Of a stretch of DNA of 64,000 nucleotides, positions 1 to 64,000 are shown piece after piece. The notes beneath the pieces were generated by a model. It saw nothing but the letters and a program-made list of their open reading frames with translations, did not search any database and was not told the origin of the DNA. The translations under genes were made by a program, and so were the position numbers. The stretch comes from an uncultured Thermoplasmata archaeon (lineage in GTDB: Archaea; Thermoplasmatota; Thermoplasmata; Halarchaeoplasmatales; Halarchaeoplasmataceae). The first letter of the stretch is position 1. Each line of letters opens with the position of its first letter. The stretch is taken from positions 33,484 to 97,483 of the forward strand of contig CAYMXS010000001.1 of NCBI GenBank assembly GCA_964394465.1, in the 5' to 3' direction.

Positions 1-450
1 ACCGCCGAGGATGACCAGGTCGTCGATATCATCTACCGTATCTAGAACTTCGTCTATATGGTCCACGTCTTTACGGATGGCGAACACGTTCTCCTTGTCT
101 ATACCGGGTATCGGCGGTACAAGGGGTTCGGAGCCAGTCGATAATACCAGTTTTTCATAGGATAGGTCCTCCTCTTCGTTCAGTTCGACTACTCTCTCGT
201 CCTTGTCTATGTTCTCGGCTTCGTCTATCACCAGGTCGATATCGTTCTTATCCAGTACCGCGTCAGGTATCAGGTCGTTCTCCGGTTCGTCCACGGTACC
301 GAATATGTACGGGATACCGCATGGGATGAGGACCTGCTCTTCCTTCCTGACAAGCGTGATATCCTTGTCTGGATAATGTCGTCTTGCAGTTATACCTGCC
401 GCTATGCCCGCTGCGCTTCCGCCTATGATTACTATGTCGGATTCCTTCAT
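1..450 (-). CDS. FAD-dependent pyridine nucleotide-disulfide oxidoreductase (NADH oxidase/CoA-disulfide reductase-like). This is the N-terminal ~150 aa; the gene continues past the window start.
   Basis: Minus-strand ORF running off the window edge, with ATG at 448-450. The N-terminus MKESDIVIIGGSAAGIAAG is an FAD GxGxxG motif. It is followed by LIPCGIPY, which resembles the redox-Cys region of the Nox/CoADR family. A TATA-like cttatatat lies at 487-495. Confidence 0.6.
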   Translation of the reverse strand, partial: MKESDIVIIGGSAAGIAAGITARRHYPDKDITLVRKEEQVLIPCGIPYIFGTVDEPENDLIPDAVLDKNDIDLVIDEAENIDKDERVVELNEEEDLSYEKLVLSTGSEPLVPPIPGIDKENVFAIRKDVDHIDEVLDTVDDIDDLVILGG

Positions 451-803
451 GTTATGACCCTCTTTTTCGATTTCTTTAGTCTAAACTTATATATTTGGTC
501 AAAGACGGAACTTTTGTTTATTCTTTTGCGTCTTTGACGTCTTGCAGGAAAGATAATCCTTTCCTGTGGTATCTGGAGCGAAGCTCCAGAAATATCTATT
601 GGGATCGCAGAGCAATCCCGTTGATCCTAGGGATTCAGACAAATTCTACAATGATCATTGCCTTGGTCAGCTTTTAGAAAATGAGGTCTCTCCAGAAATT
701 TCATCGAACCCTGTCTCTATACCCTTCTTGAGCATATTCTCAGGTGCATTTTTGTCTGGGATGACCTCGGTGGTGTTTTCTCCTTTGCTTTTCCTTTCTG
801 CAT

Positions 804-1181
804 TCATGGTTTTCCTCCCCCGAAATGACCCTGGACGGTCTCATCATCTAGCTGGTTCAGTTCACCCTTCTCGAGCTTCTTTACCGCTTCCTCGACCTCT
901 CCGGATCCCTTATATACCTCGATGTCCGCAGAATTCAATGTGCGATAGGCATTCGGGCCTATGTTACCGCTTATAACCGTGTCAACTTCCATGTCAGAAA
1001 GGGTCTGGACTACCTGGGGACCGACGCCATGGGCTTCCCTGGAATGAGGATTCTCCATGCATTCAAAATCCATCTCTTTTGTATCTACTATAACGAAGTA
1101 AGGGCATCTGCCGAACCTTTCGTCTATCTCTGCCTTCTCATCCGGATCTTTTGCTGATATTGCAACATTCATATCATTCAC
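804..1181 (-). CDS. Dinitrogenase FeMo-cofactor-binding (NifX/NifB-like, Nitro_FeMo-Co) domain protein
   Basis: 125-aa ORF. The pattern NVAISAKD...ERFGRCPYFVIVD...HGVGPQ...VISGNIGPNAY matches the NifX/NifB-like FeMoco-binding fold. It overlaps the upstream Mrp gene by 8 nt. Confidence 0.6.
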   Translation of the reverse strand: MNDMNVAISAKDPDEKAEIDERFGRCPYFVIVDTKEMDFECMENPHSREAHGVGPQVVQTLSDMEVDTVISGNIGPNAYRTLNSADIEVYKGSGEVEEAVKKLEKGELNQLDDETVQGHFGGGKP

Positions 1182-1935
1182 CCAATCTTTCTTTCAGTTT
1201 CTCTGTAATCTTTTCAAAGGGATCTGTGCCCGTTTTCTTATCCACGAAGGGTTCACCTTCCTCACCGCTTGACATGATCTCTGGGTCCAACGGTATCTTC
1301 CCGAGGAATGGAACTCCCGCACGCTCCGCCATCCTTTTGCCTCCACCGGAGCCGAAGACATCAATCTCTTCTCCACAGCTCGGGCATGTGAGTCTGCTCA
1401 TGTTCTCTATGACGCCCAGGACCTCCATGTCAACCTTTTCTGAGAAAGATATGGATCTTCTCACCGCCTGGACTGAGACTTCTTGGGGAGTCGTAACGAC
1501 TACCGAACCGTCGATATCCGATATCTGCTGCGCGATGCTCAGCGGCTCGTCTCCCGTACCTGGGGGTAGGTCTATGACGAGATGATCTATACCTTTCCAT
1601 CGGACCTGTTCCATGAACTGTTTGATCGCTTTCATCTTTAAAGGACCTCTCCATATCACCGCGGAATCGTCGTCGGGCAGCAGAAACTCCATGGAGACCA
1701 CTTTCAGGTTGGATGAAGCCTCTACTGGTTCTATAGAATCTTCTTCTTGAGCCGTCATCAACTCCTCTTTGACTCCCAGCATCTGAGGTATGGAGGGCCC
1801 GTGAAAGTCGCTGTCGAAGACCCCTACTTGGTTCCCCTCCGAGGCCAGCTTGGATGCTAGATTTGCGGCTACAGTACTCTTGCCGACGCCTCCCTTTCCG
1901 CTCATTACAGCTATCTTCTTCATCGGACTACTCAA
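1174..1935 (-). CDS. Mrp/NBP35/ApbC-family iron-sulfur cluster carrier ATPase
   Basis: 253 aa with a deviant Walker A KGGVGKST at the N-terminus. The body is ParA/MinD-like and there is a C-terminal CPSCGEE motif. This is the typical Mrp/NBP35 architecture. Confidence 0.85.
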   Translation of the reverse strand: MSSPMKKIAVMSGKGGVGKSTVAANLASKLASEGNQVGVFDSDFHGPSIPQMLGVKEELMTAQEEDSIEPVEASSNLKVVSMEFLLPDDDSAVIWRGPLKMKAIKQFMEQVRWKGIDHLVIDLPPGTGDEPLSIAQQISDIDGSVVVTTPQEVSVQAVRRSISFSEKVDMEVLGVIENMSRLTCPSCGEEIDVFGSGGGKRMAERAGVPFLGKIPLDPEIMSSGEEGEPFVDKKTGTDPFEKITEKLKERLGE

Positions 1936-2009
1936 ATGTTAAGGAATATAAATAAGTTTTTCTACCCGAATATGATTCGGCCTGCAAAAACTTTTATACC
2001 ACATATTCT

Positions 2010-2240
2010 GTGATACCACTAATCATGCTTCTAAACCACCTCGATGTAGGGGAAGAAGGCAGGATCGTTTCTATAGAGGGTGGTCGTGGTTTCAGGCAGA
2101 AATTGGCCTTGAGAGGCGTCCGTGAGGGCTCCATAGTCCGGGTCATCTCCTATCACGGACCCTTGACGGTAGAGGTGGATAGCTCCATGGTCTCCATGGG
2201 TAGGGGGATGGCTAGCAAGATCAGAGTGAGACGGTTGTGA
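2010..2240 (+). CDS. feoA: FeoA-family small protein (ferrous iron transport protein A)
   Basis: 76 aa. LDVGEEGRIVSIEGGRGFRQKLALRGVREGSIVRV is the SH3-like FeoA motif. It sits immediately upstream of a second feoA and of feoB. Confidence 0.6.
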   Translation: MIPLIMLLNHLDVGEEGRIVSIEGGRGFRQKLALRGVREGSIVRVISYHGPLTVEVDSSMVSMGRGMASKIRVRRL

Positions 2241-2473
2241 TATGCATGGAGAAGGAACTAAATGACATGGACTACGGAGAGAAGGGGGTCATAAAAGAGA
2301 TAGAAGAAGAGCTAAAGATGAAGCTCTCCGGGATGGGGGTCCGAGAAGGTAAAGGGTTGATCTTCAAGACGAGACATCCCATAAACGGTCCAGTTGTTAT
2401 AGAGGTCGAAGGTTCTACCACGTCCATGGGCGCCGGTCTAGCCGGCAAGATAACGGTGGAGGTCGAGGAATGA
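2237..2473 (+). CDS. feoA: FeoA-family small protein, second copy
   Basis: 78 aa. MDYGEKGVIKEI...LSGMGVREGKGLIF matches FeoA. Its 4-nt overlaps with neighbours suggest an operon. Confidence 0.6.
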   Translation: MICMEKELNDMDYGEKGVIKEIEEELKMKLSGMGVREGKGLIFKTRHPINGPVVIEVEGSTTSMGAGLAGKITVEVEE

Positions 2474-3000
2474 AGCTGTTGTTGATGGGTCATCCAAACG
2501 TGGGAAAGAGTGTCCTGTTCAACCGTTTGACCGGCGCCAGCGTGACTGAGTCGAACTACCCGGGCACTACAATCGATTATACCGAGGGGTACATGCAGTT
2601 GGACGGCGAAGAGATACAGCTCATCGATGTACCTGGAACGTTTTCGCTGGAACCCAGGGACAAGGCGGAAGAGGTGGCTGTCGAGATGCTGGAAGATAAT
2701 CCCGACTCGGTGGTCATATGCGTCATAGATTCCACAAAGCTGGAGAGGGGCCTTTACCTGGCGTTAGAGATCATGGAGAAGGGCTTCCCGATGATCATCG
2801 CCTTGAACATGTGGGACGTGGCCGAGGACAAGGAGATCGATATAGACGTAGAGCGATTGAGGGAGATCCTAGAGGTACCAGTGATCCCAACGATCGCGGT
2901 GAGCGGTAAAGGAGTGAAGGAGCTGGTATCCGAGGTGAAGAGAGCGGACCCAGTGGATGTTTCAAGGGTCAAAGAGGAAGTGGAGGTCAGCCCTAAATGA
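2470..3000 (+). CDS. feoB: Ferrous iron transporter FeoB, N-terminal GTPase (G-domain) polypeptide of a split FeoB
   Basis: 176 aa. GHPNVGKSVLFNRLTG is the G1 motif and DVPGTFSL is G3. NMWD is a probable G4, and the domain belongs to the FeoB small GTPase family. The stop overlaps the start of the membrane part. Confidence 0.85.
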   Translation: MKLLLMGHPNVGKSVLFNRLTGASVTESNYPGTTIDYTEGYMQLDGEEIQLIDVPGTFSLEPRDKAEEVAVEMLEDNPDSVVICVIDSTKLERGLYLALEIMEKGFPMIIALNMWDVAEDKEIDIDVERLREILEVPVIPTIAVSGKGVKELVSEVKRADPVDVSRVKEEVEVSPK

Positions 3001-4232
3001 AGCTGGACGTCGATGAAAGGTGGGACCTGGTCGACAGGATAGCCGAGGAAACGGTCAACTACGGGGAGAGGGAGACCACGCTGAAGGACGCCATAGCCGA
3101 GATAACGGTCAAGCCCTGGACCGGCATACCTATAGCTATAACGGTTCTATACGGCTTCTGGGCCTTCTTCGGGGCCTTTGCAGGCTTCTTCACGGACGGC
3201 TTCTTCGTGAAGATATTCGACGAGCACTGGCTGCCCTGGCTTCAGAGTGCCTTTCCCGGCAAGGGCTCCTGGTACTACTTCATACTGGTGGGTGACCCAG
3301 CCGCGGGAAACAGCTTCGAGGCCTTCGGGGTCCTCACCTCCGGTCTGTTCGTGGCCGTGGGTGTCGTCTTACCTGCCATCACCGCCTTCTATCTCTATCT
3401 TATAATCCTGGAAGACAGCGGGTACATGCCCAGATTGGCCGTGTTAGTGGACACATTACTGCACAAGATAGGCCTGCACGGATTCGCTATAGTTCCGATG
3501 GTCCTTTCACTGGGATGTAATGTTCCTGGTGTCGCTGCGACTAGGACCTTGCAGACGAAGAAACAGCGCTTCATGATGATGACGCTCCTTGCCATATTCA
3601 TACCGTGCGGCGCTCAGCTCGGTGTCATTTTCTCTCTGATACCTCAGTACGCCGGCATGATCTTGATCTACCTGTTGATAGGTTTCTTCTTCTTCGGATT
3701 CGTACTGCATAAACTTATACCCGGCAGGTCCCCTGAGATACTGATCGATATACCTCCCTACAGGATGCCCTCCCTGGACAACGTATCCAAGAAACTGTGG
3801 GTCCGGACGAAGTCTTTCTTCACTACGGCGATCCCCTTTGTGCTGTTCGGCGTTGCGTTGGTCAATATCCTTTATCTTGGTGGAGTCATCGATTTTTTGG
3901 CTGGGGCTCTAGGGCCAATTCTCACCAACTGGTTCGGAGTACCCCAGGAGACCATAGGACCCCTTATAGCCGGGTTCCTCAGGAAGGACCTAGCCGTAGC
4001 ACAGCTATCCGCTATAGAGATGACGAAGTATCAGTTGATCAGTTCCGTGGTTCTTGTCAACCTGTACTTCCCCTGTATAGCCACGTTCATAATGATGATG
4101 AAGGAGGGCAGTGAGAGGGGTATAAAAGGGGTGTTAGAGAACCTGGGAGGGAGTATTCTAGTTCTACTGACGGTACTCTTCGTATGGGGCGGCCTGTTGC
4201 ATCTCATCTGGATCGTATCGGGGGTGGGCTAG
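2997..4232 (+). CDS. feoB: Ferrous iron transporter FeoB, C-terminal polytopic membrane polypeptide of a split FeoB
   Basis: 411 aa and highly hydrophobic. FeoB gate-motif-like segments are present, and it starts inside the stop of the G-domain gene. Confidence 0.8.
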   Translation: MKLDVDERWDLVDRIAEETVNYGERETTLKDAIAEITVKPWTGIPIAITVLYGFWAFFGAFAGFFTDGFFVKIFDEHWLPWLQSAFPGKGSWYYFILVGDPAAGNSFEAFGVLTSGLFVAVGVVLPAITAFYLYLIILEDSGYMPRLAVLVDTLLHKIGLHGFAIVPMVLSLGCNVPGVAATRTLQTKKQRFMMMTLLAIFIPCGAQLGVIFSLIPQYAGMILIYLLIGFFFFGFVLHKLIPGRSPEILIDIPPYRMPSLDNVSKKLWVRTKSFFTTAIPFVLFGVALVNILYLGGVIDFLAGALGPILTNWFGVPQETIGPLIAGFLRKDLAVAQLSAIEMTKYQLISSVVLVNLYFPCIATFIMMMKEGSERGIKGVLENLGGSILVLLTVLFVWGGLLHLIWIVSGVG

Positions 4233-4691
4233 GTGGAGGATAAAAAGAGCTTCAAGATAGGTAGTATCTACTTTGGAATCCTCGGTCTTCTTGTGGTTTC
4301 AACGGGAGCTGCAGAGATGATACTGGGGGCTCTGAACAAGACAGTTCAGTCCAGTGCTGTTATATTCTCCGGATACTTCATGCTCTGGCGCGGACTGATA
4401 TTGGTCTCCGCCGGTCTCTTTTATCTGAGCAGTGTGAAGGATTTTTCAGATATCCACCAGCAGGCGAAAACGTTGGTAGGTTCGATCATGATATGGGTCA
4501 TCGCGGGCATGCAGCTGTTCAGCACATTGCTGGGAGCCACACCCGGAGGGGAAGACCGCTGGTTCAATACCTGGGACGGTTTTCTTTCCAGCTTTTCACC
4601 GCCCTATATTCCATCCCTGTTTCTCTTGCCACTCACCCTCTTCGTGTTATACTATGTCTATCTGAACAAAGAAGCAGGAAGGATACAGTGA
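4233..4691 (+). CDS. Small integral membrane protein with about 4 TM helices, function unknown
   Basis: 152-aa hydrophobic ORF. A GTG start sits directly after the feoB stop, so it is likely co-transcribed with feoAB. Confidence 0.4.
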   Translation: MEDKKSFKIGSIYFGILGLLVVSTGAAEMILGALNKTVQSSAVIFSGYFMLWRGLILVSAGLFYLSSVKDFSDIHQQAKTLVGSIMIWVIAGMQLFSTLLGATPGGEDRWFNTWDGFLSSFSPPYIPSLFLLPLTLFVLYYVYLNKEAGRIQ

Positions 4692-4747
4692 GGCTTTATA
4701 AGTTATGGAGATAAAAAACCGAAAGGTTTTAGACCCACCGAATAATT

Positions 4748-5206
4748 GTGTACTCGATGCTTGGAAAAAGAGAAGAGGAATATCTCGAATCTATATACGA
4801 AGTGGTACAGGATAAAGGATACGCCAAGGTGAAGGATATATCTGATGTGATGGATGTCGGTCTCTCCTCGGTAACGGAGATGTTCCAAAAACTGGATGAT
4901 AAGGGCTACATAAACTACAAGAAGTACAGCGGAGTGACCCTGACTGAGAAGGGGGAAGATAAGGCCGTTGAACTGTCGGAGAAACATGAAGTCCTTAGAG
5001 ATTTCTTCGTCATCCTGGGGGTCGATGAGGATATCGCCGACGAGGACGCCTGTAATATCGAGCATGTTGTAAGGCCGGAGACGATGGACAGGTTGACCCA
5101 ATTCGTGGACTTCATCGAGAGCCATGAAGAGCTGCCCTGGCTCGATAGGTTCAAGGAGTATTACGAGACCGGTGATCTGGAGCGACATACCCCGGACGAA
5201 GAGTAG
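4748..5206 (+). CDS. DtxR/MntR-family metal-dependent transcriptional repressor
   Basis: 152 aa. An N-terminal wHTH (EEYLESIYEV...GYAKVKDISDVMDVGLSSVTEMFQKLDDKGYINY) is followed by a metal-binding/dimerisation region (EKHEVLRDFF..EDACNIEHV). It lies next to the feo genes. Confidence 0.8.
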   Translation: MYSMLGKREEEYLESIYEVVQDKGYAKVKDISDVMDVGLSSVTEMFQKLDDKGYINYKKYSGVTLTEKGEDKAVELSEKHEVLRDFFVILGVDEDIADEDACNIEHVVRPETMDRLTQFVDFIESHEELPWLDRFKEYYETGDLERHTPDEE

Positions 5207-5243
5207 AGAGATAACCAAGCATATTTCTATCGCTCGGATAATC

Positions 5244-5261
5244 TTCGGCTAACCAAAATTA
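5244..5261 (+). promoter_or_regulatory. Conserved 18-mer TTCGGCTAACCAAAATTA upstream of metK. It is a candidate operator/BRE-proximal regulatory site.
   Basis: Identical at 17 of 18 positions to 9541-9558 upstream of the nuoB-like gene. It sits 52-69 nt upstream of the metK ATG, directly 5' of an A/T-rich TATA-like stretch (5254-5270). Confidence 0.4.
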
Positions 5262-5312
5262 TTAATATTTTGATCATCCTGCGGTACAGGAATAGGATAG
5301 AAGGTCTTTGAT

Positions 5313-6464
5313 ATGAAAAGAAGAGCTGGAGATGAAAGGTATCTTTTGACCTCGGAGTCCGTCACAGAAGGTCATCCAGATAAGATGGCGGACAAGATAA
5401 GCGATGCGATACTGGATGAATTCCTCAGGAAGGATCCAAACTCCAAGGTCGCCTGCGAGACCGTCTTGACCAACGGGATGGCTTTTGTAGCGGGAGAGAT
5501 CACCAGTGAAGGCTACGTGGATATCAACGACGTGGTCAGAGAGACCGTTAGAGACATAGGTTATACGGAGTTCGAATACGGCTGCGAGGCCAATTCCTGT
5601 GGTGTAACAACGGCGATACATAAACAGAGTACAGATATAGCTCGGGGCGTAGAGAGAGAGGACCAAGGTGCCGGTGATCAGGGTATAATGTTCGGTTATG
5701 CTACTGACGAAACGGAGGAGATGATGCCACTGCCCATAACCATGGCACATAAACTGGTGGAGAGGCTGACAGAAGTGAGAAAAGAGGATATCCTTTCCTA
5801 CCTGAGACCCGACGGCAAATCTCAGATCACCCTGGAATATCGAGGCTGCGAGGCTGTAAGGGTTGATGACGTTGTTATAGCGGCACAGCATGATCCAGAG
5901 ATAGATATGAGAAAACTGCGGGAGGATGTAAAAGAGGAGGTAATCCAGCCCGTCTGCGGGTCACTTTTGGATGGAAAAACGTCCTACAATATCAATGCTA
6001 CGGGAAGGTTCGTCAGGGGTGGTCCTCATGCAGACACCGGTCTGACGGGCAGGAAGATCATAGTGGATACCTATGGGGGTCACGGCAGCCACGGAGGAGG
6101 CTGTTTCTCGGGGAAGGATCCTTCTAAAGTGGACAGGTCCGGCGCCTACATGTCCAGGTATATCGCCAAGAACGTGGTTAAAGCGGGTCTGGCCAAGAAG
6201 TGCGAGGTCCAACTCAGCTACGCTATCGGTGTTTCAGAGCCCACGAGTATACTCGTGAATACGTATGATACGGGTAATATTCCTGAATCCGAGATACAAG
6301 AACTCATAAGAGAAGGGTTCCCGCTGAAGCCCCGGGATATGATAGAGCATCTCGATCTTCTGAGGCCGATCTATCGAAAAACGGCGGCCTACGGACACTT
6401 CGGTAGAGATGAAGAAGAGTTCACGTGGGAGAAGACCGATCGTATAGATCTTTCTGATCGGTAG
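5313..6464 (+). CDS. metK: S-adenosylmethionine synthetase, bacterial/eukaryotic type (MetK)
   Basis: 383 aa. It shows the hallmark motifs [37 protein letters not shown] and [13 protein letters not shown]. It is co-linear with E. coli MetK along the whole length. Confidence 0.9.
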
Positions 6465-6466
6465 AT

Positions 6467-7222
6467 ATGCATCAAAGGGAGATAGGTATGATGATAGTAG
6501 AAGAGATACTCGAGACGGTGGAGTATGAGCTGGAAGAGAGAAAAGCTCAAGATGTTTTGATCGGTCTGTCCTATACCATGGTAAAACTCGATGACGGACG
6601 GACCGGTCTGGCCAACACGATAATAGAAACGGACAGCCCCTGCAGGTCACTGCAGGACAGAGCCGGTGACCTTTCTGGTGAGAACGCCCTGCAGTTGGCT
6701 GAGGAACTGAAGAGCACGGACCTTATCCGTTCGTCTTTAGGTCTAGCGACCATAAACGCCGTGGTCAACTCCGATATAGAGAGTGACTGTCCTCCCATGA
6801 TGAAGTCCTTGGATATATCGGAAAAAGATACGGTAGGCATGGTGGGACATTTCAGACCTTTGGTAGATAGGATAAAAGAGAGGAGTAAGGAACTGTATGT
6901 GATCGAGAGAAAGGACCACAGCGAGGACTACATCTACCCGGACTGGACATCCAGCATGTTACTGCCGAGGTGCGATAAGGTCATAATATCTGGTTCCACC
7001 TTGATAAACAAGACGATAGATCACCTGCTGTCCCTCTGTGATGGGACTGTGGGTATCATGGGACCGTCCACCACACACAGCCCAGTCTTTAAAGAAGAGG
7101 GCGTGGGTTATCTCTTTGGATCTAGAGTGGTCGATCCAGAAAGGTTGTTCAAGATAATATCAGAAGGAGGAGGAACTAGAGCCTTCGGTGAAACTGTAGA
7201 AAAAGTGAACCAGAAGCTTTGA
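6467..7222 (+). CDS. DUF4213/DUF364-family protein (a so-called putative heavy-metal chelation Rossmann-like domain)
   Basis: 251 aa. The N-terminal pattern VLIGLSYTMVKLDDGRTGLANT and the C-terminal Rossmann-like block (VGMVGHFRP..VIISGSTLINKTIDHLL) match my recollection of this family. There is only a 2-nt gap after metK. Confidence 0.55.
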   Translation: MHQREIGMMIVEEILETVEYELEERKAQDVLIGLSYTMVKLDDGRTGLANTIIETDSPCRSLQDRAGDLSGENALQLAEELKSTDLIRSSLGLATINAVVNSDIESDCPPMMKSLDISEKDTVGMVGHFRPLVDRIKERSKELYVIERKDHSEDYIYPDWTSSMLLPRCDKVIISGSTLINKTIDHLLSLCDGTVGIMGPSTTHSPVFKEEGVGYLFGSRVVDPERLFKIISEGGGTRAFGETVEKVNQKL

Positions 7223-7224
7223 TC

Positions 7225-7893
7225 TTAAATATCCATCCGGAAACCGACGCCGCACTCCCTGTATTTTTTTGGATATCTCTCCTTGATCTTATCCAGGAGC
7301 ATGGTACAGTGGCACGGTACCAATACCGAGATATCTTCAAGGACGTCAAGGTCGCTGAAACCGTGGTAGCCACCTATCACGCTGTTGACCCTGCCCAACT
7401 CAGAGGCCTTCTCGATTATATTGCCTATCCCTGGGTGACCGCAGCCTGTGATGATGTTTATCCCATCCTTTCCCTCCACCAGTAAAGACTGTTCCTTGAT
7501 GGCCTTGCCCAGTTCACCCGTGGTGTACACATTTTCGACGATCTTCTCCCCTTCGGTAACGGCCATGAGGTCACCTTTCAGATCGAACTCCTTTTCTATC
7601 CTCTGGATCAGGGAGCTGGGTACGAATATTTTAACGTCCTGGTCCTTGAAGAGTGAAAGACCATTGAAATGGTCCCAGTGTCTGTGTGATACGACGATGA
7701 TATCGATATCCTCTTTGGAGATACCGAGCTGTTCCATATTGTGTTGAAGTATGTTCTCATCATGCCCTACATCGAACAAGATATCTTTATCTTCTATCTT
7801 GACATGTATAGAGACCCCCCAGTCTGGATACAGATCCTCATCCAATATCTTATCATCATACAGCACTGTGATCTCTATGTTTTCGTCTGACAT
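7225..7893 (-). CDS. MBL-fold metallo-hydrolase (paralogue A)
   Basis: 222 aa. VVSHRHWDHFNGL is the HxHxDH metal-binding motif. A C-terminal GCGHPG...HC block is shared with the paralogue at 12927-13574. Confidence 0.6.
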   Translation of the reverse strand: MSDENIEITVLYDDKILDEDLYPDWGVSIHVKIEDKDILFDVGHDENILQHNMEQLGISKEDIDIIVVSHRHWDHFNGLSLFKDQDVKIFVPSSLIQRIEKEFDLKGDLMAVTEGEKIVENVYTTGELGKAIKEQSLLVEGKDGINIITGCGHPGIGNIIEKASELGRVNSVIGGYHGFSDLDVLEDISVLVPCHCTMLLDKIKERYPKKYRECGVGFRMDI

Positions 7894-8044
7894 CCATTTT
7901 CCTCCTCTTCGAATCTACTCAATCGTGTAAGAATATAAATATTTACCCGTTCTCCATGATTTTCATAACCTGAGTAGATATGATAGACCCTCAACGGATG
8001 CATACCCTGGGCTTCATCGGAGTTCTATGCAGTAAAACGGACCG

Positions 8045-8404
8045 TTACTGATTCTTCATCGCCTGCAGTTCTTCTAGTGTCTTTTCTATCACGGTCTTCT
8101 CCTTGTTGAAGTGCTTCATCATCCTATTGAGACATTTCTGGTCTTCGTCTTCGCCGTCCAGGTGTTCGGCGCATGCTCTCATGTACTCCTTCGTCTCGTC
8201 CACGTTGGCTTCGATCTCCTCGGGTATCTTATCGCTGTCGTGTTTAACTGCGTCCTGTGGACATACTCCATGACAGAGACCACAGTGTATGCAGCCGTCC
8301 ATGTCTATCTCCGGTTCATCTTCGGCCATATATATCGTATCTACAGGGCACTTCTCTACGCATATTCCGCATCCTATACAGTCGTCTTCATCTATCCATG
8401 GCAT
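8045..8404 (-). CDS. 2x[4Fe-4S] ferredoxin-domain protein
   Basis: 119 aa with two CxxCxxCxxxCP motifs (CIGCGICVEKCP and CIHCGLCHGVCP) and an acidic C-terminal half. Confidence 0.7.
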   Translation of the reverse strand: MPWIDEDDCIGCGICVEKCPVDTIYMAEDEPEIDMDGCIHCGLCHGVCPQDAVKHDSDKIPEEIEANVDETKEYMRACAEHLDGEDEDQKCLNRMMKHFNKEKTVIEKTLEELQAMKNQ

Positions 8405-8438
8405 ATTATCATCTCTTTTTTCTATTTCATTTTTTATT

Positions 8439-8663
8439 TCATTCTAGACTTATCGCGTGCTGTTTCATCTTGATCCTGTGAGACCTGTTTATCCCTACTA
8501 CATTGCCGCACTCACACCTCACCTCTTTACCCTCCACTACGCTGTGGTCCTCCAGTATCCTCTCTTTGTGGCAGTTAACTAGGTTTCCGTCCCCGTATTT
8601 CACGTATTTGAAGAGGAGTCTTCCACATTCGGTGCACTTGATATCGTAGGTTCTTCTCCTCAT
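8439..8663 (-). CDS. Cysteine/histidine-rich small zinc-finger protein, function unknown
   Basis: 74 aa with CTECG...CH...CECG spacing. It lies between the ferredoxin and the UDG on the same strand. Confidence 0.4.
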   Translation of the reverse strand: MRRRTYDIKCTECGRLLFKYVKYGDGNLVNCHKERILEDHSVVEGKEVRCECGNVVGINRSHRIKMKQHAISLE

Positions 8664-8673
8664 GCTTCATCAC

Positions 8674-9420
8674 TCATCCTTCGATCCCCTCATCTATCTC
8701 TCCGTTGGGTAACATGGAGTCTGGATGGTATTCGCCTCTCTCCTCCTTTTGGTACCTTACACAGCTCTTCCAGTCGCCCTTGCAGTACAGTTCCACCCAT
8801 CTTCTGTCTATCTTTCCGGCTTCATAGAACCGCTTCATCGGACATACATCGTACCATTTGCACTGTTTCAAGAAGACATTCAATTTCTCATAGTGCCTCT
8901 TCATGTCCTCCTCGAAGGAGTCGTCGTACAGTAAGGAAGCGGGATGAGCTAGAGGATATATTTTCTTGCTATCAGCTAGAAACAGTTCCCCGGTGATCTC
9001 CGAGAATTCCTCCTCGAACGAAAGGTCGTACTTCCCGAATAGATATCTTGTGGAGTAGTATCCCAGAGGTACGAGTATATCCGGATCCACTATATCTATC
9101 TCCCTATCTAGGTACTCGGAGCACGTTTCGATCTCGTCCTGTTTCGGTTTCCTGTAATCCGGCAGCATGCACTTGATCAGGTTCGTCATGTATATCTCGT
9201 CACGCTCGACTCCAGCGTTGTTCAACATCTCATCTAGGACCTCTCCCGAAGGACCTATGAACATCACGCCTTCTTCATCCTCGTTCTCGCCAGGAGCCTG
9301 TGCTATCAGCATGACCCTAGCGTTCCTGTCCCCCTCTCCACACACCGCGTTAGTCCTACTCTCGGAGAGCCTGCATCCTTCGCATATCTTTATCTTCTTG
9401 TTGAGTCCGTGTAGCTTCAT
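8674..9420 (-). CDS. Uracil-DNA glycosylase, family 4 (4Fe-4S type) with a Cys-rich C-terminal extension
   Basis: 248 aa. The N-terminal Cys cluster is CEGCRLSESRTNAVCGEG. The motif-A-like VMLIAQAPGENED and motif-B-like LAHPAS are present. About 60 extra C-terminal residues carry C..C..C (KQCKWYDVCPMKRF...YCKGDWKSCVRY). Confidence 0.75.
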   Translation of the reverse strand: MKLHGLNKKIKICEGCRLSESRTNAVCGEGDRNARVMLIAQAPGENEDEEGVMFIGPSGEVLDEMLNNAGVERDEIYMTNLIKCMLPDYRKPKQDEIETCSEYLDREIDIVDPDILVPLGYYSTRYLFGKYDLSFEEEFSEITGELFLADSKKIYPLAHPASLLYDDSFEEDMKRHYEKLNVFLKQCKWYDVCPMKRFYEAGKIDRRWVELYCKGDWKSCVRYQKEERGEYHPDSMLPNGEIDEGIEG

Positions 9421-9539
9421 GGTTGACTCTTCTCTAAACAGAGTTCATCTTTTAAACTTCAAGGGTCTCGGAGTCATCCTGATTTTTGTTCCTCAAATCC
9501 TATTTTACAACCCACCATATATTTTATCTACCAAAAATC

Positions 9540-9558
9540 TTTCGGTTAACCAAAATTA
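9540..9558 (+). promoter_or_regulatory. Conserved motif TTTCGGTTAACCAAAATTA upstream of the nuoBCDI-like operon. It is near-palindromic around GGTTAACC.
   Basis: TTTcGGTTAACCaAAA is a 16-bp imperfect palindrome. It is flanked by direct ACCAAAA(A/T)T repeats at 9530-9538 and 9548-9556. It lies ~95-110 nt upstream of the start and upstream of TATA-like tgtataat (9573-9580). Confidence 0.4.
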
Positions 9559-9650
9559 CAAATAAACCCACCTGTATAATGAGGTTATATCTGTATGATC
9601 GATCAACTCAGCTATAAAAGCTTACACAATGCTGCAGGGAGACGGATAAC

Positions 9651-10076
9651 TTGAGTCATGACCCGAAGAAGATGAAGAAACTCATAAAGGCTATATGGAT
9701 ATTCAACTGGTTCAACTCGTGTGGGTTCGCTGAACTCATACCGGTCGTTGGTTCCCGATGGGATATGGAACGCTTCGGTATGAAGGTGGTGGGAACACCT
9801 CGACACGCGGACGTCCTGTTCATCGCTGGTTATCAGACCAAGAAATCGATAAAAAAAGCCCAGCGTGTGTACGAACAGATGGCCGAGCCCAAGGTCGTAC
9901 TGGCGTTAGGTTCATGCACCATGACCGGAGGCATGTACTGGGATTCCTACAACACCATAAAGGATCTGGAAGAGTATCTTCCGGTGACCATGTACATCCC
10001 TGGCTGTCCCCCGAGACCCGAAGCGGTCTTCGACGCCTGTGTGCAGATATTCGAACACGTGAAGGGGATGGAATAG
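9651..10076 (+). CDS. NuoB/FpoB/hydrogenase-small-subunit-like protein (complex I 20-kDa subunit family)
   Basis: 141 aa (TTG at 9651; first ATG at 9672). RHADVLFIAGYQTKK, GSCTMTGG and IPGCPP are the family motifs. The first cluster motif is SCGFAE, whereas CC or CxxC is expected, so one Cys ligand is missing. Confidence 0.8.
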   Translation: MSHDPKKMKKLIKAIWIFNWFNSCGFAELIPVVGSRWDMERFGMKVVGTPRHADVLFIAGYQTKKSIKKAQRVYEQMAEPKVVLALGSCTMTGGMYWDSYNTIKDLEEYLPVTMYIPGCPPRPEAVFDACVQIFEHVKGME

Positions 10077-10580
10077 ATGCCCTTGAAAGAGACAGAGATG
10101 TTGGATGAACTGAAGTCTAGGTTCGACCTCGAAGGGAGGATCCAGAGGGATGGTAGGATCTGGGTAACGATAGATAAAAGGGACCTGATCGAGCTGTGTG
10201 TTAAGCTCGATGAGTCAGGATTTACCCACCTCTCTGCCATATCGGCGACGGACTGGCCCGAAGATGAAGAGTTCGAACTGACCTATCATGTCTGGTCCTA
10301 CAGCGAAGACGTGCTCATCACGGTCAAAACGTCCATGGAGAGAGGTGATCCCATAATAGACTCAGTCGTACCGATATGGAGAGAGAACGCCCAGATACAT
10401 GAGAGGGAGATACACGAGCTGTTCGGCATCGATTTCGAAGGGAACGATGACCTAGAACCTCTATTCCTGGAGGACTGGAACGGTCCACCCCCTTTCAGAA
10501 AGGACTTCAACTGGAGGGAGTATGTGCAGGACGAATTCTATGATGAAGAGGATGAGAGGGAGAGTGTGTACTTTGATTAG
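10077..10580 (+). CDS. NuoC/FpoC-like protein (complex I 30-kDa subunit family)
   Basis: 167 aa. The NuoC-like core is ELTYHVWSY...ERE.HELFGIDFEGN. It starts 1 nt after the nuoB-like stop. Confidence 0.75.
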   Translation: MPLKETEMLDELKSRFDLEGRIQRDGRIWVTIDKRDLIELCVKLDESGFTHLSAISATDWPEDEEFELTYHVWSYSEDVLITVKTSMERGDPIIDSVVPIWRENAQIHEREIHELFGIDFEGNDDLEPLFLEDWNGPPPFRKDFNWREYVQDEFYDEEDERESVYFD

Positions 10581-10599
10581 TCAAGAGGGCCTGACCAGG

Positions 10600-11724
10600 A
10601 TGATGAACGACTCAAGGAAAGGCTCAGAAGAGAAGGGATACGACCTTTACTTCGGTCCAGCGCATCCAGGTTCCGGTAACTTCGGTGTCAAGCTGAGAGT
10701 TCAGGGTGAAGAAGTGGTCAAGGCTAGAGCCGATCCAGGCTATCTGCACAGGGGCTTCGAAAAACTGATGGAGTATAGGGTTCCGATACAGAACTCCGTC
10801 CTATCGGACAGATTGTGCGTCCTAGCCGGTCTTAACTGGAACCTTTTACATGCCGAGGCCGTGGAGGAACTGGCGGGGATAGAGGTTCCTGAAAGGGCAC
10901 GGTATATCCGGGTGATAATGGCTGAACTGTCCAGGATACAATCACATCTGATCTGGTACGGTGTTTTCTCCAAGGCTATAGGCTTCGACACCGGCTTCAA
11001 GATAGCCTTCGGCCACAGGGACTATATATTGGACCTGTTCGAGATGATAACCGGCGGTAGGGTCTATCCCGCTGGCTATGTATGTCCCGGCGGGGTGAGA
11101 AGAGACCTTCCAGAGGGATCGGAGGAGAAGATACTCAAGGTATTACTGGACCTGGAAGACATGATAAACATGGAGGAGACCGATCATTACACCTTGCTCA
11201 AAAGGTCCAAGGATGTAGGACACCTTACTCAAGAGGAAGCAAAACGTTTCGGTGCAACGGGTCCAGTCCTCAGAGGATCAGGAGTGAAGAAGGACGTTAG
11301 AAAGGAAGAATCATACGAGGTGTACGATAGATTCGATTTTGAGGTCCCGACCAGAAAAAAGGGAGACGCTAGAGCTAGATACATAATAGGAATAGAAGAG
11401 ATGAAGCAATCTAGAAGGATAATCAGGCAGGCTCTGGACGATATACCCGAGGGAAGATCCATAAACTCCGATCTCGAGAAACCCCAACTGAGAGGAGACC
11501 TACCTGAAGGTGAGGTCTACGTGAGGAACGAGGTCTCCAGAGGAGAAGGAGCGATATATATGGTGGGTAACGGGGAAAAGGAACCATATAGAGTGAAGAT
11601 CAGGGGCCCAGACTTCTTGCACATGATACCGCTCTTCGAGCACATGCTGGAAGGTGCCCAAATAGCGGACGTCCCCGCGATATACTGGAGTCTGAACGTG
11701 TGTCCCGCAGATATGGATAGGTGA
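10600..11724 (+). CDS. NuoD/FpoD-like protein (complex I 49-kDa / [NiFe]-hydrogenase large-subunit family, without NiFe-binding Cys pairs)
   Basis: The longest ORF starts at 10522 and would overlap nuoC by 59 nt. The start chosen here is the ATG at 10600, just after the nuoC stop. LYFGPAHPGSGNFG corresponds to the NuoD N-terminal motif. Where a hydrogenase RxCGxC would lie there is only RLCVLAG. The C-terminus has NVCPADMDR in place of DPCxxC. Confidence 0.8.
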   Translation: MMNDSRKGSEEKGYDLYFGPAHPGSGNFGVKLRVQGEEVVKARADPGYLHRGFEKLMEYRVPIQNSVLSDRLCVLAGLNWNLLHAEAVEELAGIEVPERARYIRVIMAELSRIQSHLIWYGVFSKAIGFDTGFKIAFGHRDYILDLFEMITGGRVYPAGYVCPGGVRRDLPEGSEEKILKVLLDLEDMINMEETDHYTLLKRSKDVGHLTQEEAKRFGATGPVLRGSGVKKDVRKEESYEVYDRFDFEVPTRKKGDARARYIIGIEEMKQSRRIIRQALDDIPEGRSINSDLEKPQLRGDLPEGEVYVRNEVSRGEGAIYMVGNGEKEPYRVKIRGPDFLHMIPLFEHMLEGAQIADVPAIYWSLNVCPADMDR

Positions 11725-11730
11725 ATATAG

Positions 11731-12114
11731 ATGCTTGGAATGCTCCCTAGGTTGTTGAAGAACCTGTTCACGAAGCCCATGACGGTCGAGTATCCCCACG
11801 AATCGATCCCCATACCAGAGGATTACAGAGGGGCTCATGAATATGATGTAGAGAAGTGCGTGTCCTGTTCCATGTGTGCCAAAATCTGCCCAAATAACGC
11901 TATAAAGATGATCGGGGCTCCGGATGAGCTGAAAGAGGAGTTCCCCAAAACCTATCCTGAGATAGACCTGGGTAAGTGCTGTTTCTGTGCCCTCTGCGAG
12001 GATATATGTCCCACAGATGCTCTGTGCATGTCCAAGGAATATTCCCTCTCGACCATGGACCCCGAGGACACCTTCATCGAGCCGTTTCCAGACCATGGAG
12101 AGGAGGCCGAATGA
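11731..12114 (+). CDS. NuoI/FpoI-like 2x[4Fe-4S] ferredoxin subunit
   Basis: 127 aa with CVSCSMCAKICP and CCFCALCEDICP. The N-terminal ..TVEYP.. is as in NuoI. Confidence 0.8.
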   Translation: MLGMLPRLLKNLFTKPMTVEYPHESIPIPEDYRGAHEYDVEKCVSCSMCAKICPNNAIKMIGAPDELKEEFPKTYPEIDLGKCCFCALCEDICPTDALCMSKEYSLSTMDPEDTFIEPFPDHGEEAE

Positions 12115-12168
12115 TAGACCTGGTAGTAAGATAAAGAGAGATAATAAGATGAGATAAGGAGGTATAGT

Positions 12169-12924
12169 ATGAACAGACTGAAGATAGATAAGGAGTGGTG
12201 GAACGAGGTGGTACCGCAGGGATTACCATATCCGTCGTCAACGCTGATAAGTGGACCTGGGGGCTCAGGAAAACCGTTGATAGGATTCGCTTTCGTTCAC
12301 GACTGGTTGAGGGCCGGAGGCAACGTCGTATTCGTGCCTCTCCAGTATCCGGATATGGTCTTCGTAAAAAAGACCTTGAAGGACCTTTACGATATGGACT
12401 TGGAGGGATACGAAGAGAACACCTCCTACGTGCAGTTCGATCCTGAGATCGAAGGGCATGAAAAGGTAGGCCAGAACGAGTGGAGAGCAAACTTATTGAT
12501 GCCGGACATATGGGATGAGATGATAGATGAAGCCGAATATTCGATGGCGGATGGTGGAGAATTGGGTACGCTGGTCTTCGCCTCTGCATTGAACATCCTC
12601 CTGTTCTCCCCCACATACCGGGAACTGACGGTAGATAACATAGAGAGGCTTTTGCGAGACAAGAGGGGACGATCATTCCTCTTCAATGTAAGCACCAGTG
12701 CCTTCCGAGAGGCTGTAAGAGACTGGGAAGAGGCTGCCGACAACCTGATGTTCTCCAGGATGGGAGATGACATGAAACTTTATCTAACCGTAGATAGGTT
12801 AGCGAACGAGGAGGTCGCTCTTGACGAGGTCTACGTGCCGATCGAAAGGGAGATGCTGCAGGAGATAAAGGATGTGGCCGAGACCGTCAGGAAGCGAAGG
12901 ATACCTCAGCTGAAGGAGATCTAA
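12169..12924 (+). CDS. RecA-superfamily ATPase-like protein (KaiC/RadA-like, COG0467-type) with a deviant Walker A
   Basis: 251 aa. The P-loop ISGPGGSGKPLIG reads GKP where GKT/S is expected. A RecA-like core follows. Confidence 0.45.
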   Translation: MNRLKIDKEWWNEVVPQGLPYPSSTLISGPGGSGKPLIGFAFVHDWLRAGGNVVFVPLQYPDMVFVKKTLKDLYDMDLEGYEENTSYVQFDPEIEGHEKVGQNEWRANLLMPDIWDEMIDEAEYSMADGGELGTLVFASALNILLFSPTYRELTVDNIERLLRDKRGRSFLFNVSTSAFREAVRDWEEAADNLMFSRMGDDMKLYLTVDRLANEEVALDEVYVPIEREMLQEIKDVAETVRKRRIPQLKEI

Positions 12925-12926
12925 AG

Positions 12927-13574
12927 GTGATGGATATGAAGGTGACCATCGTATATGACAACACGGTCTATAGGGAAGGTTTAGAGAGTGACTGGGGCAT
13001 CTCTGCCCTCGTTGAAAAAGAAGGTGTCCCCAAGATACTGTTCGATACAGGGGGCAGTGGACGTATACTGCTCAACAACATGGACAAGCTGGGTGTGGAT
13101 CCAAGATCGATAGAAGAGGTCTTCATCTCACACGCCCATTATGACCATACTGGGGGACTGTCCGCGCTCCTCACTGAGAACAGAGAAGTCACGGTCTGGA
13201 AACCCCCTTCCTTCAGAGGGGTCAAGAATGCAGAGGAAGTGGTCACGGTCGAAGGGCCGGCTGAACTGCATGACGGAGTCCATTCTACGGGAGAACTGCA
13301 GGGTATCGAGCAGTCGCTGTGCGTGGAGACCGAAAGTGGTATCGTCGTTCTGGCGGGCTGCTCCCATCCAGATATGGGAAATATACTGAAGATTGCCTCT
13401 CAGTTCGGCGATGTCCATGGTATAATCGGGGGACTTCATGGGACGAAGAGCGGACAGCTGAAGGGCCTCGAGTTGATATGCGCAACCCACTGCACCCAGC
13501 ACAAAGAAGCCATCAGGAAGAGATATCCTGAGCAGTACATGGAAGGGGGAGTTGGAAGGGTCATAGAGATCTGA
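12927..13574 (+). CDS. MBL-fold metallo-hydrolase (paralogue B)
   Basis: 215 aa. ISHAHYDHTGGL is the HxHxDH motif. It is roughly 40% identical by eye, co-linear, to the 7225-7893 protein, on the opposite strand. Confidence 0.6.
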   Translation: MMDMKVTIVYDNTVYREGLESDWGISALVEKEGVPKILFDTGGSGRILLNNMDKLGVDPRSIEEVFISHAHYDHTGGLSALLTENREVTVWKPPSFRGVKNAEEVVTVEGPAELHDGVHSTGELQGIEQSLCVETESGIVVLAGCSHPDMGNILKIASQFGDVHGIIGGLHGTKSGQLKGLELICATHCTQHKEAIRKRYPEQYMEGGVGRVIEI

Positions 13575-13661
13575 TAAGGGATGATGTTCGTGTTTGAAGA
13601 TAACTAGTTCGATCGATCTGTAAAGCAGGAGAAAAGATCATGAAATATAAGAGGTAAAAGG

Positions 13662-14831
13662 ATGAAGAACGAGATAGATGTATCTGAAAGGATTAGAAAT
13701 ATAGAGAAATCAGCCATACACGAGATGACCAGATTGTCCAAGGATATAGACGACGTAGCGTTCATCTCCTGGGCGAAGCCGACTTCTAAGACGCCCAGAC
13801 ATATACGAGACGGTGCTATAAAGGCCATAGAGGACGGCTCGGTCGGAGGCTATTCACAGAGTGAAGGATTACCGGAACTCAGAGAAGAGATCGCCAAGAA
13901 GCTGAGAAGGGACAACGATATAGACGCTAGAAAGGAGGAAGTGATGGTCACAGTGGGCGCTATAGAGGGACTTTCGGCCGCCATGATGACCGCCATCGAC
14001 CCAGGAGACGAGGTCATCCTTCCTTCACCGACGTACTCGACCCATATAAGGGAGATTTTACTTGCTTCTGGCAAACCAGTCTTCGTGCCCAGTATAGAGG
14101 AAGAAGGTCATGCTCTGGATATCGAAGGTATCGAAGAGGCCATCACGCCGAAAACGGAGGCTATAATATACTGCTCACCGAGCAACCCGACCGGTGCTGT
14201 TTACACCGAAGAGCAACTAAAACAGCTGGCCGATATAGCATTGGAACACGACCTAACGGTCATCACCGACGAGGCCTACGAGTATTTTACATACGACGGT
14301 CAGGAGCACTTCAGTATCGGCTCGATACCTGAGATGAAGAAGAACACGATCAGCGGTTTTACCTTTACGAAGACGTATGCCATGACTGGCTGGCGTCTGG
14401 GTTATCTTCACGCCGACGAGGAGATGATCAAGCAGATAAAGAAGGCACACATACCCTTCGCGATATGCGCTCCAGTTGTTTCTCAATATGCAGCACTTTC
14501 AGCTCTAAAGGGACCACAGGACTGCGTTGAAGAGTTCAGAGAGCATTACCTTTCTGGACGTGACCTGATGTGCGACCGTCTTGACGAGCTGGACGAGGTC
14601 TTCGATTATCAGAAGCCAAAGGGGTCTTACCTCATGTTCCCCAGGGTTAAACTCGAAGAGGGTAAAGACTCTACCAGTTTCGCTAAAAGACTGCTGAAAG
14701 AGGCGAAGGTTTCAGCTACTCCCGGGATAGCGTTCGGTCCGACGGGAGAAAGCCACCTCAGGATGTCGTTCTGCGTTTCCGAGGACATGATAAACAAGGC
14801 CTTCGACCGGATGGAGGACTATTTCACATAG
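13662..14831 (+). CDS. Pyridoxal-phosphate-dependent aminotransferase, class I/II (AspAT-like)
   Basis: 389 aa. The fold-type I pattern is present, including SPSNPTG and the TFTKTYAMTGWRLGY PLP-lysine region. Confidence 0.85.
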   Translation: MKNEIDVSERIRNIEKSAIHEMTRLSKDIDDVAFISWAKPTSKTPRHIRDGAIKAIEDGSVGGYSQSEGLPELREEIAKKLRRDNDIDARKEEVMVTVGAIEGLSAAMMTAIDPGDEVILPSPTYSTHIREILLASGKPVFVPSIEEEGHALDIEGIEEAITPKTEAIIYCSPSNPTGAVYTEEQLKQLADIALEHDLTVITDEAYEYFTYDGQEHFSIGSIPEMKKNTISGFTFTKTYAMTGWRLGYLHADEEMIKQIKKAHIPFAICAPVVSQYAALSALKGPQDCVEEFREHYLSGRDLMCDRLDELDEVFDYQKPKGSYLMFPRVKLEEGKDSTSFAKRLLKEAKVSATPGIAFGPTGESHLRMSFCVSEDMINKAFDRMEDYFT

Positions 14832-14836
14832 GATAG

Positions 14837-15202
14837 ATGATAACGATGGACGACGAAGAGATACTCGCCATGGAGCCCGGAGAGGAGATGAACAAAAGGG
14901 TTGCCGAGAAGCTGATGGACGGGGTTTCTGGTGACTATTCTCAGGACGTTTCCTCCTCCTGGAAGGTGGTCAAAAGACTCTGCGAGACGGGGTGGAGGAT
15001 GGATATCATGTCCTCCAAAAAGGAGGAGAACGTGGGCGGTATCAAGATGGTGAACGGCACTCCAGTGAGCTTGAACTTCCTCGCGGAACGGGTGAAGTGC
15101 GATAACCTTCCAGAGGCGGTATGTAAGGTCGCTTTACTGATCAAAAACAACTCCCATCGTATCGAGGATATCGTTTCTGATACTGGTCAACGAAGCATTT
15201 AA
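14837..15202 (+). CDS. Hypothetical protein resembling the phage ABA-sandwich domain (Phage_ABA_S-like)
   Basis: 121 aa. EEMNKRVAEKLMDG..YSQDVSSSWKVVKRLCETGW..LPEAVCKVALLI mirrors the ELDALVAEKVMGW / AAWEVVEKL / AICRAAL pattern I recall for that domain. Confidence 0.35.
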   Translation: MITMDDEEILAMEPGEEMNKRVAEKLMDGVSGDYSQDVSSSWKVVKRLCETGWRMDIMSSKKEENVGGIKMVNGTPVSLNFLAERVKCDNLPEAVCKVALLIKNNSHRIEDIVSDTGQRSI

Positions 15203-15227
15203 GGTGATGTAAACCATATCATCCAAC

Positions 15228-16172
15228 ATGGAAGAGAAGCTCTCCTACGGGCCGGTACCGTCAAGACGTCTGGGCCAGAGCCTAGGGGTCAACAACATAC
15301 CTCCCAAGATATGCACCTATTCATGCATCTACTGCCAGCTCGGAAGGACTCTTGATATGCAGGTGGAGAGGGAGGAGTTCTACACAGTGGAAGAGGTCTT
15401 TGAGGCGGTGAAGGAGAAGGTCGAAACTGCTGAAGAGAACAACGAAGAGATAGATCACATCTCGTTTGTACCGGACGGAGAACCCACTCTGGATAGGAGT
15501 TTAGGAGAGAAGATAGAAAGGGTAAAAGACCTGGGTCAAGAAGTTGCGGTCATATCCAACGCTTCCCTGATTTACGATGAAGAAGTGAGGGAAGACCTAT
15601 CCAAGGCGGATTGGGTCTCCCTTAAGATGGACGCCGTTTCCAAAGAGGGGTGGAAGAAAGTCAATCGACCGCACAAGGACTTGGACTTGGAAAGGATCAT
15701 GGACGGCATACACAAGTTCTCAGATATGTTCAAAGGAAGTTTGAACACCGAGACCATGCTGGTCGAAGGAGTGAACGACTCCACATCGGAGCTGGATAAG
15801 ATAGCTGATGAGCTGGTCGATATAGACGCGGATAAGAGTTATATCGGGATACCGACGAGGCCTCCAGCCGAGGACTGGGTTAAGCCGCCGGATGAGAAGA
15901 AGATAACCGAGGCCTACAGGATATTCGAAGAAGAAGGTCTCGATGTTGAATATCTTATCGGTTATGAAGGCGACACATTCGCTTCCTCCGGTGACCTGAA
16001 AGAGGACCTACTGAGCATAACCTCGGTGCACCCCATGAGAGAGAGGCAGGTGGAGAAGCTGATCTCGAAGTCTAAGGGTGATTGGTCCGAGGTCCAGGAA
16101 CTCATCGAAGAGGAAAAACTTATAGAGACGGAGTTCAAGGATGAAAAATTCTATATGAGAAAACTAGCTTGA
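15228..16172 (+). CDS. Radical SAM protein
   Basis: 314 aa. The N-terminal YGPVPSRRLGQSLGVNNIPPKICTYSCIYCQLG carries the CxxxCxxC cluster motif. The subfamily could not be assigned. Confidence 0.75.
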   Translation: MEEKLSYGPVPSRRLGQSLGVNNIPPKICTYSCIYCQLGRTLDMQVEREEFYTVEEVFEAVKEKVETAEENNEEIDHISFVPDGEPTLDRSLGEKIERVKDLGQEVAVISNASLIYDEEVREDLSKADWVSLKMDAVSKEGWKKVNRPHKDLDLERIMDGIHKFSDMFKGSLNTETMLVEGVNDSTSELDKIADELVDIDADKSYIGIPTRPPAEDWVKPPDEKKITEAYRIFEEEGLDVEYLIGYEGDTFASSGDLKEDLLSITSVHPMRERQVEKLISKSKGDWSEVQELIEEEKLIETEFKDEKFYMRKLA

Positions 16173-16194
16173 GGATGAATCCCAGGGGTAGTAC

Positions 16195-16761
16195 ATGACT
16201 GAAGAGATAGAGAGATGGGAAAGAGAGGAAGGACCTGATTTTCTCAGGAAGATAGGGCTCGAAGAGGGCGACAAGGTCCTAGATTTTGGAGCCGGCCACG
16301 GTCATTACACTCTTCCAGCCGCCGCTGTGGTCAAGGGCGCTGGAACGGTCTACGCGGTGGATAAGGAGGAGGGTCCGCTTCATTCCATAGCCGATAAGGC
16401 CTCTGAACACGGACTGAGGAACGTTAGAACGATAAAGAACTCCGGCGGTATAGAGCTCAAGTTCGAGGAAAACTCCATAGACAGGGTACTGCTTTTCGAT
16501 ATACTGCACTACATGGAAAGAGAGGATAGAAGGGAACTGTATCGGGAAGCCAGGAGGATACTGAAACCTGAAGGCGTTCTGTCCGTCTATCCTAAACATA
16601 CCAAGGAGGACTTCCCCATGGGTGAGTTCGAAGACATGAGCGTGGAAGACGTGGCCAACGAGGTACAGGAATTGGGCCTAGAACTCAAGGATAAGATATA
16701 CGGGAAGATAGCCCACGACGAGGGACTCGTTGAAGGCTGTGTTCTGAACTTCATCAAATGA
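16195..16761 (+). CDS. Class I SAM-dependent methyltransferase
   Basis: 188 aa. VLDFGAGHGHYT is motif I and a Rossmann MTase fold follows. Confidence 0.7.
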   Translation: MTEEIERWEREEGPDFLRKIGLEEGDKVLDFGAGHGHYTLPAAAVVKGAGTVYAVDKEEGPLHSIADKASEHGLRNVRTIKNSGGIELKFEENSIDRVLLFDILHYMEREDRRELYREARRILKPEGVLSVYPKHTKEDFPMGEFEDMSVEDVANEVQELGLELKDKIYGKIAHDEGLVEGCVLNFIK

Positions 16762-17399
16762 AAGAACTAGTGAGCCACATGGAACCCTTTGAACGATACA
16801 CGGAACGCTACGAGGATTGGTTCGAGAGGAACAGATCTGCGTATAAATCGGAGCTCAAAGCCGTTGATGAGTTGTTACCGGATGAAGGCGAAGCCCTAGA
16901 GGTGGGAGTCGGAACTGGCAGGTTCTCCGAACCTTTTTCAGTTGAACACGGCATAGACCCGTCTTTGAAGATGCTGAAGATAGCGAGGGAAAGGGGCATA
17001 AAGGTCGTGCAAGGTACGGGTGAAGAACTCCCCTTCGAAGGTGAAAGTTTCGATCGGGTTCTGATAGTCACCACGATATGCTTCTTTGAAGAACCAAAAA
17101 AGGCTCTAGAGGAAGCGAAAAGGGTCCTAAAGCCTGGCGGTGCCATCATCATCGGTTTTATAGACAGGGAAAGCCCTATAGGTAGAAGATACCAGGAGAA
17201 GAAGGAGGAGAACGTGTTCTACAGGGAAGCTGTATTTTTCTCTGCTCAGGAAGTCACGGAACTGCTTGAAGATGTAGGATTCAAGGATCTCTCTTATGTT
17301 CAAACTCTCTTCGGAGTAGAAACGAGGGAGGTCGAAGAACCGAAGAAGGGATGCGGCGAGGGCTCCTTCGTTGTAATCGGAGCTAAGAAATCCAGATGA
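16758..17399 (+). CDS. Class I SAM-dependent methyltransferase (UbiE/Methyltransf_11-like)
   Basis: 213 aa. LEVGVGTGRF is motif I and LKPGGAIIIGF is the post-II motif. It overlaps the preceding MTase by 4 nt. Confidence 0.75.
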   Translation: MKELVSHMEPFERYTERYEDWFERNRSAYKSELKAVDELLPDEGEALEVGVGTGRFSEPFSVEHGIDPSLKMLKIARERGIKVVQGTGEELPFEGESFDRVLIVTTICFFEEPKKALEEAKRVLKPGGAIIIGFIDRESPIGRRYQEKKEENVFYREAVFFSAQEVTELLEDVGFKDLSYVQTLFGVETREVEEPKKGCGEGSFVVIGAKKSR

Positions 17400-17404
17400 G
17401 GTAT

Positions 17405-17896
17405 TCAATCCTCGTCCACGAACCTTCCGTCGTCCTTCGTATGTGAAAGTTTCTGGACGTTCTCCTCCAGCCAGCCGAAGCTTTCGACCTCGTGCCTGTC
17501 GAAATCGGGCACGTAGGGTTTTATGTCCAGTAGAGGCGTTCCGTCCACTATATCCACGTTCTCGACGAAGAGCCTGTTCTTCTCTACCCTCTTCAGTCTT
17601 ACGGTCGAGATACCGACGGGGTTCGGACGGCTGGGCCCCCTCATGGCGAAGACGCCGTGCTCTTCTTCGTCCATGTACGGTTTTACCTCCAGTGGCGCCT
17701 TGGTGCTTCTATGAAAGTGGTAGATCAGTATTATATGTGAGAAGCCGTCCAGGTCTTTTAGACCTTCCGCATATTTGGAAAATATCTCGACCTCTCCTTC
17801 TACACCTTCAGCTCCCTTCGGTTGGATGGGCGTTCCCTCGGCTTCTTTGTTCGGCGTATGGATGACTCCTATGGATTCATATCTTATCTCGTCCAT
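17405..17896 (-). CDS. TrmO/TsaA (YaeB)-family tRNA methyltransferase-like protein
   Basis: 163 aa. IGVIHTP...DGFSHIILIYHFH...RPNPVGIS..DGTPLLDIKPYVP is the signature of the TsaA/YaeB family. Confidence 0.75.
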   Translation of the reverse strand: MDEIRYESIGVIHTPNKEAEGTPIQPKGAEGVEGEVEIFSKYAEGLKDLDGFSHIILIYHFHRSTKAPLEVKPYMDEEEHGVFAMRGPSRPNPVGISTVRLKRVEKNRLFVENVDIVDGTPLLDIKPYVPDFDRHEVESFGWLEENVQKLSHTKDDGRFVDED

Positions 17897-17920
17897 GTTT
17901 TCACCAACTGTACTGTCTCT

Positions 17921-19174
17921 TTAATCCTTTTCTCTCGTGGGGCTTCTGAGCAGTTCTATCTCGTCTTCAAAGAACTTGTCCAATGCCTTCTTGACCTTCT
18001 CTCCCTTCACGTGATATATGTCCACCAGATGGTCCCTCATGGTATGGAAAGAGATCTCCCCGATCTCTCTCGTGAAGAGGTAATCTATCTTCTCGTCTAT
18101 AAGCAGGTGGGAAGCGTTGAGCCCGGCTCTAACCTCTCTATCTTTGTACTCGTTCTCTATGACCTCGAAGCTCTCTACGCTGTCTCTTTCTTTGTCCACG
18201 GAGACCACGGCATAATATGGAGCTCTACCGAAATGGTCCGAGATGTTGGAATCTAGGCCCTTCTTCTCATCGATTGGTATGGCGATCCTGCTCCTGGACG
18301 TTTTATAGGGCTCTATGTGCGTTGTGAAATCATCCAGCCTGTCTATCTCCTCCTTCAGCTTGTTCTCTAGATTATCGGCCACCTCATGAGCCCTGTCGAC
18401 GTCCACGAACTTCCTCACCATGACGGTGGATTCGCCGAATATGAAGGGGCCGGATTTCCTCAGTTTAAGGTCCTTGAAGCCCTCTACACCCGAGATACTA
18501 CCTATGACACGGATCACTTCCTTCTCTATCTCCTCGCTAGGTGACTTGTCCATCAAGGCGTATATGCTGTCCCTGATCGATTCCACACCCACTTTCATTA
18601 TCAGGAGGGCTATAGCTATGGTGGTCAGACCCTCGACGTACTGTATCTGGTAGTAGCTTAAGATGACCCCTAAAAGGACCACAAGAGAGGACAAGACGTC
18701 CATCATGGATTCCTTAGAGTTTACTATGAGGGACTGGGAGTTCGTCACCTCTCCCATCTTCTTCTGGTACCTGGATATGAGGAAAGAAATTATGACCGAG
18801 GAAAGAGCGACCGAGACCGCGACGTAGGTGTGAGAGACCTGAGAGACCTCGAACAGTTTTGAATAGCCCTCTCTGATGAACTCGAAGGCCGCGTACATGA
18901 TGAAGAGAGAGACGAACAACGTTGCTATGGACTCCGCCTTGTAGTAGCCGTAAGGGAACTCCTTGTCCGGGTCTCTTCTAGATAGTTTAAGACCGAACCA
19001 GGAGGCGAATATGGGAAAGACGTCCGCCGCGGAGTGCAGGGCGTCCGTGATCAGTATGAGGTTTCCGGACAGAACGCCGGCTATCCACTTGGCTGCTGCT
19101 AAAACCACCGTGAGTATGGTCGTTGTTAGAGCCGCTCTCTCACCCTTCTTCAGCGTTTCATCTTTATCGGTCAT
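17921..19174 (-). CDS. Cation diffusion facilitator (CDF) transporter fused to a C-terminal NifX/NifB-like FeMo-cofactor-binding-type domain
   Basis: 417 aa. The N-terminal region has 6 TM helices with the CDF HSAADV motif. The cytoplasmic domain is followed by RIAIPIDEKKGLDSNISDHFGRAPYYAVVSVD..., which is the same domain family as the 804-1181 protein. Confidence 0.75.
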   Translation of the reverse strand: MTDKDETLKKGERAALTTTILTVVLAAAKWIAGVLSGNLILITDALHSAADVFPIFASWFGLKLSRRDPDKEFPYGYYKAESIATLFVSLFIMYAAFEFIREGYSKLFEVSQVSHTYVAVSVALSSVIISFLISRYQKKMGEVTNSQSLIVNSKESMMDVLSSLVVLLGVILSYYQIQYVEGLTTIAIALLIMKVGVESIRDSIYALMDKSPSEEIEKEVIRVIGSISGVEGFKDLKLRKSGPFIFGESTVMVRKFVDVDRAHEVADNLENKLKEEIDRLDDFTTHIEPYKTSRSRIAIPIDEKKGLDSNISDHFGRAPYYAVVSVDKERDSVESFEVIENEYKDREVRAGLNASHLLIDEKIDYLFTREIGEISFHTMRDHLVDIYHVKGEKVKKALDKFFEDEIELLRSPTREKD

Positions 19175-19183
19175 CTGTGAGGA

Positions 19184-19336
19184 TCACTCCCATCTGCCTA
19201 TCATCCTCGCTCCACACTCGGGACATCTGATGCTCGAGCAGGGCGTCCCTCTTCGGTGCTTCTCCTCGTGTCCACAGTTAGGGCATACACACGTTTCTGG
19301 CGGTCCGCCCTGCCCTCTTCTTTTTCTTCTTCTCAT
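19184..19336 (-). CDS. 50-aa arginine-rich zinc-ribbon peptide (MRRRKRRGQGGPPETCVCPNCGHEEKHRRGTPCSSIRCPECGARMIGRWE)
   Basis: Not in the ORF track because it is under 60 aa. I translated it by hand. It ends 10 nt upstream of the CDF gene on the same strand. It has CPxCGH...C...CPxCG spacing, and I recall this as a conserved small archaeal protein family. Confidence 0.5.
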   Translation of the reverse strand: MRRRKRRGQGGPPETCVCPNCGHEEKHRRGTPCSSIRCPECGARMIGRWE

Positions 19337-19474
19337 AGATATCCCGATGTTTTACACTTATGTGTAGTTATTATTAAATATTGAGATTTTGGCTCCTTGT
19401 TATAGATGTTAAAAAGATATACCTATCGTGTTACCTTTATCCAAAAACTTATTAATAACATCATTATCTAAGAC

Positions 19475-20188
19475 GTGTTACTCAAGCTGATCTATATGAC
19501 TCAGGAAGATGATCCGAGGACCGGTGTATGGAGACTTATAGAAGAAGATGACGTCGATTCTCTCTTGGATAAAGCTGCCCGACTTCACGGCCACTACTGT
19601 CCCGGTCTAGCGTTGGGAGTCAAGGCCGCCTTCGAAGCGGTGAAAGAGATGGGCCTCAAATCAGAGGGCATGGAAGACGTCCTGGCGATAGTCGAGACGA
19701 ACAACTGTTCGACGGACGGTATCCAGTTCGTCACGGGCTGTACCTTCGGTAATAACTCGCTGATCTTTAGAGACCTGGGCAAGACGGCCTTCACCCTGGC
19801 AAGAAGGGATGGAGAAGGTGTAAGGTTCGTGACAAGAAAGGATGCTGGAGAGAACTGGAACGGTGAATTCCCCGAGTATGAAAGGCTCTTCGAGAAGATA
19901 GTGAAAGAGAGGGAGGGCACTGAAGAGGACAAAGAAAGGTTCTCTCGATTGGCTAGAGAGGTCTCACACCATGTTGTCAACGTCCCCGCTGAGAAGTTGT
20001 TCAAAGTGGAGGATGTTATGAAGGAGATACCTGAATACGCGCCCATCCATGAAAGTTACGTTTGTGATAGGTGTGGAGAAAGCGTCATGGCGACCAGAAC
20101 CGTTGAGGAGGACGGTTCTGTTTACTGCCTCTCCTGTTCCAGCCAGGATTTTAACGAACTGACCGGCTACGGCATCGTGAGGGGTTAA
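19475..20188 (+). CDS. FmdE/FwdE-family protein (formylmethanofuran dehydrogenase subunit E-like domain with a C-terminal zinc ribbon)
   Basis: 237 aa. HGHYCPGLALG is the signature FwdE motif. The C-terminus has CDRCGE...CLSC. Confidence 0.75.
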   Translation: MLLKLIYMTQEDDPRTGVWRLIEEDDVDSLLDKAARLHGHYCPGLALGVKAAFEAVKEMGLKSEGMEDVLAIVETNNCSTDGIQFVTGCTFGNNSLIFRDLGKTAFTLARRDGEGVRFVTRKDAGENWNGEFPEYERLFEKIVKEREGTEEDKERFSRLAREVSHHVVNVPAEKLFKVEDVMKEIPEYAPIHESYVCDRCGESVMATRTVEEDGSVYCLSCSSQDFNELTGYGIVRG

Positions 20189-20191
20189 AAG

Positions 20192-21373
20192 ATGCATAGG
20201 AAGTTGACCTTTTTCGTTCTAGCATTGCTGACCATCTCTATACTAGGTAGTGCGTACTCCGTAAAGGGACAGGAAGAGACCAGAACGGTAACGGATATGC
20301 TGGGTAGAGAGGTAGAGATACCCAAAGAGATAGACGAGATCGTCGGTATAGAGGCGGGTGCGCTTCGCCTTCTCACCTATATGAACGCCACGGATATGGT
20401 CGTAGGCGTGGAGCAGTTCGAGAAGAGTGATAGTAACAGACCTTACATCATGGCCAACCCAGAGCTACAGGAGAAAGAAAGCATAGGGCCCCAGCACGGT
20501 GGAGACCCTGAATTGATAACGGCACAGCAGCCCGACGTCATCTTTTGGACCTATACCACAGTAGGAGAAGCCGACGACCTTCAACAGAAGACCGGCATAC
20601 CCGTTATAGGACTGAAGTACGGAGACCTAGACGATAAACGTAAAACGTTTTACGACGCCCTAGATATGATCGGAGACGTTCTTGAGAGGGAAGAGAGAGC
20701 TGAGGAGTTGAAGGACTTCTTCGATGGCACCATAAAAGACCTGAACGAGAGGACGAAGGACATACCTGAAGAGGAGAAACCCACCTGTTATGTAGGCGGC
20801 ATAGGTTTCAAGGGACCTCATGGGATCAAGTCCACGGAGCCGGATTACTCACCCTTCCAGTTCTTGAACGCCAGGAACGTTGCTAACGGCTTAAACATGG
20901 AGCACGCCATGGTGGACCCCGAGCAGATAATCCAGTGGGATCCAGAAGTTCTTTTCGTCGACGAGGGCGGCTACAAACTCGTCATGAGCGACCTGAAGAA
21001 CAGTTCAGAGTACAAACAGATAGACGCTATAAAGAACTCAGAAGTTTACGGTGTGCTGCCCTACAACTACTACACCGCTAACTACGGCACCATACTAGCG
21101 AACGCCTACTACATCGGTAGTGTGCTCTACCAGGAACAGTTCGAAGATATAGATATAGAGGAAAAAGCAGACCGTATATACGAGGAGTTGGTCGGAGAAG
21201 AGGTCTATAGTCAGATGAACGGATCATTTGGAGGCTATAAAGAATTGGATGCCGAGATAAATTCAGACGGTGATAGATCACTATCTCAGGGCTCATTTTA
21301 TCTTCCTTTAGCTGTAGTTGCCGCATCCTGCATCGTATCTATATCATACTACTGGAAGAGGAAAAGGAGATGA
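20192..21373 (+). CDS. ABC transporter substrate-binding protein, iron-siderophore/cobalamin (FecB/BtuF-like) type, membrane-anchored
   Basis: 393 aa with an N-terminal signal/TM and a class III PBP-like body. A C-terminal hydrophobic anchor is followed by RKRR. Confidence 0.75.
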   Translation: MHRKLTFFVLALLTISILGSAYSVKGQEETRTVTDMLGREVEIPKEIDEIVGIEAGALRLLTYMNATDMVVGVEQFEKSDSNRPYIMANPELQEKESIGPQHGGDPELITAQQPDVIFWTYTTVGEADDLQQKTGIPVIGLKYGDLDDKRKTFYDALDMIGDVLEREERAEELKDFFDGTIKDLNERTKDIPEEEKPTCYVGGIGFKGPHGIKSTEPDYSPFQFLNARNVANGLNMEHAMVDPEQIIQWDPEVLFVDEGGYKLVMSDLKNSSEYKQIDAIKNSEVYGVLPYNYYTANYGTILANAYYIGSVLYQEQFEDIDIEEKADRIYEELVGEEVYSQMNGSFGGYKELDAEINSDGDRSLSQGSFYLPLAVVAASCIVSISYYWKRKRR

Positions 21374-22437
21374 CGGAAGAAAAGACCCTCGGGAAAAGAT
21401 ACCAGGAATTCATCTCGAAGAAGATACTGTTCATCATCATATCGGCGCTGCTTCTCCTCTTGTTCCTCTTCATCTCGATAACGCTGGGTGCCTCTGACAT
21501 CACCTTGATGGACGCCTGTAGAGGCGTTTTAGGGCGGGGCGAAGATTGGAAGGTACAGATAATCTGGCAGATACGTATCCCTAGAGTTCTGTCGGCTGTA
21601 CTGGCCGGTTTGGGTCTGTCCATAGCCGGAGTGGCCATGCAGAGCATACTGAGGAATCCGTTGGGCTCACCCTTCACGCTGGGCGTCTCTCAAGCCGCCG
21701 CTTTTGGGGCCGCCTTCGCGGTCATAGTTCTAGGGGCTGGTTCGACCCAGAGTTCCGTTTCCGATGCGGTCATGCTCAACAATCCATACATCATAACCAT
21801 CTCGGCCTTCTTCTGGTCGCTTGTCTCTACCGTTGGCATACTTTTACTTTCGAAGATGAGGAACGCCACGCCCGAGACTTTGGTTCTGGCCGGTGTGGCC
21901 CTGGGCTCCCTCTTCAGCGCCGGCATGACCTCTTTAGAGTACTTCGCCAGCGACGTGGAACTCGCAGCTATAATATTCTGGACCTTTGGTGATCTGGGCA
22001 AAGCGTCTTGGAGAGACTTCGGCATAATGGTCGCGGTCATAGTTCCGGTCCTGCTTTACTTCGTCTGGAATAGCTGGGATTACAACGCTCTAGACAGCGG
22101 AGACGAGACGGCTAAAAGTCTTGGGGTAGATGTAGAAAAAACCAGGACCTACGGCATGTTATTAGCTTCTCTGTGCACCGCCGTGATCGTCTCCTTCTTC
22201 GGTATAATCGGCTTCGTGGGACTTGTGGTTCCACATATAGTAAGAAAGGTCATTGGAGGCGACGAACGGTTCCTTATACCAGCTTCCGCGGTTTTCGGAG
22301 GCGCTTTTCTTTTGGCTTCCGATACCGTGGCTAGGACCGTCCTTTCCCCGATAGTCTTACCCGTCGGGATCTTGACTTCCTTTTTGGGCGCTCCTCTGTT
22401 CATCTACTTATTGGTGAAAGGGAGGTCGTACTGGTGA
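21370..22437 (+). CDS. ABC transporter permease, FecCD/BtuC family
   Basis: 355 aa, polytopic, with the FecCD signature. It overlaps its neighbours by 4 nt. Confidence 0.85.
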   Translation: MTEEKTLGKRYQEFISKKILFIIISALLLLLFLFISITLGASDITLMDACRGVLGRGEDWKVQIIWQIRIPRVLSAVLAGLGLSIAGVAMQSILRNPLGSPFTLGVSQAAAFGAAFAVIVLGAGSTQSSVSDAVMLNNPYIITISAFFWSLVSTVGILLLSKMRNATPETLVLAGVALGSLFSAGMTSLEYFASDVELAAIIFWTFGDLGKASWRDFGIMVAVIVPVLLYFVWNSWDYNALDSGDETAKSLGVDVEKTRTYGMLLASLCTAVIVSFFGIIGFVGLVVPHIVRKVIGGDERFLIPASAVFGGAFLLASDTVARTVLSPIVLPVGILTSFLGAPLFIYLLVKGRSYW

Positions 22438-23213
22438 GACTGGAAGTTGACGGTCTAGACTTCAGTTACGATAAGGAAGAGAAGGTGCTGGAAGATATCG
22501 CGTTCTCTCTGGACGAGGGAAAGATACTGGCGATCATCGGTCCTAACGGTTCAGGCAAGACAACTCTTCTCAAGTGTATCGGCGATATACTCACTCCCGA
22601 CCGAGGAAATGTAAGGCTGGACGGTGAAGAACTTTGTGAGCTCGACCAGCAGGACCGTGCGAGAAAGATAGGCTACGTGCCCCAGGTGGAATCCAAAGGC
22701 TTCCCGTCCACCGTTTACGATACCATACTCATGGGAAGAAAGCCGTACATCTCTTGGAAGCCCAGTGAAAAAGACAGAAAGATCGTCTCCGATATAATAG
22801 ATATGCTGGATATTGAGCATCTTGCCATGAAGGAGATAAACGAGCTCTCTGGTGGACAAAGACAGAAGGTCTTCGTCGGCAGGGCTCTAGCTCAGCAGCC
22901 AGAGTTACTGCTCCTGGACGAGCCCACCAGCGACCTGGACTTGAAACACAAGCTGGAGGTCCTGAACATGATCAGACGAGAAGTGGATTCTGGACCTTCG
23001 GCCATACTAGCCATCCACGACCTGAACATGGCCGTCAGGTACAGCGACAAGATAGTCATGTTGAAGAACGGTAGGGTATATGATTCCGGAGGTCTAGATG
23101 TTATAACGCCCGAGAACATCGAATCGGTCTATGGGGTGAAGGTATACATAACTGAACATGAAGGTTGGCTCACAGTGACACCGGACAGGCCGGTGAGCGG
23201 TATAACCCTTTAA
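22434..23213 (+). CDS. ABC transporter ATP-binding protein (FepC/BtuD-like)
   Basis: 259 aa. GPNGSGKTT is Walker A, LSGGQRQKV is the ABC signature, and LLLDEPTSDLD is Walker B. Confidence 0.9.
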   Translation: MRLEVDGLDFSYDKEEKVLEDIAFSLDEGKILAIIGPNGSGKTTLLKCIGDILTPDRGNVRLDGEELCELDQQDRARKIGYVPQVESKGFPSTVYDTILMGRKPYISWKPSEKDRKIVSDIIDMLDIEHLAMKEINELSGGQRQKVFVGRALAQQPELLLLDEPTSDLDLKHKLEVLNMIRREVDSGPSAILAIHDLNMAVRYSDKIVMLKNGRVYDSGGLDVITPENIESVYGVKVYITEHEGWLTVTPDRPVSGITL

Positions 23214-23214
23214 G

Positions 23215-23964
23215 TCAATGTATCGAAGAGCCGCCGTTGACTCCGATTATCTCTCCGTTCACGTAGGAGCCCATGTCCGAAGCTAGATATAAAGCCGCTT
23301 CAGCTATGTCATCCGGCTCTCCCAACCTCCTGACCGGGATATTTTGTGCCCTTCTTTTTCTCTTCTCCTGGGAATAGCTGGAGATTATATCCGTATCTAT
23401 CGTACCAGGCGCTATGCCGTTGACGGTTATGCCTTCGGGGGCCAGCTCTAAAGCTAGAGCCCTAGTCAGTCCGAGAAGAGCGGCCTTGCTTATCACGTAG
23501 GCGGTCCCATGGTCGGAGCCTTTGAAGGCTAGTTGAGAGGACATGTTGATTATCCTCCCATGGCTCGATTCTTTCAGGTGTGGTAGTGACAGTTTGCTCA
23601 GCATGAAGGGACCTCTGGAGTTGACCTGCATCGTTCTGTCATAGTCTTCTATCGTGGAATCCTCTAGATCCTTCCTCCTGTAGATGCCGGCGTTGTTGAC
23701 AAGGATATCCAAACCGTTGAACTCTTCTGTGAATCTAGTGATCATCTCTCGGCAGTCCTCTTCTTTGCCCACGTCGCCCTGTAAGAGGATGCCTTCGCTC
23801 TTCTGGTTCACTTCTTTTAGCGTGTTGCTAGCCTTCTGTTCGTTGCTGTGGTAGTTTATTCCGACTTCAGCGCCTTTCTCCGCGAATTTAACGGCGATAG
23901 CTTTACCGATGCCTCTCGAGGCTCCAGTCACTATAGCCCTTCTATCCTCCAGCTTCCTCGACAT
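23215..23964 (-). CDS. Short-chain dehydrogenase/reductase (SDR; FabG-like)
   Basis: 249 aa. TGASRGIGKAIA is the cofactor-binding motif, NNAG is present, and YVISKAAL is the YxxxK catalytic motif. Confidence 0.85.
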   Translation of the reverse strand: MSRKLEDRRAIVTGASRGIGKAIAVKFAEKGAEVGINYHSNEQKASNTLKEVNQKSEGILLQGDVGKEEDCREMITRFTEEFNGLDILVNNAGIYRRKDLEDSTIEDYDRTMQVNSRGPFMLSKLSLPHLKESSHGRIINMSSQLAFKGSDHGTAYVISKAALLGLTRALALELAPEGITVNGIAPGTIDTDIISSYSQEKRKRRAQNIPVRRLGEPDDIAEAALYLASDMGSYVNGEIIGVNGGSSIH

Positions 23965-24154
23965 GTTTGAGGAATCCGATAGAGAGTAAATAAGTATTTT
24001 TCTTGAGGAAATTGTTAAATATGAAAAATATGTGTTGGTTGATGCTTGGCCTTGATTGGCTTAGGTTTCCTAATAAGAGCAAATGGCTATACGTTTGCTC
24101 CTACGGGGAATCAGAGATTCCCCTGAGTCGCAAGATTTCACTACGTTCAATTTT

Positions 24155-24229
24155 GCTCCCGTAGTGTAGTCCGGCCAATCATTTTGGCCTCTCGAGCCAA
24201 AGTCCCGGGTTCGAATCCCGGCGGGAGCA
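24155..24229 (+). tRNA. tRNA-Glu (anticodon CUC)
   Basis: 75 nt: GCTCCCG-TA-GTGTAGTCCGGCCAATCAT-TTGGC-CTCTCGA-GCCAA-AGT-CCCGG-GTTCGAAT-CCGGG... folds as a cloverleaf. The acceptor stem pairs GCTCCCG with CGGGAGC, and discriminator A is at 24229. The D-arm GUGUAGUCCGGCCAAUCAU is the archaeal tRNA-Glu form. The 7-nt anticodon loop has U33 and G37. No CCA is encoded. Confidence 0.85.
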
Positions 24230-24332
24230 TTTTTATGCGACCAGAGGGTTTCGAACTTTAGTTCGTGAACAAAATTTTTTGGTTAATTTTGTGAGCGTTT
24301 GGAATCATGAGTGAAACGAATGATTCTGAACA

Positions 24333-24354
24333 GAATCCCGGCGGGAGCATTTTT
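24333..24354 (+). repeat. Exact 22-nt duplicate of the tRNA-Glu 3' end plus flank (GAATCCCGGCGGGAGCATTTTT), 120 nt downstream of the tRNA
   Basis: Identical to 24213-24234. A third, partial copy GCGGGAGCATTTA is at 24407-24419. Confidence 0.8.
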
Positions 24355-24520
24355 CGTTTTTTCTAAAAATGCGACCCAATGGAAAAATCTTCAGTGATTT
24401 TCTGACGCGGGAGCATTTACACATTTCTGAGCCAAGTGAAGAAATTGTAAAAAGGAGGAATCTGTGATTCCTACGCATTTTTCGTTTTTTCTAAAAATGC
24501 GACCTAGTGGAAAAATCTTC
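24348..24520 (+). repeat. Two direct copies of a 45-nt hairpin-containing unit CATTTTTCGTTTTTTCTAAAAATGCGACC(C/T)A(A/G)TGGAAAAATCTTC, at 24348-24392 and 24476-24520
   Basis: 43 of 45 nt are identical. Each copy has an 8-bp inverted repeat GCATTTTT/AAAAATGC around a 10-nt loop. A loop-less shorter version GCATTTTTATGCGACC directly follows the tRNA at 24227-24242. Confidence 0.8.
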
Positions 24521-24597
24521 TGTTTTCTTCCAGCTCAAGAAGAACTCTAACCGCCAAAAATACCGATTTGAACTAAAGTAAAAAGAAAAAAGGGTTT

Positions 24598-24744
24598 TTA
24601 CTCGCTGCTTTTTATCCTGTAGACTCCGGTGCCACAGTTGGGGCACTCGCCCTTAACGGCGGGTCTTCCGTTCTTCATCTCGGTCTCTTCTGGATTCTTG
24701 ATCTCTACCTTCTCTCTGCATTTAACACAGTATGCTTTAGTCAT
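24598..24744 (-). CDS. 48-aa zinc-ribbon protein (MTKAYCVKCREKVEIKNPEETEMKNGRPAVKGECPNCGTGVYRIKSSE), DUF5679-like
   Basis: Under 60 aa, so absent from the ORF track. I translated it by hand. CxxC...CxxC spacing is present. It resembles a widespread small archaeal protein of the form MAKAYCVKCK...NGRPA.KG.CP.CGTKV.R. Confidence 0.5.
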   Translation of the reverse strand: MTKAYCVKCREKVEIKNPEETEMKNGRPAVKGECPNCGTGVYRIKSSE

Positions 24745-24796
24745 GTTCTCACTCACGGGAGCATTAAAAGAGGAGTATTAAAGGTTTACTTCGTAA

Positions 24797-25146
24797 AGGT
24801 CAGGTGACCGAAGTAAGCCCCTTTCTGTTTTGCCGCAGTTCTACCCGCTAGACGACATTCACCTGCGCGTCCTACCTGCCGGTCGCGGAAAGCTCATCCC
24901 GGCGCGTTTGGACTTGCTCCAGTGAGGTAAGTGGCCGTTTCATCGTTCCCTTCAGTTCAGTGCTCGGTGGGTTGACTCACCCGCCTTGCGGCGGACTTCG
25001 CGCACCTCATAGCTCCCCGAAGGACGTGTCGTTTCTGCGCCCTGAAACCTGGACTCTCGCCCCACCGCCTTGCGACGGTCCACCTTTCCTGTGGAGAGGG
25101 GACTTTCCTCAGGATGATCCCGTCGGTCGTCCTCGGTCTCCTGACC
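24797..25146 (-). ncRNA. rnpB: RNase P RNA (archaeal type A-like)
   Basis: A GC-rich, ORF-poor ~350-nt segment. On the minus strand it contains GAGGAAAGTCC, the universal P4 5' strand, near the 5' end. AACAGAAAGGGGCTTAC, corresponding to the ACAGAANCCGGCUUA region, lies near the 3' end. There is also a GGGTGAGTCAACCCACC element. The 5' GGTCAGG pairs with the 3' CCTGACC as P1. Confidence 0.65.
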
Positions 25147-25244
25147 AGTATAAGCATCGACGCTGATAGATATAAAATTATTGCCCAAGATAAGGCAAAG
25201 GTTATTATCCTCTTTCAATATATGATAAGATAGGGAGAAAGAAG

Positions 25245-26072
25245 ATGAGGCGCACTCAAGAGATCCGCCTAAGAGAGGACAATTTAGAAGATATAGTTTG
25301 CTGCCCCGGTGGTGCGGAGGTGGAGGGCAAGGGCTTGAAGGGTGACCTTGACAAAACTGTAGAATGGCAGAGAGAGATGCTCGAGGAAGGGATGACCGGT
25401 TTTATATCCTACCTGGGAGACGAACCAAGAGGTTTTATAGAGTACATGCCGGCGGAGAAAGCGCCTTTTCCGATAGAGGGCCCTGAAGCCGCTGTCCTGA
25501 TGTGTTACCACTGGGTACGTTCAGGAAATGAAAAAGAGGAAAGTCATCTCGACCATGAAGAAAGACTGATAGAACTTGTCTTGGACGATGCCCGGGAAAG
25601 ATATGCCGGTATAGCTACCCTCGGATGGGATCATCCCGTACATTTTCCAACCGAGATGCTGCAGGACCTAGAGTTCGAGATGATCGATTCCGAAGAACAC
25701 CTCTCGGTAATGTGGCACGCCTTTGAAGAGGGGGCTGAAAAACCATCCTTGGTAGGACCGAGCTTCGAACCTAGAGATTTATCAGGGGAATCAAAACTAG
25801 CCGTTGACTCAGCCCACAGCAACCGGTGCCCATACAGTATAAACAACTCGAGAAAATTGAGGGATGTTTTAGAGGAGGTCGATAAACAACGTATAGAGCA
25901 TATAGAGCACGTTATAGATACGCATGAGGATGCCATAAAATACAGTGTTTCTCCGTGGAATTGGGAGTGGCTCTATCTCAATGGAGAAGATGTCCCGATG
26001 TTATTCACCAAGCCTGAAGAGTTGAAAGAGATAATAGAGAAGAGCCTAGAAGGTTTAGTCAGTGACCGGTAG
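25245..26072 (+). CDS. Hypothetical protein, 275 aa
   Basis: A long ORF with coding-like composition. No confident family assignment was possible. Confidence 0.4.
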   Translation: MRRTQEIRLREDNLEDIVCCPGGAEVEGKGLKGDLDKTVEWQREMLEEGMTGFISYLGDEPRGFIEYMPAEKAPFPIEGPEAAVLMCYHWVRSGNEKEESHLDHEERLIELVLDDARERYAGIATLGWDHPVHFPTEMLQDLEFEMIDSEEHLSVMWHAFEEGAEKPSLVGPSFEPRDLSGESKLAVDSAHSNRCPYSINNSRKLRDVLEEVDKQRIEHIEHVIDTHEDAIKYSVSPWNWEWLYLNGEDVPMLFTKPEELKEIIEKSLEGLVSDR

Positions 26073-26772
26073 GCGCTTCAACACCTTCGATAACCCATCG
26101 ACCGGAAGATGAATCGTAAAGGAACTTACCTTTGACCACGGCTGGATCGTCGTTCGTGATTGTGTAATCTTCACTGTAATCCCATCCCTTTATACTGCAG
26201 CTTAAGTAGTGATCGCCACCTTCTAGAGGTGATAGCTCGAATCTAGTGGTATTGTAATTACAGCTCAAATGGTGGACGTCGCCTCTAACTTTTACTTCCA
26301 TGTCTTCATACCACTCTGGATTTTCCAGTAGTGATGAGATAGGTGTGAAACTCGAATACGCTTTTTTAGTTATCTTCAGGTCCGAGATCCCGTTGACCTG
26401 GATGGTGTACTCCTCCTGGTACTCGCTCAACTGCCCAGTAACCAAGACCTCGGAACCGGACCTCAGTTTCTTCTTTTCCTCCAAAGGTAGGTTCTTGACC
26501 ACTTTGTCCTTAACCATCACATCTATGGAGGAAGTGGAGAACTGTTCTCTCAGCACTAAAAAGTAAGTGTCCTGATACTTATCTAACTCGGTTATGAATC
26601 CTCTAGTCTTGATGGATGTTCCCAGCATATTGGAGTCAATGTCAGATATCTCTATCTCTTTCGCGTCCTGCCGTGCGGTATAAACGTACAGAGAGGACGT
26701 TCCTATCAAAGAGACGACCACACATATCAGAAGTATCTTGTTCTTCTTGTTCTCACCCAATATATCCAGCAT
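26059..26772 (-). CDS. Membrane-anchored hypothetical protein (N-terminal TM helix plus a beta-rich extracytoplasmic domain)
   Basis: 237 aa. The TM helix is KILLICVVVSLIGTSSLYVY, followed by a soluble, probably OB/beta-sandwich-like domain. It ends 5 nt from orc1. Confidence 0.4.
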   Translation of the reverse strand: MLDILGENKKNKILLICVVVSLIGTSSLYVYTARQDAKEIEISDIDSNMLGTSIKTRGFITELDKYQDTYFLVLREQFSTSSIDVMVKDKVVKNLPLEEKKKLRSGSEVLVTGQLSEYQEEYTIQVNGISDLKITKKAYSSFTPISSLLENPEWYEDMEVKVRGDVHHLSCNYNTTRFELSPLEGGDHYLSCSIKGWDYSEDYTITNDDPAVVKGKFLYDSSSGRWVIEGVEAPTGH

Positions 26773-26777
26773 CTTAT

Positions 26778-27947
26778 CTATCCTATGAATTCAGTCAGTT
26801 TCTCCTCCAAGACCTCGGCGGGTATATCCGCCAGGGATACTTTGGTCGTTCTTCCAGAACCGTCCGATATCGTTTTGGTATCCAAGAGCCCTTCGTCGGC
26901 TAGAGTCTTGATATACTTCCAGAACTGTGTATGCCCCAGCTTCTTCTTCTCGTACTCCTCGCATATAATATTATACGTTTCTTCTATCTCCCCTGTCTGA
27001 GTATAGGACTGCTTCTTCAGTTTTCGAGTGGAAGCCAGAAGGATCAGTCTCTCCTGCTCGTTCAGTTTCTTCAATTTACGTTCCGTCATATAGGGGTCAA
27101 CTTCGGCCTTGGCCGATCTAACATCTTCTGGCTTTATCTGGTCCCGGCCGTCCATCTCTGCTATCAGTCCCGCTTTTTCTAAAAGTTCAATGCCGAACCT
27201 GGCGTCCCCTTTTCTTCCAGATATATCGGCTAGAAGAGACAGCTCGCTATCCTGGATGGCGCCCGGATAAAGAGCCATCTCTGCCCTCTGCTCCAGGATG
27301 GGATACATCTCTTCAGGATTGTATTTAGGAAACTTGATCCTGTTGCTCCTTTTAAAGGAACTCAGGGCGCTCTCATCCAGCAGTTCGAAGGCGTTCTTCT
27401 GTGAGATCAGGAACAGGGAAACGCTTCCCTGAGGTGCTACACCTTCCTCGTCGAATCTAGAGAGTAAGTAGATCAGTTCCGACCCTTCCTTCTGTATGAG
27501 GGCATCGGCTTCATCTAAAACTACGATAAGATGTGTGTTCCTCTCCTTTATCTTGCTGTCTAGGGTCTTCATCATCTCGTCCACGGAGAAGCCCCTGTCC
27601 GGAAAGCCCTTATCGAAGTGATGCACTATCTTCCACATGGCGGCGCTGTTGTTGTTCCTCCTTCGACAGTTCACCAAAACGTGGTCCAGGGCCTGTCCCT
27701 TCTCCTTTGCCCACTTCTTGAAGTCCATGCAGAAACGTTTGGCCGTTGCAGTCTTTCCTGTGCCTACGGGCCCGTGGAGGAAGACGTTCTGCGAGATCTC
27801 GGAATCCAGCACGCCCCTGTAGAGTCCGAACAGCTCGTTCATCTGCTCGTCCCGGTTTGGCAGTTCGTCTGGAACGTAATCGAATGACAGTTTCTTTCGA
27901 TTTTTTATGACTCGGCTAGCGCTGTCTCTAAAGCTCATCTTAACCAC
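26778..27947 (-). CDS. cdc6: Orc1/Cdc6 replication initiator (AAA+ plus a C-terminal winged helix)
   Basis: 389 aa. The N-terminal motif is YVPDELPNRDEQMNEL. LFLHGPVGTGKTA is Walker A and IVVLDEAD is Walker B. A C-terminal wH domain is present. Confidence 0.9.
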   Translation of the reverse strand: MVKMSFRDSASRVIKNRKKLSFDYVPDELPNRDEQMNELFGLYRGVLDSEISQNVFLHGPVGTGKTATAKRFCMDFKKWAKEKGQALDHVLVNCRRRNNNSAAMWKIVHHFDKGFPDRGFSVDEMMKTLDSKIKERNTHLIVVLDEADALIQKEGSELIYLLSRFDEEGVAPQGSVSLFLISQKNAFELLDESALSSFKRSNRIKFPKYNPEEMYPILEQRAEMALYPGAIQDSELSLLADISGRKGDARFGIELLEKAGLIAEMDGRDQIKPEDVRSAKAEVDPYMTERKLKKLNEQERLILLASTRKLKKQSYTQTGEIEETYNIICEEYEKKKLGHTQFWKYIKTLADEGLLDTKTISDGSGRTTKVSLADIPAEVLEEKLTEFIG

Positions 27948-27957
27948 TCCTATCGGC

Positions 27958-28947
27958 TCACTCTATATCTAACTTCGCCCCGCAGTTTTCGCAGGTCTCG
28001 GCCGTGATCGGATTGTGCTCTTTACACACAGGACATTCCTTCTTTTCTATATCCTTGTCCTCTTCGTTTTCTTCTTCTGATCCCTCCACCAGGACCGCTT
28101 CTTCTATCACAGCCTCCTCTTCTTCATCTATCGTTTTCTTATGGTATTCTTCTTCCTCTGCGTCCTCTCCTATCGGTACCACTCCATCCTTGATCTCTGC
28201 ATTCTGGGCTCTCCTGAGTATTCCCCCATACTCTACGGAACCTTCGACTTTTACATCCTCATCTAACCACACATCTCTTTCACATGTTATATCTTCGGTC
28301 CTGGATCCGCTTTTGATGTGTATCTTGTCCTCGCCCATGATCTCCTTTGCAAGAACGTTCTCTTCTAGGTGGACTTCCCCCCCCTCTATAGCGCCTTGGA
28401 CCTCACTTTTGGTCCCTATATTCACGATACCTTCCTCGCTGATCACCTCCCCTTCTATTTTCACCTCTTTCTGGATATCCACATCTCCTACAGCAGATAT
28501 CGAGCCCTTGATCACGTCCTTTCGTCCGATCTTTACATCTCTAGAGGATCTTATGTCTCCCTGTACGACCATGTTCTCGCTCAGTTCTATGTCGCCTTTG
28601 GAGGATATCACTGTTACATTTTTCACTTCAGTTTTTACCTTTTCGAGCAGTATCTCGTTCTCTTCGTTCAACTCCTCTATCTCCCCTTTCAGTTCCTTCT
28701 TTTCCCTTTCCAGCTTATTGATCGCTTCTGTCTGAGAGTTCTCTTCCTTGTTTCCTCCCCCTCTCCCTTCGAGGAGTTCTTCCTGCCTCTTTAAAAGCCT
28801 TCGATTCTCCTTCTCTAACTCATTTATTTTCTCTTTAAGCTCCTTCTTCTCCTCCTTCAGGCTCTTGACCTGTTTGAGGTAGCTTTTGATCTTATTCTGG
28901 ATGTATTCCTTCTTGTCCTCTTCAGTGTTTCCTTCCATCGATTCCAC
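27958..28947 (-). CDS. Coiled-coil protein with a bactofilin-like (polymer-forming beta-helical) central domain, an acidic tail and a C-terminal zinc ribbon
   Basis: 329 aa. Roughly 110 aa of K/E-rich heptads come first. Then V..G.I/V repeats follow, for example VISSKGDIELSENMVVQGDIRSSRDVKIG..VIKGSISAVGDVDIQKEVKIEGEV. The C-terminus has EEEE...CPVCKEH...CENCGAKL. It lies 10 nt upstream of orc1. Confidence 0.55.
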   Translation of the reverse strand: MESMEGNTEEDKKEYIQNKIKSYLKQVKSLKEEKKELKEKINELEKENRRLLKRQEELLEGRGGGNKEENSQTEAINKLEREKKELKGEIEELNEENEILLEKVKTEVKNVTVISSKGDIELSENMVVQGDIRSSRDVKIGRKDVIKGSISAVGDVDIQKEVKIEGEVISEEGIVNIGTKSEVQGAIEGGEVHLEENVLAKEIMGEDKIHIKSGSRTEDITCERDVWLDEDVKVEGSVEYGGILRRAQNAEIKDGVVPIGEDAEEEEYHKKTIDEEEEAVIEEAVLVEGSEEENEEDKDIEKKECPVCKEHNPITAETCENCGAKLDIE

Positions 28948-29010
28948 TCGGTTTCGCTGCTCTAATTATATCTCAAGCTATATAAGACTTTATAAGAATT
29001 ATCCAGTATC

Positions 29011-29640
29011 TCAACCGTTCTGGATATTCTCTATTATGCCCTCCATCCTTTCCACCTCGAGTATGCAGAAAAGGTCTCCCCGTTTGGACAACCTTTTGAT
29101 GTTCTTAGCCATGACCTCTTCGCGGTGCTCCTCCAGTTTCTGGAAACCCTTCAGTTTGTTTATCAGGTTGTCCCACTCCATGGCGAACTCTCTTGAGTTT
29201 TCGGCATCGATGCTTCTCTTACCCAGTCTTTTCTCCCTGAACGACTGCCTCAGCCACTGTACGCCGGTCACGTGGTCACAGTAGGCCATGGTGTAATGCT
29301 CCTCGTCCATGTCAACCCCTTCGATCTCCTTGTCGTTCTCCCTGCAGTATCTGAGGAAGAAAATGTAAGACGGAGGCGGTAGACTGACCTCGCCGAAACG
29401 CTCCAGATTTTCCGCGTAGATCCTCTCCGGAGTGCTCGGCTGTATGTCCACATCCTTCGAATCGTCGTCTAGAAGCTGTTTCAACCCGTCCAGTTCCTCT
29501 CCCGATATCGGTAAAGTGCCGACTTTAAAATCGTGGTCCAACTTTTCGAGTTTTGATTCCACCCTCTCGGCTTCGGAAGTCAGTCCTTTAACCACGCCCA
29601 TCAGAAAGACCCTGGAACCGTTCAAGTTCAACTCTTTCAA
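29011..29640 (-). CDS. Hypothetical protein, 209 aa
   Basis: A coding-like ORF. Its start overlaps the stop of the upstream regulator gene. No confident family was assigned. Confidence 0.4.
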   Translation of the reverse strand: MKELNLNGSRVFLMGVVKGLTSEAERVESKLEKLDHDFKVGTLPISGEELDGLKQLLDDDSKDVDIQPSTPERIYAENLERFGEVSLPPPSYIFFLRYCRENDKEIEGVDMDEEHYTMAYCDHVTGVQWLRQSFREKRLGKRSIDAENSREFAMEWDNLINKLKGFQKLEEHREEVMAKNIKRLSKRGDLFCILEVERMEGIIENIQNG

Positions 29641-29641
29641 T

Positions 29642-30601
29642 CTATTTTGCCTCCTTCCTTTCCATGAGTATCTTCACGATCTCCTCCCTGTCATCTATTT
29701 TCTTCAGCTCGTCCTTGTCTATCAACGGGATCCCCTCTATGTTTGTATGGATGTACCTCTTCCGTATGAATATGACCGACTCTTTTTCGGTTATATCTGA
29801 AAGGCTGGACACTACTTTAGCCTTCTTCTTTATGTTCTGGTTGTCCTCCGAGGTTATGCCGCTCAGCATTATCCTGTCCTCTGCGTCGTCTGCCGTCACG
29901 GCCTCGAAGGGACATCTCTGTGTTGGAACTATCCTGTAGCCCATGGACTGGAGACAGTCGAAGACCAACTTTTCCAAGCCGGAGAACCCGTCCAGGGATG
30001 CTGAAGGCTTTTCTTCTTCCTCCTCTTTATGTTCCAACGGATTCAATGGCAGTATCAGGTCCTCCCCCAGGAACTCTTCCAGTTCCACCGCGACTTCAAG
30101 GTCTGCTCCCATACCCTTCTCGTACTTCTGTATGGACTTTCTAGAGACCCCGGCCACATCGGCCAACTTACGGAGCGATATCTTCCTCTCCTTCCTCGCC
30201 TGCTTGAGCAGCTCCGAGTCCATCTGGACGTAGAAGCCTCCCGGTGCCGAAAACACGTAGGGAGGAACGCCCTCCAGCATCATGTCTTCCAGGGTCCCTA
30301 TGGACAGTAATGGTATGCCTCTCCTGGAGTAGACCACGCCTCTTTCAAGCTCCCTTCTCCCCCCGTACTTCGCTATGTATAGTGGTGAAGCGTCCAGCGT
30401 ATCACTCAGGACCTTCAGACCTCTCGTGTTCTCCTCTCTCGTGCTGTCTGCATTTAAAACGGCACGGATGATGATCAGGTCTTCGTCTTTCCTGGCTATC
30501 AGATCGAAGGCGATGCCGCTCTCCCGATACGTGTCCGTTGTATAGAACCCGGCCTTCGTCAGGATTTCCTGAGCTTCCTGTATCAACTTTAATCTGTGCA
30601 T
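29642..30601 (-). CDS. Archaeal transcriptional regulator with a central HTH_XRE domain (COG1395/K07728-like architecture)
   Basis: 319 aa. The central LKQARKERKISLRKLADVAGVSRKSIQKYEKG is a Cro/C1-type HTH, flanked by N- and C-terminal domains. Confidence 0.6.
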   Translation of the reverse strand: MHRLKLIQEAQEILTKAGFYTTDTYRESGIAFDLIARKDEDLIIIRAVLNADSTREENTRGLKVLSDTLDASPLYIAKYGGRRELERGVVYSRRGIPLLSIGTLEDMMLEGVPPYVFSAPGGFYVQMDSELLKQARKERKISLRKLADVAGVSRKSIQKYEKGMGADLEVAVELEEFLGEDLILPLNPLEHKEEEEEKPSASLDGFSGLEKLVFDCLQSMGYRIVPTQRCPFEAVTADDAEDRIMLSGITSEDNQNIKKKAKVVSSLSDITEKESVIFIRKRYIHTNIEGIPLIDKDELKKIDDREEIVKILMERKEAK

Positions 30602-30660
30602 CTATAATTTAATTCATTGAGGTTCTATATAAGAATAACGGTCCTTTGGGGTTAAAACGC

Positions 30661-31323
30661 TCATATCCGGGTGCAGCCCCGCTTCAACCACTGCCATACT
30701 GCTCTTCGGACGTAGAAGAACGTTTGAGTCAGGGTCCTGCTGACACCTCCGACGTGGGTGTTCTTCCTCTCTATCTCTTTTATGGCCTCCTCCCAGGAGT
30801 CTACCTTTTCGAAGATGGTGTAGGATTTTCCAACGGTTTTCAGCCGGTGGCTGTCGCTCCCGCCCACCACGGGCAGGTCTAAACTATCTGCGAGTTTCTG
30901 GGCCATCCTGTTCTTCCGGGGCCAGGTCCTGCCGTTCATGCCCTCGATGGAGTCCCAGTGGTTGTCCAGTACGTTATCTTTGCCTATCCCGGACCAGAAC
31001 CTGAACGGGTGCACCGCTACTGCTAAACCTCCATGCTCCCTTATGGTCTCCACCGCGCTCTCTATGTCTTCCTGCCTTCCGATCTCCTCCTGAAGGCCCA
31101 GAGCGCCTACATGGCCTGCAGGAGTACTGACCTCTATACCGGGAACGAGGATCAGGTCCATATCTTCAGCTATCTTCCTCGCTTCCTTGTAGCCGGATAA
31201 GGTGTTGTGGTCCAGGAATGCCAGGCCGGCCAGATCTCTTTCTCTCGCTGCCTTCAGTATGTCCTTGGCCGAGGACTTCGAATCCCCCGAGTGCTTGGAA
31301 TGTATATGCAGGTCGAACTTCAT
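30661..31323 (-). CDS. PHP-domain metal-dependent phosphoesterase
   Basis: 220 aa. The PHP motifs are MKFDLHIHSKHSGD...LAFLDHN...GIEVS...AHP. Confidence 0.7.
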   Translation of the reverse strand: MKFDLHIHSKHSGDSKSSAKDILKAARERDLAGLAFLDHNTLSGYKEARKIAEDMDLILVPGIEVSTPAGHVGALGLQEEIGRQEDIESAVETIREHGGLAVAVHPFRFWSGIGKDNVLDNHWDSIEGMNGRTWPRKNRMAQKLADSLDLPVVGGSDSHRLKTVGKSYTIFEKVDSWEEAIKEIERKNTHVGGVSRTLTQTFFYVRRAVWQWLKRGCTRI

Positions 31324-31886
31324 CGCAATTCATCCCTGATGAGTTCCTTCATGTCTTCGTTTTCAGTGCTTTTCTCTAATAAGCTTTCTATCTTTTTCGT
31401 TAATAGTCTTTTCTGTCTCTCATCAGCCAAGGGTAATCTCGTCGCGTGCACCATCGCGTTTAGAAGGGGGTCCTCTCTGCTTAGACCTTTTTCCTCACCC
31501 CTTTCCTCCAGTATTTCTCCCCTGATCCTTTTGATCCTCGCCTCTCCGTACTCGTCCTTTTCGTGAGTCTCCTCCTGGTCGATGACCTCACAGAAGTAGG
31601 TCTTGGTGGCGTGCTTCGGGAAGAAGTATCCCTCGCTCTTTTGAAGTTCGTCTTTATCCAGTTCTGAATAACCGGTTCTGTTGTGCCCGGTCAAGGCAGC
31701 TTTGTAGAACAGTTCGTGAGAACAGCTCAGAGAGAAGGTGAATCTCGATCCAACGGATAGATTCTCAGCGGTGTCACAGGGCCGGTAGACCCTCAGCGTT
31801 ATGCTCTTGCCTTCCAAATCTCCTCCCATGGCCGCCGCGTTAAGGAATTCATCCCAGGAGACCACTATCCCCTCGTGATAGGTCAT
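31320..31886 (-). CDS. Hypothetical protein (DUF447-like; possibly a flavin-binding split-barrel-type fold)
   Basis: 188 aa. It overlaps the PHP gene start by 4 nt (ATGA). The family assignment rests on weak recollection. Confidence 0.35.
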   Translation of the reverse strand: MTYHEGIVVSWDEFLNAAAMGGDLEGKSITLRVYRPCDTAENLSVGSRFTFSLSCSHELFYKAALTGHNRTGYSELDKDELQKSEGYFFPKHATKTYFCEVIDQEETHEKDEYGEARIKRIRGEILEERGEEKGLSREDPLLNAMVHATRLPLADERQKRLLTKKIESLLEKSTENEDMKELIRDELR

Positions 31887-31931
31887 GCTGAGACCGTCCT
31901 ATCTTCTCGAGATGATGCTAAAGGGAAAAAT

Positions 31932-32363
31932 TCAGGCCACTTCCATACCGCCCTTCACCTGTTGGCCCTCACCCTCTTCACCGGGGAGGTTTACTTGTGG
32001 TAAGGGTATCGGCGGCGGGAGCTGGAGGTCCCTTGCTATTATAACGGCCTGGGGGATGCAGTTGTTTATTATGGTCGAATGTACCTCTTTGGCTATCTCG
32101 TTGGGCATCTGGTCCTTCTTCCTCCATTTCTTCGCTAGGTTCGGGTCTCCCCCTACGTGAAGTATCTGACCCTCGAGCTTTATGATACCCAGACCGGAGT
32201 AATTCGCTGTAAATCTGAAGTGTATCTCGTTCTTTTTCTTGTCCAACTTCTTTATCTTGGTGACCGAGCTGTTGTGGTCTATGCGCACGTTCTGCTGCTG
32301 TCCATCCGCATCACTGAACCTCTCTCCTTCGATTGAGTTCAATTTGAAGTTCTTTATCGGCAT
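31932..32363 (-). CDS. Hypothetical protein, 143 aa
   Basis: An ORF with a K-rich middle and a proline-rich C-terminus. No family was assigned. Confidence 0.35.
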   Translation of the reverse strand: MPIKNFKLNSIEGERFSDADGQQQNVRIDHNSSVTKIKKLDKKKNEIHFRFTANYSGLGIIKLEGQILHVGGDPNLAKKWRKKDQMPNEIAKEVHSTIINNCIPQAVIIARDLQLPPPIPLPQVNLPGEEGEGQQVKGGMEVA

Positions 32364-32471
32364 GGAAGGGAACTACGAGAGGAGCCTTTATAACTTTTTT
32401 GTGAGTTTTGGTCACCCGCCTTTTACCGCGTAGAAAAGGTTATATACGATATAGTTTCATCCGAAACTAAT

Positions 32472-32915
32472 ATGGGAAACGCCTTCTCAGTTCACCGACT
32501 ACTCAACATGGTCCACAAGAGGACGCTCAAGAAGTTCAGGCATAAACTGGAGCCATACGAGTTTACCAGGGGGGAGTTCCCCTTCCTGCTCCATCTACTG
32601 AGGGAGGGGGACGGCGTGACCCAGAAGGATATATGCGAAAGGATTCCTATATCGAAGGGCACCACGTCCAAGATGATAAACAATCTGGTCGATAAGGGAT
32701 ACCTGAGGAAGGAAAGGGACCAGGAAGATAGGAGGGCAACAAGGATATACCTGACTGAGAAGAAAGAGGAGCTAGAGGGTCTGATACAGGATATAGATAG
32801 GGAAGCGGAGGAGACCCTGCTGAGGGGATTCGATGAGGGTGAAAAGAAGGAACTGCATGGATATCTCGAACGTATATTGAAGAACCTAGAGGGAGAGAAC
32901 GGCCAAAATGCATGA
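32472..32915 (+). CDS. MarR-family transcriptional regulator
   Basis: 147 aa. The wHTH is GEFPFLLHLLREGDGVTQKDICERIPISKGTTSKMINNLVDKGYLRKERDQEDRRATRIYLT. Confidence 0.8.
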   Translation: MGNAFSVHRLLNMVHKRTLKKFRHKLEPYEFTRGEFPFLLHLLREGDGVTQKDICERIPISKGTTSKMINNLVDKGYLRKERDQEDRRATRIYLTEKKEELEGLIQDIDREAEETLLRGFDEGEKKELHGYLERILKNLEGENGQNA

Positions 32916-34308
32916 TAGGACCGAGGGTGTGAAGAAGCTTTTAGGAGAGCCAAAGAAAGCGATACTGTCCATCTCGCTGCCCATGATGGTGGCCATGCTG
33001 GTCAACTCCATATACAACATAGTGGACGGCTTCTGGGTTGCCGGACTGGGGGCCGATGCTCTCGCTGCTGTTGGTCTATTCTTCCCCTTCTTCATGGTCG
33101 TTATAGCATTGGGTGCTGGGATAGGGGTCGGCGGCAGCTCGGCCATCTCGAGGAGGATAGGGGCCAACAATAAAGAAGGGGCCGATAACACTGTGGACCA
33201 CACTATAATCATAGGTATAGTACTGGCTCTGGTGATAAGCCTCCCGATGCTCCCGTTCCTAGACGATATGTTCAGCGCCATGACCAGTAACACGAACGTT
33301 GTGAAGATGGCAACTCAATACGGCTCCATCATCCTGGGTGGGGCGTTCATCCTCATCTTCTATAACATGGCCAACGCTATACTGAGGGGTGAGGGAGACA
33401 CGAAGAGGGCCATGTACGCCATCATTTTCGGCTCGGTCATGAACGCCTCTCTTGATCCGGTACTCATATACACCTTGGACCTTGGGGTGGCCGGTGCAGC
33501 GTGGTCGACCGTTTTATCCATGTCCGCCACGTCTCTTATATTCATCTACTGGCTCTTCCACAAGAAGGACACCTTCGTTGACCTGGACCTCAGGCACTTC
33601 AGACCGGATAAGGATATACTCAAGGAGATATTCGAAGTGGGGATACCCTCCTCGTTGGCTCAGCTCTCCATGTCGTTCTCCATCGTGGCCCTGAATGTGA
33701 TAGTCATAGCTGCCGGAGGCAGCGACGGCGTGGCCGTTTTCACCTCGGGCTGGAGGATAATCAATATAGGCATCATACCTCTGATCGGCATGGCCATGGG
33801 GGTCACCGCCGTGACCGGTGCGGCTTACGGTGCCAGAGAAAAAGAGAAATTGAAGATATCTTACCTCTATGCGGTCAAGATAGGCATCATGATAGAGGCC
33901 GCCGCTTTCCTGATCGTTTTACTCTTCGCTCCCCAGATCGCGTATATCTTCACCTACTCGCCGGATTCGGCCCGTATCTACGGGGATCTCGTTACGTTTT
34001 TGCGGATCACATCTCTTATGTTCATAGTCGTTCCCCTGGGCATGTTGACGTCCTCCATGTTCAGGGGTGTGAAGATGGGTGTCAGGTCTCTGATCGTGAC
34101 CATATTGAGGACGATATTCTTCCAGGTACCCTTCGCCTTCCTTTTTGGTATAACATTAGGCTATGGATTGATCGGTATATGGGCAGGCATAGTTCTTGGC
34201 AATCTGACCGCGTCCGTCATAACCTTCATCTGGGGGAAGATAACCGTAGAGACCATCTTCGAAGATATGGAGGAAGAGCCGAAAAAAGCGTTCTCATCGA
34301 GCGAATGA
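32908..34308 (+). CDS. MATE-family multidrug/oligosaccharidyl-lipid efflux transporter
   Basis: 466 aa with 12 predicted TM helices and an N-terminal ...LGEPKKAILSISLPMMVAMLVNSIYNIVDGFWVAGLG typical of MATE/NorM. It overlaps marR by 8 nt. Confidence 0.85.
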   Translation: MHDRTEGVKKLLGEPKKAILSISLPMMVAMLVNSIYNIVDGFWVAGLGADALAAVGLFFPFFMVVIALGAGIGVGGSSAISRRIGANNKEGADNTVDHTIIIGIVLALVISLPMLPFLDDMFSAMTSNTNVVKMATQYGSIILGGAFILIFYNMANAILRGEGDTKRAMYAIIFGSVMNASLDPVLIYTLDLGVAGAAWSTVLSMSATSLIFIYWLFHKKDTFVDLDLRHFRPDKDILKEIFEVGIPSSLAQLSMSFSIVALNVIVIAAGGSDGVAVFTSGWRIINIGIIPLIGMAMGVTAVTGAAYGAREKEKLKISYLYAVKIGIMIEAAAFLIVLLFAPQIAYIFTYSPDSARIYGDLVTFLRITSLMFIVVPLGMLTSSMFRGVKMGVRSLIVTILRTIFFQVPFAFLFGITLGYGLIGIWAGIVLGNLTASVITFIWGKITVETIFEDMEEEPKKAFSSSE

Positions 34309-34414
34309 CCGTTCTTTTTCTAAAAACGGCTAAAAACACTAATATCTAAGCAAAATGTTTATAATCATCAAGAGCAATCTAAAAGGTACTCATTATACAC
34401 TAGCAGGGGTAAAA

Positions 34415-34774
34415 ATGTCTCCAGCAAATTCACTGGAATCTATACTAGAAAAGATAAAAGAGAAATCTGAGATAACCGAGGTAACCTTGGTCTCCAGGAG
34501 CGGTATGCACGTCTCTGGAGATGTTCCTCAAAAGGCGCACAGAGAGACCTTCGTTGCGATGTCGGCCATATTACTGGGTTCTGCTGAAACCGCTACATCG
34601 GAATTGGATGACGAACTCTCCTATGTCTCGGTGAAGTTGAAGGAGAGTATAATATTGATACAGGACGCGGGGCCTTCAGTCCTACTGGTATCCAGACTGG
34701 AGAAAGATGCTGACATCGAAGACGTGTTAGATTATATTAAAGGCTTTATAGAGGATATCCAGGATTCTCTATAA
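34415..34774 (+). CDS. Roadblock/LC7 (MglB-like) domain protein
   Basis: The start was chosen at the internal ATG (MSPANSLES...). The ORF track begins at 34355. The length is ~120 aa, and LESILEKI..EVTLVSRSGMHVSGDV...AMSAILLGSAETA fits the Roadblock fold pattern. Confidence 0.5.
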   Translation: MSPANSLESILEKIKEKSEITEVTLVSRSGMHVSGDVPQKAHRETFVAMSAILLGSAETATSELDDELSYVSVKLKESIILIQDAGPSVLLVSRLEKDADIEDVLDYIKGFIEDIQDSL

Positions 34775-34871
34775 TCGATAAGGGGGATTTAACATCACAG
34801 ACGACAGGATTGGTTTTATTAATTGTAATGTCATACCTATAGAAAATCGTTCTGAGTTATATCATGGATTT

Positions 34872-36287
34872 ATGGTAGAGCAGGGTAGGATAAAGAATAT
34901 CGACGACTACGACAAGATAATGTCGAAGAGTGACGAGAAGGTGGACCTAAAGGGGCTCCACATCTTACCCGGTTTTATAGACGCCCACACCCATCTGATA
35001 GAGATGGGGCTCAACATGGACCGCTTGGACCTCTCCGAAGCCACTTCTTTGGAGGAAGCTAAGTACTATCTGGAGAAGGAGGCGGAGAAGACGGAAGAAG
35101 GGGAATGGATAGTGGGCATAGATTTCGATGAATCTGAATGGAAGACCACGGAGTTCCCGGAAAAAGAAGAACTGGACGAGGTCAGTGACGAACACCCCGT
35201 GATAATCAAGCGGGTCTGCGGCCATATAGGCGTCGCGAATTCTAAAGCTCTGGAGATCATCGACGATGAGTGGGAGAACATAGACTACGAGACGGGGATG
35301 ATGAAGGAAGGCCCGATCTTACATCTAAACGAACTTGTGAACATCTCTAAAGAGGATAGAAAGGAGGCCATAGAGAGAGGGATAGAAACGGCCCATTCCT
35401 TGGGTATCACCAGTATCCACGATATCGTTGATAGAGATGGCTGGGAAGCCTACAAAGAGCTGGACGAAGAAAAGGACCTTGGCCTCAGGGTCAGATGCTA
35501 CATGTATCATGAAGATATAGATGACCTGGAGCCCGTGAATGAGAGCGAGTATCTGAAACTCCAGGGGGTTAAGGCCTTCGCTGACGGCTCGATAGGAGGT
35601 CATACCGCCGCCCTTCATGAAGAATACGCGGATGATCCGGGTAACCGGGGTATATTGCTCCTATCGCAGGACGAGATTGAAGATATCATACGGGATGCGG
35701 AATCCAAGGGATTCCAGGTTATGCTGCATGCCATCGGTGATAGAGCCATATCCACAGCTTTGGACGCCTATGAAGAGGCCTCCACCCGTGCGGAACTGAG
35801 GCACAGGATCGAACATGCAGAGGTACTCTATGAAGAGAACGTTCTAAGGATAAGGGACCAGAACCTGGTCCTATCTACTCAGCCAAATTTTGCCTACAAG
35901 TGGTCCAGACCGGGGGGCATGAACGAGAAAAGACTGGGTAAGGAAAGGCTCAAGAAGTGCAATCCTTACTGGGACATCCAGCGTTCCCTCGTCAAGATGG
36001 CCTTCGGTTCCGACTCCATGCCCATGTCCCCCCTCTTCGGAATACATTCCGCCGTGAACCACCCGATACTGGAACAGAGGATATCCGCTTATAACTCGGT
36101 CCAGAGCTATACCATGAACGGAGCCTACGCGACTGGAGATGAGAACCAATTCGGTACGTTCAAAGAGAACAGGTTAGCCGATTTCGTCGTACTCTCCGAT
36201 AATCCCTTGGATGTCGACGATGTTGAGGACATAGAGGTCAAGATGACCGTCGTGGGCGGTAACGTGGTCTATGACGATAGAGACTGA
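34872..36287 (+). CDS. Amidohydrolase-family metal-dependent hydrolase (Amidohydro_3-like TIM barrel)
   Basis: 471 aa. PGFIDAHTHL is the HxH metal-binding motif, and internal HAIGD and a C-terminal GSD are as in amidohydrolases. Confidence 0.8.
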   Translation: MVEQGRIKNIDDYDKIMSKSDEKVDLKGLHILPGFIDAHTHLIEMGLNMDRLDLSEATSLEEAKYYLEKEAEKTEEGEWIVGIDFDESEWKTTEFPEKEELDEVSDEHPVIIKRVCGHIGVANSKALEIIDDEWENIDYETGMMKEGPILHLNELVNISKEDRKEAIERGIETAHSLGITSIHDIVDRDGWEAYKELDEEKDLGLRVRCYMYHEDIDDLEPVNESEYLKLQGVKAFADGSIGGHTAALHEEYADDPGNRGILLLSQDEIEDIIRDAESKGFQVMLHAIGDRAISTALDAYEEASTRAELRHRIEHAEVLYEENVLRIRDQNLVLSTQPNFAYKWSRPGGMNEKRLGKERLKKCNPYWDIQRSLVKMAFGSDSMPMSPLFGIHSAVNHPILEQRISAYNSVQSYTMNGAYATGDENQFGTFKENRLADFVVLSDNPLDVDDVEDIEVKMTVVGGNVVYDDRD

Positions 36288-36364
36288 GCTCTTTTAAAAA
36301 AAGTTTATTTTCCCTCTTCCGATTACCTTATATAACCCCATTTTGTTAGGCCGGACGTGGTAAA

Positions 36365-36745
36365 ATGAGCGAGATTCCGTCCGATTTGAAATATACCGAG
36401 GAGCACGAGTGGGTAAAGACCGAAGATGGGACTATAAGATATGGTATAACTGACCATGCTCAAGATGAATTGGGTGACCTCGTCTATATCGAACTACCGT
36501 CAGAGGGAGATGAACTTAGTAAGGGAGATATGATCGGAGTCGTTGAATCAGTGAAGACGGTCTCGGATCTCTATGCGCCGGTGTCCGGAGAAGTAAAAGA
36601 GGTCAACGAAGACCTAGAGACCGCCCCTGAGGTGATCAACAGTGATCCATATGGTGAGGGCTGGATAGCCGTGATAGAGCTCTCCGATAGGTCTGAATTG
36701 GACTCACTTATGAGCCCAGAGGGATACGAGGAACATATAGGTTGA
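36365..36745 (+). CDS. gcvH: Glycine cleavage system protein H (lipoyl carrier)
   Basis: 126 aa. YTEEHEWV...GDLVYIELP.....VESVKTVSDLYAPVSGEV is the GcvH signature, with the lipoyl-Lys in ESVKT. Confidence 0.85.
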   Translation: MSEIPSDLKYTEEHEWVKTEDGTIRYGITDHAQDELGDLVYIELPSEGDELSKGDMIGVVESVKTVSDLYAPVSGEVKEVNEDLETAPEVINSDPYGEGWIAVIELSDRSELDSLMSPEGYEEHIG

Positions 36746-36926
36746 AAAGATTTCCTTTAAACCTTTTTATATTTTATAATCTCATTTTCATCTATGTTTT
36801 AGTTTTCAATTTATTTTGTGATATAAGCAGAATCTCGGAGGTTATCTAAAAAGTGTTATTAAAATATTTTCCATAACCTTTAAAGGACCTTCTTACCATA
36901 TATAGTGATAGAAGAGGAGAGTTAAA

Positions 36927-39900
36927 ATGAAGCAATCCTCTAAAATTGTATCCCTCACGGTAGTGATGGCCCTAGTACTGCTTCTGGGAGCGGTATCTGG
37001 AGCCCAATGGACTCGATGGAATCAGGATCAACCTCAAGAGAATTCTAAGGAAGTTAATGACACACACCTGATGACGGAGGACGAAGTGGAACAGCTGAAG
37101 AAGAATGTAGGAATGTACCAGCCCGGAGAGAACTATAACGAGATAATCAACGGGCATGGAACTGGCTTAGCACCACCTTCTACAGAGGATTACAAGGAGA
37201 TGGAAGGCTCTGTAAAGGTGGTGGAACACGTGGACTCTAACGAGCCCTTATCCGGTTCGGTCGACTTGACCGAAGACCAGTACTTCCCGCCGATAGGGAA
37301 CCAGGGTTCTCAGGGTTCATGCGCATCCTGGTCTACCGCATATTATGCCAACACGTACATGCAGGCGAAGGCCAACGGATGGGACGTTTCTAGCGGAGGG
37401 GACGATCATTTGATGAGTCCTTCATGGGTCTACAACAAGGTGAACGGTGGGAGCGATGGTGGTTCAACCCTTGCGGACCCGATGGCCCTGGTAGAAACGG
37501 TCGGCAACGCTGATATGCAGACCATGCCCTACGACGATTCAGATCATATCTCTTGGGGAGACGAATCGGCTTGGCGGGACGCTCCGCAGCACAGGGCCCA
37601 AGATTATGAATCTACCAGTGTCAGCAACGTAGATGTGGTCAAGTCTTGGCTCTCAGATGGTTTCGTTGTCAGCATGGCCGTAGATGCGGATCAGTACAAC
37701 TTCGACGGTGACAACGTTCTCTCCTCACAGGAATACAATGCAGGCAGCCCGAATCACGCCAATACCGTCGTGGGATACGATGACAGCGTGAGTGATGACG
37801 GTGAAACCGGGGCCTTCAAGATAGCTAATTCTTGGGGTCAATCATGGGGTCCAAACGGTGATGGAACGTATTACATGACCTATGACTGTTTCCAGACCCT
37901 AGCCTACAGTTCGGCCTATCGTTATACCGGGTCATTGTACAACGGCACTACATATCCTCAGATGATAGGGGCAACGGAGTTGAGTTCCACCGGGCCAAGG
38001 GATGCAGAAGTCGAGCTTGGAGCGGGCGACCCAGACGATCCAAGCGATACTCACTCCCCACAGTGGGACGGCGGCTCCCACGACTTTCCGTCCTTCATGT
38101 GCTTCGACATGACCACTCTAGAAACCGATGATACTTATTCTCAGTACTACCTTCACATAGGCTCCGGTTCCGGCTCCAGCACTATCTCGTCCTTCCAGGT
38201 CGAGGCATACCCCACGGGATACACACCAGGAAACCCGGATAACACATCCGGTGAATCATCTGATACCCCGGCAGATACCCCCGCAACGGTAATTGTTGAC
38301 TTCCAGGGTGGCGGAGGAAACGACCCGCCGGATGCTGCGTTCACTTATTCCCCTGATACACCAGCCGTTGGTGAGACCGTACAGTTCACCGACCAATCCG
38401 AGGACCAGGACGGAGGTACCATAACCGATTGGTCCTGGAGCTTCGGTGACGGTTCCAGCAGTTCTTCTCAGGATCCGACCCATTCCTACAGTTCCGAGGG
38501 TACTTATACGGTAGAACTGAGCGTGACAGATGATGATGGGGCCACCGCCACGGCCTCCCAGACCATAGAAGTCACCAGCGATGGAGATGACGGCGGCGGT
38601 GGTGGTTCCTCTGAGATGGACGAAGATTATGAGGACGGAGCCTCGGGCTGGAGCACGCAAGGTCTCTGGCATCTGGTTTCTGACTCCGACCAGTATGGGG
38701 ACAGTCACAGCGGTTCCAATGCGATGTGGTATGGTAAAGACTCAACCGGAAACTACGATACCGGTTCGCAGACAACTGGTTCTCTGGTTTCGCCTTCGAT
38801 AGATCTAACTCAGGCTTCCCAAGCTCAATTGACCTTCTACCACTGGTACGAGACGGAGAGCTACGACGGTGAGTACGATAAGGTCATGGTTTCAGTCAAT
38901 GGGGACCAGGTTTACTATAGAGACTCGAGTGATCCCAATGTGGGCTCCGAAGGCAACTTCGTGCAGGAAACAGTAGATCTTTCCTCCTACGTAGGTCAGA
39001 CCATATCCGTCAGTTTCACCTTCGATTCCATGGACGGGACCTACAATGACTATCGTGGATGGTATGTCGATGATATAGCCGTGTCTTCAGATGACGGTGG
39101 CGGCGGTGGAGGAAACAACGCCCCAAGCGCTTCCTTCACTTATTCTCCGACCGATCCATCTCCGGGAGATTCGATCCAGTTCACCGATACATCTTCGGAC
39201 GGCGATGGAAGCATAAGTTCCTATTCATGGGACTTCGGTGACGGTTCCACGAGTTCATCTCAGAACCCCACTCACTCCTACGGCTCCGAAGGGACCTACA
39301 CGGTTTCATTGACCGTGACTGACAACGACGGGGCGACCGACACGGCCTCGCAGTCAATAGACGTGAGTTCCGGAGGCGGTGGCGGTTCCACCGTGATTGA
39401 CGATGATTTCGAAAATGGAGCCTCAGGCTGGAGCACTTCAGGTCTGTGGCATCTCGTTTCAGACTCCGACCAGTACGGCGATGCCAACAGCGGTTCCAAG
39501 GCGATGTGGTATGGCCAGGATTCTACTGGTAACTACGCTACGGGGTCCCGTACAACGGGGTCCTTGAGCAAATCTGTGGACCTGAGTGGAACCTCATCAG
39601 CTACCTTGAGCTTCTCTCACTGGTTCGAAACTGAGAATTACGACAATGGCCAGTATGATAAGGTCATAGTTACAGTGAACGGTAATCAGGTCTACTACAG
39701 AGATACGTCGGATTCCAACGTCGGTTCTGAGAACAACTTCGTGCAGGAAACCATAGACATATCATCCTATGCCGGTCAAACGGTGGATATCAAGTTCACC
39801 TTCGACTCCATGGACGACTACGACAACGACTACCGTGGCTGGTATGTGGATGATGTCAAGGTCACAGCGGACTCCGGTGGTGGAGGCGGTGGAAATAGTG

Positions 39901-40799
39901 CGCCTTCAGCATACTTCAGTTACTCCCCGTCGAATCCATCTTCAGGAGAAACGGTTCAGTTCACTGACTCGTCTTCGGACAGTGATGGAAGCATAAGTTC
40001 CTATTCATGGGACTTCGGTGACGGCTCAACGTCCTCACAGCAGGACCCCACACATTCATATGGGTCCGACGGTACCTACACCGTTACCCTAACTGTAACG
40101 GATAATGAAGGGGCTACCAGTTCGACTTCTAAGGATATCACGGTCGGAAGTGGGGGCGGCGGTTCAACCGTACTAGATGAAGACTTCGAAAATGGAGCGT
40201 CCAGCTGGAGCACTTCAGGTCTGTGGCATCTTGTTTCAGACTCCGACCAATATGGCGATGCCAACAGCGGTTCCAAGGCGATGTGGTACGGTCAGGATTC
40301 CACTGGAACTTATGATACCGGTTCACCGACGTCGGGTTCATTGAGTGCTTCCGTTGACCTGAGCGGTGCGTCACAGGCAGAACTTACTTTCCAGCATTGG
40401 TTCAAGACTGAAAGCTATGATGGTCAGTACGATAAGGTCATAGTTACGGTGAACGGAAACCAGGTCTACTACAGAGATACGTCGGATTCCAATGTTGGTT
40501 CCGAGAACAACTTCGTGCAGGAAACGATAGACATCTCATCCTATGCGGGTCAAACGGTGGATATCAAGTTCACCTTCGACTCAGTAGATGACTACAACAA
40601 CGGATACCGCGGCTGGTACGTGGACGATGTCAAGGTCACAACTGGTACCACCTCTCCGACGGCAGTAGAAAGCACTGATGACGGTAGCGCTCCTCTCCTC
40701 AGTATGAGCGAGCAATATACCTCTCTTGATGCCTTGGATCACATGAACGTTGATATCGAGATCGATACGGCAAGCTATTACCGTCGAAAACTCTTCTAA
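36927..40799 (+). CDS. Giant secreted multidomain protein 1: signal peptide, papain-like C1A cysteine protease, then three units of [PKD domain + 150-aa GLWH/RGWYVDD beta-sandwich-type module]
   Basis: 1290 aa. The N-terminal signal/TM is MKQSSKIVSLTVVMALVLLLGAVSGA. C1A catalytic residues are present: QGSQGSCASWSTAYY (Cys), HANTVVGYDD (His) and IANSWGQSWG (Asn). There are three PKD domains (WSFGDGSSSSSQDPTHSYSSEGTYTVELSVTDDDG and others). There are three modules of the form EDFENGASGWSTSGLWHLVSDSDQYGD..MWYGQDSTGNYDTGS..HWFETE.YD..YDKV.VTVNG.QVYYRD.SD.NVGSE.NFVQETIDISSY.GQTV.I.F.FDS.DDY.N.YRGWYVDDV. Confidence 0.85.
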   Translation: MKQSSKIVSLTVVMALVLLLGAVSGAQWTRWNQDQPQENSKEVNDTHLMTEDEVEQLKKNVGMYQPGENYNEIINGHGTGLAPPSTEDYKEMEGSVKVVEHVDSNEPLSGSVDLTEDQYFPPIGNQGSQGSCASWSTAYYANTYMQAKANGWDVSSGGDDHLMSPSWVYNKVNGGSDGGSTLADPMALVETVGNADMQTMPYDDSDHISWGDESAWRDAPQHRAQDYESTSVSNVDVVKSWLSDGFVVSMAVDADQYNFDGDNVLSSQEYNAGSPNHANTVVGYDDSVSDDGETGAFKIANSWGQSWGPNGDGTYYMTYDCFQTLAYSSAYRYTGSLYNGTTYPQMIGATELSSTGPRDAEVELGAGDPDDPSDTHSPQWDGGSHDFPSFMCFDMTTLETDDTYSQYYLHIGSGSGSSTISSFQVEAYPTGYTPGNPDNTSGESSDTPADTPATVIVDFQGGGGNDPPDAAFTYSPDTPAVGETVQFTDQSEDQDGGTITDWSWSFGDGSSSSSQDPTHSYSSEGTYTVELSVTDDDGATATASQTIEVTSDGDDGGGGGSSEMDEDYEDGASGWSTQGLWHLVSDSDQYGDSHSGSNAMWYGKDSTGNYDTGSQTTGSLVSPSIDLTQASQAQLTFYHWYETESYDGEYDKVMVSVNGDQVYYRDSSDPNVGSEGNFVQETVDLSSYVGQTISVSFTFDSMDGTYNDYRGWYVDDIAVSSDDGGGGGGNNAPSASFTYSPTDPSPGDSIQFTDTSSDGDGSISSYSWDFGDGSTSSSQNPTHSYGSEGTYTVSLTVTDNDGATDTASQSIDVSSGGGGGSTVIDDDFENGASGWSTSGLWHLVSDSDQYGDANSGSKAMWYGQDSTGNYATGSRTTGSLSKSVDLSGTSSATLSFSHWFETENYDNGQYDKVIVTVNGNQVYYRDTSDSNVGSENNFVQETIDISSYAGQTVDIKFTFDSMDDYDNDYRGWYVDDVKVTADSGGGGGGNSAPSAYFSYSPSNPSSGETVQFTDSSSDSDGSISSYSWDFGDGSTSSQQDPTHSYGSDGTYTVTLTVTDNEGATSSTSKDITVGSGGGGSTVLDEDFENGASSWSTSGLWHLVSDSDQYGDANSGSKAMWYGQDSTGTYDTGSPTSGSLSASVDLSGASQAELTFQHWFKTESYDGQYDKVIVTVNGNQVYYRDTSDSNVGSENNFVQETIDISSYAGQTVDIKFTFDSVDDYNNGYRGWYVDDVKVTTGTTSPTAVESTDDGSAPLLSMSEQYTSLDALDHMNVDIEIDTASYYRRKLF

Positions 40800-40973
40800 A
40801 AAAACCTTTAACCCTTGTTTTTACTTTTTTTAGTTCCTTAGCCTCCTCCGATTTTTCTCCTAGAATACAACTTCTTAGCGCTGATATTCTACCCTTTTGC
40901 CCCCCCCATATATGGGGGTACGCTTTATATACCATATTCCTTTTTCCATTTTTGTAGATAAAAGGTGTTCTAG

Positions 40974-43900
40974 ATGGAATGGACGAAGAAAAAGTTGATA
41001 ACTTCAAGTTTGATCTTGGCCGCTTTGCTAGTGTTGGGCTCTTTTTCCACTCCCGCACTGGACCTTATAAATGATTCGAACACGGATGATGCTGGGCTAT
41101 CTCAAGGGACGGTCGAGAGTGATGTAGAGACAGAGGAGGACACTAAGAGTGTTCCCTCCAGTTCAGACCTAGACTCTGACGGGTCTACCGCCGAAACTAC
41201 AGATGGATCCAAGTCTAAATCCACCACCAGCGGTGAAAGCGACAAGTTCTGCATAGAGATACACAAGATCGAGGAGTTGGATAATATGGATGCCGTTGGT
41301 TCGGCTGAGTGGTACTACGAACTGAAGGTATCCGACGATGGAGGCTCGACCTGGGAGGTTCGAGAGTCATCAAAACCTTTGGACGACAGTAAAGATACCA
41401 TGATCGTGGATAACGAGCATTTCTTCGACGTGACCAATGACAAGATACTGTTCCGGATGACCCTAAAAGATGAAGATTCCGCTCTAGACGACACCGCGGA
41501 CATATCAGAACGGCCGGACAAGGGCTGGTTCGACGACGACGGGAAAGTTTTCAAGGGCGTCTACTGGATGGAGAACCACACCGTGGGGGGAGACCGAACT
41601 GAAGAGAACGAGATACACTGGTTGAAGACCAGCGGTGAGTGGGATGATAGTGGAGACGATGAGGATACGAATCTGCTGTTCAACGTTTACGAGAAGGGCA
41701 GACCGGACATAAAAAGACCTATCTTTACGGTGCCGAAGATACAGGAGAAGGGGAAGAACATAGAGGTCACTGTCACCTCCAGCGAGGAACCCAATACCTG
41801 GAACGTCGAGCTCTTCACCCCTTCTAGATATCCAACAGATTTGGACATCGAGGATATAACCAAACTGAAAGACGATAGATGGAGATTGGAGTGTGAGATA
41901 CCGGGGTCCATGGAGTCTAGACTTTACGATCTGGTCGTCAGCAATGAGTTCGGATCAGACAGTGAGTACCACGCAGTACAGATAGTGGATGAGATAGACG
42001 ACGAGTTCAACTTCATCCATATGTCGGACTTACACGTGGGATACGATGAGGATTTCTATTCCATACCGAACGTGAAGCAGGCCATCAGAGAAGCTAATCT
42101 GATAAACCCAGACTTCGTTTTCATAACTGGAGATGTATGTGACAAGGTCATGGGATGGTACAAAGACCAGCATCCAGACCCCATAGATCAGGACAGGAGA
42201 ACCCTCCAGTTACTCCAGATGTTTGACGTCCCCATCTACGTGGGCAGCGGCAATCACGACTGGTCCTACGACGGCTATAACGACGAGAGGCAGAATATAG
42301 AGTCCTACAAGAGATGGATCAATCCTTATCTCAACTTCTCGTTCAACTACGGCGATCATCATTTCTCTTACATGGATACCAAAAGCTACGTTGGGTGGTT
42401 GAACCCGGACAGTCCCATGGGGATGGAGGGTATCGATTGGCTCAAGAACGATCTGGAGCAGAACATAGACAAGACCCAGCGTTTCGTTGGGTATCATCAT
42501 CCCGTGTATCCAGACAATTTCGATGACGAGAGTGTTAGGTCTGAATTGGCCCAAACGCTCATAGATTACAACGTATCCATGGCTTTGACCGGACACACCC
42601 ATATAGAGTCCATCCATGATGCCTACGGAAACGAGCAGACCGGAGAGATGGGAAACCCGGCCCAACCGATACATGCTACAGTCTCGGATATAGAGGGGGG
42701 CAACAATTACAGACTAGTAAGGGTCCAGGGAAACGATATAGCCGACTATACCTACGATGAAGATGGAGACGGCGAGAGGCCGGCGAACTCCAGTATACCA
42801 ACAGGTGAATTATCCGTCGAGTACACCCCATCCAACAGTGGTGATAACAGTAAGGTGGTAGCCACGATCGAGAACGGTCTCTACGAGTACTTTGAAGACG
42901 CCTCCATAAGCTTCAAGGTCCCTGACGACGGGAGCGATTACACCGTTGAGAACGGTACGGTAAGGAACATGAAAGATATCGGGGCCTATCTCAGATTCAA
43001 CGTTTTGACCGATGTCCCTGAAGATAACACTAAAAAAGTGACCATCAGACCGTCAAACTACCTGGAAGCTGATTTCACCTGGTCCCCGGACGATCCTACC
43101 GTGCAGGATACGGTCCAATTCGATCACAGCGGGAATAAAAACGATATAAGTTCGTTTTCGTGGGACTTCGGGGACGGTTCGACTTCAACTGAAACTTCGC
43201 CATCACATGGTTATTCATCACCTGGAACGTACACCGTAGAACTGACCGTGGAGGATGCGGACGGCAAAACAGACACATCGACCAAACAGATAACGGTCAG
43301 CCCTGAGGATGAAAACGTAAATAAACTGAACGAGGACTTCGAAGGGGACGTTGACTGGTCAACCAGTGGATTGTGGCATCTAACTACCGAGAACGACCAG
43401 TACGGCGATGCGAACAGCGGTTCCAATGCCATGTGGTACGGTCAGGATTCCACCGGAGATTACGATACAGGTTCACATACCACTGGTTCTCTTGTATCAC
43501 CTACTCTCGATCTTTCTGAAGCTTCCGAAGCGGAATTGACTTTTCAGCACTGGTTCGAGACGGAGAACTGTGACGACGGCCACTGGGATAAGGTCATAGT
43601 GAGAGTGAACGATCAGCAGGTCTATTACAGAGATACCACGGACGACAACATGGGCTCGGAAGATAATTTCGTAAGGGAGACGATAGACATCTCGGAATAC
43701 ACGGGCCAGACCATCGAGATCCAGTTCGTATTCGACTCGGTAGACGATTACGATAATGCCTACAGAGGATGGTACGTAGACGACGTGAAAGTCACAGCGG
43801 ACTCCGGCGGGGATGAGGACGATGACGGCGATGAAGACGATGAAGACTCTGGCTCGGTGGTAATCTCAGAGGTATACTACGACGTAGAAGGTACGGACTC

Positions 43901-44807
43901 AGACGGCGAGTACATCGAGATATACAACCAGGGCTCAGAAGCAGTGGATCTTTCTGGATGGACTATAGGAGACGATACCAGTGCCAACTACACCTTCGAA
44001 GACTCCCTTGCTATACCGGGACACAGTTATCTAACGGTCTGCAGGGACAAGGCTACCTTCGAAGACCGGTACAATAAAAGTCCGGACGCTTGGGACCTAG
44101 CCCTTTCACTGAACAACGGCGGGGATACACTTACACTGTACGATACAAACGGCCAGACAGTAGATAAGGTGGGCTGGGAACAGAACGGTTGGAGCAACCT
44201 TTCAGCCTCTACAGGAGAGGTCATAAGAAGGGAAGATACTTCTGAAGATACGGACACCGTTGAAGACTGGGTCGTGAGTCAACCGGACCCGCAGGTCTTG
44301 AGCGATGGGGAGTCCTCCACTGGAAAACTCTTAAGCGAGGACTTCGAAGGAGAGCATGACTGGTCGACCAGTGGATTGTGGCATAGTGTAACAGAAAACG
44401 ATCAATACGGTGACAGTCACAGCGGTTCTCATTCGATGTGGTACGGTCAGGATTCAAAAGGAAACTACGATACGGGTTCACGCACCAATGGAATTTTGAG
44501 TTCTCCCACGGTAGATCTATCGAGCGTTTCAGACGCTACGCTGAGATTTCGACACTGGTTCAGGACTGAAAGTCACGAAGATAGCTATGACCACTGTGAA
44601 GTGAAGGTGAACGGAGAGCAGGTATACTTCAGAGACACATCAGATGAGAATGTGGGTTCTGAAGACAACTTCGTCAAGGAAACGATCGATATATCGTCAT
44701 ATGCGGGACAAACGGTCCAAATAGAGTTCGTCTTTGATTCGGTAGACGATTATGACAACGGGTATAGAGGCTGGTACATAGACGACGTGGCAGTCACAAC
44801 AGGTTGA
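40974..44807 (+). CDS. Giant secreted multidomain protein 2: signal peptide, calcineurin-like metallophosphoesterase, PKD domain, GLWH module, lamin-tail domain (LTD), GLWH module
   Basis: 1277 aa. The N-terminal signal is MEWTKKKLITSSLILAALLVLGS. The metallophosphoesterase motifs are FIHMSDLHVG, FITGDVCD, GNHDW and GHTHIES. The PKD domain is FSWDFGDGSTSTETSPSHGYSSPGTYTVELTVEDADG. The LTD is VVISEVYYDVEGTDSDGEYIEIYNQGSEAVDLSGWTIGDD...GGDTLTLYDTNGQTVDKVGW. Two C-terminal modules both end in RGWY(V/I)DDV. Confidence 0.85.
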   Translation: MEWTKKKLITSSLILAALLVLGSFSTPALDLINDSNTDDAGLSQGTVESDVETEEDTKSVPSSSDLDSDGSTAETTDGSKSKSTTSGESDKFCIEIHKIEELDNMDAVGSAEWYYELKVSDDGGSTWEVRESSKPLDDSKDTMIVDNEHFFDVTNDKILFRMTLKDEDSALDDTADISERPDKGWFDDDGKVFKGVYWMENHTVGGDRTEENEIHWLKTSGEWDDSGDDEDTNLLFNVYEKGRPDIKRPIFTVPKIQEKGKNIEVTVTSSEEPNTWNVELFTPSRYPTDLDIEDITKLKDDRWRLECEIPGSMESRLYDLVVSNEFGSDSEYHAVQIVDEIDDEFNFIHMSDLHVGYDEDFYSIPNVKQAIREANLINPDFVFITGDVCDKVMGWYKDQHPDPIDQDRRTLQLLQMFDVPIYVGSGNHDWSYDGYNDERQNIESYKRWINPYLNFSFNYGDHHFSYMDTKSYVGWLNPDSPMGMEGIDWLKNDLEQNIDKTQRFVGYHHPVYPDNFDDESVRSELAQTLIDYNVSMALTGHTHIESIHDAYGNEQTGEMGNPAQPIHATVSDIEGGNNYRLVRVQGNDIADYTYDEDGDGERPANSSIPTGELSVEYTPSNSGDNSKVVATIENGLYEYFEDASISFKVPDDGSDYTVENGTVRNMKDIGAYLRFNVLTDVPEDNTKKVTIRPSNYLEADFTWSPDDPTVQDTVQFDHSGNKNDISSFSWDFGDGSTSTETSPSHGYSSPGTYTVELTVEDADGKTDTSTKQITVSPEDENVNKLNEDFEGDVDWSTSGLWHLTTENDQYGDANSGSNAMWYGQDSTGDYDTGSHTTGSLVSPTLDLSEASEAELTFQHWFETENCDDGHWDKVIVRVNDQQVYYRDTTDDNMGSEDNFVRETIDISEYTGQTIEIQFVFDSVDDYDNAYRGWYVDDVKVTADSGGDEDDDGDEDDEDSGSVVISEVYYDVEGTDSDGEYIEIYNQGSEAVDLSGWTIGDDTSANYTFEDSLAIPGHSYLTVCRDKATFEDRYNKSPDAWDLALSLNNGGDTLTLYDTNGQTVDKVGWEQNGWSNLSASTGEVIRREDTSEDTDTVEDWVVSQPDPQVLSDGESSTGKLLSEDFEGEHDWSTSGLWHSVTENDQYGDSHSGSHSMWYGQDSKGNYDTGSRTNGILSSPTVDLSSVSDATLRFRHWFRTESHEDSYDHCEVKVNGEQVYFRDTSDENVGSEDNFVKETIDISSYAGQTVQIEFVFDSVDDYDNGYRGWYIDDVAVTTG

Positions 44808-44953
44808 ATCAAAATCAAAAAATTCTTTCTATCTTTTCCATCTAATATGCCCCTCTAGAAGCGCATATATGCGGCTGAGCGTTATATATCTACCAATACT
44901 TTTTTACCCCGATAAGAACCGAGGATACCCCCTCCTCGGAGAAGGGATCAACC

Positions 44954-47900
44954 ATGAAAAGAAACAACCTCAAGATTTTTGCGCTCGTGGCCGTTCTATC
45001 CATATTTGTTTCAACGGCGAGCATAGCCTTCACCCCATTGGGAAGTAGTCCGTGGCTTGCCGATGAAGAGGAAGGTGAGGAGTACATAGGGGCGATCATA
45101 CCCTCTAATTACCTCATAGGTAACACTTCTTCCGATTCGGTGGAGTATGGCTTCGAACTGTTCGTCGGTTACAAAGAGAATGAATCCTTGGAAGAATTAA
45201 AGGTGTTCGAACTGAAGGATGCCGAGGATATCGGTTCGGTCATAGGTGGGAAGTTCAGGATAAGCTACGATGGACAGAAACACGTCCTAGAAGAGACGAT
45301 AAACGACAGTTTTGAGGAGGTCATCGAAAGCGAGATGGACGAGGTCATAGACGACCTGTTCAAGAACATAGAGGTAGAGTTCAAATCCGCCAGCCTGACC
45401 ATCGAAGATAACACCTACGGGATAGGCTGTACCGATGAGGAGGACTTCATGTGGATAATGCCCAACGAGTCTTATCCGTCTTTCTTCAACAAGGTGAGGG
45501 TGAAAGGAACAGTTCTAGACGAAGACGCCCTCGAGTCGATAATAGAGAATTTCTCTGCCTTTACCGAAGATTTCATCGATCCCAGTCTTGTTACTGAGGT
45601 GAGCGAGGATCTAGAGATGAATTATACGGGCCTGTTGACCAACTTCATCTTTGTCTCCGACTTTCAATACTTGGGGGATAGAAACGTCGTCGGCGATGTA
45701 GTCGATACGATCACTCCAAGGGACATAGATATAGACGTGCACAAGTCCTCCTCCGCTGAGGGAATAAAAGCGCTGGGAAACGGCTCCTGCGATGCGGCCA
45801 TGACCACCAGAAAAGTGACCCAGGAAGAAGAAGACCTCTATCCAGACTGTGATTTTAACTCCTATCTTATAGCTAGAGACGCTGTTTCTTTGATAGTGGA
45901 TGAAAGAGTTTACGAGGAAGGGGTATCGGACCTAGATAAAGAGGAGATACACGATATATACACCGACGAGATAGACAACTGGAAGTACCTGGGAGGTCCG
46001 AACGAGCCGATACACACGATCGGAAGGACAGAGAGCTGCGATGCACAAAGTACATTTCAACAGTTCATAGGGGAGGGATCGACCTCGGCTGATAATCACG
46101 TAAAGGAAGGCGAAAAGGTGATAGACGAGGTCAAAGATGTTTCAGGGAACGAGTACAGCATAGGTTACGTCAGCACCGGTTACCTAGATGATGATATAAG
46201 ATCACTGAGCGTTCACGGGGTCAAACCGGACAAGACGGCCATCAATACCGAGCAGTACCCCATGACTAGGGAACTTTATGTTTATACCGACGGCGAACCC
46301 ATGGGGTTAGAAAAAGAACTCATAGATATCCTACTAAGCAGAGAAGGTCAGGATGTAGTTGAACAGGAAGGCTTCATCAACGTTACAGAAGGAAACTACA
46401 ACGGTCTAGAGAAGAGTGTAAGCGGTAGACTATCCGTTAAGGGCTCCATGGTGACTGATAAGGTGGTGAATAAACTTTCAGATAGACTCCTGGAGAACAA
46501 CCCTGAAAACGAGAACGTCTCCGACGGTTTTCTCACTTCCGGCACCTCTTGGGTACAAGATACAGGTAGGAGGTCCAACACTGGTATAGCCGTCGTAGCG
46601 TCAAAGGATAACACTTGGAGCGATAACGAGTTCTGGTTCGTGTTCTACGACCAGGGGAGATTTAGAGGTTTCCCGGGCATCTGTGAGATGAACGTCTCCA
46701 GGATGCACTACGAAACGCTGTTCAGGGAGGTCAGTTTCTTGGATGAGGACGACTTCGACCTGGGCATAGATATGAACGTGGAAGTGAACCTCGGCATATT
46801 GAAGAGGATGGAAACCACGGATTATGAAGAGACGACCTTACCTGAGATGTGGTCTCTGCTAGAAGACAACGACCAGTACAGCCAGGTGAAGAACGTAGAG
46901 ACCACTACGTATTCCGCCGTTTTGGACCTTCAGACCGCTTCTAACGTCCTATCAGACCTCTTCGGCATGGACAGCGATGTCACCGAGGATATAGGTGATC
47001 TGACTTCGGATAAGAATCCAGCTATAGCATTGATGCTGGACGGGACCGCCCCCTCTGAATATGAAGAAAACGATGAGTCCATCTGGGACTATACTGGCTT
47101 CGCCATCATCCCGCATTATAGAGAAGGAGATTCCCACTTCAACTATCTAGATATCGAAGGAGTTCTCTACGACCCGGTCACTTACTTCGAACTCGACTCC
47201 TGTGATCATAACGTACCATTGATCATCGCCGACGGATATCACGAGTCTAACGAGGTCAACACGGAGGTCCAATTCAGCTCGGCCAGCGTCGTCGTAGGTA
47301 GAGATACGTACGGCGTTGGATTTACCGATGAAACCAATTATCTCTGGACTGCCCAGGGAGAAGCACTTCCCACTGTCCTCAACGACGTTACCGCTCGAGG
47401 AGTCATCATGCCCACCGATGTTATCGTGGCGATGCTTGAAGAAGTGACCGGTAATATATTCGAGGGCTTCGGCCTTTCAGACCTGGAAACCTACTCGGAC
47501 AATTACAGCGTCAACATATACGGACCGGAGACCAAGTTCCTCTTCGTCTCGGATATAGAGCACGAACCGGACAGGGTGATAGAAGGCGACGTCTTAGACA
47601 CGATAACTCCGGAGGATCTAGATCCGCTCACCTCCAACTACACGACCGAGGGCACGCAATGGCTCCAGAACATGGCCGATAGAAGTGATACGGGACTTGC
47701 CATACTGACCGAGGAGGACAGCAGCATAGAACACAACAAGATATGGTTCCTGCTTTACGATGTCAGGAGATACGACCATTTCCCGGGTAAATGCCAGATG
47801 AAGGTTTCCGTTTCCCATCTGCCAACTCTGCTTGCCAGGAACATAAATCTGGACGATGATTCCTTCGACTTCGGCATGGATATAGACTTCGAGGTCAATC

Positions 47901-50900
47901 TAGGCATCATAGTTGGTGCTAGAGGTCGGCGTTACCAAAGAGAAAGCGTACATGATCTCTGGTCTCTGATCGAAGATGACCATCATCACTCACAGCTGAA
48001 GAACGTAGAGGTCAACAGCTACTGTTTCGTCGTGGACCTGGATACGGTAACGGACTTCGTGGGAGATATGTTGAACATAAGTGACGGTACGGCAAGAAAA
48101 CTAGAGACCATGACTACCCTCAAGAATCCCGCCTTCGTATTCATGCTGGATTCCGATACGCCGGAACAGATAGACGATGAGAACGTTTGGCACTACACCG
48201 GGATCGGTATAATACCGGACTACGAGAAAGAACAGGCAGGCTTCAGATACTTAAGGCTGAGAGGTGTCCTCCACGACCCGGTTCAATACTTAAACCTCAG
48301 CTCTTATATGGACAACATACCATTACTGCTCGTAGACAGTTACAGGGAATCGGATCATAACAACGCGGTGGAAGAGTTCACATCCTGCAGCCTGGTCTTC
48401 GACGAAGATACGTACGGCATGGGCTGGTCGAACGACGATCACTATCTCTGGATGGCCCAGAACGAGAGCTATCCCACCGTTTTCAACGATGTGAGGGCCG
48501 AAGGCGTTCTGTTCCCGACGAACCTTTTAGTCTCTCTGGCCCAAAATGTGAGCGAGCAGGTCTTCGGTGTGATAGACAGTGACAAGACGGAGAACATATC
48601 CTCAGAGTATGGTATAGAGACGAACTACACGAAGATACTCTTCGTTGACCATCTGGATTACATTGGTAACACGGAAGTACAGGGCGACGTGATAGATACC
48701 ATCACCCCGGAAGACATGCATGATCTGGCATCTGAGTTCAGGACCCCTGGTATAGACTGGATGAAGGACATGGTCGAAGAACTCGGCATAGGTCTTGCGA
48801 TATTTTCAGAGAAGGACAACAGCATAAGCGATACGGACCTCTGGTTCATCCTATACGATTCTGAAGAGTACGAAGATTTCGAGGGTATATGCAACCTGAG
48901 CGTTTCGGTTTCCAGCCTGACCTACCTGATAGAGAACGTGACCGATCTGGGAGACGATGCCTTCGACTTCGATCTGAATATATCGTTCTCCGTCAACATC
49001 GGCATCTTGACGGAACTGGAGAACGACGACTACATGCAGAGTTCGGTGACCGGCCTGTGGGATAGGTTGGACCAACCCCATACATACATGCAGGTGGACT
49101 CGGTCAGCGCAAAGGCGTACAGTCTTGTAGTAGACCTAGACAGCGTGATAGACGGTCTCGTGGACATATTCGAGATGGATAGAGGAACGGCCAGCACTAT
49201 CGACAGCATAACCACGTTCAAGAATCCAGCCTTCGCATTCTTGTTCGACGAGAGATCGGGAGAGATGTTCAACGGGAGCGGAACGGCATTCTGGAAGTAC
49301 GGAGCTATAGGCATAATCCCGGATTACGGGGTGGGTGAATCCAATACAAGAGTCCTGCGAGTAGAGGGCGTCCTGTACGACCCTGTCAAGTATTTCGACG
49401 AAGATGCGGATGAATGGAACGTTCCTTTGGTCGTTGTTGACAGCTATCACGAGGCTGAGAAAGATATACAGGACGTCTCCGTCAAGGAAGTTGTCCAGGA
49501 AGACCTAGATATGAACGAGATAGGTAACTTCGGGTGGGCTCACGTGCAGATAGACGCGGTCACTACGGGCTTATCACTCCAGAAACTGATCGAGCTGATA
49601 CCGACTGGAGATCCGACTACAGGACTTATCCAGAAGATAATCTGTGACTTCCCGCTCAAGATAGGGGTCTACGACGGGATGCAGATGGAGGCCATCAATC
49701 AGAGCTATCACGTGCCCATAGTTTATCCGACCATAGGGGAGGCACCCACACACTTCAGCCTGAACATAACCAGAGTGGAAGGTATCTACGTGAGTTTCAA
49801 CGGAACGATGCTGGACAGGGTCAAGGATCATCTAGTAGACAACATAATGCAGCAGCTTGCCGCCATAAATGAGGAACTGGAGGACATATTACCTTCCTAC
49901 ATAGAGGAAAAGCTGTACGAATACGTGGACCTGATATTCGACTCGATACATGTGGCTCCTGGTTTCCTATTTGCTTACTCCATGGAGGACATAGACAACG
50001 AGCCCGCTGAGTTGGAGTTCATGAGCCCTCAGCAGGATGAGGAAGTTGAACCTCAAGACTTCAATATAACCTTCAGCACCACTGACAGTCCGGACGTAGT
50101 GGCCTGGGTGACCCTGAACGTGACCAAGTTCTCCGACTCGGGCGATATAACCGTGAACAACATCCCGATACCGGTCTTCAGAGACGGCATATGGTCTACG
50201 GGAGACACGTGGTGGTGGGGATACGTACAGGATTATATAATCGAGCCATACGGTACAGGTGATTATGAAGTAACGATAAAGGCACATGACTTCCAGGGTT
50301 ATTCCTACTCCATAATAAGGGAGTTCCAGATAGTGGACGATGCACCGGATCCCATCCCTCCAGAATCACACGTAGATCCGTTGCCGGAATATAATCGAAA
50401 CATGTCCTTCGATGTGAGCGCCACGGCATCCGATGATGAAGGAGTTGATGCCGTATCTTTATACTACAGGCACAACGGAGGTGAATGGAAGCACTACGAT
50501 ACGGACGACTGGGGCTTCAACGGCTGGGACTGGTCGTTCAATACCTATTATAGAGGCGATGGGGAGTACCAGTTCTATACCAGGGCCATAGACGACTCCG
50601 GCAACTACGAAGAGATACCGAACGGGAGCGACGAAGTGACCAAGGTGGATTACTATGCACCAGAAACGGAGGCGACTGGACCAGAAAACGTGAACGGATT
50701 CTCCTTCGACCTGAGCTATGAGGTCCAAGATAAGACTTACTCATCCGGCCTTGAATCCGTCACTCTTTACTATACCAGGAACGGAGGCTGGACATGGGAA
50801 GAATACGGAGAGGACACGGATTGCAGCAGTCCTATGACCGTCACGGTAAACGAAGAAGGCACCTACGGCTGGCAGTTCGTCGCGGAAGATAGAGCTGGCA

Positions 50901-53488
50901 ACATTGAATCCTTTGCAGGAGGCGTGGAGCAGGAGACCGAAGTCGAGGCCTCTGAAGAGACCATACTAGAGGAAGATTTCGAAGGTTCTTCCGACTGGTC
51001 TACTAGTGGTTTATGGCATAAAGTTGAAGAGTCCGACCAGTACGGTGACAGCAACAGTCAAACTCATTCGATGTGGTACGGTCAGGATTCCACAGGCAAC
51101 TACGATACCGGTTCTCAAACGACCGGCGCTTTGAGCAAGACCGTCGATCTGAGCGGCGCCACACAGGCCGAGCTGATCTTCCACCACTGGTATGAGACGG
51201 AGAGCTATGATGACGGAAGCTACGACCGACTCAAAGTCACTGTAGACGGACAGGAGGTCTATTACAGAGACAGTTCTTACGATAACGTCGGTTCTGAAAA
51301 TGATTACGTGAAGGAAGGGATAGATATATCCGATCATACTGGTCAAGAGGTAGAGATAAGATTCGTTTTCGACTCTCTAGACGGCTACAACAACGGCTAC
51401 AGAGGCTGGTATATAGACGACGTTAAGGTGACAGCTGATTCCAGCGGTGGGGATAACAGTGCTCCTTCGGCCGGTTTCAGTTTTGCCCCTACCGATCCAA
51501 CAACGGGAGAGACTGTCCAGTTCACTGAAACATCGGAGGATGCCGACGGCACCATAGCTTCTTACTCATGGGACTTCGGTGACGGGTCGAGTTCTACGGA
51601 AGCTAGTCCATCGCACACTTTCTCCTTGTCTGGCACTTACACGATAGGATTGACCGTCACAGATAACGATGGAGCAGAGGACTCCACCAGTGAAGAAATA
51701 ACCGTACAATCCGACAATGATGGGGACACCACTACTCAGCTAGATGAAGATTTTGAAGACGGTGCTTCAGACTGGTCCACCAGCGGATTGTGGCACCTTG
51801 TTTCCGAAAGCGACGAGTACGGAGACAGCAGCAGTCAAACTCACTCGATGTGGTATGGTCAGGACTCTACAGGTGATTACGATACCGGTTCTCGAACGAC
51901 CGGCCAACTCACTTCTCCCAGCATCGACCTGACCCAAGCTTCACAGGCGGAACTGACCTTCCAGCACTGGTTCGATACGGAGAACTACGACGGAGGTAAT
52001 TATGACAAGGTAAAGGTAACGGTGAACGGAGACCAGGTCTACTACAGAGACACCTCAGATGATAATGTTGGCTCCGAGAACAATTTCGTCAACGAGACCA
52101 TAGACCTTTCCTCTTATGTCGGTCAAACCATACAGTTGAAGTTCATATTCGATTCCGTGGACAAATACACTAACGATTATCGGGGCTGGTATGTAGATGA
52201 TATAAGAGTTAACACTGAAAGTGGCGAAAACTCCGCACCTACGGCTGATTTTGATTACTCACCTGACCAACCTGAAAAAGGACAGACGGTTCAATTCACA
52301 TCCACCTCTTCAGATGAAGACGGCACAATCGCTTCCTACAGCTGGGACTTCGGAGACGGGAGTGTATCAGACGAACAGGATCCAACGTACAGTTATTCCT
52401 CTACGGGTACTTACGACGTCTCCTTGACCGTGACCGATGAAGACGGTGATTCGGATTCTATCACGAAGACGATAGTTATAAGCAGCGAAGAGGAAGGCAT
52501 GGACACGGTATTCAAGGAGGACTTCGAAGGTTCATATGACTGGTCTACAAGCGGGTTATGGCATCCTGTTTCCGAAAGCGACGAGTACGGAGACAGTAAC
52601 AGTCAAACTCACTCGATGTGGTACGGACAGGACTCTACAGGCGATTACGATACCGGTTCACATACGACCGGCCAACTCACTTCTCCCAGCATCGACCTGA
52701 CCCAAGCTTCACAGGCGGAACTGACCTTTCAACACTGGTTCGAGACCGAGAACCACGACGGTGGATACGACAAGGTCAAAGTCTTGGTTAACGGAGAGCA
52801 GGTCTACTACAAGGATACCTCGGATGAAAACGTCGGCTCAGAGAACGAATTCGTGAAGGAGACCATAGACCTTTCATCCTTCGTAGGCCAGACGATACAG
52901 GTGACCTTCGAGTTCGACTCCATAGATGATTATGAGAACGGTTACAGGGGTTGGTACGTGGACGATGTAGAAGTGAAAGCAGAAAGCAGTGACGAAGGCC
53001 AGGAGATATACTCCCAGTCCTTCGAGACATCCGAGGGCTGGAGTTCCTCCGGTTTATGGCACCCCGTCTCTGAGGAAGACCAGTATGGGGACAGCAAAAG
53101 CGGTTCTAATTCGATGTGGTACGGTCAGGATTCCACAGGCAACTACGACACTGGCTCTAGGACCACGGGGGATCTCACATTGAACTCCGTCGATCTGACC
53201 GGTGTTGACAACGCGGAGTTAAGTTTTGCCCACTGGTTCGAGACGGAGAACCACGAAGGAGAATATGACCTGTGTAAGGTCAAGGTGAACGGAGAGCAGG
53301 TCTACTACAAGGATGCATCAGATGAGAACGTGGGTTCTGAGGGCAATTTTGTCACTGAGAACATAGACATATCCGATTATGCTGGACAGACCGTGGACAT
53401 AGAGTTCACCTTCGATTCCGTCGACGATTACGATAACGCGTATCAGGGCTGGTACATAGACGATGTGGCCATAACTTCGGAACAGTGA
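44954..53488 (+). CDS. Giant secreted multidomain protein 3 (2844 aa): signal peptide, about four copies of a novel ~330-aa repeat (the first with an inserted PstS-like/PBP_like_2 substrate-binding-type domain), Ig-like beta-sandwich domains, then four GLWH modules with two PKD domains
   Basis: The N-terminal signal is MKRNNLKIFALVAVLSIFVSTASIAF. Repeat markers are TYG(I/V/M)G(C/F/W)(T/S)D...(W/M)...ESYP(S/T)(F/V)(F/L)N.V...G..., about four times. The PBP-like insert spans nt 45704-46514: IKALGNGSCDAAMTTR..LIARDAVSLIVDE..EEIHDIYTDEIDNWKYLGGPNEPIHTIGRTE..EYSIGYVSTGYLDD..YPMTRELYVYTDGEP.GLEKELIDILLSREGQDVVEQEGFI, which is the PstS/PBP_like_2 pattern. Two Ig-like repeats are present (VSLYYRHNGGEW...YQFYTRAIDDSGNYE). 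The four modules end in RGWYIDDV, RGWYVDDI, RGWYVDDV and QGWYIDDV. Two PKD domains contain WDFGDGS. Confidence 0.85.
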   Translation: MKRNNLKIFALVAVLSIFVSTASIAFTPLGSSPWLADEEEGEEYIGAIIPSNYLIGNTSSDSVEYGFELFVGYKENESLEELKVFELKDAEDIGSVIGGKFRISYDGQKHVLEETINDSFEEVIESEMDEVIDDLFKNIEVEFKSASLTIEDNTYGIGCTDEEDFMWIMPNESYPSFFNKVRVKGTVLDEDALESIIENFSAFTEDFIDPSLVTEVSEDLEMNYTGLLTNFIFVSDFQYLGDRNVVGDVVDTITPRDIDIDVHKSSSAEGIKALGNGSCDAAMTTRKVTQEEEDLYPDCDFNSYLIARDAVSLIVDERVYEEGVSDLDKEEIHDIYTDEIDNWKYLGGPNEPIHTIGRTESCDAQSTFQQFIGEGSTSADNHVKEGEKVIDEVKDVSGNEYSIGYVSTGYLDDDIRSLSVHGVKPDKTAINTEQYPMTRELYVYTDGEPMGLEKELIDILLSREGQDVVEQEGFINVTEGNYNGLEKSVSGRLSVKGSMVTDKVVNKLSDRLLENNPENENVSDGFLTSGTSWVQDTGRRSNTGIAVVASKDNTWSDNEFWFVFYDQGRFRGFPGICEMNVSRMHYETLFREVSFLDEDDFDLGIDMNVEVNLGILKRMETTDYEETTLPEMWSLLEDNDQYSQVKNVETTTYSAVLDLQTASNVLSDLFGMDSDVTEDIGDLTSDKNPAIALMLDGTAPSEYEENDESIWDYTGFAIIPHYREGDSHFNYLDIEGVLYDPVTYFELDSCDHNVPLIIADGYHESNEVNTEVQFSSASVVVGRDTYGVGFTDETNYLWTAQGEALPTVLNDVTARGVIMPTDVIVAMLEEVTGNIFEGFGLSDLETYSDNYSVNIYGPETKFLFVSDIEHEPDRVIEGDVLDTITPEDLDPLTSNYTTEGTQWLQNMADRSDTGLAILTEEDSSIEHNKIWFLLYDVRRYDHFPGKCQMKVSVSHLPTLLARNINLDDDSFDFGMDIDFEVNLGIIVGARGRRYQRESVHDLWSLIEDDHHHSQLKNVEVNSYCFVVDLDTVTDFVGDMLNISDGTARKLETMTTLKNPAFVFMLDSDTPEQIDDENVWHYTGIGIIPDYEKEQAGFRYLRLRGVLHDPVQYLNLSSYMDNIPLLLVDSYRESDHNNAVEEFTSCSLVFDEDTYGMGWSNDDHYLWMAQNESYPTVFNDVRAEGVLFPTNLLVSLAQNVSEQVFGVIDSDKTENISSEYGIETNYTKILFVDHLDYIGNTEVQGDVIDTITPEDMHDLASEFRTPGIDWMKDMVEELGIGLAIFSEKDNSISDTDLWFILYDSEEYEDFEGICNLSVSVSSLTYLIENVTDLGDDAFDFDLNISFSVNIGILTELENDDYMQSSVTGLWDRLDQPHTYMQVDSVSAKAYSLVVDLDSVIDGLVDIFEMDRGTASTIDSITTFKNPAFAFLFDERSGEMFNGSGTAFWKYGAIGIIPDYGVGESNTRVLRVEGVLYDPVKYFDEDADEWNVPLVVVDSYHEAEKDIQDVSVKEVVQEDLDMNEIGNFGWAHVQIDAVTTGLSLQKLIELIPTGDPTTGLIQKIICDFPLKIGVYDGMQMEAINQSYHVPIVYPTIGEAPTHFSLNITRVEGIYVSFNGTMLDRVKDHLVDNIMQQLAAINEELEDILPSYIEEKLYEYVDLIFDSIHVAPGFLFAYSMEDIDNEPAELEFMSPQQDEEVEPQDFNITFSTTDSPDVVAWVTLNVTKFSDSGDITVNNIPIPVFRDGIWSTGDTWWWGYVQDYIIEPYGTGDYEVTIKAHDFQGYSYSIIREFQIVDDAPDPIPPESHVDPLPEYNRNMSFDVSATASDDEGVDAVSLYYRHNGGEWKHYDTDDWGFNGWDWSFNTYYRGDGEYQFYTRAIDDSGNYEEIPNGSDEVTKVDYYAPETEATGPENVNGFSFDLSYEVQDKTYSSGLESVTLYYTRNGGWTWEEYGEDTDCSSPMTVTVNEEGTYGWQFVAEDRAGNIESFAGGVEQETEVEASEETILEEDFEGSSDWSTSGLWHKVEESDQYGDSNSQTHSMWYGQDSTGNYDTGSQTTGALSKTVDLSGATQAELIFHHWYETESYDDGSYDRLKVTVDGQEVYYRDSSYDNVGSENDYVKEGIDISDHTGQEVEIRFVFDSLDGYNNGYRGWYIDDVKVTADSSGGDNSAPSAGFSFAPTDPTTGETVQFTETSEDADGTIASYSWDFGDGSSSTEASPSHTFSLSGTYTIGLTVTDNDGAEDSTSEEITVQSDNDGDTTTQLDEDFEDGASDWSTSGLWHLVSESDEYGDSSSQTHSMWYGQDSTGDYDTGSRTTGQLTSPSIDLTQASQAELTFQHWFDTENYDGGNYDKVKVTVNGDQVYYRDTSDDNVGSENNFVNETIDLSSYVGQTIQLKFIFDSVDKYTNDYRGWYVDDIRVNTESGENSAPTADFDYSPDQPEKGQTVQFTSTSSDEDGTIASYSWDFGDGSVSDEQDPTYSYSSTGTYDVSLTVTDEDGDSDSITKTIVISSEEEGMDTVFKEDFEGSYDWSTSGLWHPVSESDEYGDSNSQTHSMWYGQDSTGDYDTGSHTTGQLTSPSIDLTQASQAELTFQHWFETENHDGGYDKVKVLVNGEQVYYKDTSDENVGSENEFVKETIDLSSFVGQTIQVTFEFDSIDDYENGYRGWYVDDVEVKAESSDEGQEIYSQSFETSEGWSSSGLWHPVSEEDQYGDSKSGSNSMWYGQDSTGNYDTGSRTTGDLTLNSVDLTGVDNAELSFAHWFETENHEGEYDLCKVKVNGEQVYYKDASDENVGSEGNFVTENIDISDYAGQTVDIEFTFDSVDDYDNAYQGWYIDDVAITSEQ

Positions 53489-53501
53489 ACGAACAAAAAA
53501 C

Positions 53502-55841
53502 CTATCCCATCTTCTCTTTTAAAGCGTCCTTCCAGGCTTCTCTGGCCTTCTGGACGTCGATATCGATGACCCTTTCGTCCTGTACTTCCACTTCTATCTT
53601 CTCACCGGTGACCTCTCCCAGCTTCGAAACTGGAACGTCTAAGGTATCAACGAACTCCTGAGCGTTCTTTTCCTTGACCTCCACGATCCAACGCGTGTTG
53701 CTCTCCGAGAAGAGAAGCTTATCGGGCCTGAGTCCTTCCCTTAAGCAGACGTCTGCGCCCAGGTCTCCGGCGATGCACATCTCGGTCAAAGCTACAGCTA
53801 GACCGCCGTTGGAGACATCGTGGCAGCTCTCTATAAGTTTCTTTGAGTGAGCTTTCAACATGCCGTCCATGTTCTTTTCAAGCTGTTCTATATCCACGGA
53901 AGGAACATCGCCGCTTTTTCCTCCTACTAGAGAATAATACTCGGAGGCCCCCATCTCGTCCTTCGTTTCACCGACCAGGAATAGGATGTTATCTTTCTTT
54001 TTCAGGTCCATGGTGACCGCTTCTCTCACGTCCTGTATCAGGCCGGAAGCCAGTATAGAGGGTGTAGGCTTCACCGGTCCTTCGTCGGTCTCGTTGTAGA
54101 AGCTGACGTTTCCAGAGACGAAGGGTATGTTGAAGTGATGTGCTATCTGGCCTAGACCTTCGGCCACCCTTTCGAAGTCTCCTAGACGTTCAGGTTTCTC
54201 TGGGTTGCCGAAGTTGAGGCAGTCCGCCAGGGAATGAGGTTCGGCTCCTACGGCTACAAGGTTCCGGAAGGCCTCGTCCAGTATGGACATGGCTCCTTTT
54301 TCGGGATCCAGTGAAGTCATCTGGGGATTCACGTCCGTCGTAACGGCTATACCCTTGTAGGAGTCCTCCAGCGGTTTGATCACAGAAGCGTCTCCGGGAC
54401 CCTGTTTTCCCAGTTCTCCCTGGAGCGGCTTTATAACGGTGTTCGCTCTCACCTCGTGGTCGTACTGCCTTACCACCCATTCCTTGCTGTTTACGTTATC
54501 TGATCGTAAGAGCTGGAGCAGTATTTCTTCACAGTCATCGGGTTCCTCCGGCTCCTCTTCCTCTATCTTCTCCGTGTGCTTCACGCTCTCCGTAGGTCGA
54601 CAGTACGTTGGGCCTCCGGTCTGGAATTCCAGGTCGAGGTCCATTATCCTCTCGCCGTGGTGGAATACCTTGATATGCGGTTCTTCGATGACCTCTCCTA
54701 TTATCGTTGCTTCGACGTCCCACTTCCTGCAGATATGCAGGACTTCGTCCACGTCTTCTTCTTTAACGGCGTACATCATCCTTTCCTGGCTTTCGGACAC
54801 CCAGATCTCCCAGGGCGCCATATCCTCTTCTTTTAACGGTACCTTGTCCAGCTGTATCTGGGCTCCGTAGCCCGCATCCAGAGACATCTCTCCAGCCACG
54901 CATGAGAGGCCTCCGCCGCCGAAGTCCTTCATGCCTTGAAGTAGACCTTTTCTGTTGAGCTCCAGGCTGGTATGTATCAATGGCTCTTTGGTTATCGGGT
55001 CTCCCACTTGGACCGCTCCTATGTCCTCTTCCTCGGATTCTTCATGGAGCTCGTCCGAGGCGAAGGTCACTCCGTGTATTCCATCTCTACCTGTTTTTCC
55101 CCCGGCTAGGATGAAAACGTCTCCTGGCTCCTTGACCCTGCTCCGGATGAGCTCGTCCTTTTCAGCTATACCTATACATCCAACGTTGACCAGGCAGTTC
55201 GTGAGATAGCTCTCGTCGAAGTGTACCATGCCGGATATGGTAGGTATGCCCAGACGGTTCCCGTAGCCGCTTATACCCTCGACTACTCCGTTGAATAGGT
55301 ATCTTGGATGTTTCGTACCTTTAGGTAGTTCCTCATCCTCTATGTCCAGAGGTCCGAAAAATAATGGGTCCACGAAGGCGAGGGGCTGAGCGCCCATGCA
55401 CGTCACGTCTCTAACTATGCCTCCTATGCCCGTTGCTGCTCCACCGTAGGGCTCTATGGCCGAAGGGTGATTATGACTCTCGAGAGCTACGACATAGGCG
55501 TGTTCATCATCGAACTCGACGACACCTGCATCCTCTTCCACCACGTAGATGTTCTGTGGCGCATCTATATCGAAGACGGTGTCCTTAAGTATGGGCTTGG
55601 AGGATTTATAACAGCAGTGTTCCGACCAGGCCTGTCCTATGGCCTCCATCTCCAGATCTGTTGGATTCCTCCCAAGTTCTTCGAAATGCTGCTTGGTCAT
55701 CTTCATCTCTTCCAGGCTCAGACCTATCCCGGACTCCCGGCTGATATCCTCTAAGGCCTCGTCGTCCGCTTCCAGTAGATTGACTTCGTGGAGTTCGAAG
55801 GGCACGTCCTTCTCTATGTAGTGCTCCGGCTTCTCGGTCAT
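53502..55841 (-). CDS. purL: Phosphoribosylformylglycinamidine synthase subunit PurL (FGAM synthase II)
   Basis: The ORF runs to 55907, and the probable true start is at MTEKPEHY (55841). The PurL/AIRS-like domains include HNHPS..EPYGGAATGIGG and DVSNGGLAVALTEM. The 780-800-aa size is right for archaeal PurL. Confidence 0.9.
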   Translation of the reverse strand: MTEKPEHYIEKDVPFELHEVNLLEADDEALEDISRESGIGLSLEEMKMTKQHFEELGRNPTDLEMEAIGQAWSEHCCYKSSKPILKDTVFDIDAPQNIYVVEEDAGVVEFDDEHAYVVALESHNHPSAIEPYGGAATGIGGIVRDVTCMGAQPLAFVDPLFFGPLDIEDEELPKGTKHPRYLFNGVVEGISGYGNRLGIPTISGMVHFDESYLTNCLVNVGCIGIAEKDELIRSRVKEPGDVFILAGGKTGRDGIHGVTFASDELHEESEEEDIGAVQVGDPITKEPLIHTSLELNRKGLLQGMKDFGGGGLSCVAGEMSLDAGYGAQIQLDKVPLKEEDMAPWEIWVSESQERMMYAVKEEDVDEVLHICRKWDVEATIIGEVIEEPHIKVFHHGERIMDLDLEFQTGGPTYCRPTESVKHTEKIEEEEPEEPDDCEEILLQLLRSDNVNSKEWVVRQYDHEVRANTVIKPLQGELGKQGPGDASVIKPLEDSYKGIAVTTDVNPQMTSLDPEKGAMSILDEAFRNLVAVGAEPHSLADCLNFGNPEKPERLGDFERVAEGLGQIAHHFNIPFVSGNVSFYNETDEGPVKPTPSILASGLIQDVREAVTMDLKKKDNILFLVGETKDEMGASEYYSLVGGKSGDVPSVDIEQLEKNMDGMLKAHSKKLIESCHDVSNGGLAVALTEMCIAGDLGADVCLREGLRPDKLLFSESNTRWIVEVKEKNAQEFVDTLDVPVSKLGEVTGEKIEVEVQDERVIDIDVQKAREAWKDALKEKMG

Positions 55842-55846
55842 GCTGT

Positions 55847-56092
55847 TCACTCCTTTATCTCGATTTCGTAGCGCTGGATGACGGGATTTGCTAGGAGCTT
55901 GCGACACATCTCTTCTACTTCTTTTTCCGCTTCCCCTTTAGATATATCCTCTCCCAGCTCGATCTCGAATATCTTGCCGGTCTCGACGCTCTCGACGTCC
56001 CAGCCGAGCAGCTTCAAGGCTTTCTTTGTGTTCATACCCTCTGGGTCGGCGACCCCTTCCTTCAGTTCGATTACGACCTCAGCTGAAACCAT
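55847..56092 (-). CDS. purS: Phosphoribosylformylglycinamidine synthase subunit PurS
   Basis: 81 aa. VVIELKEGVADPEG..ALKLLG fits the PurS family. It is immediately upstream of purL. Confidence 0.8.
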   Translation of the reverse strand: MVSAEVVIELKEGVADPEGMNTKKALKLLGWDVESVETGKIFEIELGEDISKGEAEKEVEEMCRKLLANPVIQRYEIEIKE

Positions 56093-56189
56093 GTGATCAC
56101 GGCCCTCAATCTAGAACTACTTTAATAGTTTTTCTTTTTGACACCGATACGAAAAGAAAGAGAGTCGCTAAGAAACGGAACCTTTTTAG

Positions 56190-57509
56190 GTGAAGTACTT
56201 TTTCAGCCATATAGTGAATTGGATAAGTGATAAAAAAGAAACGAGCCTCTCGCGTGACATGGCTTTCCTTATATTCTTCATTTCCCTGACTTTTATCTCC
56301 GGGATTATCCTTAGGAGCTGGGTATTTTTACTCGTCACTATAGCGGGTCTCTCCGTGCTCGCGGCCAGTCTGAGAGGTTTACCACCCGAGGATATCGAGG
56401 TCGAAGTGGAGAGAGAATCAACCGAGATGAACATATACGAAGAGGGAGAGGTCTGGGTGAGGGTCAAGGTGAAAAACAGGGGCCATCCTTTACGCTTTCT
56501 GGAGATATACGACGAGCTTCCACCCGAGGCTGAGATGGTAGATGGCTCGAACAGGAAAGTGGTGGAGCTCGGAGAGGATGAAGCAACGGTTTTGAAGTAC
56601 AAGATCTCTTGTAAGACCAGGGGAGAACTGGAGATAGGCCCCTTGAAGCTCCGTTATAGGGGCCCGTTACACCTTTATCATCAAGGTTCAACTATACCGG
56701 AGAAACTCGAACTTCATATACTCCCCAGGGCCCAGGAACTGAGCAGGACCAGGGTCAGGCCCTCCTACACTAAAAATTGGCTCGGTAACATACGTTCGAA
56801 GAGCATAGGTATAGGCTCCGAGTTCTTCTCCCTGCGTGAGTACGTACCAGGGGACGAACTCAGGAGGATCAACTGGAAGGCTACCGCTAGACAGTTGAAC
56901 CCCATAACCAACGAGTTCGAGGGCGAGAAGAGCGGCGACGTTATCTTAGTTGTAGATGGTTATCTCCAAGGCAACGTTGGTACCCTACGACAGAACACCA
57001 CGAAGGCATCCATACAAGCAGCTTCCAGTCTTGCAGCGGACATATTGAAGGACAGAAATCGGGTCGGTCTGATCGTATTGGGCGATTTTTTGAGCTGGGT
57101 CTATCTTGGCTCGGGAAGAGAGCAGTACTACAAGATAATGGAGTGCTTGAGTAAAGTCGAGGGCGGTGGCGTCTGGCAGCTGGAGGACGCTCGGGCATTG
57201 ATAGATAATTTCTTTCCGGCTAGGAGCCTGATAGTTTTTATCTCGCCCCTGATACAGGAGAAGGTGACGGAGACTGTTGTTGATATGTGCCGTCAGGAGT
57301 ATGACGTGATGATCATTTCACCCAACCCGGTAGATCTTGAAAAGAAGGTTCTCGACAGCTACGAGCCCGCGGCTGAGAAGGTTCTTGATATGGGGAGAAA
57401 GAACGTAATAGAGAGCCTTTGGAGTTATGGACCCGTAGTCGACTGGGACCCGACCGAGCCTCTAGAAGCGGCGCTGGAGGAGGTGGTACGATACCAGCAC
57501 TTGAAGTGA
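56190..57509 (+). CDS. DUF58-family protein (vWA-like, often partnered with MoxR-type ATPases) with N-terminal TM helices
   Basis: 439 aa with two N-terminal TM helices. The DUF58 signature is LREYVPGDELRRINWKATAR..NEFEGEKSGDVILVVDG. Confidence 0.7.
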   Translation: MKYFFSHIVNWISDKKETSLSRDMAFLIFFISLTFISGIILRSWVFLLVTIAGLSVLAASLRGLPPEDIEVEVERESTEMNIYEEGEVWVRVKVKNRGHPLRFLEIYDELPPEAEMVDGSNRKVVELGEDEATVLKYKISCKTRGELEIGPLKLRYRGPLHLYHQGSTIPEKLELHILPRAQELSRTRVRPSYTKNWLGNIRSKSIGIGSEFFSLREYVPGDELRRINWKATARQLNPITNEFEGEKSGDVILVVDGYLQGNVGTLRQNTTKASIQAASSLAADILKDRNRVGLIVLGDFLSWVYLGSGREQYYKIMECLSKVEGGGVWQLEDARALIDNFFPARSLIVFISPLIQEKVTETVVDMCRQEYDVMIISPNPVDLEKKVLDSYEPAAEKVLDMGRKNVIESLWSYGPVVDWDPTEPLEAALEEVVRYQHLK

Positions 57510-57550
57510 AGGATAAGTTGAAGGAGAACAAGAGAAAACTTGTCTTGGTG

Positions 57551-58075
57551 ATGTCCTATATAGCTATAGTGAGCTTGGTGTCCATCCTTTTGGGCTCACC
57601 CTTTTGGTACGTGCCCTCCTTGGTCGGCATCGTAGCTATAGGGGGGACCTTCTCTGAGAAGAAGCTCTTCGTCAGCGCAGGCATGTTCGGCACCATATAC
57701 ACGTTCTATATCGTCAACTATATGCTTCCTGTGAACACCTTGACGATCTCTACAGGCCTGGGGATGTTCTTCCTGTTCTTCGCTTTTTGGAGTCTTACCA
57801 GGAGGTCGTACTTGGTAGAGGGCATAGAGAATAAAGCCCATTCCAGCGGGATACCACCTTCGTTGGTCGATTACAAGAAGAAGTCAAATGAGGAGCTGAT
57901 CTACGCGGTCATCTTGGGATTTGTAGTATCCTTCATGGGCGGGTTCATAGCGTTCTACAGCTCGATAGGACTCGACGTCACGGGTGGGATGAGGGTACCG
58001 ATCTTGGTCCTTCTAGGCGCCTTTGTTATGGTCATACTCTACAGCATGATCGTCTTGGTACCTAGATTCCGCTAG
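57551..58075 (+). CDS. Integral membrane protein, function unknown
   Basis: The ORF track starts at 57419, overlapping DUF58. The ATG at 57551 gives MSYIAIVSLVSILLG..., with about 5 TM helices. An alternative GTG at 57506 overlaps the DUF58 stop. Confidence 0.4.
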   Translation: MSYIAIVSLVSILLGSPFWYVPSLVGIVAIGGTFSEKKLFVSAGMFGTIYTFYIVNYMLPVNTLTISTGLGMFFLFFAFWSLTRRSYLVEGIENKAHSSGIPPSLVDYKKKSNEELIYAVILGFVVSFMGGFIAFYSSIGLDVTGGMRVPILVLLGAFVMVILYSMIVLVPRFR

Positions 58076-58176
58076 ATAGGAAACTCAGATGTTAAACTAG
58101 GGAAAAGGTATAGTTTGAAATCGTACAAGATACTCGGGACGGGAGAAATTGAGATACACATCAGGGGATTTTCCCT

Positions 58177-58452
58177 CTACTTCTCCATGGTTATCTCTAT
58201 GGCTGAAACGTTGGTGGTTTTGTTCTCCTCCTCGATGGGAATCTCTTCCGTATCAGTTATTATATCGGTTATCTCCGAGCCCTCTAAAAAGCGATGCCTC
58301 GTTATCTCGGCCACATCTACAGCTTTGCTTATCGCCCTTCCTCTAGCCTTTATTACGACCTCTTCAGTTCCACTGTTGAACAGTGTAAGCACCGCCGTAA
58401 CGTATTTCATGGTCTCTTTTTTCCCTATATATACTATATTATCTTCTGGCAT
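58177..58452 (-). CDS. albA: Alba (archaeal chromatin / DNA-RNA-binding protein)
   Basis: The start was taken at the internal ATG (MPEDNIVYIGKK...), giving 91 aa. NIVYIGKK..MKYVTAVLTLFNSGTEEVVIKARGRAISKAVDVAEI is the canonical Alba sequence. Confidence 0.8.
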   Translation of the reverse strand: MPEDNIVYIGKKETMKYVTAVLTLFNSGTEEVVIKARGRAISKAVDVAEITRHRFLEGSEITDIITDTEEIPIEEENKTTNVSAIEITMEK

Positions 58453-58627
58453 ATCTGATCTCACTCCGTTCCTTTTTGATTTACTTGATGAGGGATAATG
58501 GGATGGTGATATACAAAGCTTTTCGATGTGTTTTACCGACACTCCTTGAGCAAAAATATATATATGTGAGGGGCAAAACGTTTTATACAAGAGGATGATA
58601 AGGAGTATACTTCATCTTTAATGTTGA

Positions 58628-59749
58628 ATGGAGAGTATATCAATGGAATCAATAGTCGATGAGGCACTGTCTAATGTAGGTGGTGAGAAGGCTGAGAAGA
58701 GCATGGAGAAGGACGCAAGAGACCTATCAGCCGATGACGAGGAACTCAAAGAGGTATTATCAGATTTAAAGACGGACATAAAGATAGTCGGTGTAGGTGG
58801 AGCCGGCTGCAATACCATAGAAAGGATGTCCGAAGAGGGCATACAAGGAGCTAAACTTATAGCCGCAAATACCGACGCTCAGCACCTTCTGACCGTGCAT
58901 GCAGAGAGAAAGATACTGCTTGGTAGAAGGAAGACCAGAGGTTTAGGTGCCGGAGCTCGACCACAGGTCGGCAAAGAAGCTACCGAGGAAGCTAGGGATG
59001 ATCTCAATGAGCTCCTAGAGGGTACAGATCTGGCCTTCATCACCTGTGGGCTGGGTGGAGGTACAGGAACCGGCGGTTCACCGACTATAGCCCAGATAGC
59101 CAAGGACAACGGCGCTCTGACCGTTGCCGTTTGCACCACTCCCTTCACCGCTGAAGGCACCGCAAGGATGGACAACGCTGAATGGGGCCTAGCACAACTC
59201 AAGAGCATAGCCGATACCGTCATAACCATACCCAACGATAAGCTGCTGGATCTCGTTCCAAGGTTATCACTGAACAAAGCGTTCAAAGTGGCGGATGAAG
59301 TGCTCACCCGTTCGATAAAGGGCATAACGGAGATCGTCACCAAACCTGGTCTTGTTAACCTGGACTTCAACGATCTTAAGACTGTGATGGAAGGCGCCGG
59401 TGTAGCGATGATAGGCATGGGAGAGGACGATTCTGAAAACAGAGCCGAAGAGGCCATAAAAGAGGCGTTGAATTCGCCACTGTTAGAGGTCGACATAAGC
59501 AACGCCAACGCGGCCCTGATAAACGTGGTCGGCGGAAACGATATGACCGTCGGCGAGGCTGAACAGGCCGCAGAACTCGTCGAGAGCAAGATAGGGAAAG
59601 AGGCTAGGATCATCTGGGGGGCTTCAGTCGAGCCCACATTAGAGAAAACGCTAAGGGTCATGGTGGTCATAACAGGCGTTAAATCCAGCCAGATATTCGG
59701 TGAAGAAGGAGAAGACCTGGAGAAGGAAGGAATCCAAACTGTAGCATGA
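58628..59749 (+). CDS. ftsZ: Cell division GTPase FtsZ
   Basis: 373 aa. IKIVGVGGAGCNTIERM is tubulin motif T1, GLGGGTGTGGSPTIAQIAK is the T4 GGGTGTG motif, and NLDFNDLKTVM is T7. Confidence 0.9.
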   Translation: MESISMESIVDEALSNVGGEKAEKSMEKDARDLSADDEELKEVLSDLKTDIKIVGVGGAGCNTIERMSEEGIQGAKLIAANTDAQHLLTVHAERKILLGRRKTRGLGAGARPQVGKEATEEARDDLNELLEGTDLAFITCGLGGGTGTGGSPTIAQIAKDNGALTVAVCTTPFTAEGTARMDNAEWGLAQLKSIADTVITIPNDKLLDLVPRLSLNKAFKVADEVLTRSIKGITEIVTKPGLVNLDFNDLKTVMEGAGVAMIGMGEDDSENRAEEAIKEALNSPLLEVDISNANAALINVVGGNDMTVGEAEQAAELVESKIGKEARIIWGASVEPTLEKTLRVMVVITGVKSSQIFGEEGEDLEKEGIQTVA

Positions 59750-59759
59750 GGTCGGACCA

Positions 59760-59996
59760 ATGGATATAATAGAAGAATCATGGAAGGTTCAGAAGAAGAT
59801 CGAGGAGAAGGCCGGCAAGATCGGCAAAGGCAAGTATGGCCGGATACTCAAGATGGCTAGAAAACCCGACAAAGAGGAGTACAGAAAGACACTGATGATC
59901 TGCGTGGCAGGTATCCTGCTCATAGGAGGTCTTGGGTTCTTGATGTACTGGTTGTGGAACAACGTTCCCGATTATCTGCCTTTCTTGATAGGATAG
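59760..59996 (+). CDS. secE: Protein translocase subunit SecE/Sec61-gamma
   Basis: 78 aa with a single C-terminal TM helix (LMICVAGILLIGGLGFLMYWLW) and a basic N-terminus. It lies in the conserved archaeal position between ftsZ and spt5. Confidence 0.75.
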   Translation: MDIIEESWKVQKKIEEKAGKIGKGKYGRILKMARKPDKEEYRKTLMICVAGILLIGGLGFLMYWLWNNVPDYLPFLIG

Positions 59997-59997
59997 A

Positions 59998-60933
59998 GTG
60001 GTATACATGGGACTTCTTGATGATTTTACGGAAGAGGAAATAGCCGAGGAAGAAGAGAAAGAAGAGTTTGTACCTAAAGAAAAGAAGGAAGAAGAAGAAG
60101 AAAAGGAACTCGGTATAAAGCTCGTTTGTGAGGATAACAAAAGGACAGTAACAACGGAGAACAAAACAGACTATTTGGTCAAACTGGTCAACGAGACAAA
60201 TTCCGGTCAGAAGATAGACCTCAAAGGTCACCTGATATACACTACCGATAGAGACGAATGGATACCTTGGGAGGTGACCATTCTAAACCAAAAAACACTT
60301 TCGAATCCTGAGGACGAGTTCAGCACCACGGTAGAAGTAGATGAAAGGGGCGAGAAAAGGATCCCCGTTGGGGTGAATCCACCTGAAGATGCTGGCTATG
60401 GAGATAAAGTCGAGATAATAATAGATGCATCCTCCGCTGAGGATGTGCTTTTATCCGACTCGATAACACTTATAACTACTGCTAGACCGACTGTAGTGGC
60501 GGTCAAGACCCAGATAAATCAGGAGAAGAACGTTGCGGATTACATCTCAAAGTGGGCGAAAAAAGGCAATAAAGGAGTTTTCTCAATACTGTCGCCCAAA
60601 CCCGTCAGAGGTTACATATTTCTGGAGGCGATGAACCCTCATCGTGTAGAGGACGCCATAAGCGGTACAAGGAAAGCGAAGAGCGTGGTGGAAGGTGAGA
60701 CCAGTATAGAGGAAGTCGAGCACTTCTTGACGCCTAAACTGGCCGTAGAAGGTATCGCCGAAGGGGACATAGTCGAGCTTTCTGCGGGTCCATTCAAGGG
60801 CGAGAACGCCCGGGTGACCAAGATAAATGAGGACAACGATGAGATAACGGTCGAACTGTTCGAGGCAACTGTTCCAATACCAGTCACGGTCAGAGGAGAC
60901 CATGTAAGGGTCTTGGAAAAGGATGAAGAATGA
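59998..60933 (+). CDS. spt5: Transcription elongation factor Spt5 (NusG), NGN + KOW, with an unusual ~160-aa acidic/K-rich N-terminal extension in the longest ORF
   Basis: The NGN domain is VFSILSPKPVRGYIFLEAMNPHRVEDAISG. The KOW domain is GDIVELSAGPFKGENARVTKINEDN..ITVELF. The N-terminal 160 aa (EEEEKEEFVPKEKKEEEEEKE..) has no known match. An in-frame GTG near 60445 would give a conventional-length Spt5. Confidence 0.8.
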   Translation: MVYMGLLDDFTEEEIAEEEEKEEFVPKEKKEEEEEKELGIKLVCEDNKRTVTTENKTDYLVKLVNETNSGQKIDLKGHLIYTTDRDEWIPWEVTILNQKTLSNPEDEFSTTVEVDERGEKRIPVGVNPPEDAGYGDKVEIIIDASSAEDVLLSDSITLITTARPTVVAVKTQINQEKNVADYISKWAKKGNKGVFSILSPKPVRGYIFLEAMNPHRVEDAISGTRKAKSVVEGETSIEEVEHFLTPKLAVEGIAEGDIVELSAGPFKGENARVTKINEDNDEITVELFEATVPIPVTVRGDHVRVLEKDEE

Positions 60934-60985
60934 ATCAGAAACGCTTAGAGTGTATTAAGATTTAAATAAGATAAAACTAAAGGAG

Positions 60986-61471
60986 TTGATCGATATGGCT
61001 GAAGAAACGATAGAAGCTCTCGTAGACGCTGGCGAGGCAAGTGCTGGACCTCCCTTGGGTCCCGAGTTGGGCCCCCTGGGAGTCAACATAATGGATATAG
61101 TTGAATCGATAAACGAGGAGACCGAGAAGTTCAAAGGTATGAAGGTCCCCATCAAACTCACCGTCGATACCGAGACGGGGGAACACGAGGTAGAGGTAGG
61201 GACTCCGCCGACATCCGGCCTCATCTTGGAGAAGGCCGGTATAGAGAAGGGAAGCGGCAGTCCCCAGAGCAATAAGGTTGCGGACCTCAGCATGGAAGAG
61301 ATAGTCGAGATAGCTGAGATGAAGGATACGGACCTTCTCGGCAAGAACCTCAAAAAGAAGGCTAAAGAGATAATCGGCACATGTGTCTCCATGGGAGTTA
61401 CAGTCGAGGGTAAAGAGCCGAAGGAGATCTTGATGCTCATAGATGAAGGACAGTACGACTCGGCCTTCTAG
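60986..61471 (+). CDS. rpl11: 50S ribosomal protein L11
   Basis: ALVDAGEASAGPPLGPELGPLGVNIMDIVESINEETEKFKGMKVPIKLTVD is the canonical L11 N-terminal domain. The true start is probably MAEETIE at 60998. Confidence 0.9.
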   Translation: MIDMAEETIEALVDAGEASAGPPLGPELGPLGVNIMDIVESINEETEKFKGMKVPIKLTVDTETGEHEVEVGTPPTSGLILEKAGIEKGSGSPQSNKVADLSMEEIVEIAEMKDTDLLGKNLKKKAKEIIGTCVSMGVTVEGKEPKEILMLIDEGQYDSAF

Positions 61472-61544
61472 ATTTTCTAGGTCTAGAGGTAAAAACTCTT
61501 CTAAATCTTAAACACTTTTTTCGTTTTTACACCACTTTCTATCA

Positions 61545-62360
61545 TCAGAGTTTGACCTTTTCCGCCTTACCTCTCTCTATCAGTACGTTTGCCAGGTCTT
61601 CCCTCATGGTGAGTACGTCTTCCTTTCTCAACTCGTAGGTATCTCTCAGACCGATGAAGGGTGACATATCCTCCGTTATACGTATCAGCAGTTCGTCGAA
61701 GCTCTCGGGTTCTTCAGTATCCTTTTTTTTCTCCTCGATCTCCTCCTCTATTGTCTTCTCTGTACCCCCTTCACTCTCCTCTTTTTTCTCCTTTTCCTTT
61801 TTTTCTCCCCCTTCCTCTTCTCTTATATCGATGGTCTCAGTCTTTTCCCCCGTCTCTAACTCTTCCGTATCGCTAGTCTTTTTCTTCAATCCCTCTTCCA
61901 GTCCCTGCTCTACGTCCTCTTCAACGGTCTTCTCTTTTTCCTCTTCGCTGACTTCTTTCTTCGACGGTGCCTTGCGCTTGTAACCTCCGAAGAAGACCTC
62001 CTCTTTGAGTTCCTTCAGCAGGCTGGTGATGTTCTCGAAAAGATCCAACTCTCTATCCACCATCCTGCTCATATCCACGTTCTCGCCTAACGAGTCGTGA
62101 TACGCGGCCAGAACGATCTTCCTCTGCCTCTTCTTGAAGAAATCGTCGGCTATCTTTTTCACCTGCTTGAATTCCTTGTGGACCAATCTCTCTCTTTTAG
62201 TTTCTGGAAGGCCAATCTCCGAGACTCTCTCGTCCAGGTCCTGTATATATCGTCTCAGATCCTCGTAGAAATCATCCGGGATAGAAGAAAGCTGTTTAGA
62301 ACTGGCTTCTGCGTCTCTAGCGTTCACGAGGTCGTCGTAGTCGAATTCGTCTTCGGCCAT
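61545..62360 (-). CDS. Acidic protein, possibly a GINS-family (Gins51/Sld5-Psf1-like) replication factor, with a long E/K-rich low-complexity insert
   Basis: 271 aa. The N-terminal IPDDFYEDLRRYIQDL...RER...KKIADDFFKKRQRKIVLAA resembles the GINS A-domain pattern from memory. The central ~100 aa are a poly-E/K tract. This is a weak call. Confidence 0.3.
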   Translation of the reverse strand: MAEDEFDYDDLVNARDAEASSKQLSSIPDDFYEDLRRYIQDLDERVSEIGLPETKRERLVHKEFKQVKKIADDFFKKRQRKIVLAAYHDSLGENVDMSRMVDRELDLFENITSLLKELKEEVFFGGYKRKAPSKKEVSEEEKEKTVEEDVEQGLEEGLKKKTSDTEELETGEKTETIDIREEEGGEKKEKEKKEESEGGTEKTIEEEIEEKKKDTEEPESFDELLIRITEDMSPFIGLRDTYELRKEDVLTMREDLANVLIERGKAEKVKL

Positions 62361-62431
62361 CTACATCGCATAGAAAAAGATGCTATTAGTGTTTTTGGAA
62401 GGTGAGCCAATAGGATTTTTACAGTAATATT

Positions 62432-62665
62432 TCAGCCGACGAAATGGGCAGAGCACGAAGGGCATCTTTCAGCGTCCTCGTCCACCATTTCACTGCAGTT
62501 GGAACAGACGAAACTAGTTTCCTCTTCTTCCTGAGTCTCCAATACTTTTGCGCCACACTTGATACATTCAAAATCGTCTGGAACCAGTCCTCCGCAGAAA
62601 GGACATACCATGAAAACCTCGATGTAAGCTGTCTTTTCCTCTTCGCCTTGGCTCTCGGGTGTCAT
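62432..62665 (-). CDS. Small double zinc-ribbon protein
   Basis: 77 aa with CPFCGG..CIKCGAKV and CSNCSE..CPSCSAHF, that is two CxxC..CxxC pairs, and an acidic linker. Confidence 0.4.
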   Translation of the reverse strand: MTPESQGEEEKTAYIEVFMVCPFCGGLVPDDFECIKCGAKVLETQEEEETSFVCSNCSEMVDEDAERCPSCSAHFVG

Positions 62666-62691
62666 GCGTTTGGATGATACTCTTTAGGATA

Positions 62692-63162
62692 TTAATCATT
62701 TTTGCTCGTATTCCTAACGGTGCCCCATTTACCCCCGCTTATCTGTAATCCATAGCCCTTGTCCTGAACGTAACCGTTTATGACCTTTATCTCGTCGCCT
62801 GTTTCGAATCTTTCGTCCACCTCTTCCGCTTTATCTCCCCAGAATACCACTTTCAGTGAACCGGTACCGTCGTCTATCCTCACATTTCTCACCTTGCCCT
62901 GACCGTTCTTCTTACTGAATGTCCTCACACTGCCCAGGTCTATGATCCTGCCTTCAACGGTCGCCTCTTGGCCCGCCTCCAGTTCTTCGATGTCGTGCTG
63001 CGAGACCTCGTAGCGGTCCTCTTCGGCTAGAAGCAGTTTAGCTATGACTTCATCCGTGAACAGTCCGTTGTACTCCTCCCTCCTTTTCTCTATCGTCTGT
63101 TCAAATTCATCTCTTGTGTAGATATCATCGACGTCCTTGTACAGTTCTTCTATCTCGGACAT
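62692..63162 (-). CDS. OB-fold ssDNA-binding protein (RPA/SSB-like)
   Basis: 156 aa. An N-terminal helical region with ...FTDEVIAKLLLAEE is followed by one OB fold (ATVEGRIIDLGSVRTFSKKNGQGKVRNVRIDDGTGSLKVVFWGD). This resembles short euryarchaeal RPA proteins. Confidence 0.5.
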   Translation of the reverse strand: MSEIEELYKDVDDIYTRDEFEQTIEKRREEYNGLFTDEVIAKLLLAEEDRYEVSQHDIEELEAGQEATVEGRIIDLGSVRTFSKKNGQGKVRNVRIDDGTGSLKVVFWGDKAEEVDERFETGDEIKVINGYVQDKGYGLQISGGKWGTVRNTSKND

Positions 63163-63283
63163 AGTTTTTGAAATAGCTGCTCGGTTAAAACATTTGCTTT
63201 TTCCATAGCATGAAATATTAACGAGGTAGGTTAAACAAGCTTAATGGCAAAGTCTAAATGTATATTTTACCATTCATGAATAT

Positions 63284-64000
63284 ATGACCTATCGCGAAGA
63301 TGAACTCGACCTGCGTCTGCTGCGCTTCCTTCTTTCAGGGGACGGCGTCCACGTCAACGTCAGTGGGCTCTCAAGGGACCTAGATATACATTGGGCCACG
63401 GCGAAGAAAAAACTTCAGTTCCTGTACGACCAGGATATATTGACCTCACCTTTCTATCCCTTCGTCCAGCTCTTCGAGGAATATCCCTTGCTGGTCCTCG
63501 TCAAGGCGGACATGCCGAGGATCCAGGGCGTGAGGAACTTCTACAGGGACGATTCACATATATTCGCGGCATTTTCCTGCATGGAGGGCTTTTACAACAC
63601 ATTCCTGATCGAATTTTTTGAAGGATTAGAGGAATATCATTCCTGGCGCAGCAAGATAGTCAGAGAGAACAAGATCCCGGCTAGGGGCGAAAGGACACCG
63701 GCTCAGTCGGAATTCTTCAGCAACAGATTGACCTTCAAATATGAACCGACCTGTTTCATCCACAAGATGGTGGACGAATTCGAAAAAGATGGCTTCGTTG
63801 AGTTGAACGGGATAAAGATCGAGGGAGATACCTTTCGTATACTAGAGAAGGTGATGAAGGGAGAAGGCATCCGTACCAATTATTCATACATCGGTAGAGA
63901 GATAGGGGCGAATCGAAAAACGGTGAAGAGGAGGATAGATTCTCTTCTAGATAAGAACATCATCGCCGATCCCGGGTGTTACTTTCCAAATCTGCTGATC
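63284..64000 (+). CDS. Putative transcriptional regulator with two Lrp/AsnC-type HTH regions. It is 5'-partial in the window and continues beyond the end.
   Basis: An open frame from the ATG at 63284 runs to the window end (239 codons with no stop; hand-translated). LDLRLLRFLLSGDGVHVNVSGLSRDLDIHWATAKKKLQFL and IGREIGANRKTVKRRIDSLLDKNII look like HTH_AsnC motifs. It is not in the ORF track because it has no stop. Confidence 0.4.
   Translation, partial: MTYREDELDLRLLRFLLSGDGVHVNVSGLSRDLDIHWATAKKKLQFLYDQDILTSPFYPFVQLFEEYPLLVLVKADMPRIQGVRNFYRDDSHIFAAFSCMEGFYNTFLIEFFEGLEEYHSWRSKIVRENKIPARGERTPAQSEFFSNRLTFKYEPTCFIHKMVDEFEKDGFVELNGIKIEGDTFRILEKVMKGEGIRTNYSYIGREIGANRKTVKRRIDSLLDKNIIADPGCYFPNLLI

Follow-up and report, generated by a model that had tools for sequence, protein, structure and literature searches.

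A putative DtxR/MntR-family operator upstream of feoA, dtxR, metK and nuoB in an uncultured Thermoplasmata archaeon

Each subunit of IdeR binds one CCTAA pentamer, such that a single dimer occupies repeats 1 and 3 of the iron box as TTAGG-N4-CCTAA; IdeR also binds half boxes that hold a single dimer, one of which is predicted at the complex I (nuo) operon of Saccharopolyspora erythraea (PMC8464063). The ChIP-seq motif of Haloferax volcanii TroR, TTTAGGC-NNN-CCTAAAANAN (CCTAAAA), often occurs in tandem and serves iron-dependent repression (PMC10783522), and the MntR dimers of B. subtilis occupy 18-bp dyads that lie 1 bp apart, i.e. with a 19-bp period, and in which an A/T pair is conserved at +/-7 (PMC11882963). 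For MDR1 of Archaeoglobus fulgidus, an archaeal DtxR homologue, PMC3074139 quotes the consensus GTT-N8,9-AAC. Analysing a 64,000-nt stretch of DNA from an uncultured Thermoplasmata archaeon (hereafter, the window), we found a putative operator that has the arm and spacer geometry of the IdeR and TroR sites, and the tandem period of the MntR sites.

As in TroR, the setting is archaeal, the 5-bp arms (TTAGG/CCTAA in TroR) are 4 bp apart with an A-rich tail on one side, and the sites are often in tandem and upstream of iron-uptake genes; either TroR copy suffices for iron-dependent repression. In two related genomes, L018 and L019, the L018 feoA and L019 metK sites are literally TTAGG-N4-CCAAA. 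Unlike in TroR, where the middle bases of the two pentamers are A and T, the left pentamer here mostly has C/T in this place and the right one A/G, and the predicted regulon reaches metK and a NuoBCDI-like operon. With B. subtilis MntR (PDB 1on1, 2f5c; E ~1e-24 to 1e-25), the presumed regulator shares two domains, a length of ~145 aa and, up to the end of the recognition helix, the residue numbering, and the sites share both the 19-bp offset and the conserved A/T pair at +/-7. In contrast to MntR, the base-contacting residues His35, Pro36 and Lys41 are replaced by Gly35, Leu36 and Glu41, the ligand Glu99 by Cys, the promoter context is archaeal, and the core of the predicted regulon is feoAB, not mntH/mntABC.

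The DtxR/IdeR iron box TTAGGTTAGCCTAACCTAA likewise involves recognition of CCTAA-like pentamers and one dimer on two pentamers 4 bp apart (PMC8464063), but it packs four overlapping pentamers into 19 bp, to which two dimers bind from opposite faces with a shift of 5 bp, whereas the dimer sites here would stand side by side with a 19-bp offset. With only two pentamers per site, the next site 19 bp off and a best identity of 13/19 by hand count, the operator is not the classical 19-bp iron box, half of which a preliminary description of the window had seen in it. Unlike DtxR and IdeR, the regulator of 149 aa consists of DNA-binding and dimerization domains only and lacks the SH3-like third domain. 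Like MDR1, it is an archaeal DtxR-family protein, predicted to be an autoregulated repressor, that is encoded with a metal transporter operon; unlike in MDR1, the recognition sequence is another one, and the feoA, metK and nuoB operators are on the BRE side of TATA, not downstream. The MDR1 operators of Bell et al., described in 1999, are reported to overlap the transcription start, as the predicted operator at the dtxR promoter would here.

The 18-mer pair and the putative operator motif

The 18-mer TTCGGCTAACCAAAATTA is located at 5244-5261(+) before metK, and its counterpart TTCGGTTAACCAAAATTA at 9541-9558(+) before nuoB. Inspection of the sequence confirmed both positions and the 17/18 identity given in the preliminary description; the likeness runs on 5′ with one indel, AATCTT(T)CGG, is limited to ~24 nt and is without a flanking repeat. 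The metK region, previously taken for a divergent promoter, is not one, because dtxR and metK share a strand.

A pattern-specific test of the 18-mer, which was post hoc, gave two occurrences where 0.02 were expected. Comparison of all pairs in the 64-kb window found ~10 unrelated 17/18 pairs in coding DNA, and this whole-window test proved uninformative, being swamped by chance pairs and by pairs from repeat proteins. Elsewhere in the window, three consecutive, very large ORFs of 1290, 1277 and 2844 aa at 36927-53488 have many near-identical internal repeats in common, as would repeat-rich surface proteins. Within the 5.45 kb of intergenic DNA, the 18-mers are the sole 17/18 pair, and at least one such pair arose in 6% of Markov-3 simulations (p ~0.06). 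The pair by itself is borderline, so that the case rests on location and context, and on conservation. A scan of one representative genome for each of 185,579 species (the source genome being outside this set) returned 15 single matches in unrelated bacteria, which is at or below a rough chance estimate of ~35.

In all instances, the conserved unit is the inverted repeat TTyGG-N4-CCrAA, a 14-bp core of two pentamers with the dyad centre between its positions 7 and 8. The palindrome GG(C/T)TAACC, proposed earlier as the core, does not describe it: the outer pentamers TTyGG and CCrAA are conserved, whereas the central 4 bp vary. Inverted CCTAA-like pentamers 4 bp apart are what a single-dimer operator of the DtxR/MntR family consists of. 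An extra CCrAA pentamer usually stands 5 bp 5′ of the dyad (CCrAA-N5-TTyGG-N4-CCAAA) and is part of a second dyad, often half-degenerate, 19 bp upstream. When offsets were counted on 41 non-redundant strict sites, 16 had a second site with at least 6/8 arm positions at -19 bp and 10 had one at +19 bp, with a few more at +/-18 and almost none elsewhere over 10 to 45; this is the tandem arrangement of MntR-type operators, in which 18-bp dimer sites 1 bp apart give the 19-bp period. The 14-bp core carries little information. A symmetric 14-bp PWM scored its top matches in the window at 16.7 and 15.5, whereas in shuffles the top score averaged 13.5 and reached 20 at most; this PWM is too weak alone for window-wide significance. 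An equally good, strict match at 32941 falls within the N-terminal part of the MatE coding sequence and is best explained by chance.

Four promoters and their genes

Within 8 kb, the window carries four operators, at the promoters of feoA and a NUBPL-like gene, of dtxR, of metK and of nuoB. Of the sites with at least 7/8 arm positions, 4 fall in the 5.5 kb of intergenic DNA and 10 in the 58.5 kb of coding DNA, and the four intergenic sites are exactly those of the feoA, dtxR, metK and nuoB promoters. The sites and associated boxes are as follows.

1957..1989, no strand assigned: palindromic double operator between feoA and the divergent NUBPL/ParA-like gene, TTTTT-CTAC-CCGAA-TATGA-TTCGG-CCTG-CAAAA; second-best PWM match of the window
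4719..4742 (+): predicted dtxR autoregulatory operator, CCGAA-AGGTT-TTAGA-CCCA-CCGAA; 11/12 positions; ends 14 nt before ATG 4757
5225..5238 (+): tentative weak partner 5′ of the metK operator, TTCTA-TCGC-TCGGA; placed 19 bp from the strong site by the 19-bp tandem rule
5244..5257 (+): metK operator, strong predicted dimer site TTCGG-CTAA-CCAAA; 8/8 arm positions; core of the 5244-5261 18-mer
5259..5268 (+): putative TATA-like box of the metK promoter, TTATTAATAT; 1 bp past the operator arm, in the pattern of other BRE/TATA pairs of the window; conserved in L018 and L019
9522..9554 (+): nuoB operator, half-degenerate TTTTA-TCTA-CCAAA (9522-9535) plus strong TTCGG-TTAA-CCAAA (9541-9554); top PWM match of the window; conserved in L018 and L019
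9556..9566 (+): putative TATA-like box 3′ of the nuoB operator, TTACAAATAAA; CTACAAATAA in L019, CTATAAATAT in L018

Upstream regions across the window carry archaeal BRE/TATA elements of the form AAAAAC-TTATWTATA. The 3′ part of both 18-mers, CCAAAA followed by TTATTAATA or TTACAAATA, resembles such a pair, and the 5′ TTCGG is additional. The gap between operator and TATA is 1 bp at metK, 1 bp at nuoB and 2 bp at feoA, and is the same at feoA in the relatives. The feoA double operator sits in a 74-bp gap with outward-facing TATA-like boxes at 1992-1998(+) and 1945-1955(-), and the latter box, that of the NUBPL-type gene, abuts the outer operator arm. At dtxR, a TATA-like box (4695-4701) precedes the operator. 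At metK, 10/12 positions of the three-pentamer pattern match over 5234-5257, the upstream pentamer being degenerate (TCGGA); at this threshold of at least 10/12, the window holds 7 matches versus 4.4 expected, 6 of them in the four promoter regions, such that only the location of the matches is informative. A divergent transcript toward a UDG-family gene (8674-9420) could be a further target of the nuoB operator, because TAGATAAAATATAT comes after this operator when the minus strand is read (9500-9555(-)); the UDG-family gene has a nearer TATA-like box of its own.

The presumed binder and the predicted target units are listed below.

1174..1923 (-): NUBPL/ParA-type Fe-S P-loop NTPase, predicted divergent target; Pfam PF10609, E 2e-97; gene call in L106
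2010..4691 (+): feoA-feoA-feoB (GTPase domain)-feoB (membrane domain)-152-aa ORF, predicted target operon; Pfam; operator upstream
4757..5206 (+): two-domain DtxR/MntR-family metalloregulator, 149 aa, presumed binder; Pfam Fe_dep_repress and Fe_dep_repr_C
5313..7222 (+): metK (bacterial-type SAM synthetase) and DUF364/DUF4213 gene, predicted target operon; Pfam; operator 5244-5257
9651..17399 (+): nuoB-C-D-I-like genes, KaiC-like ATPase, MBL-fold protein, aminotransferase, 121-aa ORF, radical-SAM protein and two methyltransferases, predicted target operon, with its extent taken from short intergenic gaps; Pfam and NCBIfam

The feoAB operon ends just before dtxR. Within the feo locus (2010-4232), feoA is present as a tandem pair and feoB is split into a GTPase-domain gene (2470-3000) and a membrane-domain gene (2997-4232) that overlap by 4 nt; feoB of L018 is a single fused gene (571 aa). 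The MetK protein is of bacterial type (PF00438, PF02772, PF02773) in an archaeon, and the DUF364/DUF4213 gene starts 2 nt later; DUF364 is absent directly after metK in L018 and L019. The NuoB/C/D/I-like genes at 9651-17399 have no membrane-arm subunits nearby, and in L018 (15861-19259) a lone NuoB-like gene stands directly before radical-SAM and methyltransferase genes; this points to a non-respiratory role of the NuoB-like genes.

The feo and ABC loci had been singled out earlier as places where further copies would be telling. The feoA promoter does carry a double operator, but the FecCD-type ABC locus has no site: in the window, sites with at least 7/8 arm positions are absent upstream of the FecCD-type ABC transporter (19175-19474), an FmdE-like gene and a CDF exporter. 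In ~17 kb of extra flank on both sides of the window, no further intergenic operator was found. Just upstream of the CDF exporter, which is fused to a NifB/NifX-like domain, lies a 50-aa double-CxxC zinc-ribbon ORF (19184-19336(-), …CPNCGHEEKHRRGTPCSSIRCPECGARM…), and a similar small zinc-ribbon-like ORF is present in L018 at about 9480-9620, between the ferredoxin gene and metK.

A third copy had been proposed at 24272-24290(-). The sequence exists, but its membership is not supported, as it comprises the TAACCAAAA arm only and the left arm is missing; this position is not among the best 14 PWM scores listed, the lowest of which is 7.0. In the same tRNA flank (24154-24510), 24333-24355 holds a further copy of the tRNA-Glu(CTC) 3′ end, GAATCCCGGCGGGAGCATTTTT, and a partial copy lies near 24406, while a second repeat unit, TTTTTCGTTTTTTCTAAAAATGCGACC, is found at 24346-24378 and again at 24474-24506; these repeats resemble stacked remnants of att sites from integrations beside the tRNA. 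An archaeal RNase P RNA (Rfam RF00373, 189 bits) occupies 24802-25142(-), so that the overlapping 88-aa ORF at 24952-25218(-) is spurious. At the Rfam gathering threshold, this RNA and one tRNA were the only matches in the window, and L018 and L019 gave none. A riboswitch or other RNA element before metK was considered and set aside, as the metK leader has no Rfam match.

Sites in related genomes and metagenomic loci

The nearest MetK homologues are labelled as Thermoplasmata/Thermoplasmatota archaea, and the window itself carries the archaeal RNase P RNA and an archaeal-type tRNA. The related genomes L018 and L019 were reached via MetK homologues of 80% identity, and both have kept the site upstream of metK, as TTCGGCCATCCAAA in L018 and TTAGGTTTACCAAA in L019. 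Their sites are as follows.

L018, 5094 and 5143: TTAGGTGCACCAAA and TTAGGAGTACCTAA, before feoA
L018, 8895: TTTGGGCAACCAAAATTT, before ferredoxin, after a dtxR gene
L018, 9928: TTCGGCCATCCAAAATTT, before metK
L018, 15760: TTTGGTTTTCCAAAACTA, before the nuoB-like gene, which a radical-SAM gene follows
L019, 2028: TTCGGCCACCCAAAATTA, before aminotransferase/radical-SAM genes, after a dtxR gene
L019, 7998: TTAGGTTTACCAAAATTA, before metK
L019, 13823: TTTGGTTAACAAAAACTA, before nuoB

Thus, the aminotransferase/radical-SAM genes have a separate operator in L019. In alignments of the metK and nuoB upstream regions with L018 and L019, the operator-plus-TATA block is a conserved island amid diverged DNA. 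The metK upstream regions of these relatives are unusually long (L018 9413-10000, 588 nt; L019 7644-8070, 427 nt) and have conserved blocks in common beyond the operator, which are without an Rfam match. No site was found upstream of metK in four more distant relatives (L020, L103, L104 and L105; MetK 74-78% identical), so that the element does not belong to metK genes, or to promoters, in general.

For a broader view, a metagenome scan with an alignment of four regulators from the window, L018 and L019 yielded 80 loci. The strict pattern occurred 32 times versus 2.5 expected in loci with a DtxR homologue at least 52% identical to that of the window, 7 times versus 0.5 expected in L018 and L019 together, and 3 times versus 0.9 in the window. 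A three-pentamer operator ends 10-21 nt before the start of the dtxR orthologue in 16 of 30 distinct upstream regions (background, 0.009 per equivalent interval), and the same architecture is found at the same distance in L018. Together with the site at 4719-4742 of the window, the regulator gene is hence found with a site in its own promoter; such placement before dtxR is the classic signature of an autoregulated repressor, as DtxR is predicted to be here. Tandem operators also precede feoA, identified by Pfam, in L018, L031, L042, L044, L047 and L055, and a metal-uptake gene thus follows the operators in the window and in six other loci.

We also scored the window with an independent 24-nt PWM, built from 15 metagenomic dtxR autoregulatory sites only and including no sequence from the window, L018 or L019. 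Over 128,000 positions of the window, the highest score was that of the nuoB site (26.1 bits), followed by that of the feoA site (19.9 bits), while in 200 shuffles the second-best score was at most 16.4. The metK site scores low on this PWM because its upstream pentamer is degenerate, even though its 14-bp dyad is perfect.

The regulator, its presumed mode of action and alternative readings

The regulator gene had been placed at 4748-5206. Pfam bears out its family, but translation more likely starts at ATG 4757 than at GTG 4748. The closest solved structures are those of MntR (6kta, 1on1; E ~1e-25), and the protein scores 125.6 bits with the NCBIfam MntR model NF003025, below the cut-off of 138. 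Its ligand set is mixed, with Glu at the position of MntR Asp8 (DtxR Met10) and Cys at that of MntR Glu99 (DtxR Cys102). MntR proper was rejected on both counts, since the score is under the NF003025 cut-off and the Mn-type set (Asp8, Glu11, His77, Glu99, Glu102, His103) is broken at 8 (Glu) and 99 (Cys). Two groups of DtxR paralogues exist in the lineage; they are 44-46% identical, have the helix SSVTEM-QKL in common and differ at residues 35 and 36. The candidate binder is either the 149-aa protein of 4757-5206 or a close paralogue in which the recognition helix is identical. Iron is the likely effector, because feoAB forms the core of the regulon and the Cys ligand is present. This is in part what the preliminary description had proposed, although the protein is closest to MntR and its ligands are a mixture of Mn and Fe types. 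Manganese may serve instead and is kept in play because of the closeness to MntR and because some FeoB proteins carry Mn (PMC4805248).

We conclude that the 18-mer is probably the promoter-proximal part of an operator for a metal-sensing repressor of the DtxR/MntR family. The earlier suggestion of a regulon operator, probably for the adjacent DtxR-family repressor, is upheld by the sites in the promoters of dtxR itself, the tandem copies before feoA, the feoA double operator in the window and the geometry of known sites. Binding, the metal sensed and the sign of the regulation are inferred from these features. One metal-loaded dimer would bind the inverted pentamers TTyGG-N4-CCrAA, and a second dimer would often occupy the weaker site 19 bp upstream. 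At feoA, metK and nuoB, the gene-proximal arm CCAAA(A) is in the BRE position, 1-2 bp from TATA, so that TFB and TBP should be kept off by a bound dimer. The dtxR operator is instead placed between TATA and the start codon, over the expected transcription start, and bound repressor should therefore block polymerase recruitment and autoregulate its gene. When the metal, most likely Fe2+, is plentiful, feoAB-dtxR, the NUBPL-like gene, metK-DUF364 and the operon from nuoBCDI to the radical-SAM gene would be off; when it is short, all four target units would be derepressed. As metK and nuoB have the geometry of feoA, and feoA is expected to be off with metal, co-repression and co-induction on starvation are predicted.

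Several points weigh against this scheme: the low information of the 14-bp core with its equally good match in MatE, the degenerate upstream pentamer at metK, the metal genes of the window that have no site, and the two groups of paralogues. In addition, repression of an Fe-S-rich module such as NuoBCDI when iron is plentiful is contrary to the usual iron-sparing logic. The same operator could instead serve a metal-bound regulator that activates metK and nuoB, binding just 5′ of TATA and recruiting TFB/TBP, so that cells would produce Fe-S-rich and SAM-dependent enzymes only if metal were abundant. This is a live alternative, if an unlikely one, because members of the family can do both: Haloferax TroR represses iron uptake and activates storage genes (PMC10783522), and B. 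subtilis MntR turns on exporter genes from tandem sites (PMC11882963). Iron-sparing activation would also make physiological sense for the NuoBCDI module and the radical-SAM enzymes. Archaeal activators typically bind directly upstream of BRE/TATA; here, however, the proximal arm replaces the BRE rather than standing upstream of it, and the gap between operator and TATA at metK and nuoB is the same as at feoA, which metal should repress.

Far less probable is a core-promoter feature without a dedicated metal-sensing repressor, i.e. an extended BRE for a TFB paralogue or a strong-promoter consensus of the lineage. The right arm does always abut a TATA-like box at feoA, metK and nuoB, and CCAAAA plus TTATTAATA resembles other BRE/TATA pairs of the window, e.g. 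CCAAAAACTTATTAATA upstream of 19475, but the remaining promoters of the window are without the left arm TTyGG, and the palindrome is downstream of TATA at the dtxR promoters and away from TATA in the upstream tandem copies. A fixed place directly 5′ of TATA at promoters generally is thus not seen, and the dyad with its 19-bp tandem spacing is typical of dimeric regulators. Least credible of all is that the 18-mers are alike by chance, or are fragments of a dispersed repeat or mobile element without regulatory role. The other 17/18 pairs in the window, the marginal intergenic p value and the single matches in unrelated species genomes would fit such an origin, but conservation at orthologous positions next to a MetK that is only 80% identical, a more than tenfold enrichment in dtxR loci and a likeness that stops after ~24 nt with no flanking repeat speak against it. 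The conservation and the enrichment, together with the PWM ranking and the sites before dtxR orthologues, have largely refuted it.

Under the preferred reading of a repressor operator, the type of operator is already known. New are the regulon content in this lineage, namely metK and a NuoBCDI-like module that lacks membrane subunits and is tied to radical-SAM and methyltransferase genes, and the use of one operator arm that would double as BRE. More speculatively, and with rather low probability, the regulator couples metal starvation to the supply of SAM for a SAM-derived chelator or cofactor pathway, in which a metallophore-like compound would be made when iron is scarce. We raise this because metK is taken to be co-transcribed with DUF364, and because the second operator would drive NuoB-like Fe-S, aminotransferase and radical-SAM genes and two methyltransferase genes. 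The only characterized DUF364 enzyme converts methyl-SAM to methyl-azetidine carboxylate, i.e. it cyclizes a SAM derivative, and radical-SAM methylases are found along with it (PMC12930334); in methanogens, DUF364 genes adjoin metal-uptake genes (bioRxiv 10.1101/2024.03.05.583561). Against this reading, metK of L018 and L019 has no DUF364 gene after it.

Metal-dependent control of metK would be unusual, and the established picture of the DtxR family is not overturned. Comparative reconstruction of archaeal DtxR-family regulons, reportedly carried out by Leyn and Rodionov in 2015, is an established genre. What the present analysis provides is a testable regulon for an uncultured Thermoplasmatota lineage, in which a named candidate regulator would act on four promoters through a 14-bp dyad, and an example of how an MntR-like repressor may be wired onto archaeal BRE/TATA promoters. 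It suggests that SAM synthetase and a NuoBCDI/radical-SAM cluster were recruited to the metal-starvation response in one clade only.

Follow-up and report, generated by a model that had tools for sequence, protein, structure and literature searches.

A cluster of four genes for NuoB-, NuoC-, NuoD- and NuoI-like proteins (hereafter BCDI) in a salt-loving Thermoplasmata archaeon raises the question of what such a module does when no membrane subunit is encoded beside it. We addressed this question for the cluster itself, for its setting in the window (the whole 64,000-nucleotide stretch of DNA that was analysed), and for its relatives in other genomes.

The four-gene locus

The four NuoB/C/D/I-like genes recognized in an earlier sequence-only reading of this DNA are intact plus-strand open reading frames with Pfam or NCBIfam matches. 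The small subunit (B-like, MbsJ-like) begins at a TTG at 9651 or at the ATG at 9672 used by the NCBI gene call and ends at 10076; it is followed by the C-like (MbsK-like) gene at 10077..10580, whose 167-aa product has no cofactor motif, the D-like (MbsL-like) large-subunit gene at 10600..11724 (374 aa), and the I-like (MbsN-like) gene at 11731..12114 (127 aa). For the D-like gene, a 400-aa ORF from 10522 over-extends; the database protein P0001, of 374 aa, is identical to the D-like protein. With the start at 10600 the intergenic spacing is 0, 19 and 6 nt, i.e. the packing is as tight as had been described, but the reported 1-nt gaps and overlaps include no true overlaps. A TATA-like box, CTATAAAAG, at 9612..9620 on the plus strand, roughly 30 nt 5' of the TTG at 9651, is likely the archaeal promoter of a four-gene operon; no terminator-like site was predicted on the plus strand between 9300 and 13700.

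Pfam also bears out the flanking genes named earlier, a divergent UDG (8674-9420, minus strand; PF03167, 3e-32) and a KaiC/RecA-like ATPase (12169..12924, plus strand; PF06745 at 2.4e-6). The ATPase gene starts 54 nt past the end of the I-like gene and has a GGAGG site ahead of its ATG, and a homologue with 62-67% identity occupies the same place in the three closest species (loci L006, L007 and L077); it sits where HdrA stands in other Thermoplasmata. A divergent gene 1.2 kb upstream of BCDI (8045..8404, minus strand) encodes a 119-aa 2x[4Fe-4S] ferredoxin (Fer4 at 1.6e-16; FdxA-family match), homologues of which (63-65% identity) lie 1.2-1.6 kb upstream of the corresponding genes in two Atribacterota loci; this ferredoxin is a possible electron donor of BCDI.

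That no NuoA, NuoH or NuoL/M/N gene adjoins the cluster had been noted before, and this holds for the whole window: Pfam annotation of the called genes (approximately 1 to 60434) returned no NuoA/H/J/K/L/M/N, Mrp or Mbh membrane genes, BLAST searches of all ORFs of the window with membrane-subunit seeds recovered no membrane subunit, and there are no Fpo equivalents of these subunits in the window. Hyp and HycI maturation genes are absent within ± 10 kb of BCDI, as are MvhD, Hdr and Fdh genes from the window.

Subunit identities and cluster ligands

Among solved structures, chains J, K, L and N of the membrane-bound sulfane reductase MBS of Pyrococcus furiosus (6u8y) are the top matches of all four BCDI proteins. 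The B-like protein (141 aa from the TTG at 9651, 134 aa from the ATG at 9672) matches PF01058 at 4e-24, reaches 160 bits for the NCBIfam NuoB subfamily (cutoff 116), and aligns with 6u8y_J without gaps (1.3e-36; 45% identity to MbsJ). In its motif WFNSCGFAEL (9708..9737, plus strand), C24 stands where MbsJ has C28 and where complex I has the first Cys of its CC pair; Gly takes the place of the second (SCGFAE vs SCCFIE of NdhK, in an ungapped alignment), so the tandem Cys-Cys for cluster N2 is lacking; the position of MbsJ C25 is Phe. The earlier statement that this protein has neither CC nor CxxC is thus accurate, and since the alignments to NdhK, Nqo6 and MbsJ are all ungapped, no shifted CC or CxxC was overlooked; the loss is not random, however, given that three of the four canonical Cys are kept. 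These three, C24, C89 and C119, match without gaps MbsJ C28, C93 and C123, the residues that alone ligate the catalytic proximal cluster in MBS (PMC7684303). They are invariant in 67-69 relatives, among which no conserved fourth Cys is present, and 67 of 67 family members, membrane-linked and stand-alone, share the F, N, S, C, G and F of WFNSCGFAEL. This pattern predicts that the B-like subunit carries one site-differentiated [4Fe-4S] cluster with only three Cys ligands.

The D-like protein matches PF00346 at 7e-70 and its best solved relative is 6u8y_L (2.3e-78), with 41% identity to MbsL vs 35-37% to true Thermoplasmata MbhL; its AlphaFold model (pLDDT 69) has its top TM-score, 0.79, to 6u8y_L, and Foldseek TM-scores of 0.75-0.78 to the complex I/NDH-1/Fpo counterparts. 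Two remnants of Ni-Fe motifs are evident: DRLCVLAG (10807..10830, plus strand), corresponding to the N-terminal RxCGxC, in which C73 aligns with MbsL C85, and NVCPADMDR (11695..11721, plus strand), corresponding to the C-terminal DPCxxCxxR, in which C368 aligns with MbsL C385. Two of the four Ni-Fe Cys are therefore kept, as in MbsL. C73 is invariant in 81 of 81 loci, where the family consensus is C-x-x-E, and the second Cys of the C-terminal motif is Asp (each of the 120 closest database proteins has CPAD, as does every full-length locus). The Ala of CVLAG in place of the family's Glu is peculiar to the source genome (1 of 120 closest database proteins, 0 of 80 other loci). The motifs SCGFAE, RLCVLAG and NVCPADMDR had all been pointed out in the sequence-only reading and were located here (within WFNSCGFAEL at nt 9708-9737, within DRLCVLAG at 10807-10830, and at 11695-11721).

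In complex I, H38 of Nqo4 is the quinone-binding His, and in MBH, E21 of MbhL is the Glu for proton reduction. The corresponding beta1-beta2 loop of the D-like protein, FGPAHPGSGNFGVKL (10651..10695, plus strand), is almost invariant across the family, and its GSGNF has neither this His nor this Glu in alignments with 6u8y_L, NdhH and the 49-kDa subunit; the equivalent of Nqo4 Y87 is Val. In terms of NuoD motifs (HPGSGNFGV vs HPAAHGV, DRLCVLAG vs DRLDYVS), the quinone-binding His and Tyr are missing. Equivalents of H38, Y87 and E21 are likewise absent from MbsL (PMC7684303).

The two remaining subunits complete the picture. The C-like protein matches PF00329 at 1.9e-30 and 6u8y_K at 4.3e-17; the I-like protein has two Fer4 domains (Pfam), matches NuoI TIGR01971 at 1e-31 with 108.9 bits, slightly below the NCBIfam cutoff of 113, and matches 6u8y_N at 7.8e-24. 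Its two complete CxxCxxCxxxCP motifs (11857-11892 and 11977-12012, plus strand) correspond to two predicted [4Fe-4S] clusters. We are highly confident that BCDI is the complete peripheral arm, or head, of an MBS/MBX-type complex I relative, with homologues of MbsJ, MbsK, MbsL and MbsN. The ligands had been called degenerate by a reader who did not consider the MBS/MBX type; both patterns are invariant in approximately 70-200 relatives and, judged from these alignments, represent a conserved MBS/MBX-type signature, not decay.

Two other identities can be set against this one. A group 4 [NiFe] hydrogenase (MBH, Ech) was considered and rejected on its motifs, RLCVLAG, NVCPADMDR and SCGFAE standing where true Thermoplasmata MBH has RICGIC..H, DPCMSCTNR and CNGC. 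The suggestion that BCDI is nonetheless a cryptic [NiFe] hydrogenase, or a decaying remnant on its way to a pseudogene, could draw on the weak PF00374 match at the D-like N-terminus and on the two remaining Ni-Fe Cys, but all 200 relatives have other residues in place of the bridging Cys of both D-like motifs (E or A in one, D in the other), the hyp or hycI genes that accompany true J-K-L-N clusters are lacking near BCDI, and intact reading frames with 59-81% identity across domains show that the genes are not in decay; we regard it as highly improbable. The sequence-only reading had likewise excluded a [NiFe] hydrogenase, which agrees with the loss of two of four Ni-Fe Cys, a small subunit without CxxC and the missing maturation genes. 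It is just as improbable that BCDI reduces quinone or methanophenazine as a canonical Q-module of complex I, Fpo or NDH-1, even though the D-like protein scores 378 bits for NuoD NF004739 (cutoff 360), the B-like protein exceeds the cutoff of NuoB PRK06411, and annotation pipelines name the relatives "NADH-quinone oxidoreductase subunit D" in the source databases. This reading is already contradicted by the features tested: the B-like Gly in the CC pair, the missing equivalents of Nqo4 H38 and Y87, a FpoD score of 323 bits vs a 600-bit cutoff, the absence of NuoA, H, J, K, L, M and N genes from the window, and membrane-linked relatives whose arms are Mrp/Mbh-type, not Nuo-type. The sequence-only reading had rightly set BCDI apart from canonical quinone modules.

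Family distribution and gene neighbourhoods

Proteins of the BCDI family share 59-81% identity across Thermoplasmata, Heimdallarchaeota, Atribacterota, Dehalococcoidia and Altiarchaeota, that is, across two domains; the family has a single representative at 50% clustering and is separated by a gap of approximately 150 bits from the next relatives, and is discrete by these measures. The module is therefore not the orphan oddity that it had been taken for, but belongs to a large cross-domain family, other members of which are membrane-bound. In 24 of 81 loci, all from phyla other than Thermoplasmata, the head lies within a full Mrp/Mbh-type membrane operon. The other 57, from at least six phyla and including every Thermoplasmata locus, are stand-alone, with no Mrp, Mbh or NuoH gene; 31 of these have adequate flanks on both sides, 17 of them from Thermoplasmata. 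Stand-alone copies occur also in Heimdallarchaeia and Atribacterota, including the complete Heimdallarchaeum genomes CP084166 and CP084167, and in neither the window nor any Thermoplasmata locus do genes for an Mrp-type arm with an MbsM anchor accompany the head.

In the membrane-linked members the D-like protein is 59-70% identical to that of the window, the genes follow the mbx order A..I-M-J-K-L-N, and the MbhM and MbhI anchor genes directly abut BCDI in every case; some Dehalococcoidia loci have two heads behind one Mrp module. The two classes share 138 invariant D-like alignment columns, and a search for class-specific residues in B, D and I returned none. The beta1-beta2 loop, which couples to the membrane arm in MBS, is equally conserved in both classes, and so the stand-alone form has no visible adaptation to lacking an anchor.

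A distinct association is seen in Thermoplasmata. Of 24 Thermoplasmata loci, 10 have an MvhD-domain gene within 2.5 kb of BCDI, and at least four arrangements occur; such a gene stands beside the head at 0 of 22 membrane-linked loci and at no stand-alone locus from outside Thermoplasmata. The arrangements comprise BCDI-HdrA2(MvhD)-HdrC-HdrB in five species (the genes overlap or nearly abut in L004, the locus examined), an MvhD-Fer4 fusion 3' of BCDI, a divergently oriented FdhB-FdhA-MvhD cluster in L007 and L077 (the nearest relatives of the window), and MvhD with HdrA-like and FrhB-like genes. The HdrA at BCDI loci is of the MvhD-fused HdrA2 type. An Hdr-like partner had been proposed earlier; it is borne out in relatives, where HdrA(-MvhD)-HdrC-HdrB stands directly 3' of BCDI, and absent from the window itself. 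That the head adjoins heterodisulfide-reductase genes in related archaea suggests that it is able to work as a soluble enzyme.

The main competing explanation is that BCDI is the head of an energy-converting MBS/MBX-like ion pump whose arm (Mrp-type plus MbhH, MbhI and MbhM) has its genes at another site in the genome, or even, in an extended form, that the arm of the organism's MBH hydrogenase may carry BCDI in place of its own head. The 24 family members within full Mrp/Mbh operons in mbx order, the lack of any sequence difference between the two classes, and the paired heads behind one Mrp module in Dehalococcoidia are all consistent with this, as are the separately encoded membrane arms of Thermoplasmata, which we found at 11 of 80 loci scanned and which Zhang et al. 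2022 (PMC9585477) described apart from their heads, and the group 4d MBH reported in Ca. Natronoplasma, relatives of the source lineage. Yet MbhM and MbhI, which abut BCDI in all membrane-linked members, are missing in 57 loci of at least six phyla, and the orphan arms appear to be accounted for: their M subunits descend from Thermoplasmata MBH and not from the BCDI family's own M, and separate HypE-J-K-L-N-HypF clusters of the genuine [NiFe] type can be paired with them. All 5 Thermoplasmata/Atribacteria NuoH-like (M) genes examined belong to complete MBH operons of the true [NiFe] type that include a J-K-L-M-N set of their own, no orphan arm matching the window's family was found among the 80 loci scanned, and the tight BCDI-HdrA2CB operons indicate a cytoplasmic partner. 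We consider a split complex possible but rather unlikely; between it and a soluble module, a choice that the sequence-only reading had left open, the evidence leans to the latter.

Proposed function and relation to known systems

An arm without a membrane anchor in Thermoplasmata, together with recurrent MvhD, HdrABC and FdhAB neighbours, makes a soluble cytoplasmic module the most probable form of BCDI, with somewhat better than even confidence. Such a form is feasible by analogy with the P. furiosus MbsJKLN subcomplex (C-MBS), which was obtained from a 100,000 x g supernatant and reduces dimethyltrisulfide (PMC7684303). Counting against solubility are the window's want of MvhD, Hdr and Fdh genes, with a KaiC-like ATPase as the neighbour, and also the lack of class-specific residues, the known split arms and the group 4d MBH of Ca. 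Natronoplasma.

We give an even chance to the fuller hypothesis that BCDI is a functional, soluble, ferredoxin- or MvhD-fed module that reduces sulfane or disulfide substrates, and put forward the substrate class itself only tentatively. Low-potential electrons would enter at the I-like subunit from ferredoxin or an MvhD-type [2Fe-2S] adaptor and travel via the two [4Fe-4S] clusters of that subunit to the B-like subunit and its single [4Fe-4S] cluster, the open iron of which would bind and reductively cleave an S-S bond, as in MBS, in a pocket formed with the D-like subunit. Candidate substrates are polysulfide, an organic trisulfide or disulfide, or a protein persulfide; neither H2 nor quinone would have a role. 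BCDI might then serve as a non-pumping electron sink for reduced ferredoxin, or might be wired via MvhD into Hdr- or Fdh-type flavoprotein complexes, at the place of the Mvh hydrogenase in methanogens. The 59-81% identity across two domains, suggestive of purifying selection, is counted in favour of this hypothesis; the loss of the Glu that the rest of the family conserves, peculiar to the D-like protein of the window (CVLAG), counts against it.

A pure electron-transfer adaptor, carrying electrons from ferredoxin to MvhD, Hdr or Fdh via three clusters with no substrate chemistry, would fit the MvhD, Hdr and Fdh association in relatives and the finding that the MbsL Cys pair is dispensable for MBS activity (PMC7684303), the three-Cys site and the D-like pocket then being evolutionary leftovers. 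But hardly any variation is seen across two domains in the pocket-lining beta1-beta2 loop, C-x-x-E, C-x-x-D or the three-Cys motif, which argues for a catalytic role and is hard to account for otherwise, and a 374-aa D subunit is a costly scaffold for a wire; we think such an adaptor quite improbable. In MBS itself, ferricyanide turns the proximal cluster into a [3Fe-4S] form, and activity is lost. More speculatively, and on balance doubtfully, a head freed from the membrane may have been re-used as a catalytic input/output module of flavin-based electron bifurcation, docked through MvhD onto HdrA2B2C2 or FdhAB; BCDI would replace the Mvh hydrogenase and couple sulfane- or disulfide-sulfur chemistry at the three-Cys cluster to bifurcation. 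If true, this would be widespread in subsurface Thermoplasmata, and stand-alone copies occur also in Heimdallarchaeia and Atribacterota. In a second variant, MBS-type and true [NiFe] heads may be interchangeable on one separately encoded Mrp-MbhM arm.

These assignments matter for annotation: pipelines label such genes NADH-quinone oxidoreductase subunits B, C, D and I, and because the D-like protein also exceeds the NuoD cutoff, reconstructions can wrongly infer complex I or a quinone-based respiratory chain in many sediment and brine MAGs of Thermoplasmata, Heimdallarchaeia, Atribacterota and Dehalococcoidia. The catalytic three-Cys cluster of MBS emerges as the invariant hallmark of a large cross-domain family, which would widen the likely reach of iron-sulfur-cluster-catalysed S-S reduction well past hyperthermophiles. 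That one family occurs both within Mrp-type pumps and as a free four-gene unit beside Hdr/MvhD offers a live example of the proposed modular evolution of complex I, and BCDI is a concrete candidate for a new Hdr partner.

Among known systems, the Q-module of complex I/NDH-1/Fpo (NuoB/C/D/I) has the same four folds and three-cluster wire, and a D subunit sharing the NCBIfam NuoD model; BCDI differs in its one Cys for the tandem CC, its missing quinone ligands, its two retained hydrogenase Cys and the absence of Nuo membrane subunits. The split MBH of Thermoprofundales subgroup E, with MbhJKLN apart from MbhABCDEFGHIM, is also a four-gene J-K-L-N head on its own in Thermoplasmata, for which the authors proposed a function without the membrane arm (PMC9585477). 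Unlike BCDI, this head is that of a genuine [NiFe] hydrogenase (large subunit with RICGIC..H and DPCMSCTNR, small subunit with CNGC), is flanked by HypE and HypF, with HycI, HypC and HypD near one of two clusters, has a large subunit only 36-37% identical to the window's, and has a matching orphan membrane arm; no such arm turned up for the family of the window. The electron-bifurcating complexes MvhAGD-HdrABC and FdhAB-MvhD-HdrABC of methanogens resemble the BCDI relatives in that a hydrogenase-type large and small pair adjoins MvhD and HdrA, B and C, and BCDI could topologically feed or drain MvhD as MvhAG does; it derives, though, from group-4 membrane-type enzymes, not group 3c, has no Ni-Fe site, and would contact MvhD on the evidence of gene order in relatives, the window having neither Hdr nor MvhD.

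The closest system is MBS of P. furiosus (PMC7684303), the best solved relative of all four proteins. It differs in its modest identity (only 41% to MbsL, 45% to MbsJ), the non-ligand C25 of MbsJ that is Phe in BCDI, C-terminal extensions absent from BCDI (134-141 aa vs 192 for MbsJ, 127 vs 208 for MbsN), membrane subunits that are not found near the window's cluster, and MbsH plus MbsH' where membrane-linked BCDI relatives have one MbhH-type antiporter subunit; MvhD, Hdr or Fdh genes, present beside BCDI relatives, were not seen for MBS in the sequences examined. The two share a proximal cluster on the same three Cys and the same short loop, two residual large-subunit Cys in C-x-x-E and C-x-x-D contexts, the lack of the quinone-binding His/Tyr and the proton-reducing Glu, and an I-like subunit with two [4Fe-4S] clusters. 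The engineered soluble JKLN subcomplex of MBS is active, and the membrane-linked BCDI relatives share with MBS the mbx order, with M before J.

Four-gene module and its metal-ligand pattern

The four NuoB/C/D/I-like genes at 9651-12114 on the plus strand are tightly packed, with intergenic gaps of 0, 19 and 6 nt. All four ORFs are intact. The B-like one starts either at 9651 (TTG, 141 aa) or at 9672 (ATG, the NCBI call, 134 aa); after it, the C-like gene spans 10077-10580 (167 aa), the D-like gene 10600-11724 (374 aa, with the same sequence as the database protein P0001) and the I-like gene 11731-12114 (127 aa). The products match PF01058, PF00329, PF00346 and two Fer4 domains, respectively (Pfam E-values of 4e-24 to 7e-70), and have NuoB, C, D and I-type matches in NCBIfam. 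Both flanks named in the sequence-only reading were found: upstream, a divergent UDG gene, part of a 5' block with a small Zn-ribbon protein and a 2x[4Fe-4S] ferredoxin, and, 54 nt 3' of the I-like gene, a KaiC/RecA-like ATPase gene preceded by a GGAGG site. Its statement that no membrane subunit adjoins the module holds for the entire window, where neither Nuo, Mrp or Mbh membrane-subunit genes nor Hdr genes were found. Sigma-70 promoter and terminator scans around the module carry no information for an archaeal host.

For all four proteins the closest solved structures are chains of the Pyrococcus furiosus membrane-bound sulfane reductase, MBS (6u8y chains J, 1.3e-36; K, 4.3e-17; L, 2.3e-78; N, 7.8e-24), which outrank NDH-1, complex I, MBH and formate hydrogenlyase. 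The proximal [4Fe-4S] cluster of MBS has only three Cys ligands, MbsJ C28, C93 and C123, and S-S reduction is proposed to be catalysed at the iron that no Cys ligates; MbsL retains two of the four hydrogenase Cys, C85 and C385, and MBS has no counterpart of the quinone-binding residues Nqo4 H38 and Y87 or of MbhL E21, the Glu for proton reduction (PMC7684303). An ungapped alignment equates the three MbsJ ligands with C24, C89 and C119 of the B-like protein, which has Gly where complex I carries its second Cys, and the two MbsL residues align with C73 (in DRLCVLAG) and C368 (in NVCPADMDR) of the D-like protein, whose beta1-beta2 loop reads HPGSGNFGV. The I-like protein carries two complete CxxCxxCxxxCP motifs. 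The cluster ligands had been read as degenerate; the pattern is instead the MBS signature, matched residue for residue, and not decay. A predicted structure of the D-like protein (pLDDT 69) has the NuoD/MbsL fold, with a best Foldseek TM-score of 0.79 to 6u8y_L, in a range of 0.75-0.79 for all families compared that does not tell these families apart. The module is very probably an MBS-type head, that is, a peripheral arm.

The signature is conserved across the family. In the B-like proteins the motif WFNSCGF-x-EL is invariant (67 of 67 sequences), and no more than three Cys are conserved, C130 being variable. The D-like proteins share DR(L/I/V)C(V/I)(L/F)E and CPAD(M/L/V)DR, and neither Cys of these motifs varies across 81 loci and 120 proteins. 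The D-like protein of the window has Ala in place of the conserved Glu of C-x-x-E (CVLAG), the sole case among about 200 sequences. The codons for A76 and G77 lie at 10816-10821, where the family has C-x-x-E-(P/A/S); the Glu that is lost is the residue that had replaced the bridging Ni-Fe Cys, and the CVLAG sequence is identical in three assemblies.

Other parts of the window deserve mention. An iron theme surrounds the module at 2470-5206 and 19475-23213, comprising FeoA/FeoB with a DtxR-type repressor and an FmdE-like protein with a periplasmic-binding-protein ABC transporter, as well as a cation-efflux protein fused to a NifB/X-like domain (17921-19174). A tRNA-Glu(CTC) gene, the archaeal RNase P RNA (24802-25142, minus strand) and an Orc1/Cdc6 gene (26778-27947, minus strand) cluster at 24154-27947, and a replication origin may lie nearby. 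The RNase P RNA marks the window as archaeal. Three very large consecutive genes at 36927-53488 encode PKD/MAM-domain proteins of 1290, 1277 and 2844 aa, probably secreted, one with a metallophosphatase domain and one with a PBP-like domain. The matching contig CAJOVN010000002.1 (MAG GCA_905333785.1; 101,319 bp) ends at window position 60434/60435, and the last 3.5 kb are other DNA joined without N, so features spanning the join would be artefacts.

Membrane-linked and stand-alone members of the family

Relatives of the D-like protein number in the thousands, and the best 120 are all at least 69% identical. Scanning a single genome for each GTDB species gave 396, of which the best 80 (59-81% identical) are from MAGs with the labels Thermoplasmata, Dehalococcoidia, Atribacterota, Thermotogae, Altiarchaeota, Heimdallarchaeota, Armatimonadota and others, the Heimdallarchaeota members including two closed genomes. 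The nearest cluster, at 81% identity, includes Candidatus Natronoplasma, a genus in the halophilic "salt-in" order Ca. Halarchaeoplasmatales, and the acidic proteins of the window agree with that affiliation. With representatives clustered at 50% identity, a single full-length sequence (444 bits) stands for the whole family, the next relatives scoring at most 292 bits at no more than 45% identity.

ORFs were called in all loci and labelled by BLAST seeds and Pfam. In 24 membrane-linked loci (Dehalococcoidia, Desulfobacterota, Zixibacteria, Altiarchaeota and uncultured archaea) the module lies within a full operon of the form MnhE-MrpF-MnhG-MbhD-MbhE-MnhB-4L-MbhH-MbhI, with a NuoH-like MbhM adjoining it. 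The zixibacterial locus L094 has the order A..I-M-B-C-D-I, which we take to be that of the P. furiosus mbx operon. TusA sulfur-carrier genes directly adjoin the membrane-linked operons at L094:4563-4814 and, in Thermodesulfobacteriota, L047:12816-13316, and these neighbours hint at a protein-persulfide substrate. In four loci from Dehalococcoidia (L037, L039, L040 and L049) one Mrp/MbhH module is followed by two successive peripheral arms, the family module with its own M and then a paralogous MbhI'-B'-C'-D'-M'-I' whose D is 36-39% identical; one antiporter module could serve two heads.

The other 57 loci have no Mrp, Mbh or NuoH-like gene within their available flanks. For 31 of them the flank extends at least 1.2-1.5 kb on both sides, and these belong to the Thermoplasmata clade (17), Heimdallarchaeota (7), Thermotogae (3), Atribacterota (2) and others (2). 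In a neighbour-joining tree of D-like proteins the membrane-linked forms are basal and paraphyletic, and the Thermoplasmata stand-alone forms are a crown clade.

Soluble or membrane-bound partners in Thermoplasmata

A gene with an MvhD (FlpD) domain lies within 2.5 kb of the module in 10 of 24 Thermoplasmata-clade loci, in at least four distinct arrangements. The module is followed by an HdrA-MvhD fusion, HdrC and HdrB in five species and two metagenome contigs, with genes that overlap or nearly abut at one such locus (L004) and a fusion whose best NCBIfam match is HdrA2 (840 bits); elsewhere it is followed by an MvhD-ferredoxin fusion (L042). FdhB-FdhA-MvhD genes lie upstream and divergent at L007 and L077, where FdhA exceeds the TIGR01591 cutoff, and MvhD, HdrA-like and FrhB-like genes lie upstream or downstream at L029 and L023. 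No MvhD gene occurs in the 22 membrane-linked loci with scorable flanks, nor in stand-alone loci outside the Thermoplasmata clade.

The closest relatives of the window are L007 and L077, and all three share the KaiC-like follower. An MBL-fold protein and a radical SAM protein are encoded at 12927-17399 together with a class I/II aminotransferase and two UbiE-like methyltransferases. These genes also neighbour the module, in varying order and on either side, in L007, L077 and six other Thermoplasmata loci (L004, L006, L009, L015, L017 and L046); the aminotransferase is 72-89% identical among them. NCBIfam and Pfam gave these neighbours and the KaiC-like protein no shared functional theme.

For the Thermoplasmata clade we favour, with modest confidence, a soluble module, either connected to MvhD, Hdr or Fdh or acting simply as a ferredoxin sink. 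By homology, electrons would pass from ferredoxin or MvhD through the two I-like clusters to the three-Cys B-like cluster, and from there to an S-S substrate in the B/D pocket; such a substrate we only infer, from the shared cluster chemistry and the TusA neighbours in two membrane-linked operons. The module might instead be the head of a split complex whose membrane arm is encoded elsewhere in the genome, which we consider possible if rather unlikely. No class-specific residue separates stand-alone from membrane-linked forms in B, D or I, and relatives of the window lineage are reported with group 4d MBH, so docking in trans, even head-sharing, is possible. The native P. furiosus JKLN subcomplex, however, is soluble and active without sequence change (PMC7684303), which softens the argument from missing class-specific residues.

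The membrane-arm question was approached indirectly, through homologues in other genomes and metagenomes. Of the membrane-linked relatives, L022/L094 is nearest the Thermoplasmata clade, and its NuoH-like subunit has homologues in Thermoplasmata and Atribacteria at 57-61% identity. All five examined belong to complete MBH operons of 14 genes, each encoding a J-K-L-M-N of its own, with RICGIC..H in L and CNGC in J. A metagenome scan with the M subunit did recover headless arms, MbhA..I-M without J-K-L-N, at 11 of 80 loci; the M subunits of these arms group as sister to those of Thermoplasmata MBH, not to the M of the present family, and a comparison of their flanking genes with those of stand-alone loci gave no informative overlap. 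Thermoprofundales subgroup E is described as encoding MbhJKLN apart from MbhABCDEFGHIM (Zhang et al. 2022, PMC9585477). Both Thermoplasmata MbhL relatives examined (L175 and L176) lie in stand-alone HypE-J-K-L(410 aa)-N-HypF clusters with all Ni-Fe Cys, L176 alone having HycI, HypC and HypD nearby, and confirm this split. We rejected the idea that the published split MBH is the present module mis-annotated: the clusters keep the four Ni-Fe Cys and Hyp genes, so that the published split concerns a genuine hydrogenase head distinct from the present one, which can account for the headless arms and so weighs against a split complex here. Replacement of a [NiFe] J-K-L-N by the module at one locus was likewise set aside, since the neighbouring aminotransferases are only 32-36% identical and thus not orthologous.

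Relation to known systems

The family also matters in practice for how "NuoBCDI" genes in MAGs are annotated. Literature searches gave no account of an MBS-like head encoded on its own. Both chemistry and fold are already known from MBS (2020), and free-standing heads from true MBH (2022). Three features were absent from the literature searched: that this MBS-like family is a discrete clade spanning domains, that stand-alone members are the majority of those sampled, and that Thermoplasmata repeatedly couple it to MvhD, HdrA2CB or FdhAB.

Follow-up and report, generated by a model that had tools for sequence, protein, structure and literature searches.

A Conserved Module of tRNA 3'-End Repeats and Predicted RNA Hairpins Downstream of tRNA-Glu Genes in Thermoplasmata Archaea

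Introduction

In archaea, direct repeats of tRNA 3' ends are the usual by-product of element integration, and partial tRNA genes resulting from the integration of 9-23 kb elements are well documented (PMC9897764). The short, gene-less and conserved form reported here is not covered by that description. It resembles attL/attR duplications in that a direct repeat starting in the T-loop lies downstream of a tRNA gene that is intact. However, the first two copies are separated by 103 nt, compared with 9-23 kb in the cited cases (PMC9897764). It further differs in that integrase and cargo are absent, three nested copies become progressively shorter, and the array is conserved across apparently distant hosts and at both isoacceptor genes.

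Casposons insert at tRNA 3' ends with a 14-15 bp target duplication, and they carry terminal inverted repeats, Cas1 and PolB. The array shares with casposons, and with the leader-repeat logic of CRISPR, the repeated short duplication of a 3' tRNA segment, with the longest and most recent copy lying closest to the gene and earlier ones degrading with distance from it. The 14-15 nt repeats at tRNA-Val genes of relatives are also similar to casposon target duplications. In contrast to casposons, inspection of the first spacer (S1) and of the tRNA-Val inserts revealed no terminal inverted repeats, neither Cas1 nor PolB was found in the analysed DNA, and the repeats at tRNA-Glu are 17-24 nt long. 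A casposon or mini-casposon was rejected on these grounds.

Functional tRNA 3' external transcribed spacers and tRNA-like RNAs are exemplified by 3'ETS-leuZ in E. coli and by mascRNA. The array is similar to these in that a putatively structured tRNA-strand sequence lies directly downstream of the gene and its predicted domains have acceptor-like 3' ends. It differs in being archaeal, in carrying literal tRNA 3' copies together with imperfect complements of them, and in having no Rfam match. With MITE-, REP- and PATE-like repeats it shares short, gene-less and hairpin-rich units, and the hairpin GGGGAATC-N3-GATTCCCC is common to different tRNA loci and species. Unlike those repeats, the units were not dispersed across the window, the loci searched by profile or the GTDB scan.

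Results

Genomic Setting of the tRNA-Glu(CUC) Gene

We analysed a 64-kb stretch of DNA from an uncultured Thermoplasmata archaeon, referred to below as the window, which was assigned to contig CAJOVN010000002.1 of the archaeal MAG GCA_905333785.1. An orthologous marker protein grouped the host with halophilic Thermoplasmata labelled Ca. Natronoplasma and Ca. Saliniplasma. Both ARAGORN and Rfam detected a single tRNA in the whole window, a tRNA-Glu(CUC) at 24155-24229 on the plus strand (RF00005, 60.1 bits). The gene is intact, has no encoded CCA, and is followed directly on its 3' side by TTTTT. From the comparisons presented below, the region at 24230-24530 is, by all appearances, a conserved module physically tied to tRNA-Glu genes. 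The tRNA gene and module are flanked by genes for a short-chain dehydrogenase (23215-23964, minus strand) and a DUF5679 zinc-ribbon protein (24598-24744, minus strand), after which lies the archaeal RNase P RNA (24802-25142, minus strand, 189 bits). A cdc6 gene is located 2.3 kb from the module.

Archaeal promoter and terminator calls were made by inspection. A promoter-like box, TGAGGAAATTGTTAAATATG, was read by eye at 24004-24023 on the plus strand, about 130-150 nt upstream of the tRNA, where it may serve as a promoter. It resembles a box within the module (24437-24455) and the boxes upstream of tRNA-Glu at two loci of another lineage, L015 and L012. Between this box and the tRNA lies a leader element (24102-24143, plus strand), composed of the hairpin GGGGAATC-AGA-GATTCCCC (24105-24123) followed by TGAGTCGCAAG. 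The leader element is complementary to the GCGACC box of the trailer, the tRNA-sense sequence downstream of the gene. It is also homologous to an 86-nt insertion behind tRNA-Val in the relative L026; the local alignment score was 43, and the best of 200 shuffles reached 24. The motif of this element was found only at the leader, at 24457 and in L026.

Repeats of the tRNA-Glu 3' End Form Four Units

The reference copy of the repeat, R1 (24213-24234, plus strand), is the 22-mer GAATCCCGGCGGGAGCATTTTT, which starts inside the T-loop, takes in the final 17 nt of the tRNA and ends with TTTTT. An exact second copy, R2, lies at 24333-24354 on the plus strand (22/22), and its 17 tRNA nucleotides are 100% conserved in the B1Sed10 lineage described below. 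When the last 17 nt of the tRNA were searched with up to 3 mismatches, the window gave 2 matches; 100 shuffles gave a mean of 0.13, and none contained two. The 12-mer GCGGGAGCATTT occurs three times, at 24221, 24341 and 24407, where 0.12 occurrences were expected and 0 of 100 shuffles reached three. Its third occurrence (24407-24418, plus strand, 12/12) is R3, in which GCGGGAGCA, the last 9 nt of the tRNA, is followed by TTT. R3 is embedded in the 33-nt block TTTTCTGAC-GCGGGAGCA-TTTACAYATTTCTGA, which shows one substitution between lineages. A fourth look-alike of GCGGGAGCATTT at 24755 (10/12) is at chance level.

The module also contains two hairpin units, at 24347-24392 and 24475-24520, which are identical at 44 of 46 positions and similar over 56 nt at 89%; no such match occurred in shuffles. 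The 8-bp stem GCATTTTT/AAAAATGC of these units is present and is lengthened by GGG/CCC. The initial annotation had noticed both the downstream copies of the tRNA-Glu 3' end and the near-identical hairpin units. Both observations held, the hairpin units lying one base further to the left than first given.

The region can be divided into four units, in which the tRNA 3' end is progressively truncated on its 5' side, from the full gene to 17, 9 and 3 nt. Units 1, 2 and 4 have a common plan, in which the tRNA end leads into a T-rich tract, then a GCGACC box, and the tail carries a hairpin. Unit 3 has diverged from this plan, its 9-nt copy being followed by TTTACA and a remote relative of the GCGACC box. 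Unit 4 (24475-24530, plus strand) consists of GCA, T-tracts and GCGACC box 3 (24498-24510) and is a recent in-locus copy of 24347-24402; in the B1Sed10 lineage, the last unit copies the first trailer instead. The GCGACC box, TGCGACCNNNNGG, is imperfectly complementary to the tRNA 3' end and occurs in the 64 kb only at 24236, 24370 and 24498. The spacers between the repeats are 57-103 nt long and carry no coding signal.

The Array Is Conserved in the B1Sed10 Lineage

When each GTDB species, represented by a single genome, was scanned for the pattern, two contigs of Thermoplasmata archaeon B1Sed10_107R1 matched. The other matches were scattered single ones in unrelated organisms, and their number was close to the chance estimate of four or five. 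With the exact-match patterns of the GTDB and JGI scans, which would miss even the strain variant L019, the module was hit nowhere among GTDB species or JGI metagenomes except in the B1Sed10 lineage. One B1Sed10 contig (L015) carries tRNA-Glu(CUC), and the other (L012) carries an intron-containing tRNA-Glu(UUC). Both genes are followed by the array, with the same order and the same copy lengths. Strain variants of the CUC locus (L018) and of the UUC locus (L019 and L020) were recovered from the metagenome scan. The gene neighbourhoods are unrelated across the three contexts, namely the window, L015 and L012.

The hosts of the window and of the B1Sed10 loci appear to be distant, as judged from one protein. 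The AcnX-swivel/NUDIX protein P0083 of the window genome is 45-47% identical to its B1Sed10 ortholog (BLASTP), and the B1Sed10 protein is an outgroup to all other sampled lineages. Between the window and L015, identity was 96% in the tRNA, 71% in S1, 17/17 in R2, 75% in S2, 9/9 in R3 and 81% in S3, and it was 39-47% in the 60-nt flanks on either side. R2 and R3 together were unchanged at 26 of 26 positions at a spacer identity of 74.9% (p ~5e-4 by our own calculation). Within the one B1Sed10 genome, the modules of the two loci were 90-100% identical (S3 100%), and the tRNA bodies differed at 5 of 75 positions. The outer repeats were homogenised within each locus.

A synteny search that started from homologues of two neighbouring genes, the 275-aa one and the one in B1Sed10, indicated that the position of tRNA-Glu is not syntenic, and it yielded no new tRNA-Glu locus. 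No empty or cargo-bearing tRNA-Glu site was present among the recovered loci. The initial annotation had proposed a look at related genomes for an integrated element at this tRNA; the only related lineage recovered has the same array instead of a cargo-bearing element. A relative, L021, shares the cdc6 neighbourhood of the window and lacks the module. A profile search found no further copy of the module in the window or in the fetched loci L001-L033. The units occurred only at tRNA-Glu across the window, L001-L033 and the GTDB scan, which argues against a generic dispersed repeat.

The Trailer Is Predicted to Fold into Closed Domains

Domain 1 (24236-24349, plus strand, 114 nt) had a minimum free energy of -38.2 kcal/mol, a z-score of about -4.2 to -4.3 and 27% of the ensemble. 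In this predicted fold, imperfect pairing between GCGACC box 1 (24236-24248) and R2 closes a four-way structure around three hairpins, located at 24253-24264 (GAAC/GTTC), 24265-24296 and 24297-24331. The outer helix, formed by UGC/GCA, CC/GG and GGG/CCC, was predicted in all four sequences, with a fold length of 106-114 nt, and the two longer hairpins contain 7 compensatory pairs. Domain 2 (24333-24415, plus strand) is 83 nt long, or 83-84 nt across sequences, and is predicted to form a three-way junction in which UCCCG of R2 pairs with CGGGA of R3. It contains the hairpin GGGAGCATTTTT...AAAAATGCGACCC (24343-24377), GCGACC box 2 (24370-24382) and the hairpin GGAAAA...TTTTCT (24381-24403), and its topology was likewise predicted in 4/4 sequences. 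Both predicted closed folds end in the tRNA-Glu 3'-terminal sequence.

A near-perfect palindrome or hairpin, TTTACACATTTCT...AGAAATTGTAAA, follows at 24416-24451 on the plus strand; 12 of its 13 pairs are invariant between lineages, and one is a G-U wobble. The segment 24416-24474 had a folding z-score of -3.1. At 24451-24472 on the plus strand, the Shine-Dalgarno-like sequence AAAGGAGG is joined to the hairpin AGGAATC-TGT-GATTCCT, which is flanked by an A-tract and a T-tract and is terminator-like on both strands. In B1Sed10, AGTAATGG-TCA-CCATTACT takes the place of this hairpin, so that the sequence has changed and the structure is kept.

RNAalifold and a pair count over the four sequences showed that 98% of cells were paired. 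Nine pairs had changed on both sides (slid controls, 0-1; shuffles, 2.6 +/- 1.3); this covariation comes from two independent lineages, so each compensatory change represents a single event, and the closing helices are invariant and draw no support from covariation. Eight of the double substitutions fall in three local hairpins (24265-24296, 24297-24331 and 24456-24472), and the ninth is in a long-range helix. The folding z-score of the plus, tRNA-sense strand was -3.5 in the window and -4.0 in L015, compared with -2.9 and -1.25 for the minus strand. Several pairs are G-U on the plus strand in 4/4 sequences and would be A-C mismatches on the opposite strand. Structure prediction, which the initial annotation had recommended, thus gave folds common to all four sequences and hairpins that keep their pairing through compensatory changes.

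The trailer may also pair with the leader. The leader/trailer duplex of the window had an energy of -27.2 kcal/mol, compared with -18.5 +/- 2.9 in shuffles, and 0 of 300 shuffles was as good. The complementarity had p ~0.03-0.04 in L012 and L019, and the L012 leader shows a perfect 10-bp match to the GCGACC box (GUCGCAAAAC/GUUUUGCGAC). The pairing is absent at L015, one of three distinct loci.

No Rfam family other than tRNA was found in the module at E <= 10, and inspection of the module revealed no C/D-box, H/ACA or other known RNA motif. The module is conserved above its flanks, covaries between two lineages, and folds in a strand-specific manner, as is usual for structured non-coding RNAs. 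These comparative results are best fitted by a putative structured small RNA, an alternative that the initial annotation had already named. They showed the array to be under selection: the tRNA-end copies are invariant, the hairpins covary, and the two distant lineages share the order and spacing of the units, as do the two isoacceptor genes.

Mobile Elements and tRNA-Val Insertions in Relatives

Integrase, transposase and Cas1 genes were found neither in the 64-kb window nor beside the B1Sed10 loci; the earlier remark that no integrase is nearby therefore applies to the entire window. IMG/VR pattern scans and BLAST gave no phage, plasmid or viral match. Candidates from these searches were dismissed as a coincidence in a coding region (L007), a viral tRNA (L008) and the end of an RNA-virus contig (L034). 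A direct repeat of the tRNA 3' part is accompanied by an intact gene, as at an att scar. Integrase, cargo or their remnants were not seen between or beside the repeats, and the displaced copies and the DNA between them did not show neutral decay. A tyrosine-recombinase core site of the form GGGAGCA-spacer-TGCGACC was considered and rejected, since the spacer varies from 6 to 21 nt and is not rigid. Contig breaks in sister assemblies were given no weight as a sign of heterogeneity, since breaks are also frequent elsewhere, for example inside the RNase P RNA.

Repeat-flanked insertions were observed at tRNA-Val genes of relatives. In L026, tRNA-Val(CAC) is followed by an 86-nt insert and a 15-nt repeat of the tRNA 3' end; upstream of the gene are a 24-nt hairpin and 72 nt that repeat the leader plus the first 22 nt. 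The tRNA-Val site is empty in L027, a strain near-identical to L026, and this was the only occupied/empty pair observed. The tRNA-Val gene of L035 has a different insert of 92 nt with a 14-nt repeat; at L042 the insert measures 43 nt and the repeat 11 nt. None of these insertions is present at tRNA-Val in the window genome itself. These strain-polymorphic insertions indicate, by analogy, that the process making repeat-flanked units is active in the clade.

Discussion

We tentatively favour the explanation that recombination at the tRNA 3' end gave rise to the units, which the tRNA-Glu transcript now keeps as a structured extension. An integrative origin is plausible because relatives show strain-polymorphic, repeat-flanked insertions at tRNA-Val. 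It would also be the simplest origin, since R2 has its start in the T-loop, the insertions at tRNA-Val offer an analogy, and copies further from the gene are shorter. The units may have been produced by serial recombination or insertion at the tRNA 3' end, of the kind that would still be giving rise to the 43-92 nt insertions at tRNA-Val. On the tRNA-sense strand, RNA polymerase reading past the short T5 tract would produce an extended 3' trailer. This trailer would fold into two closed domains of ~110 nt and ~83 nt, each ending in the tRNA-Glu 3'-terminal ...CGGGAGCA followed by U's, and the GCGACC box could alternatively pair with the 5' leader. Such a layout would suit a termination back-up, control of leader/trailer processing, or mimicry of the tRNA-Glu acceptor end.

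Some observations were counted against the trailer model. The T5-T6 tracts that directly follow the tRNA and R2 should stop much of the transcription in archaea. The 100% identity of S3 between the loci of one genome could equally mean recent transposition. The lack of leader/trailer pairing at L015 was counted in the same way.

The data point either to a tRNA-linked RNA of a new kind in archaea, with a regulatory or mimic role, or to integrative elements of a new, gene-less class. As a broader proposal, which we consider possible but improbable, halophilic Thermoplasmata may contain a new class of tRNA-anchored arrays. In such arrays the tRNA would be leader-like, each insertion of a short DNA beside it would duplicate its 3' end, and copies would erode as they became older and more distant; at tRNA-Glu, such an array would have been co-opted as a structured RNA, both domains of which end in the acceptor 3' sequence. 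If so, enzymes of the tRNA end (RNase P, tRNase Z, the CCA-adding enzyme) or a factor specific to tRNA-Glu could act on the domains or be competed for by them. It is routine to dismiss duplicated tRNA ends as integration debris; here they are kept unchanged across hosts whose compared ortholog is ~46% identical. For genome annotation, this is a warning that a short tRNA-end repeat is not always a prophage boundary. The fresh tRNA-end-repeat insertions in related strains provide a natural system for studying how arrays are built.

The main rival to the retained-trailer explanation is an active, selfish, gene-less miniature integrative element, or a tandem set of such elements, that targets tRNA-Glu 3' ends and depends for its movement on an integrase acting in trans from another place. 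Horizontal spread, and the requirement that att copies match the tRNA, would then account for the conservation. R2 begins in the T-loop, reportedly the classic sublocation of tyrosine-integrase crossovers in tRNA genes. An element would explain well why both isoacceptor genes are occupied in unrelated contexts, why the genomic position is fluid, why the modules of one genome are 90-100% identical at its two loci, with tRNA bodies differing at 5/75 positions, and why the outer repeats are homogenised. Insertions of similar size flanked by repeats come and go at tRNA-Val in relatives, and a hairpin element of one such insertion recurs in the tRNA-Glu leader of the window. However, no integrase, transposase or Cas1 was found in the window or beside the other loci, no viral, phage or plasmid sequence matched, and no empty tRNA-Glu site was seen among the recovered loci. 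DNA of ~100 nt is too small for circularisation by a tyrosine recombinase, and the units are of this size. The covarying hairpins and the strand asymmetry would not be expected of double-stranded att sites. Nor do GGGAGCA and TGCGACC together form a rigid core site, since 6 to 21 nt separate them. With this evidence on both sides, we regard such an element as an unlikely but serious possibility.

The initial annotation had mainly read the region as decayed or serial scars at a tRNA hotspot, that is, as neutral sequence. Element integration in archaea usually leaves direct tRNA 3' repeats (PMC9897764), and the shortening of the copies with distance from the tRNA (17, 9, 3 nt) speaks for this reading. 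However, decaying scars would not be expected to retain R2 and R3 at 26/26 positions while the spacers diverged by ~25%. The array is kept at two tRNA-Glu loci of a host with ~46% ortholog identity, where the flanks are at random-level identity, and its stems are held by compensatory changes. These results largely refute the neutral-scar reading, which we now consider very improbable.

We give a similarly small chance to degenerate tandem tRNA-Glu pseudogenes that would begin with GCGACC... and end with ...CGGGAGCA. Each GCGACC box can pair with the next tRNA-end copy in an acceptor-stem-like manner, with a tandem G-A mismatch, and domain 1 has a closing helix and three arms. However, ARAGORN and Rfam, even at E <= 10, detected one tRNA only, and the unit bodies without the 3' copy had no significant similarity to tRNA-Glu (z <= 1.2). 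A second, degenerate tRNA, which had been raised at the outset as a possible source of the duplicate, was thus not detectable by these searches.

A protein-binding region acting at the DNA level is just as doubtful. This could be a replication origin near cdc6 with ORB-like boxes (CCARTGGAAA), or an operator palindrome. The sequence CCCAGTGGAAA in B1Sed10 matches what we take to be the ORB core, cdc6 is 2.3 kb away in the window, and the palindrome at 24416-24451 hardly varies. In contrast, the ORB-like 10-mer is not enriched (6 found, 4.2 expected), the B1Sed10 loci have no nearby cdc6, L021 has the same cdc6 neighbourhood without the module, and the tRNA-end copies are left unexplained.

The least probable explanation is that the module encodes small peptides, as the initial annotation had proposed for two ORFs. 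Both ORFs exist on the plus strand, MRPNGKIF... at 24369-24467, with 32 aa rather than 33, and a 28-aa ORF behind AAAGGAGG at 24464-24550; neither is supported as a gene. The first 21 codons of the MRP ORF are in frame in all lineages, and AAAGGAG is conserved upstream of a start codon. However, the lengths vary between lineages (32 aa in the window and 22 aa in B1Sed10 for the first; 28 aa in the window and 14, 21 and 23 aa in the B1Sed10 loci for the second), and the C-terminal sequences are unrelated. A search of the translated module among predicted ORFs gave no protein relatives, and minus-strand ORFs were rejected, every frame being interrupted by stops. Substitutions in the MRP ORF were distributed 2:4:4 over the three codon positions by our own count, with no third-position bias. 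A covarying hairpin encloses the start codon of the second ORF, and in L019 an A-to-G change turns the ATG of the MRP ORF into GTG and adds a pair that strengthens its hairpin.

Insertions at tRNA-Val in related genomes

The tRNA-Val(CAC) region was compared between two related loci, L026 (11660-12130) and L027 (11660-11940), both on the minus strand. At L026, an 86-nt insert and a 15-nt repeat of the tRNA 3' end lie 3' of the tRNA, and a 24-nt hairpin with a 72-nt repeat, which spans the leader and tRNA nucleotides 1-22, lies 5' of it. In contrast, the L027 strain has neither the downstream nor the upstream addition, and its flanks are ~98-99% identical to those of L026. The difference is a clean occupied-versus-empty polymorphism.

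Short and differing tRNA-Val inserts were found in two further lineages. At L035 (13680-13860, minus strand), the tRNA is followed by a 92-nt insert whose flanking repeat duplicates 14 nt of the tRNA 3' end; at L042 (about 7100-7250, minus strand) the insert measures 43 nt and the flanking repeat 11 nt. The contig carrying L035 stops near tRNA-Val position 22-23, the boundary of the 5' duplication in L026.

Leader and promoter-like boxes of tRNA-Glu

The L026 tRNA-Val insert is homologous to a hairpin element in the tRNA-Glu leader of the window, GGGGAATCAGAGATTCCCC + TGAGTCGCAAG (24102-24143, plus strand), to which the GCGACC box of the trailer, the array behind tRNA-Glu(CUC), is complementary. 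GGAATC-N3-GATTCC occurs at only two sites in the window, in this element and at 24457. A promoter-like box, TGAGGAAATTGTTAAATATG (24004-24023, plus strand), upstream of tRNA-Glu recurs inside the array as TGAAGAAATTGTAAAAAGG (24437-24455, plus strand). Similar boxes precede tRNA-Glu at L015 (CUC) and L012 (UUC) of the B1Sed10 lineage.

The tRNA-Glu(UUC) of that lineage (L012, 5434-5528; L019, 948-1042) carries a 20-nt intron 3' of the anticodon and was reported by ARAGORN as tRNA-???. The tRNA-Glu(UUC) module at L019 is followed, 1.7 kb downstream, by a gene (2993-4879, minus strand) whose 628-aa product is a fusion of a bacterial DnaA-type ATPase domain with DUF835.

Neighboring genes in the window

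An archaeal RNase P RNA (24802-25142, minus strand; RF00373, 189 bits) sits ~60 nt upstream of the DUF5679 zinc-ribbon gene on the same strand. In the related L021, RNase P RNA still adjoins the homologous 270-aa gene, and tRNA-Glu is absent beside them. Also syntenic with L021 is a cluster of orc1/cdc6, an OB-fold protein, a bactofilin-like protein and PDDEXK_19-HTH (25245-32953). This cluster may mark the replication-origin region, but a search for an ORB cluster found none. Three giant ORFs in a row (36927-53488, plus strand; 1290, 1277 and 2844 aa) contain PKD, InhA-like MAM and lamin-tail domains and probably encode surface proteins.
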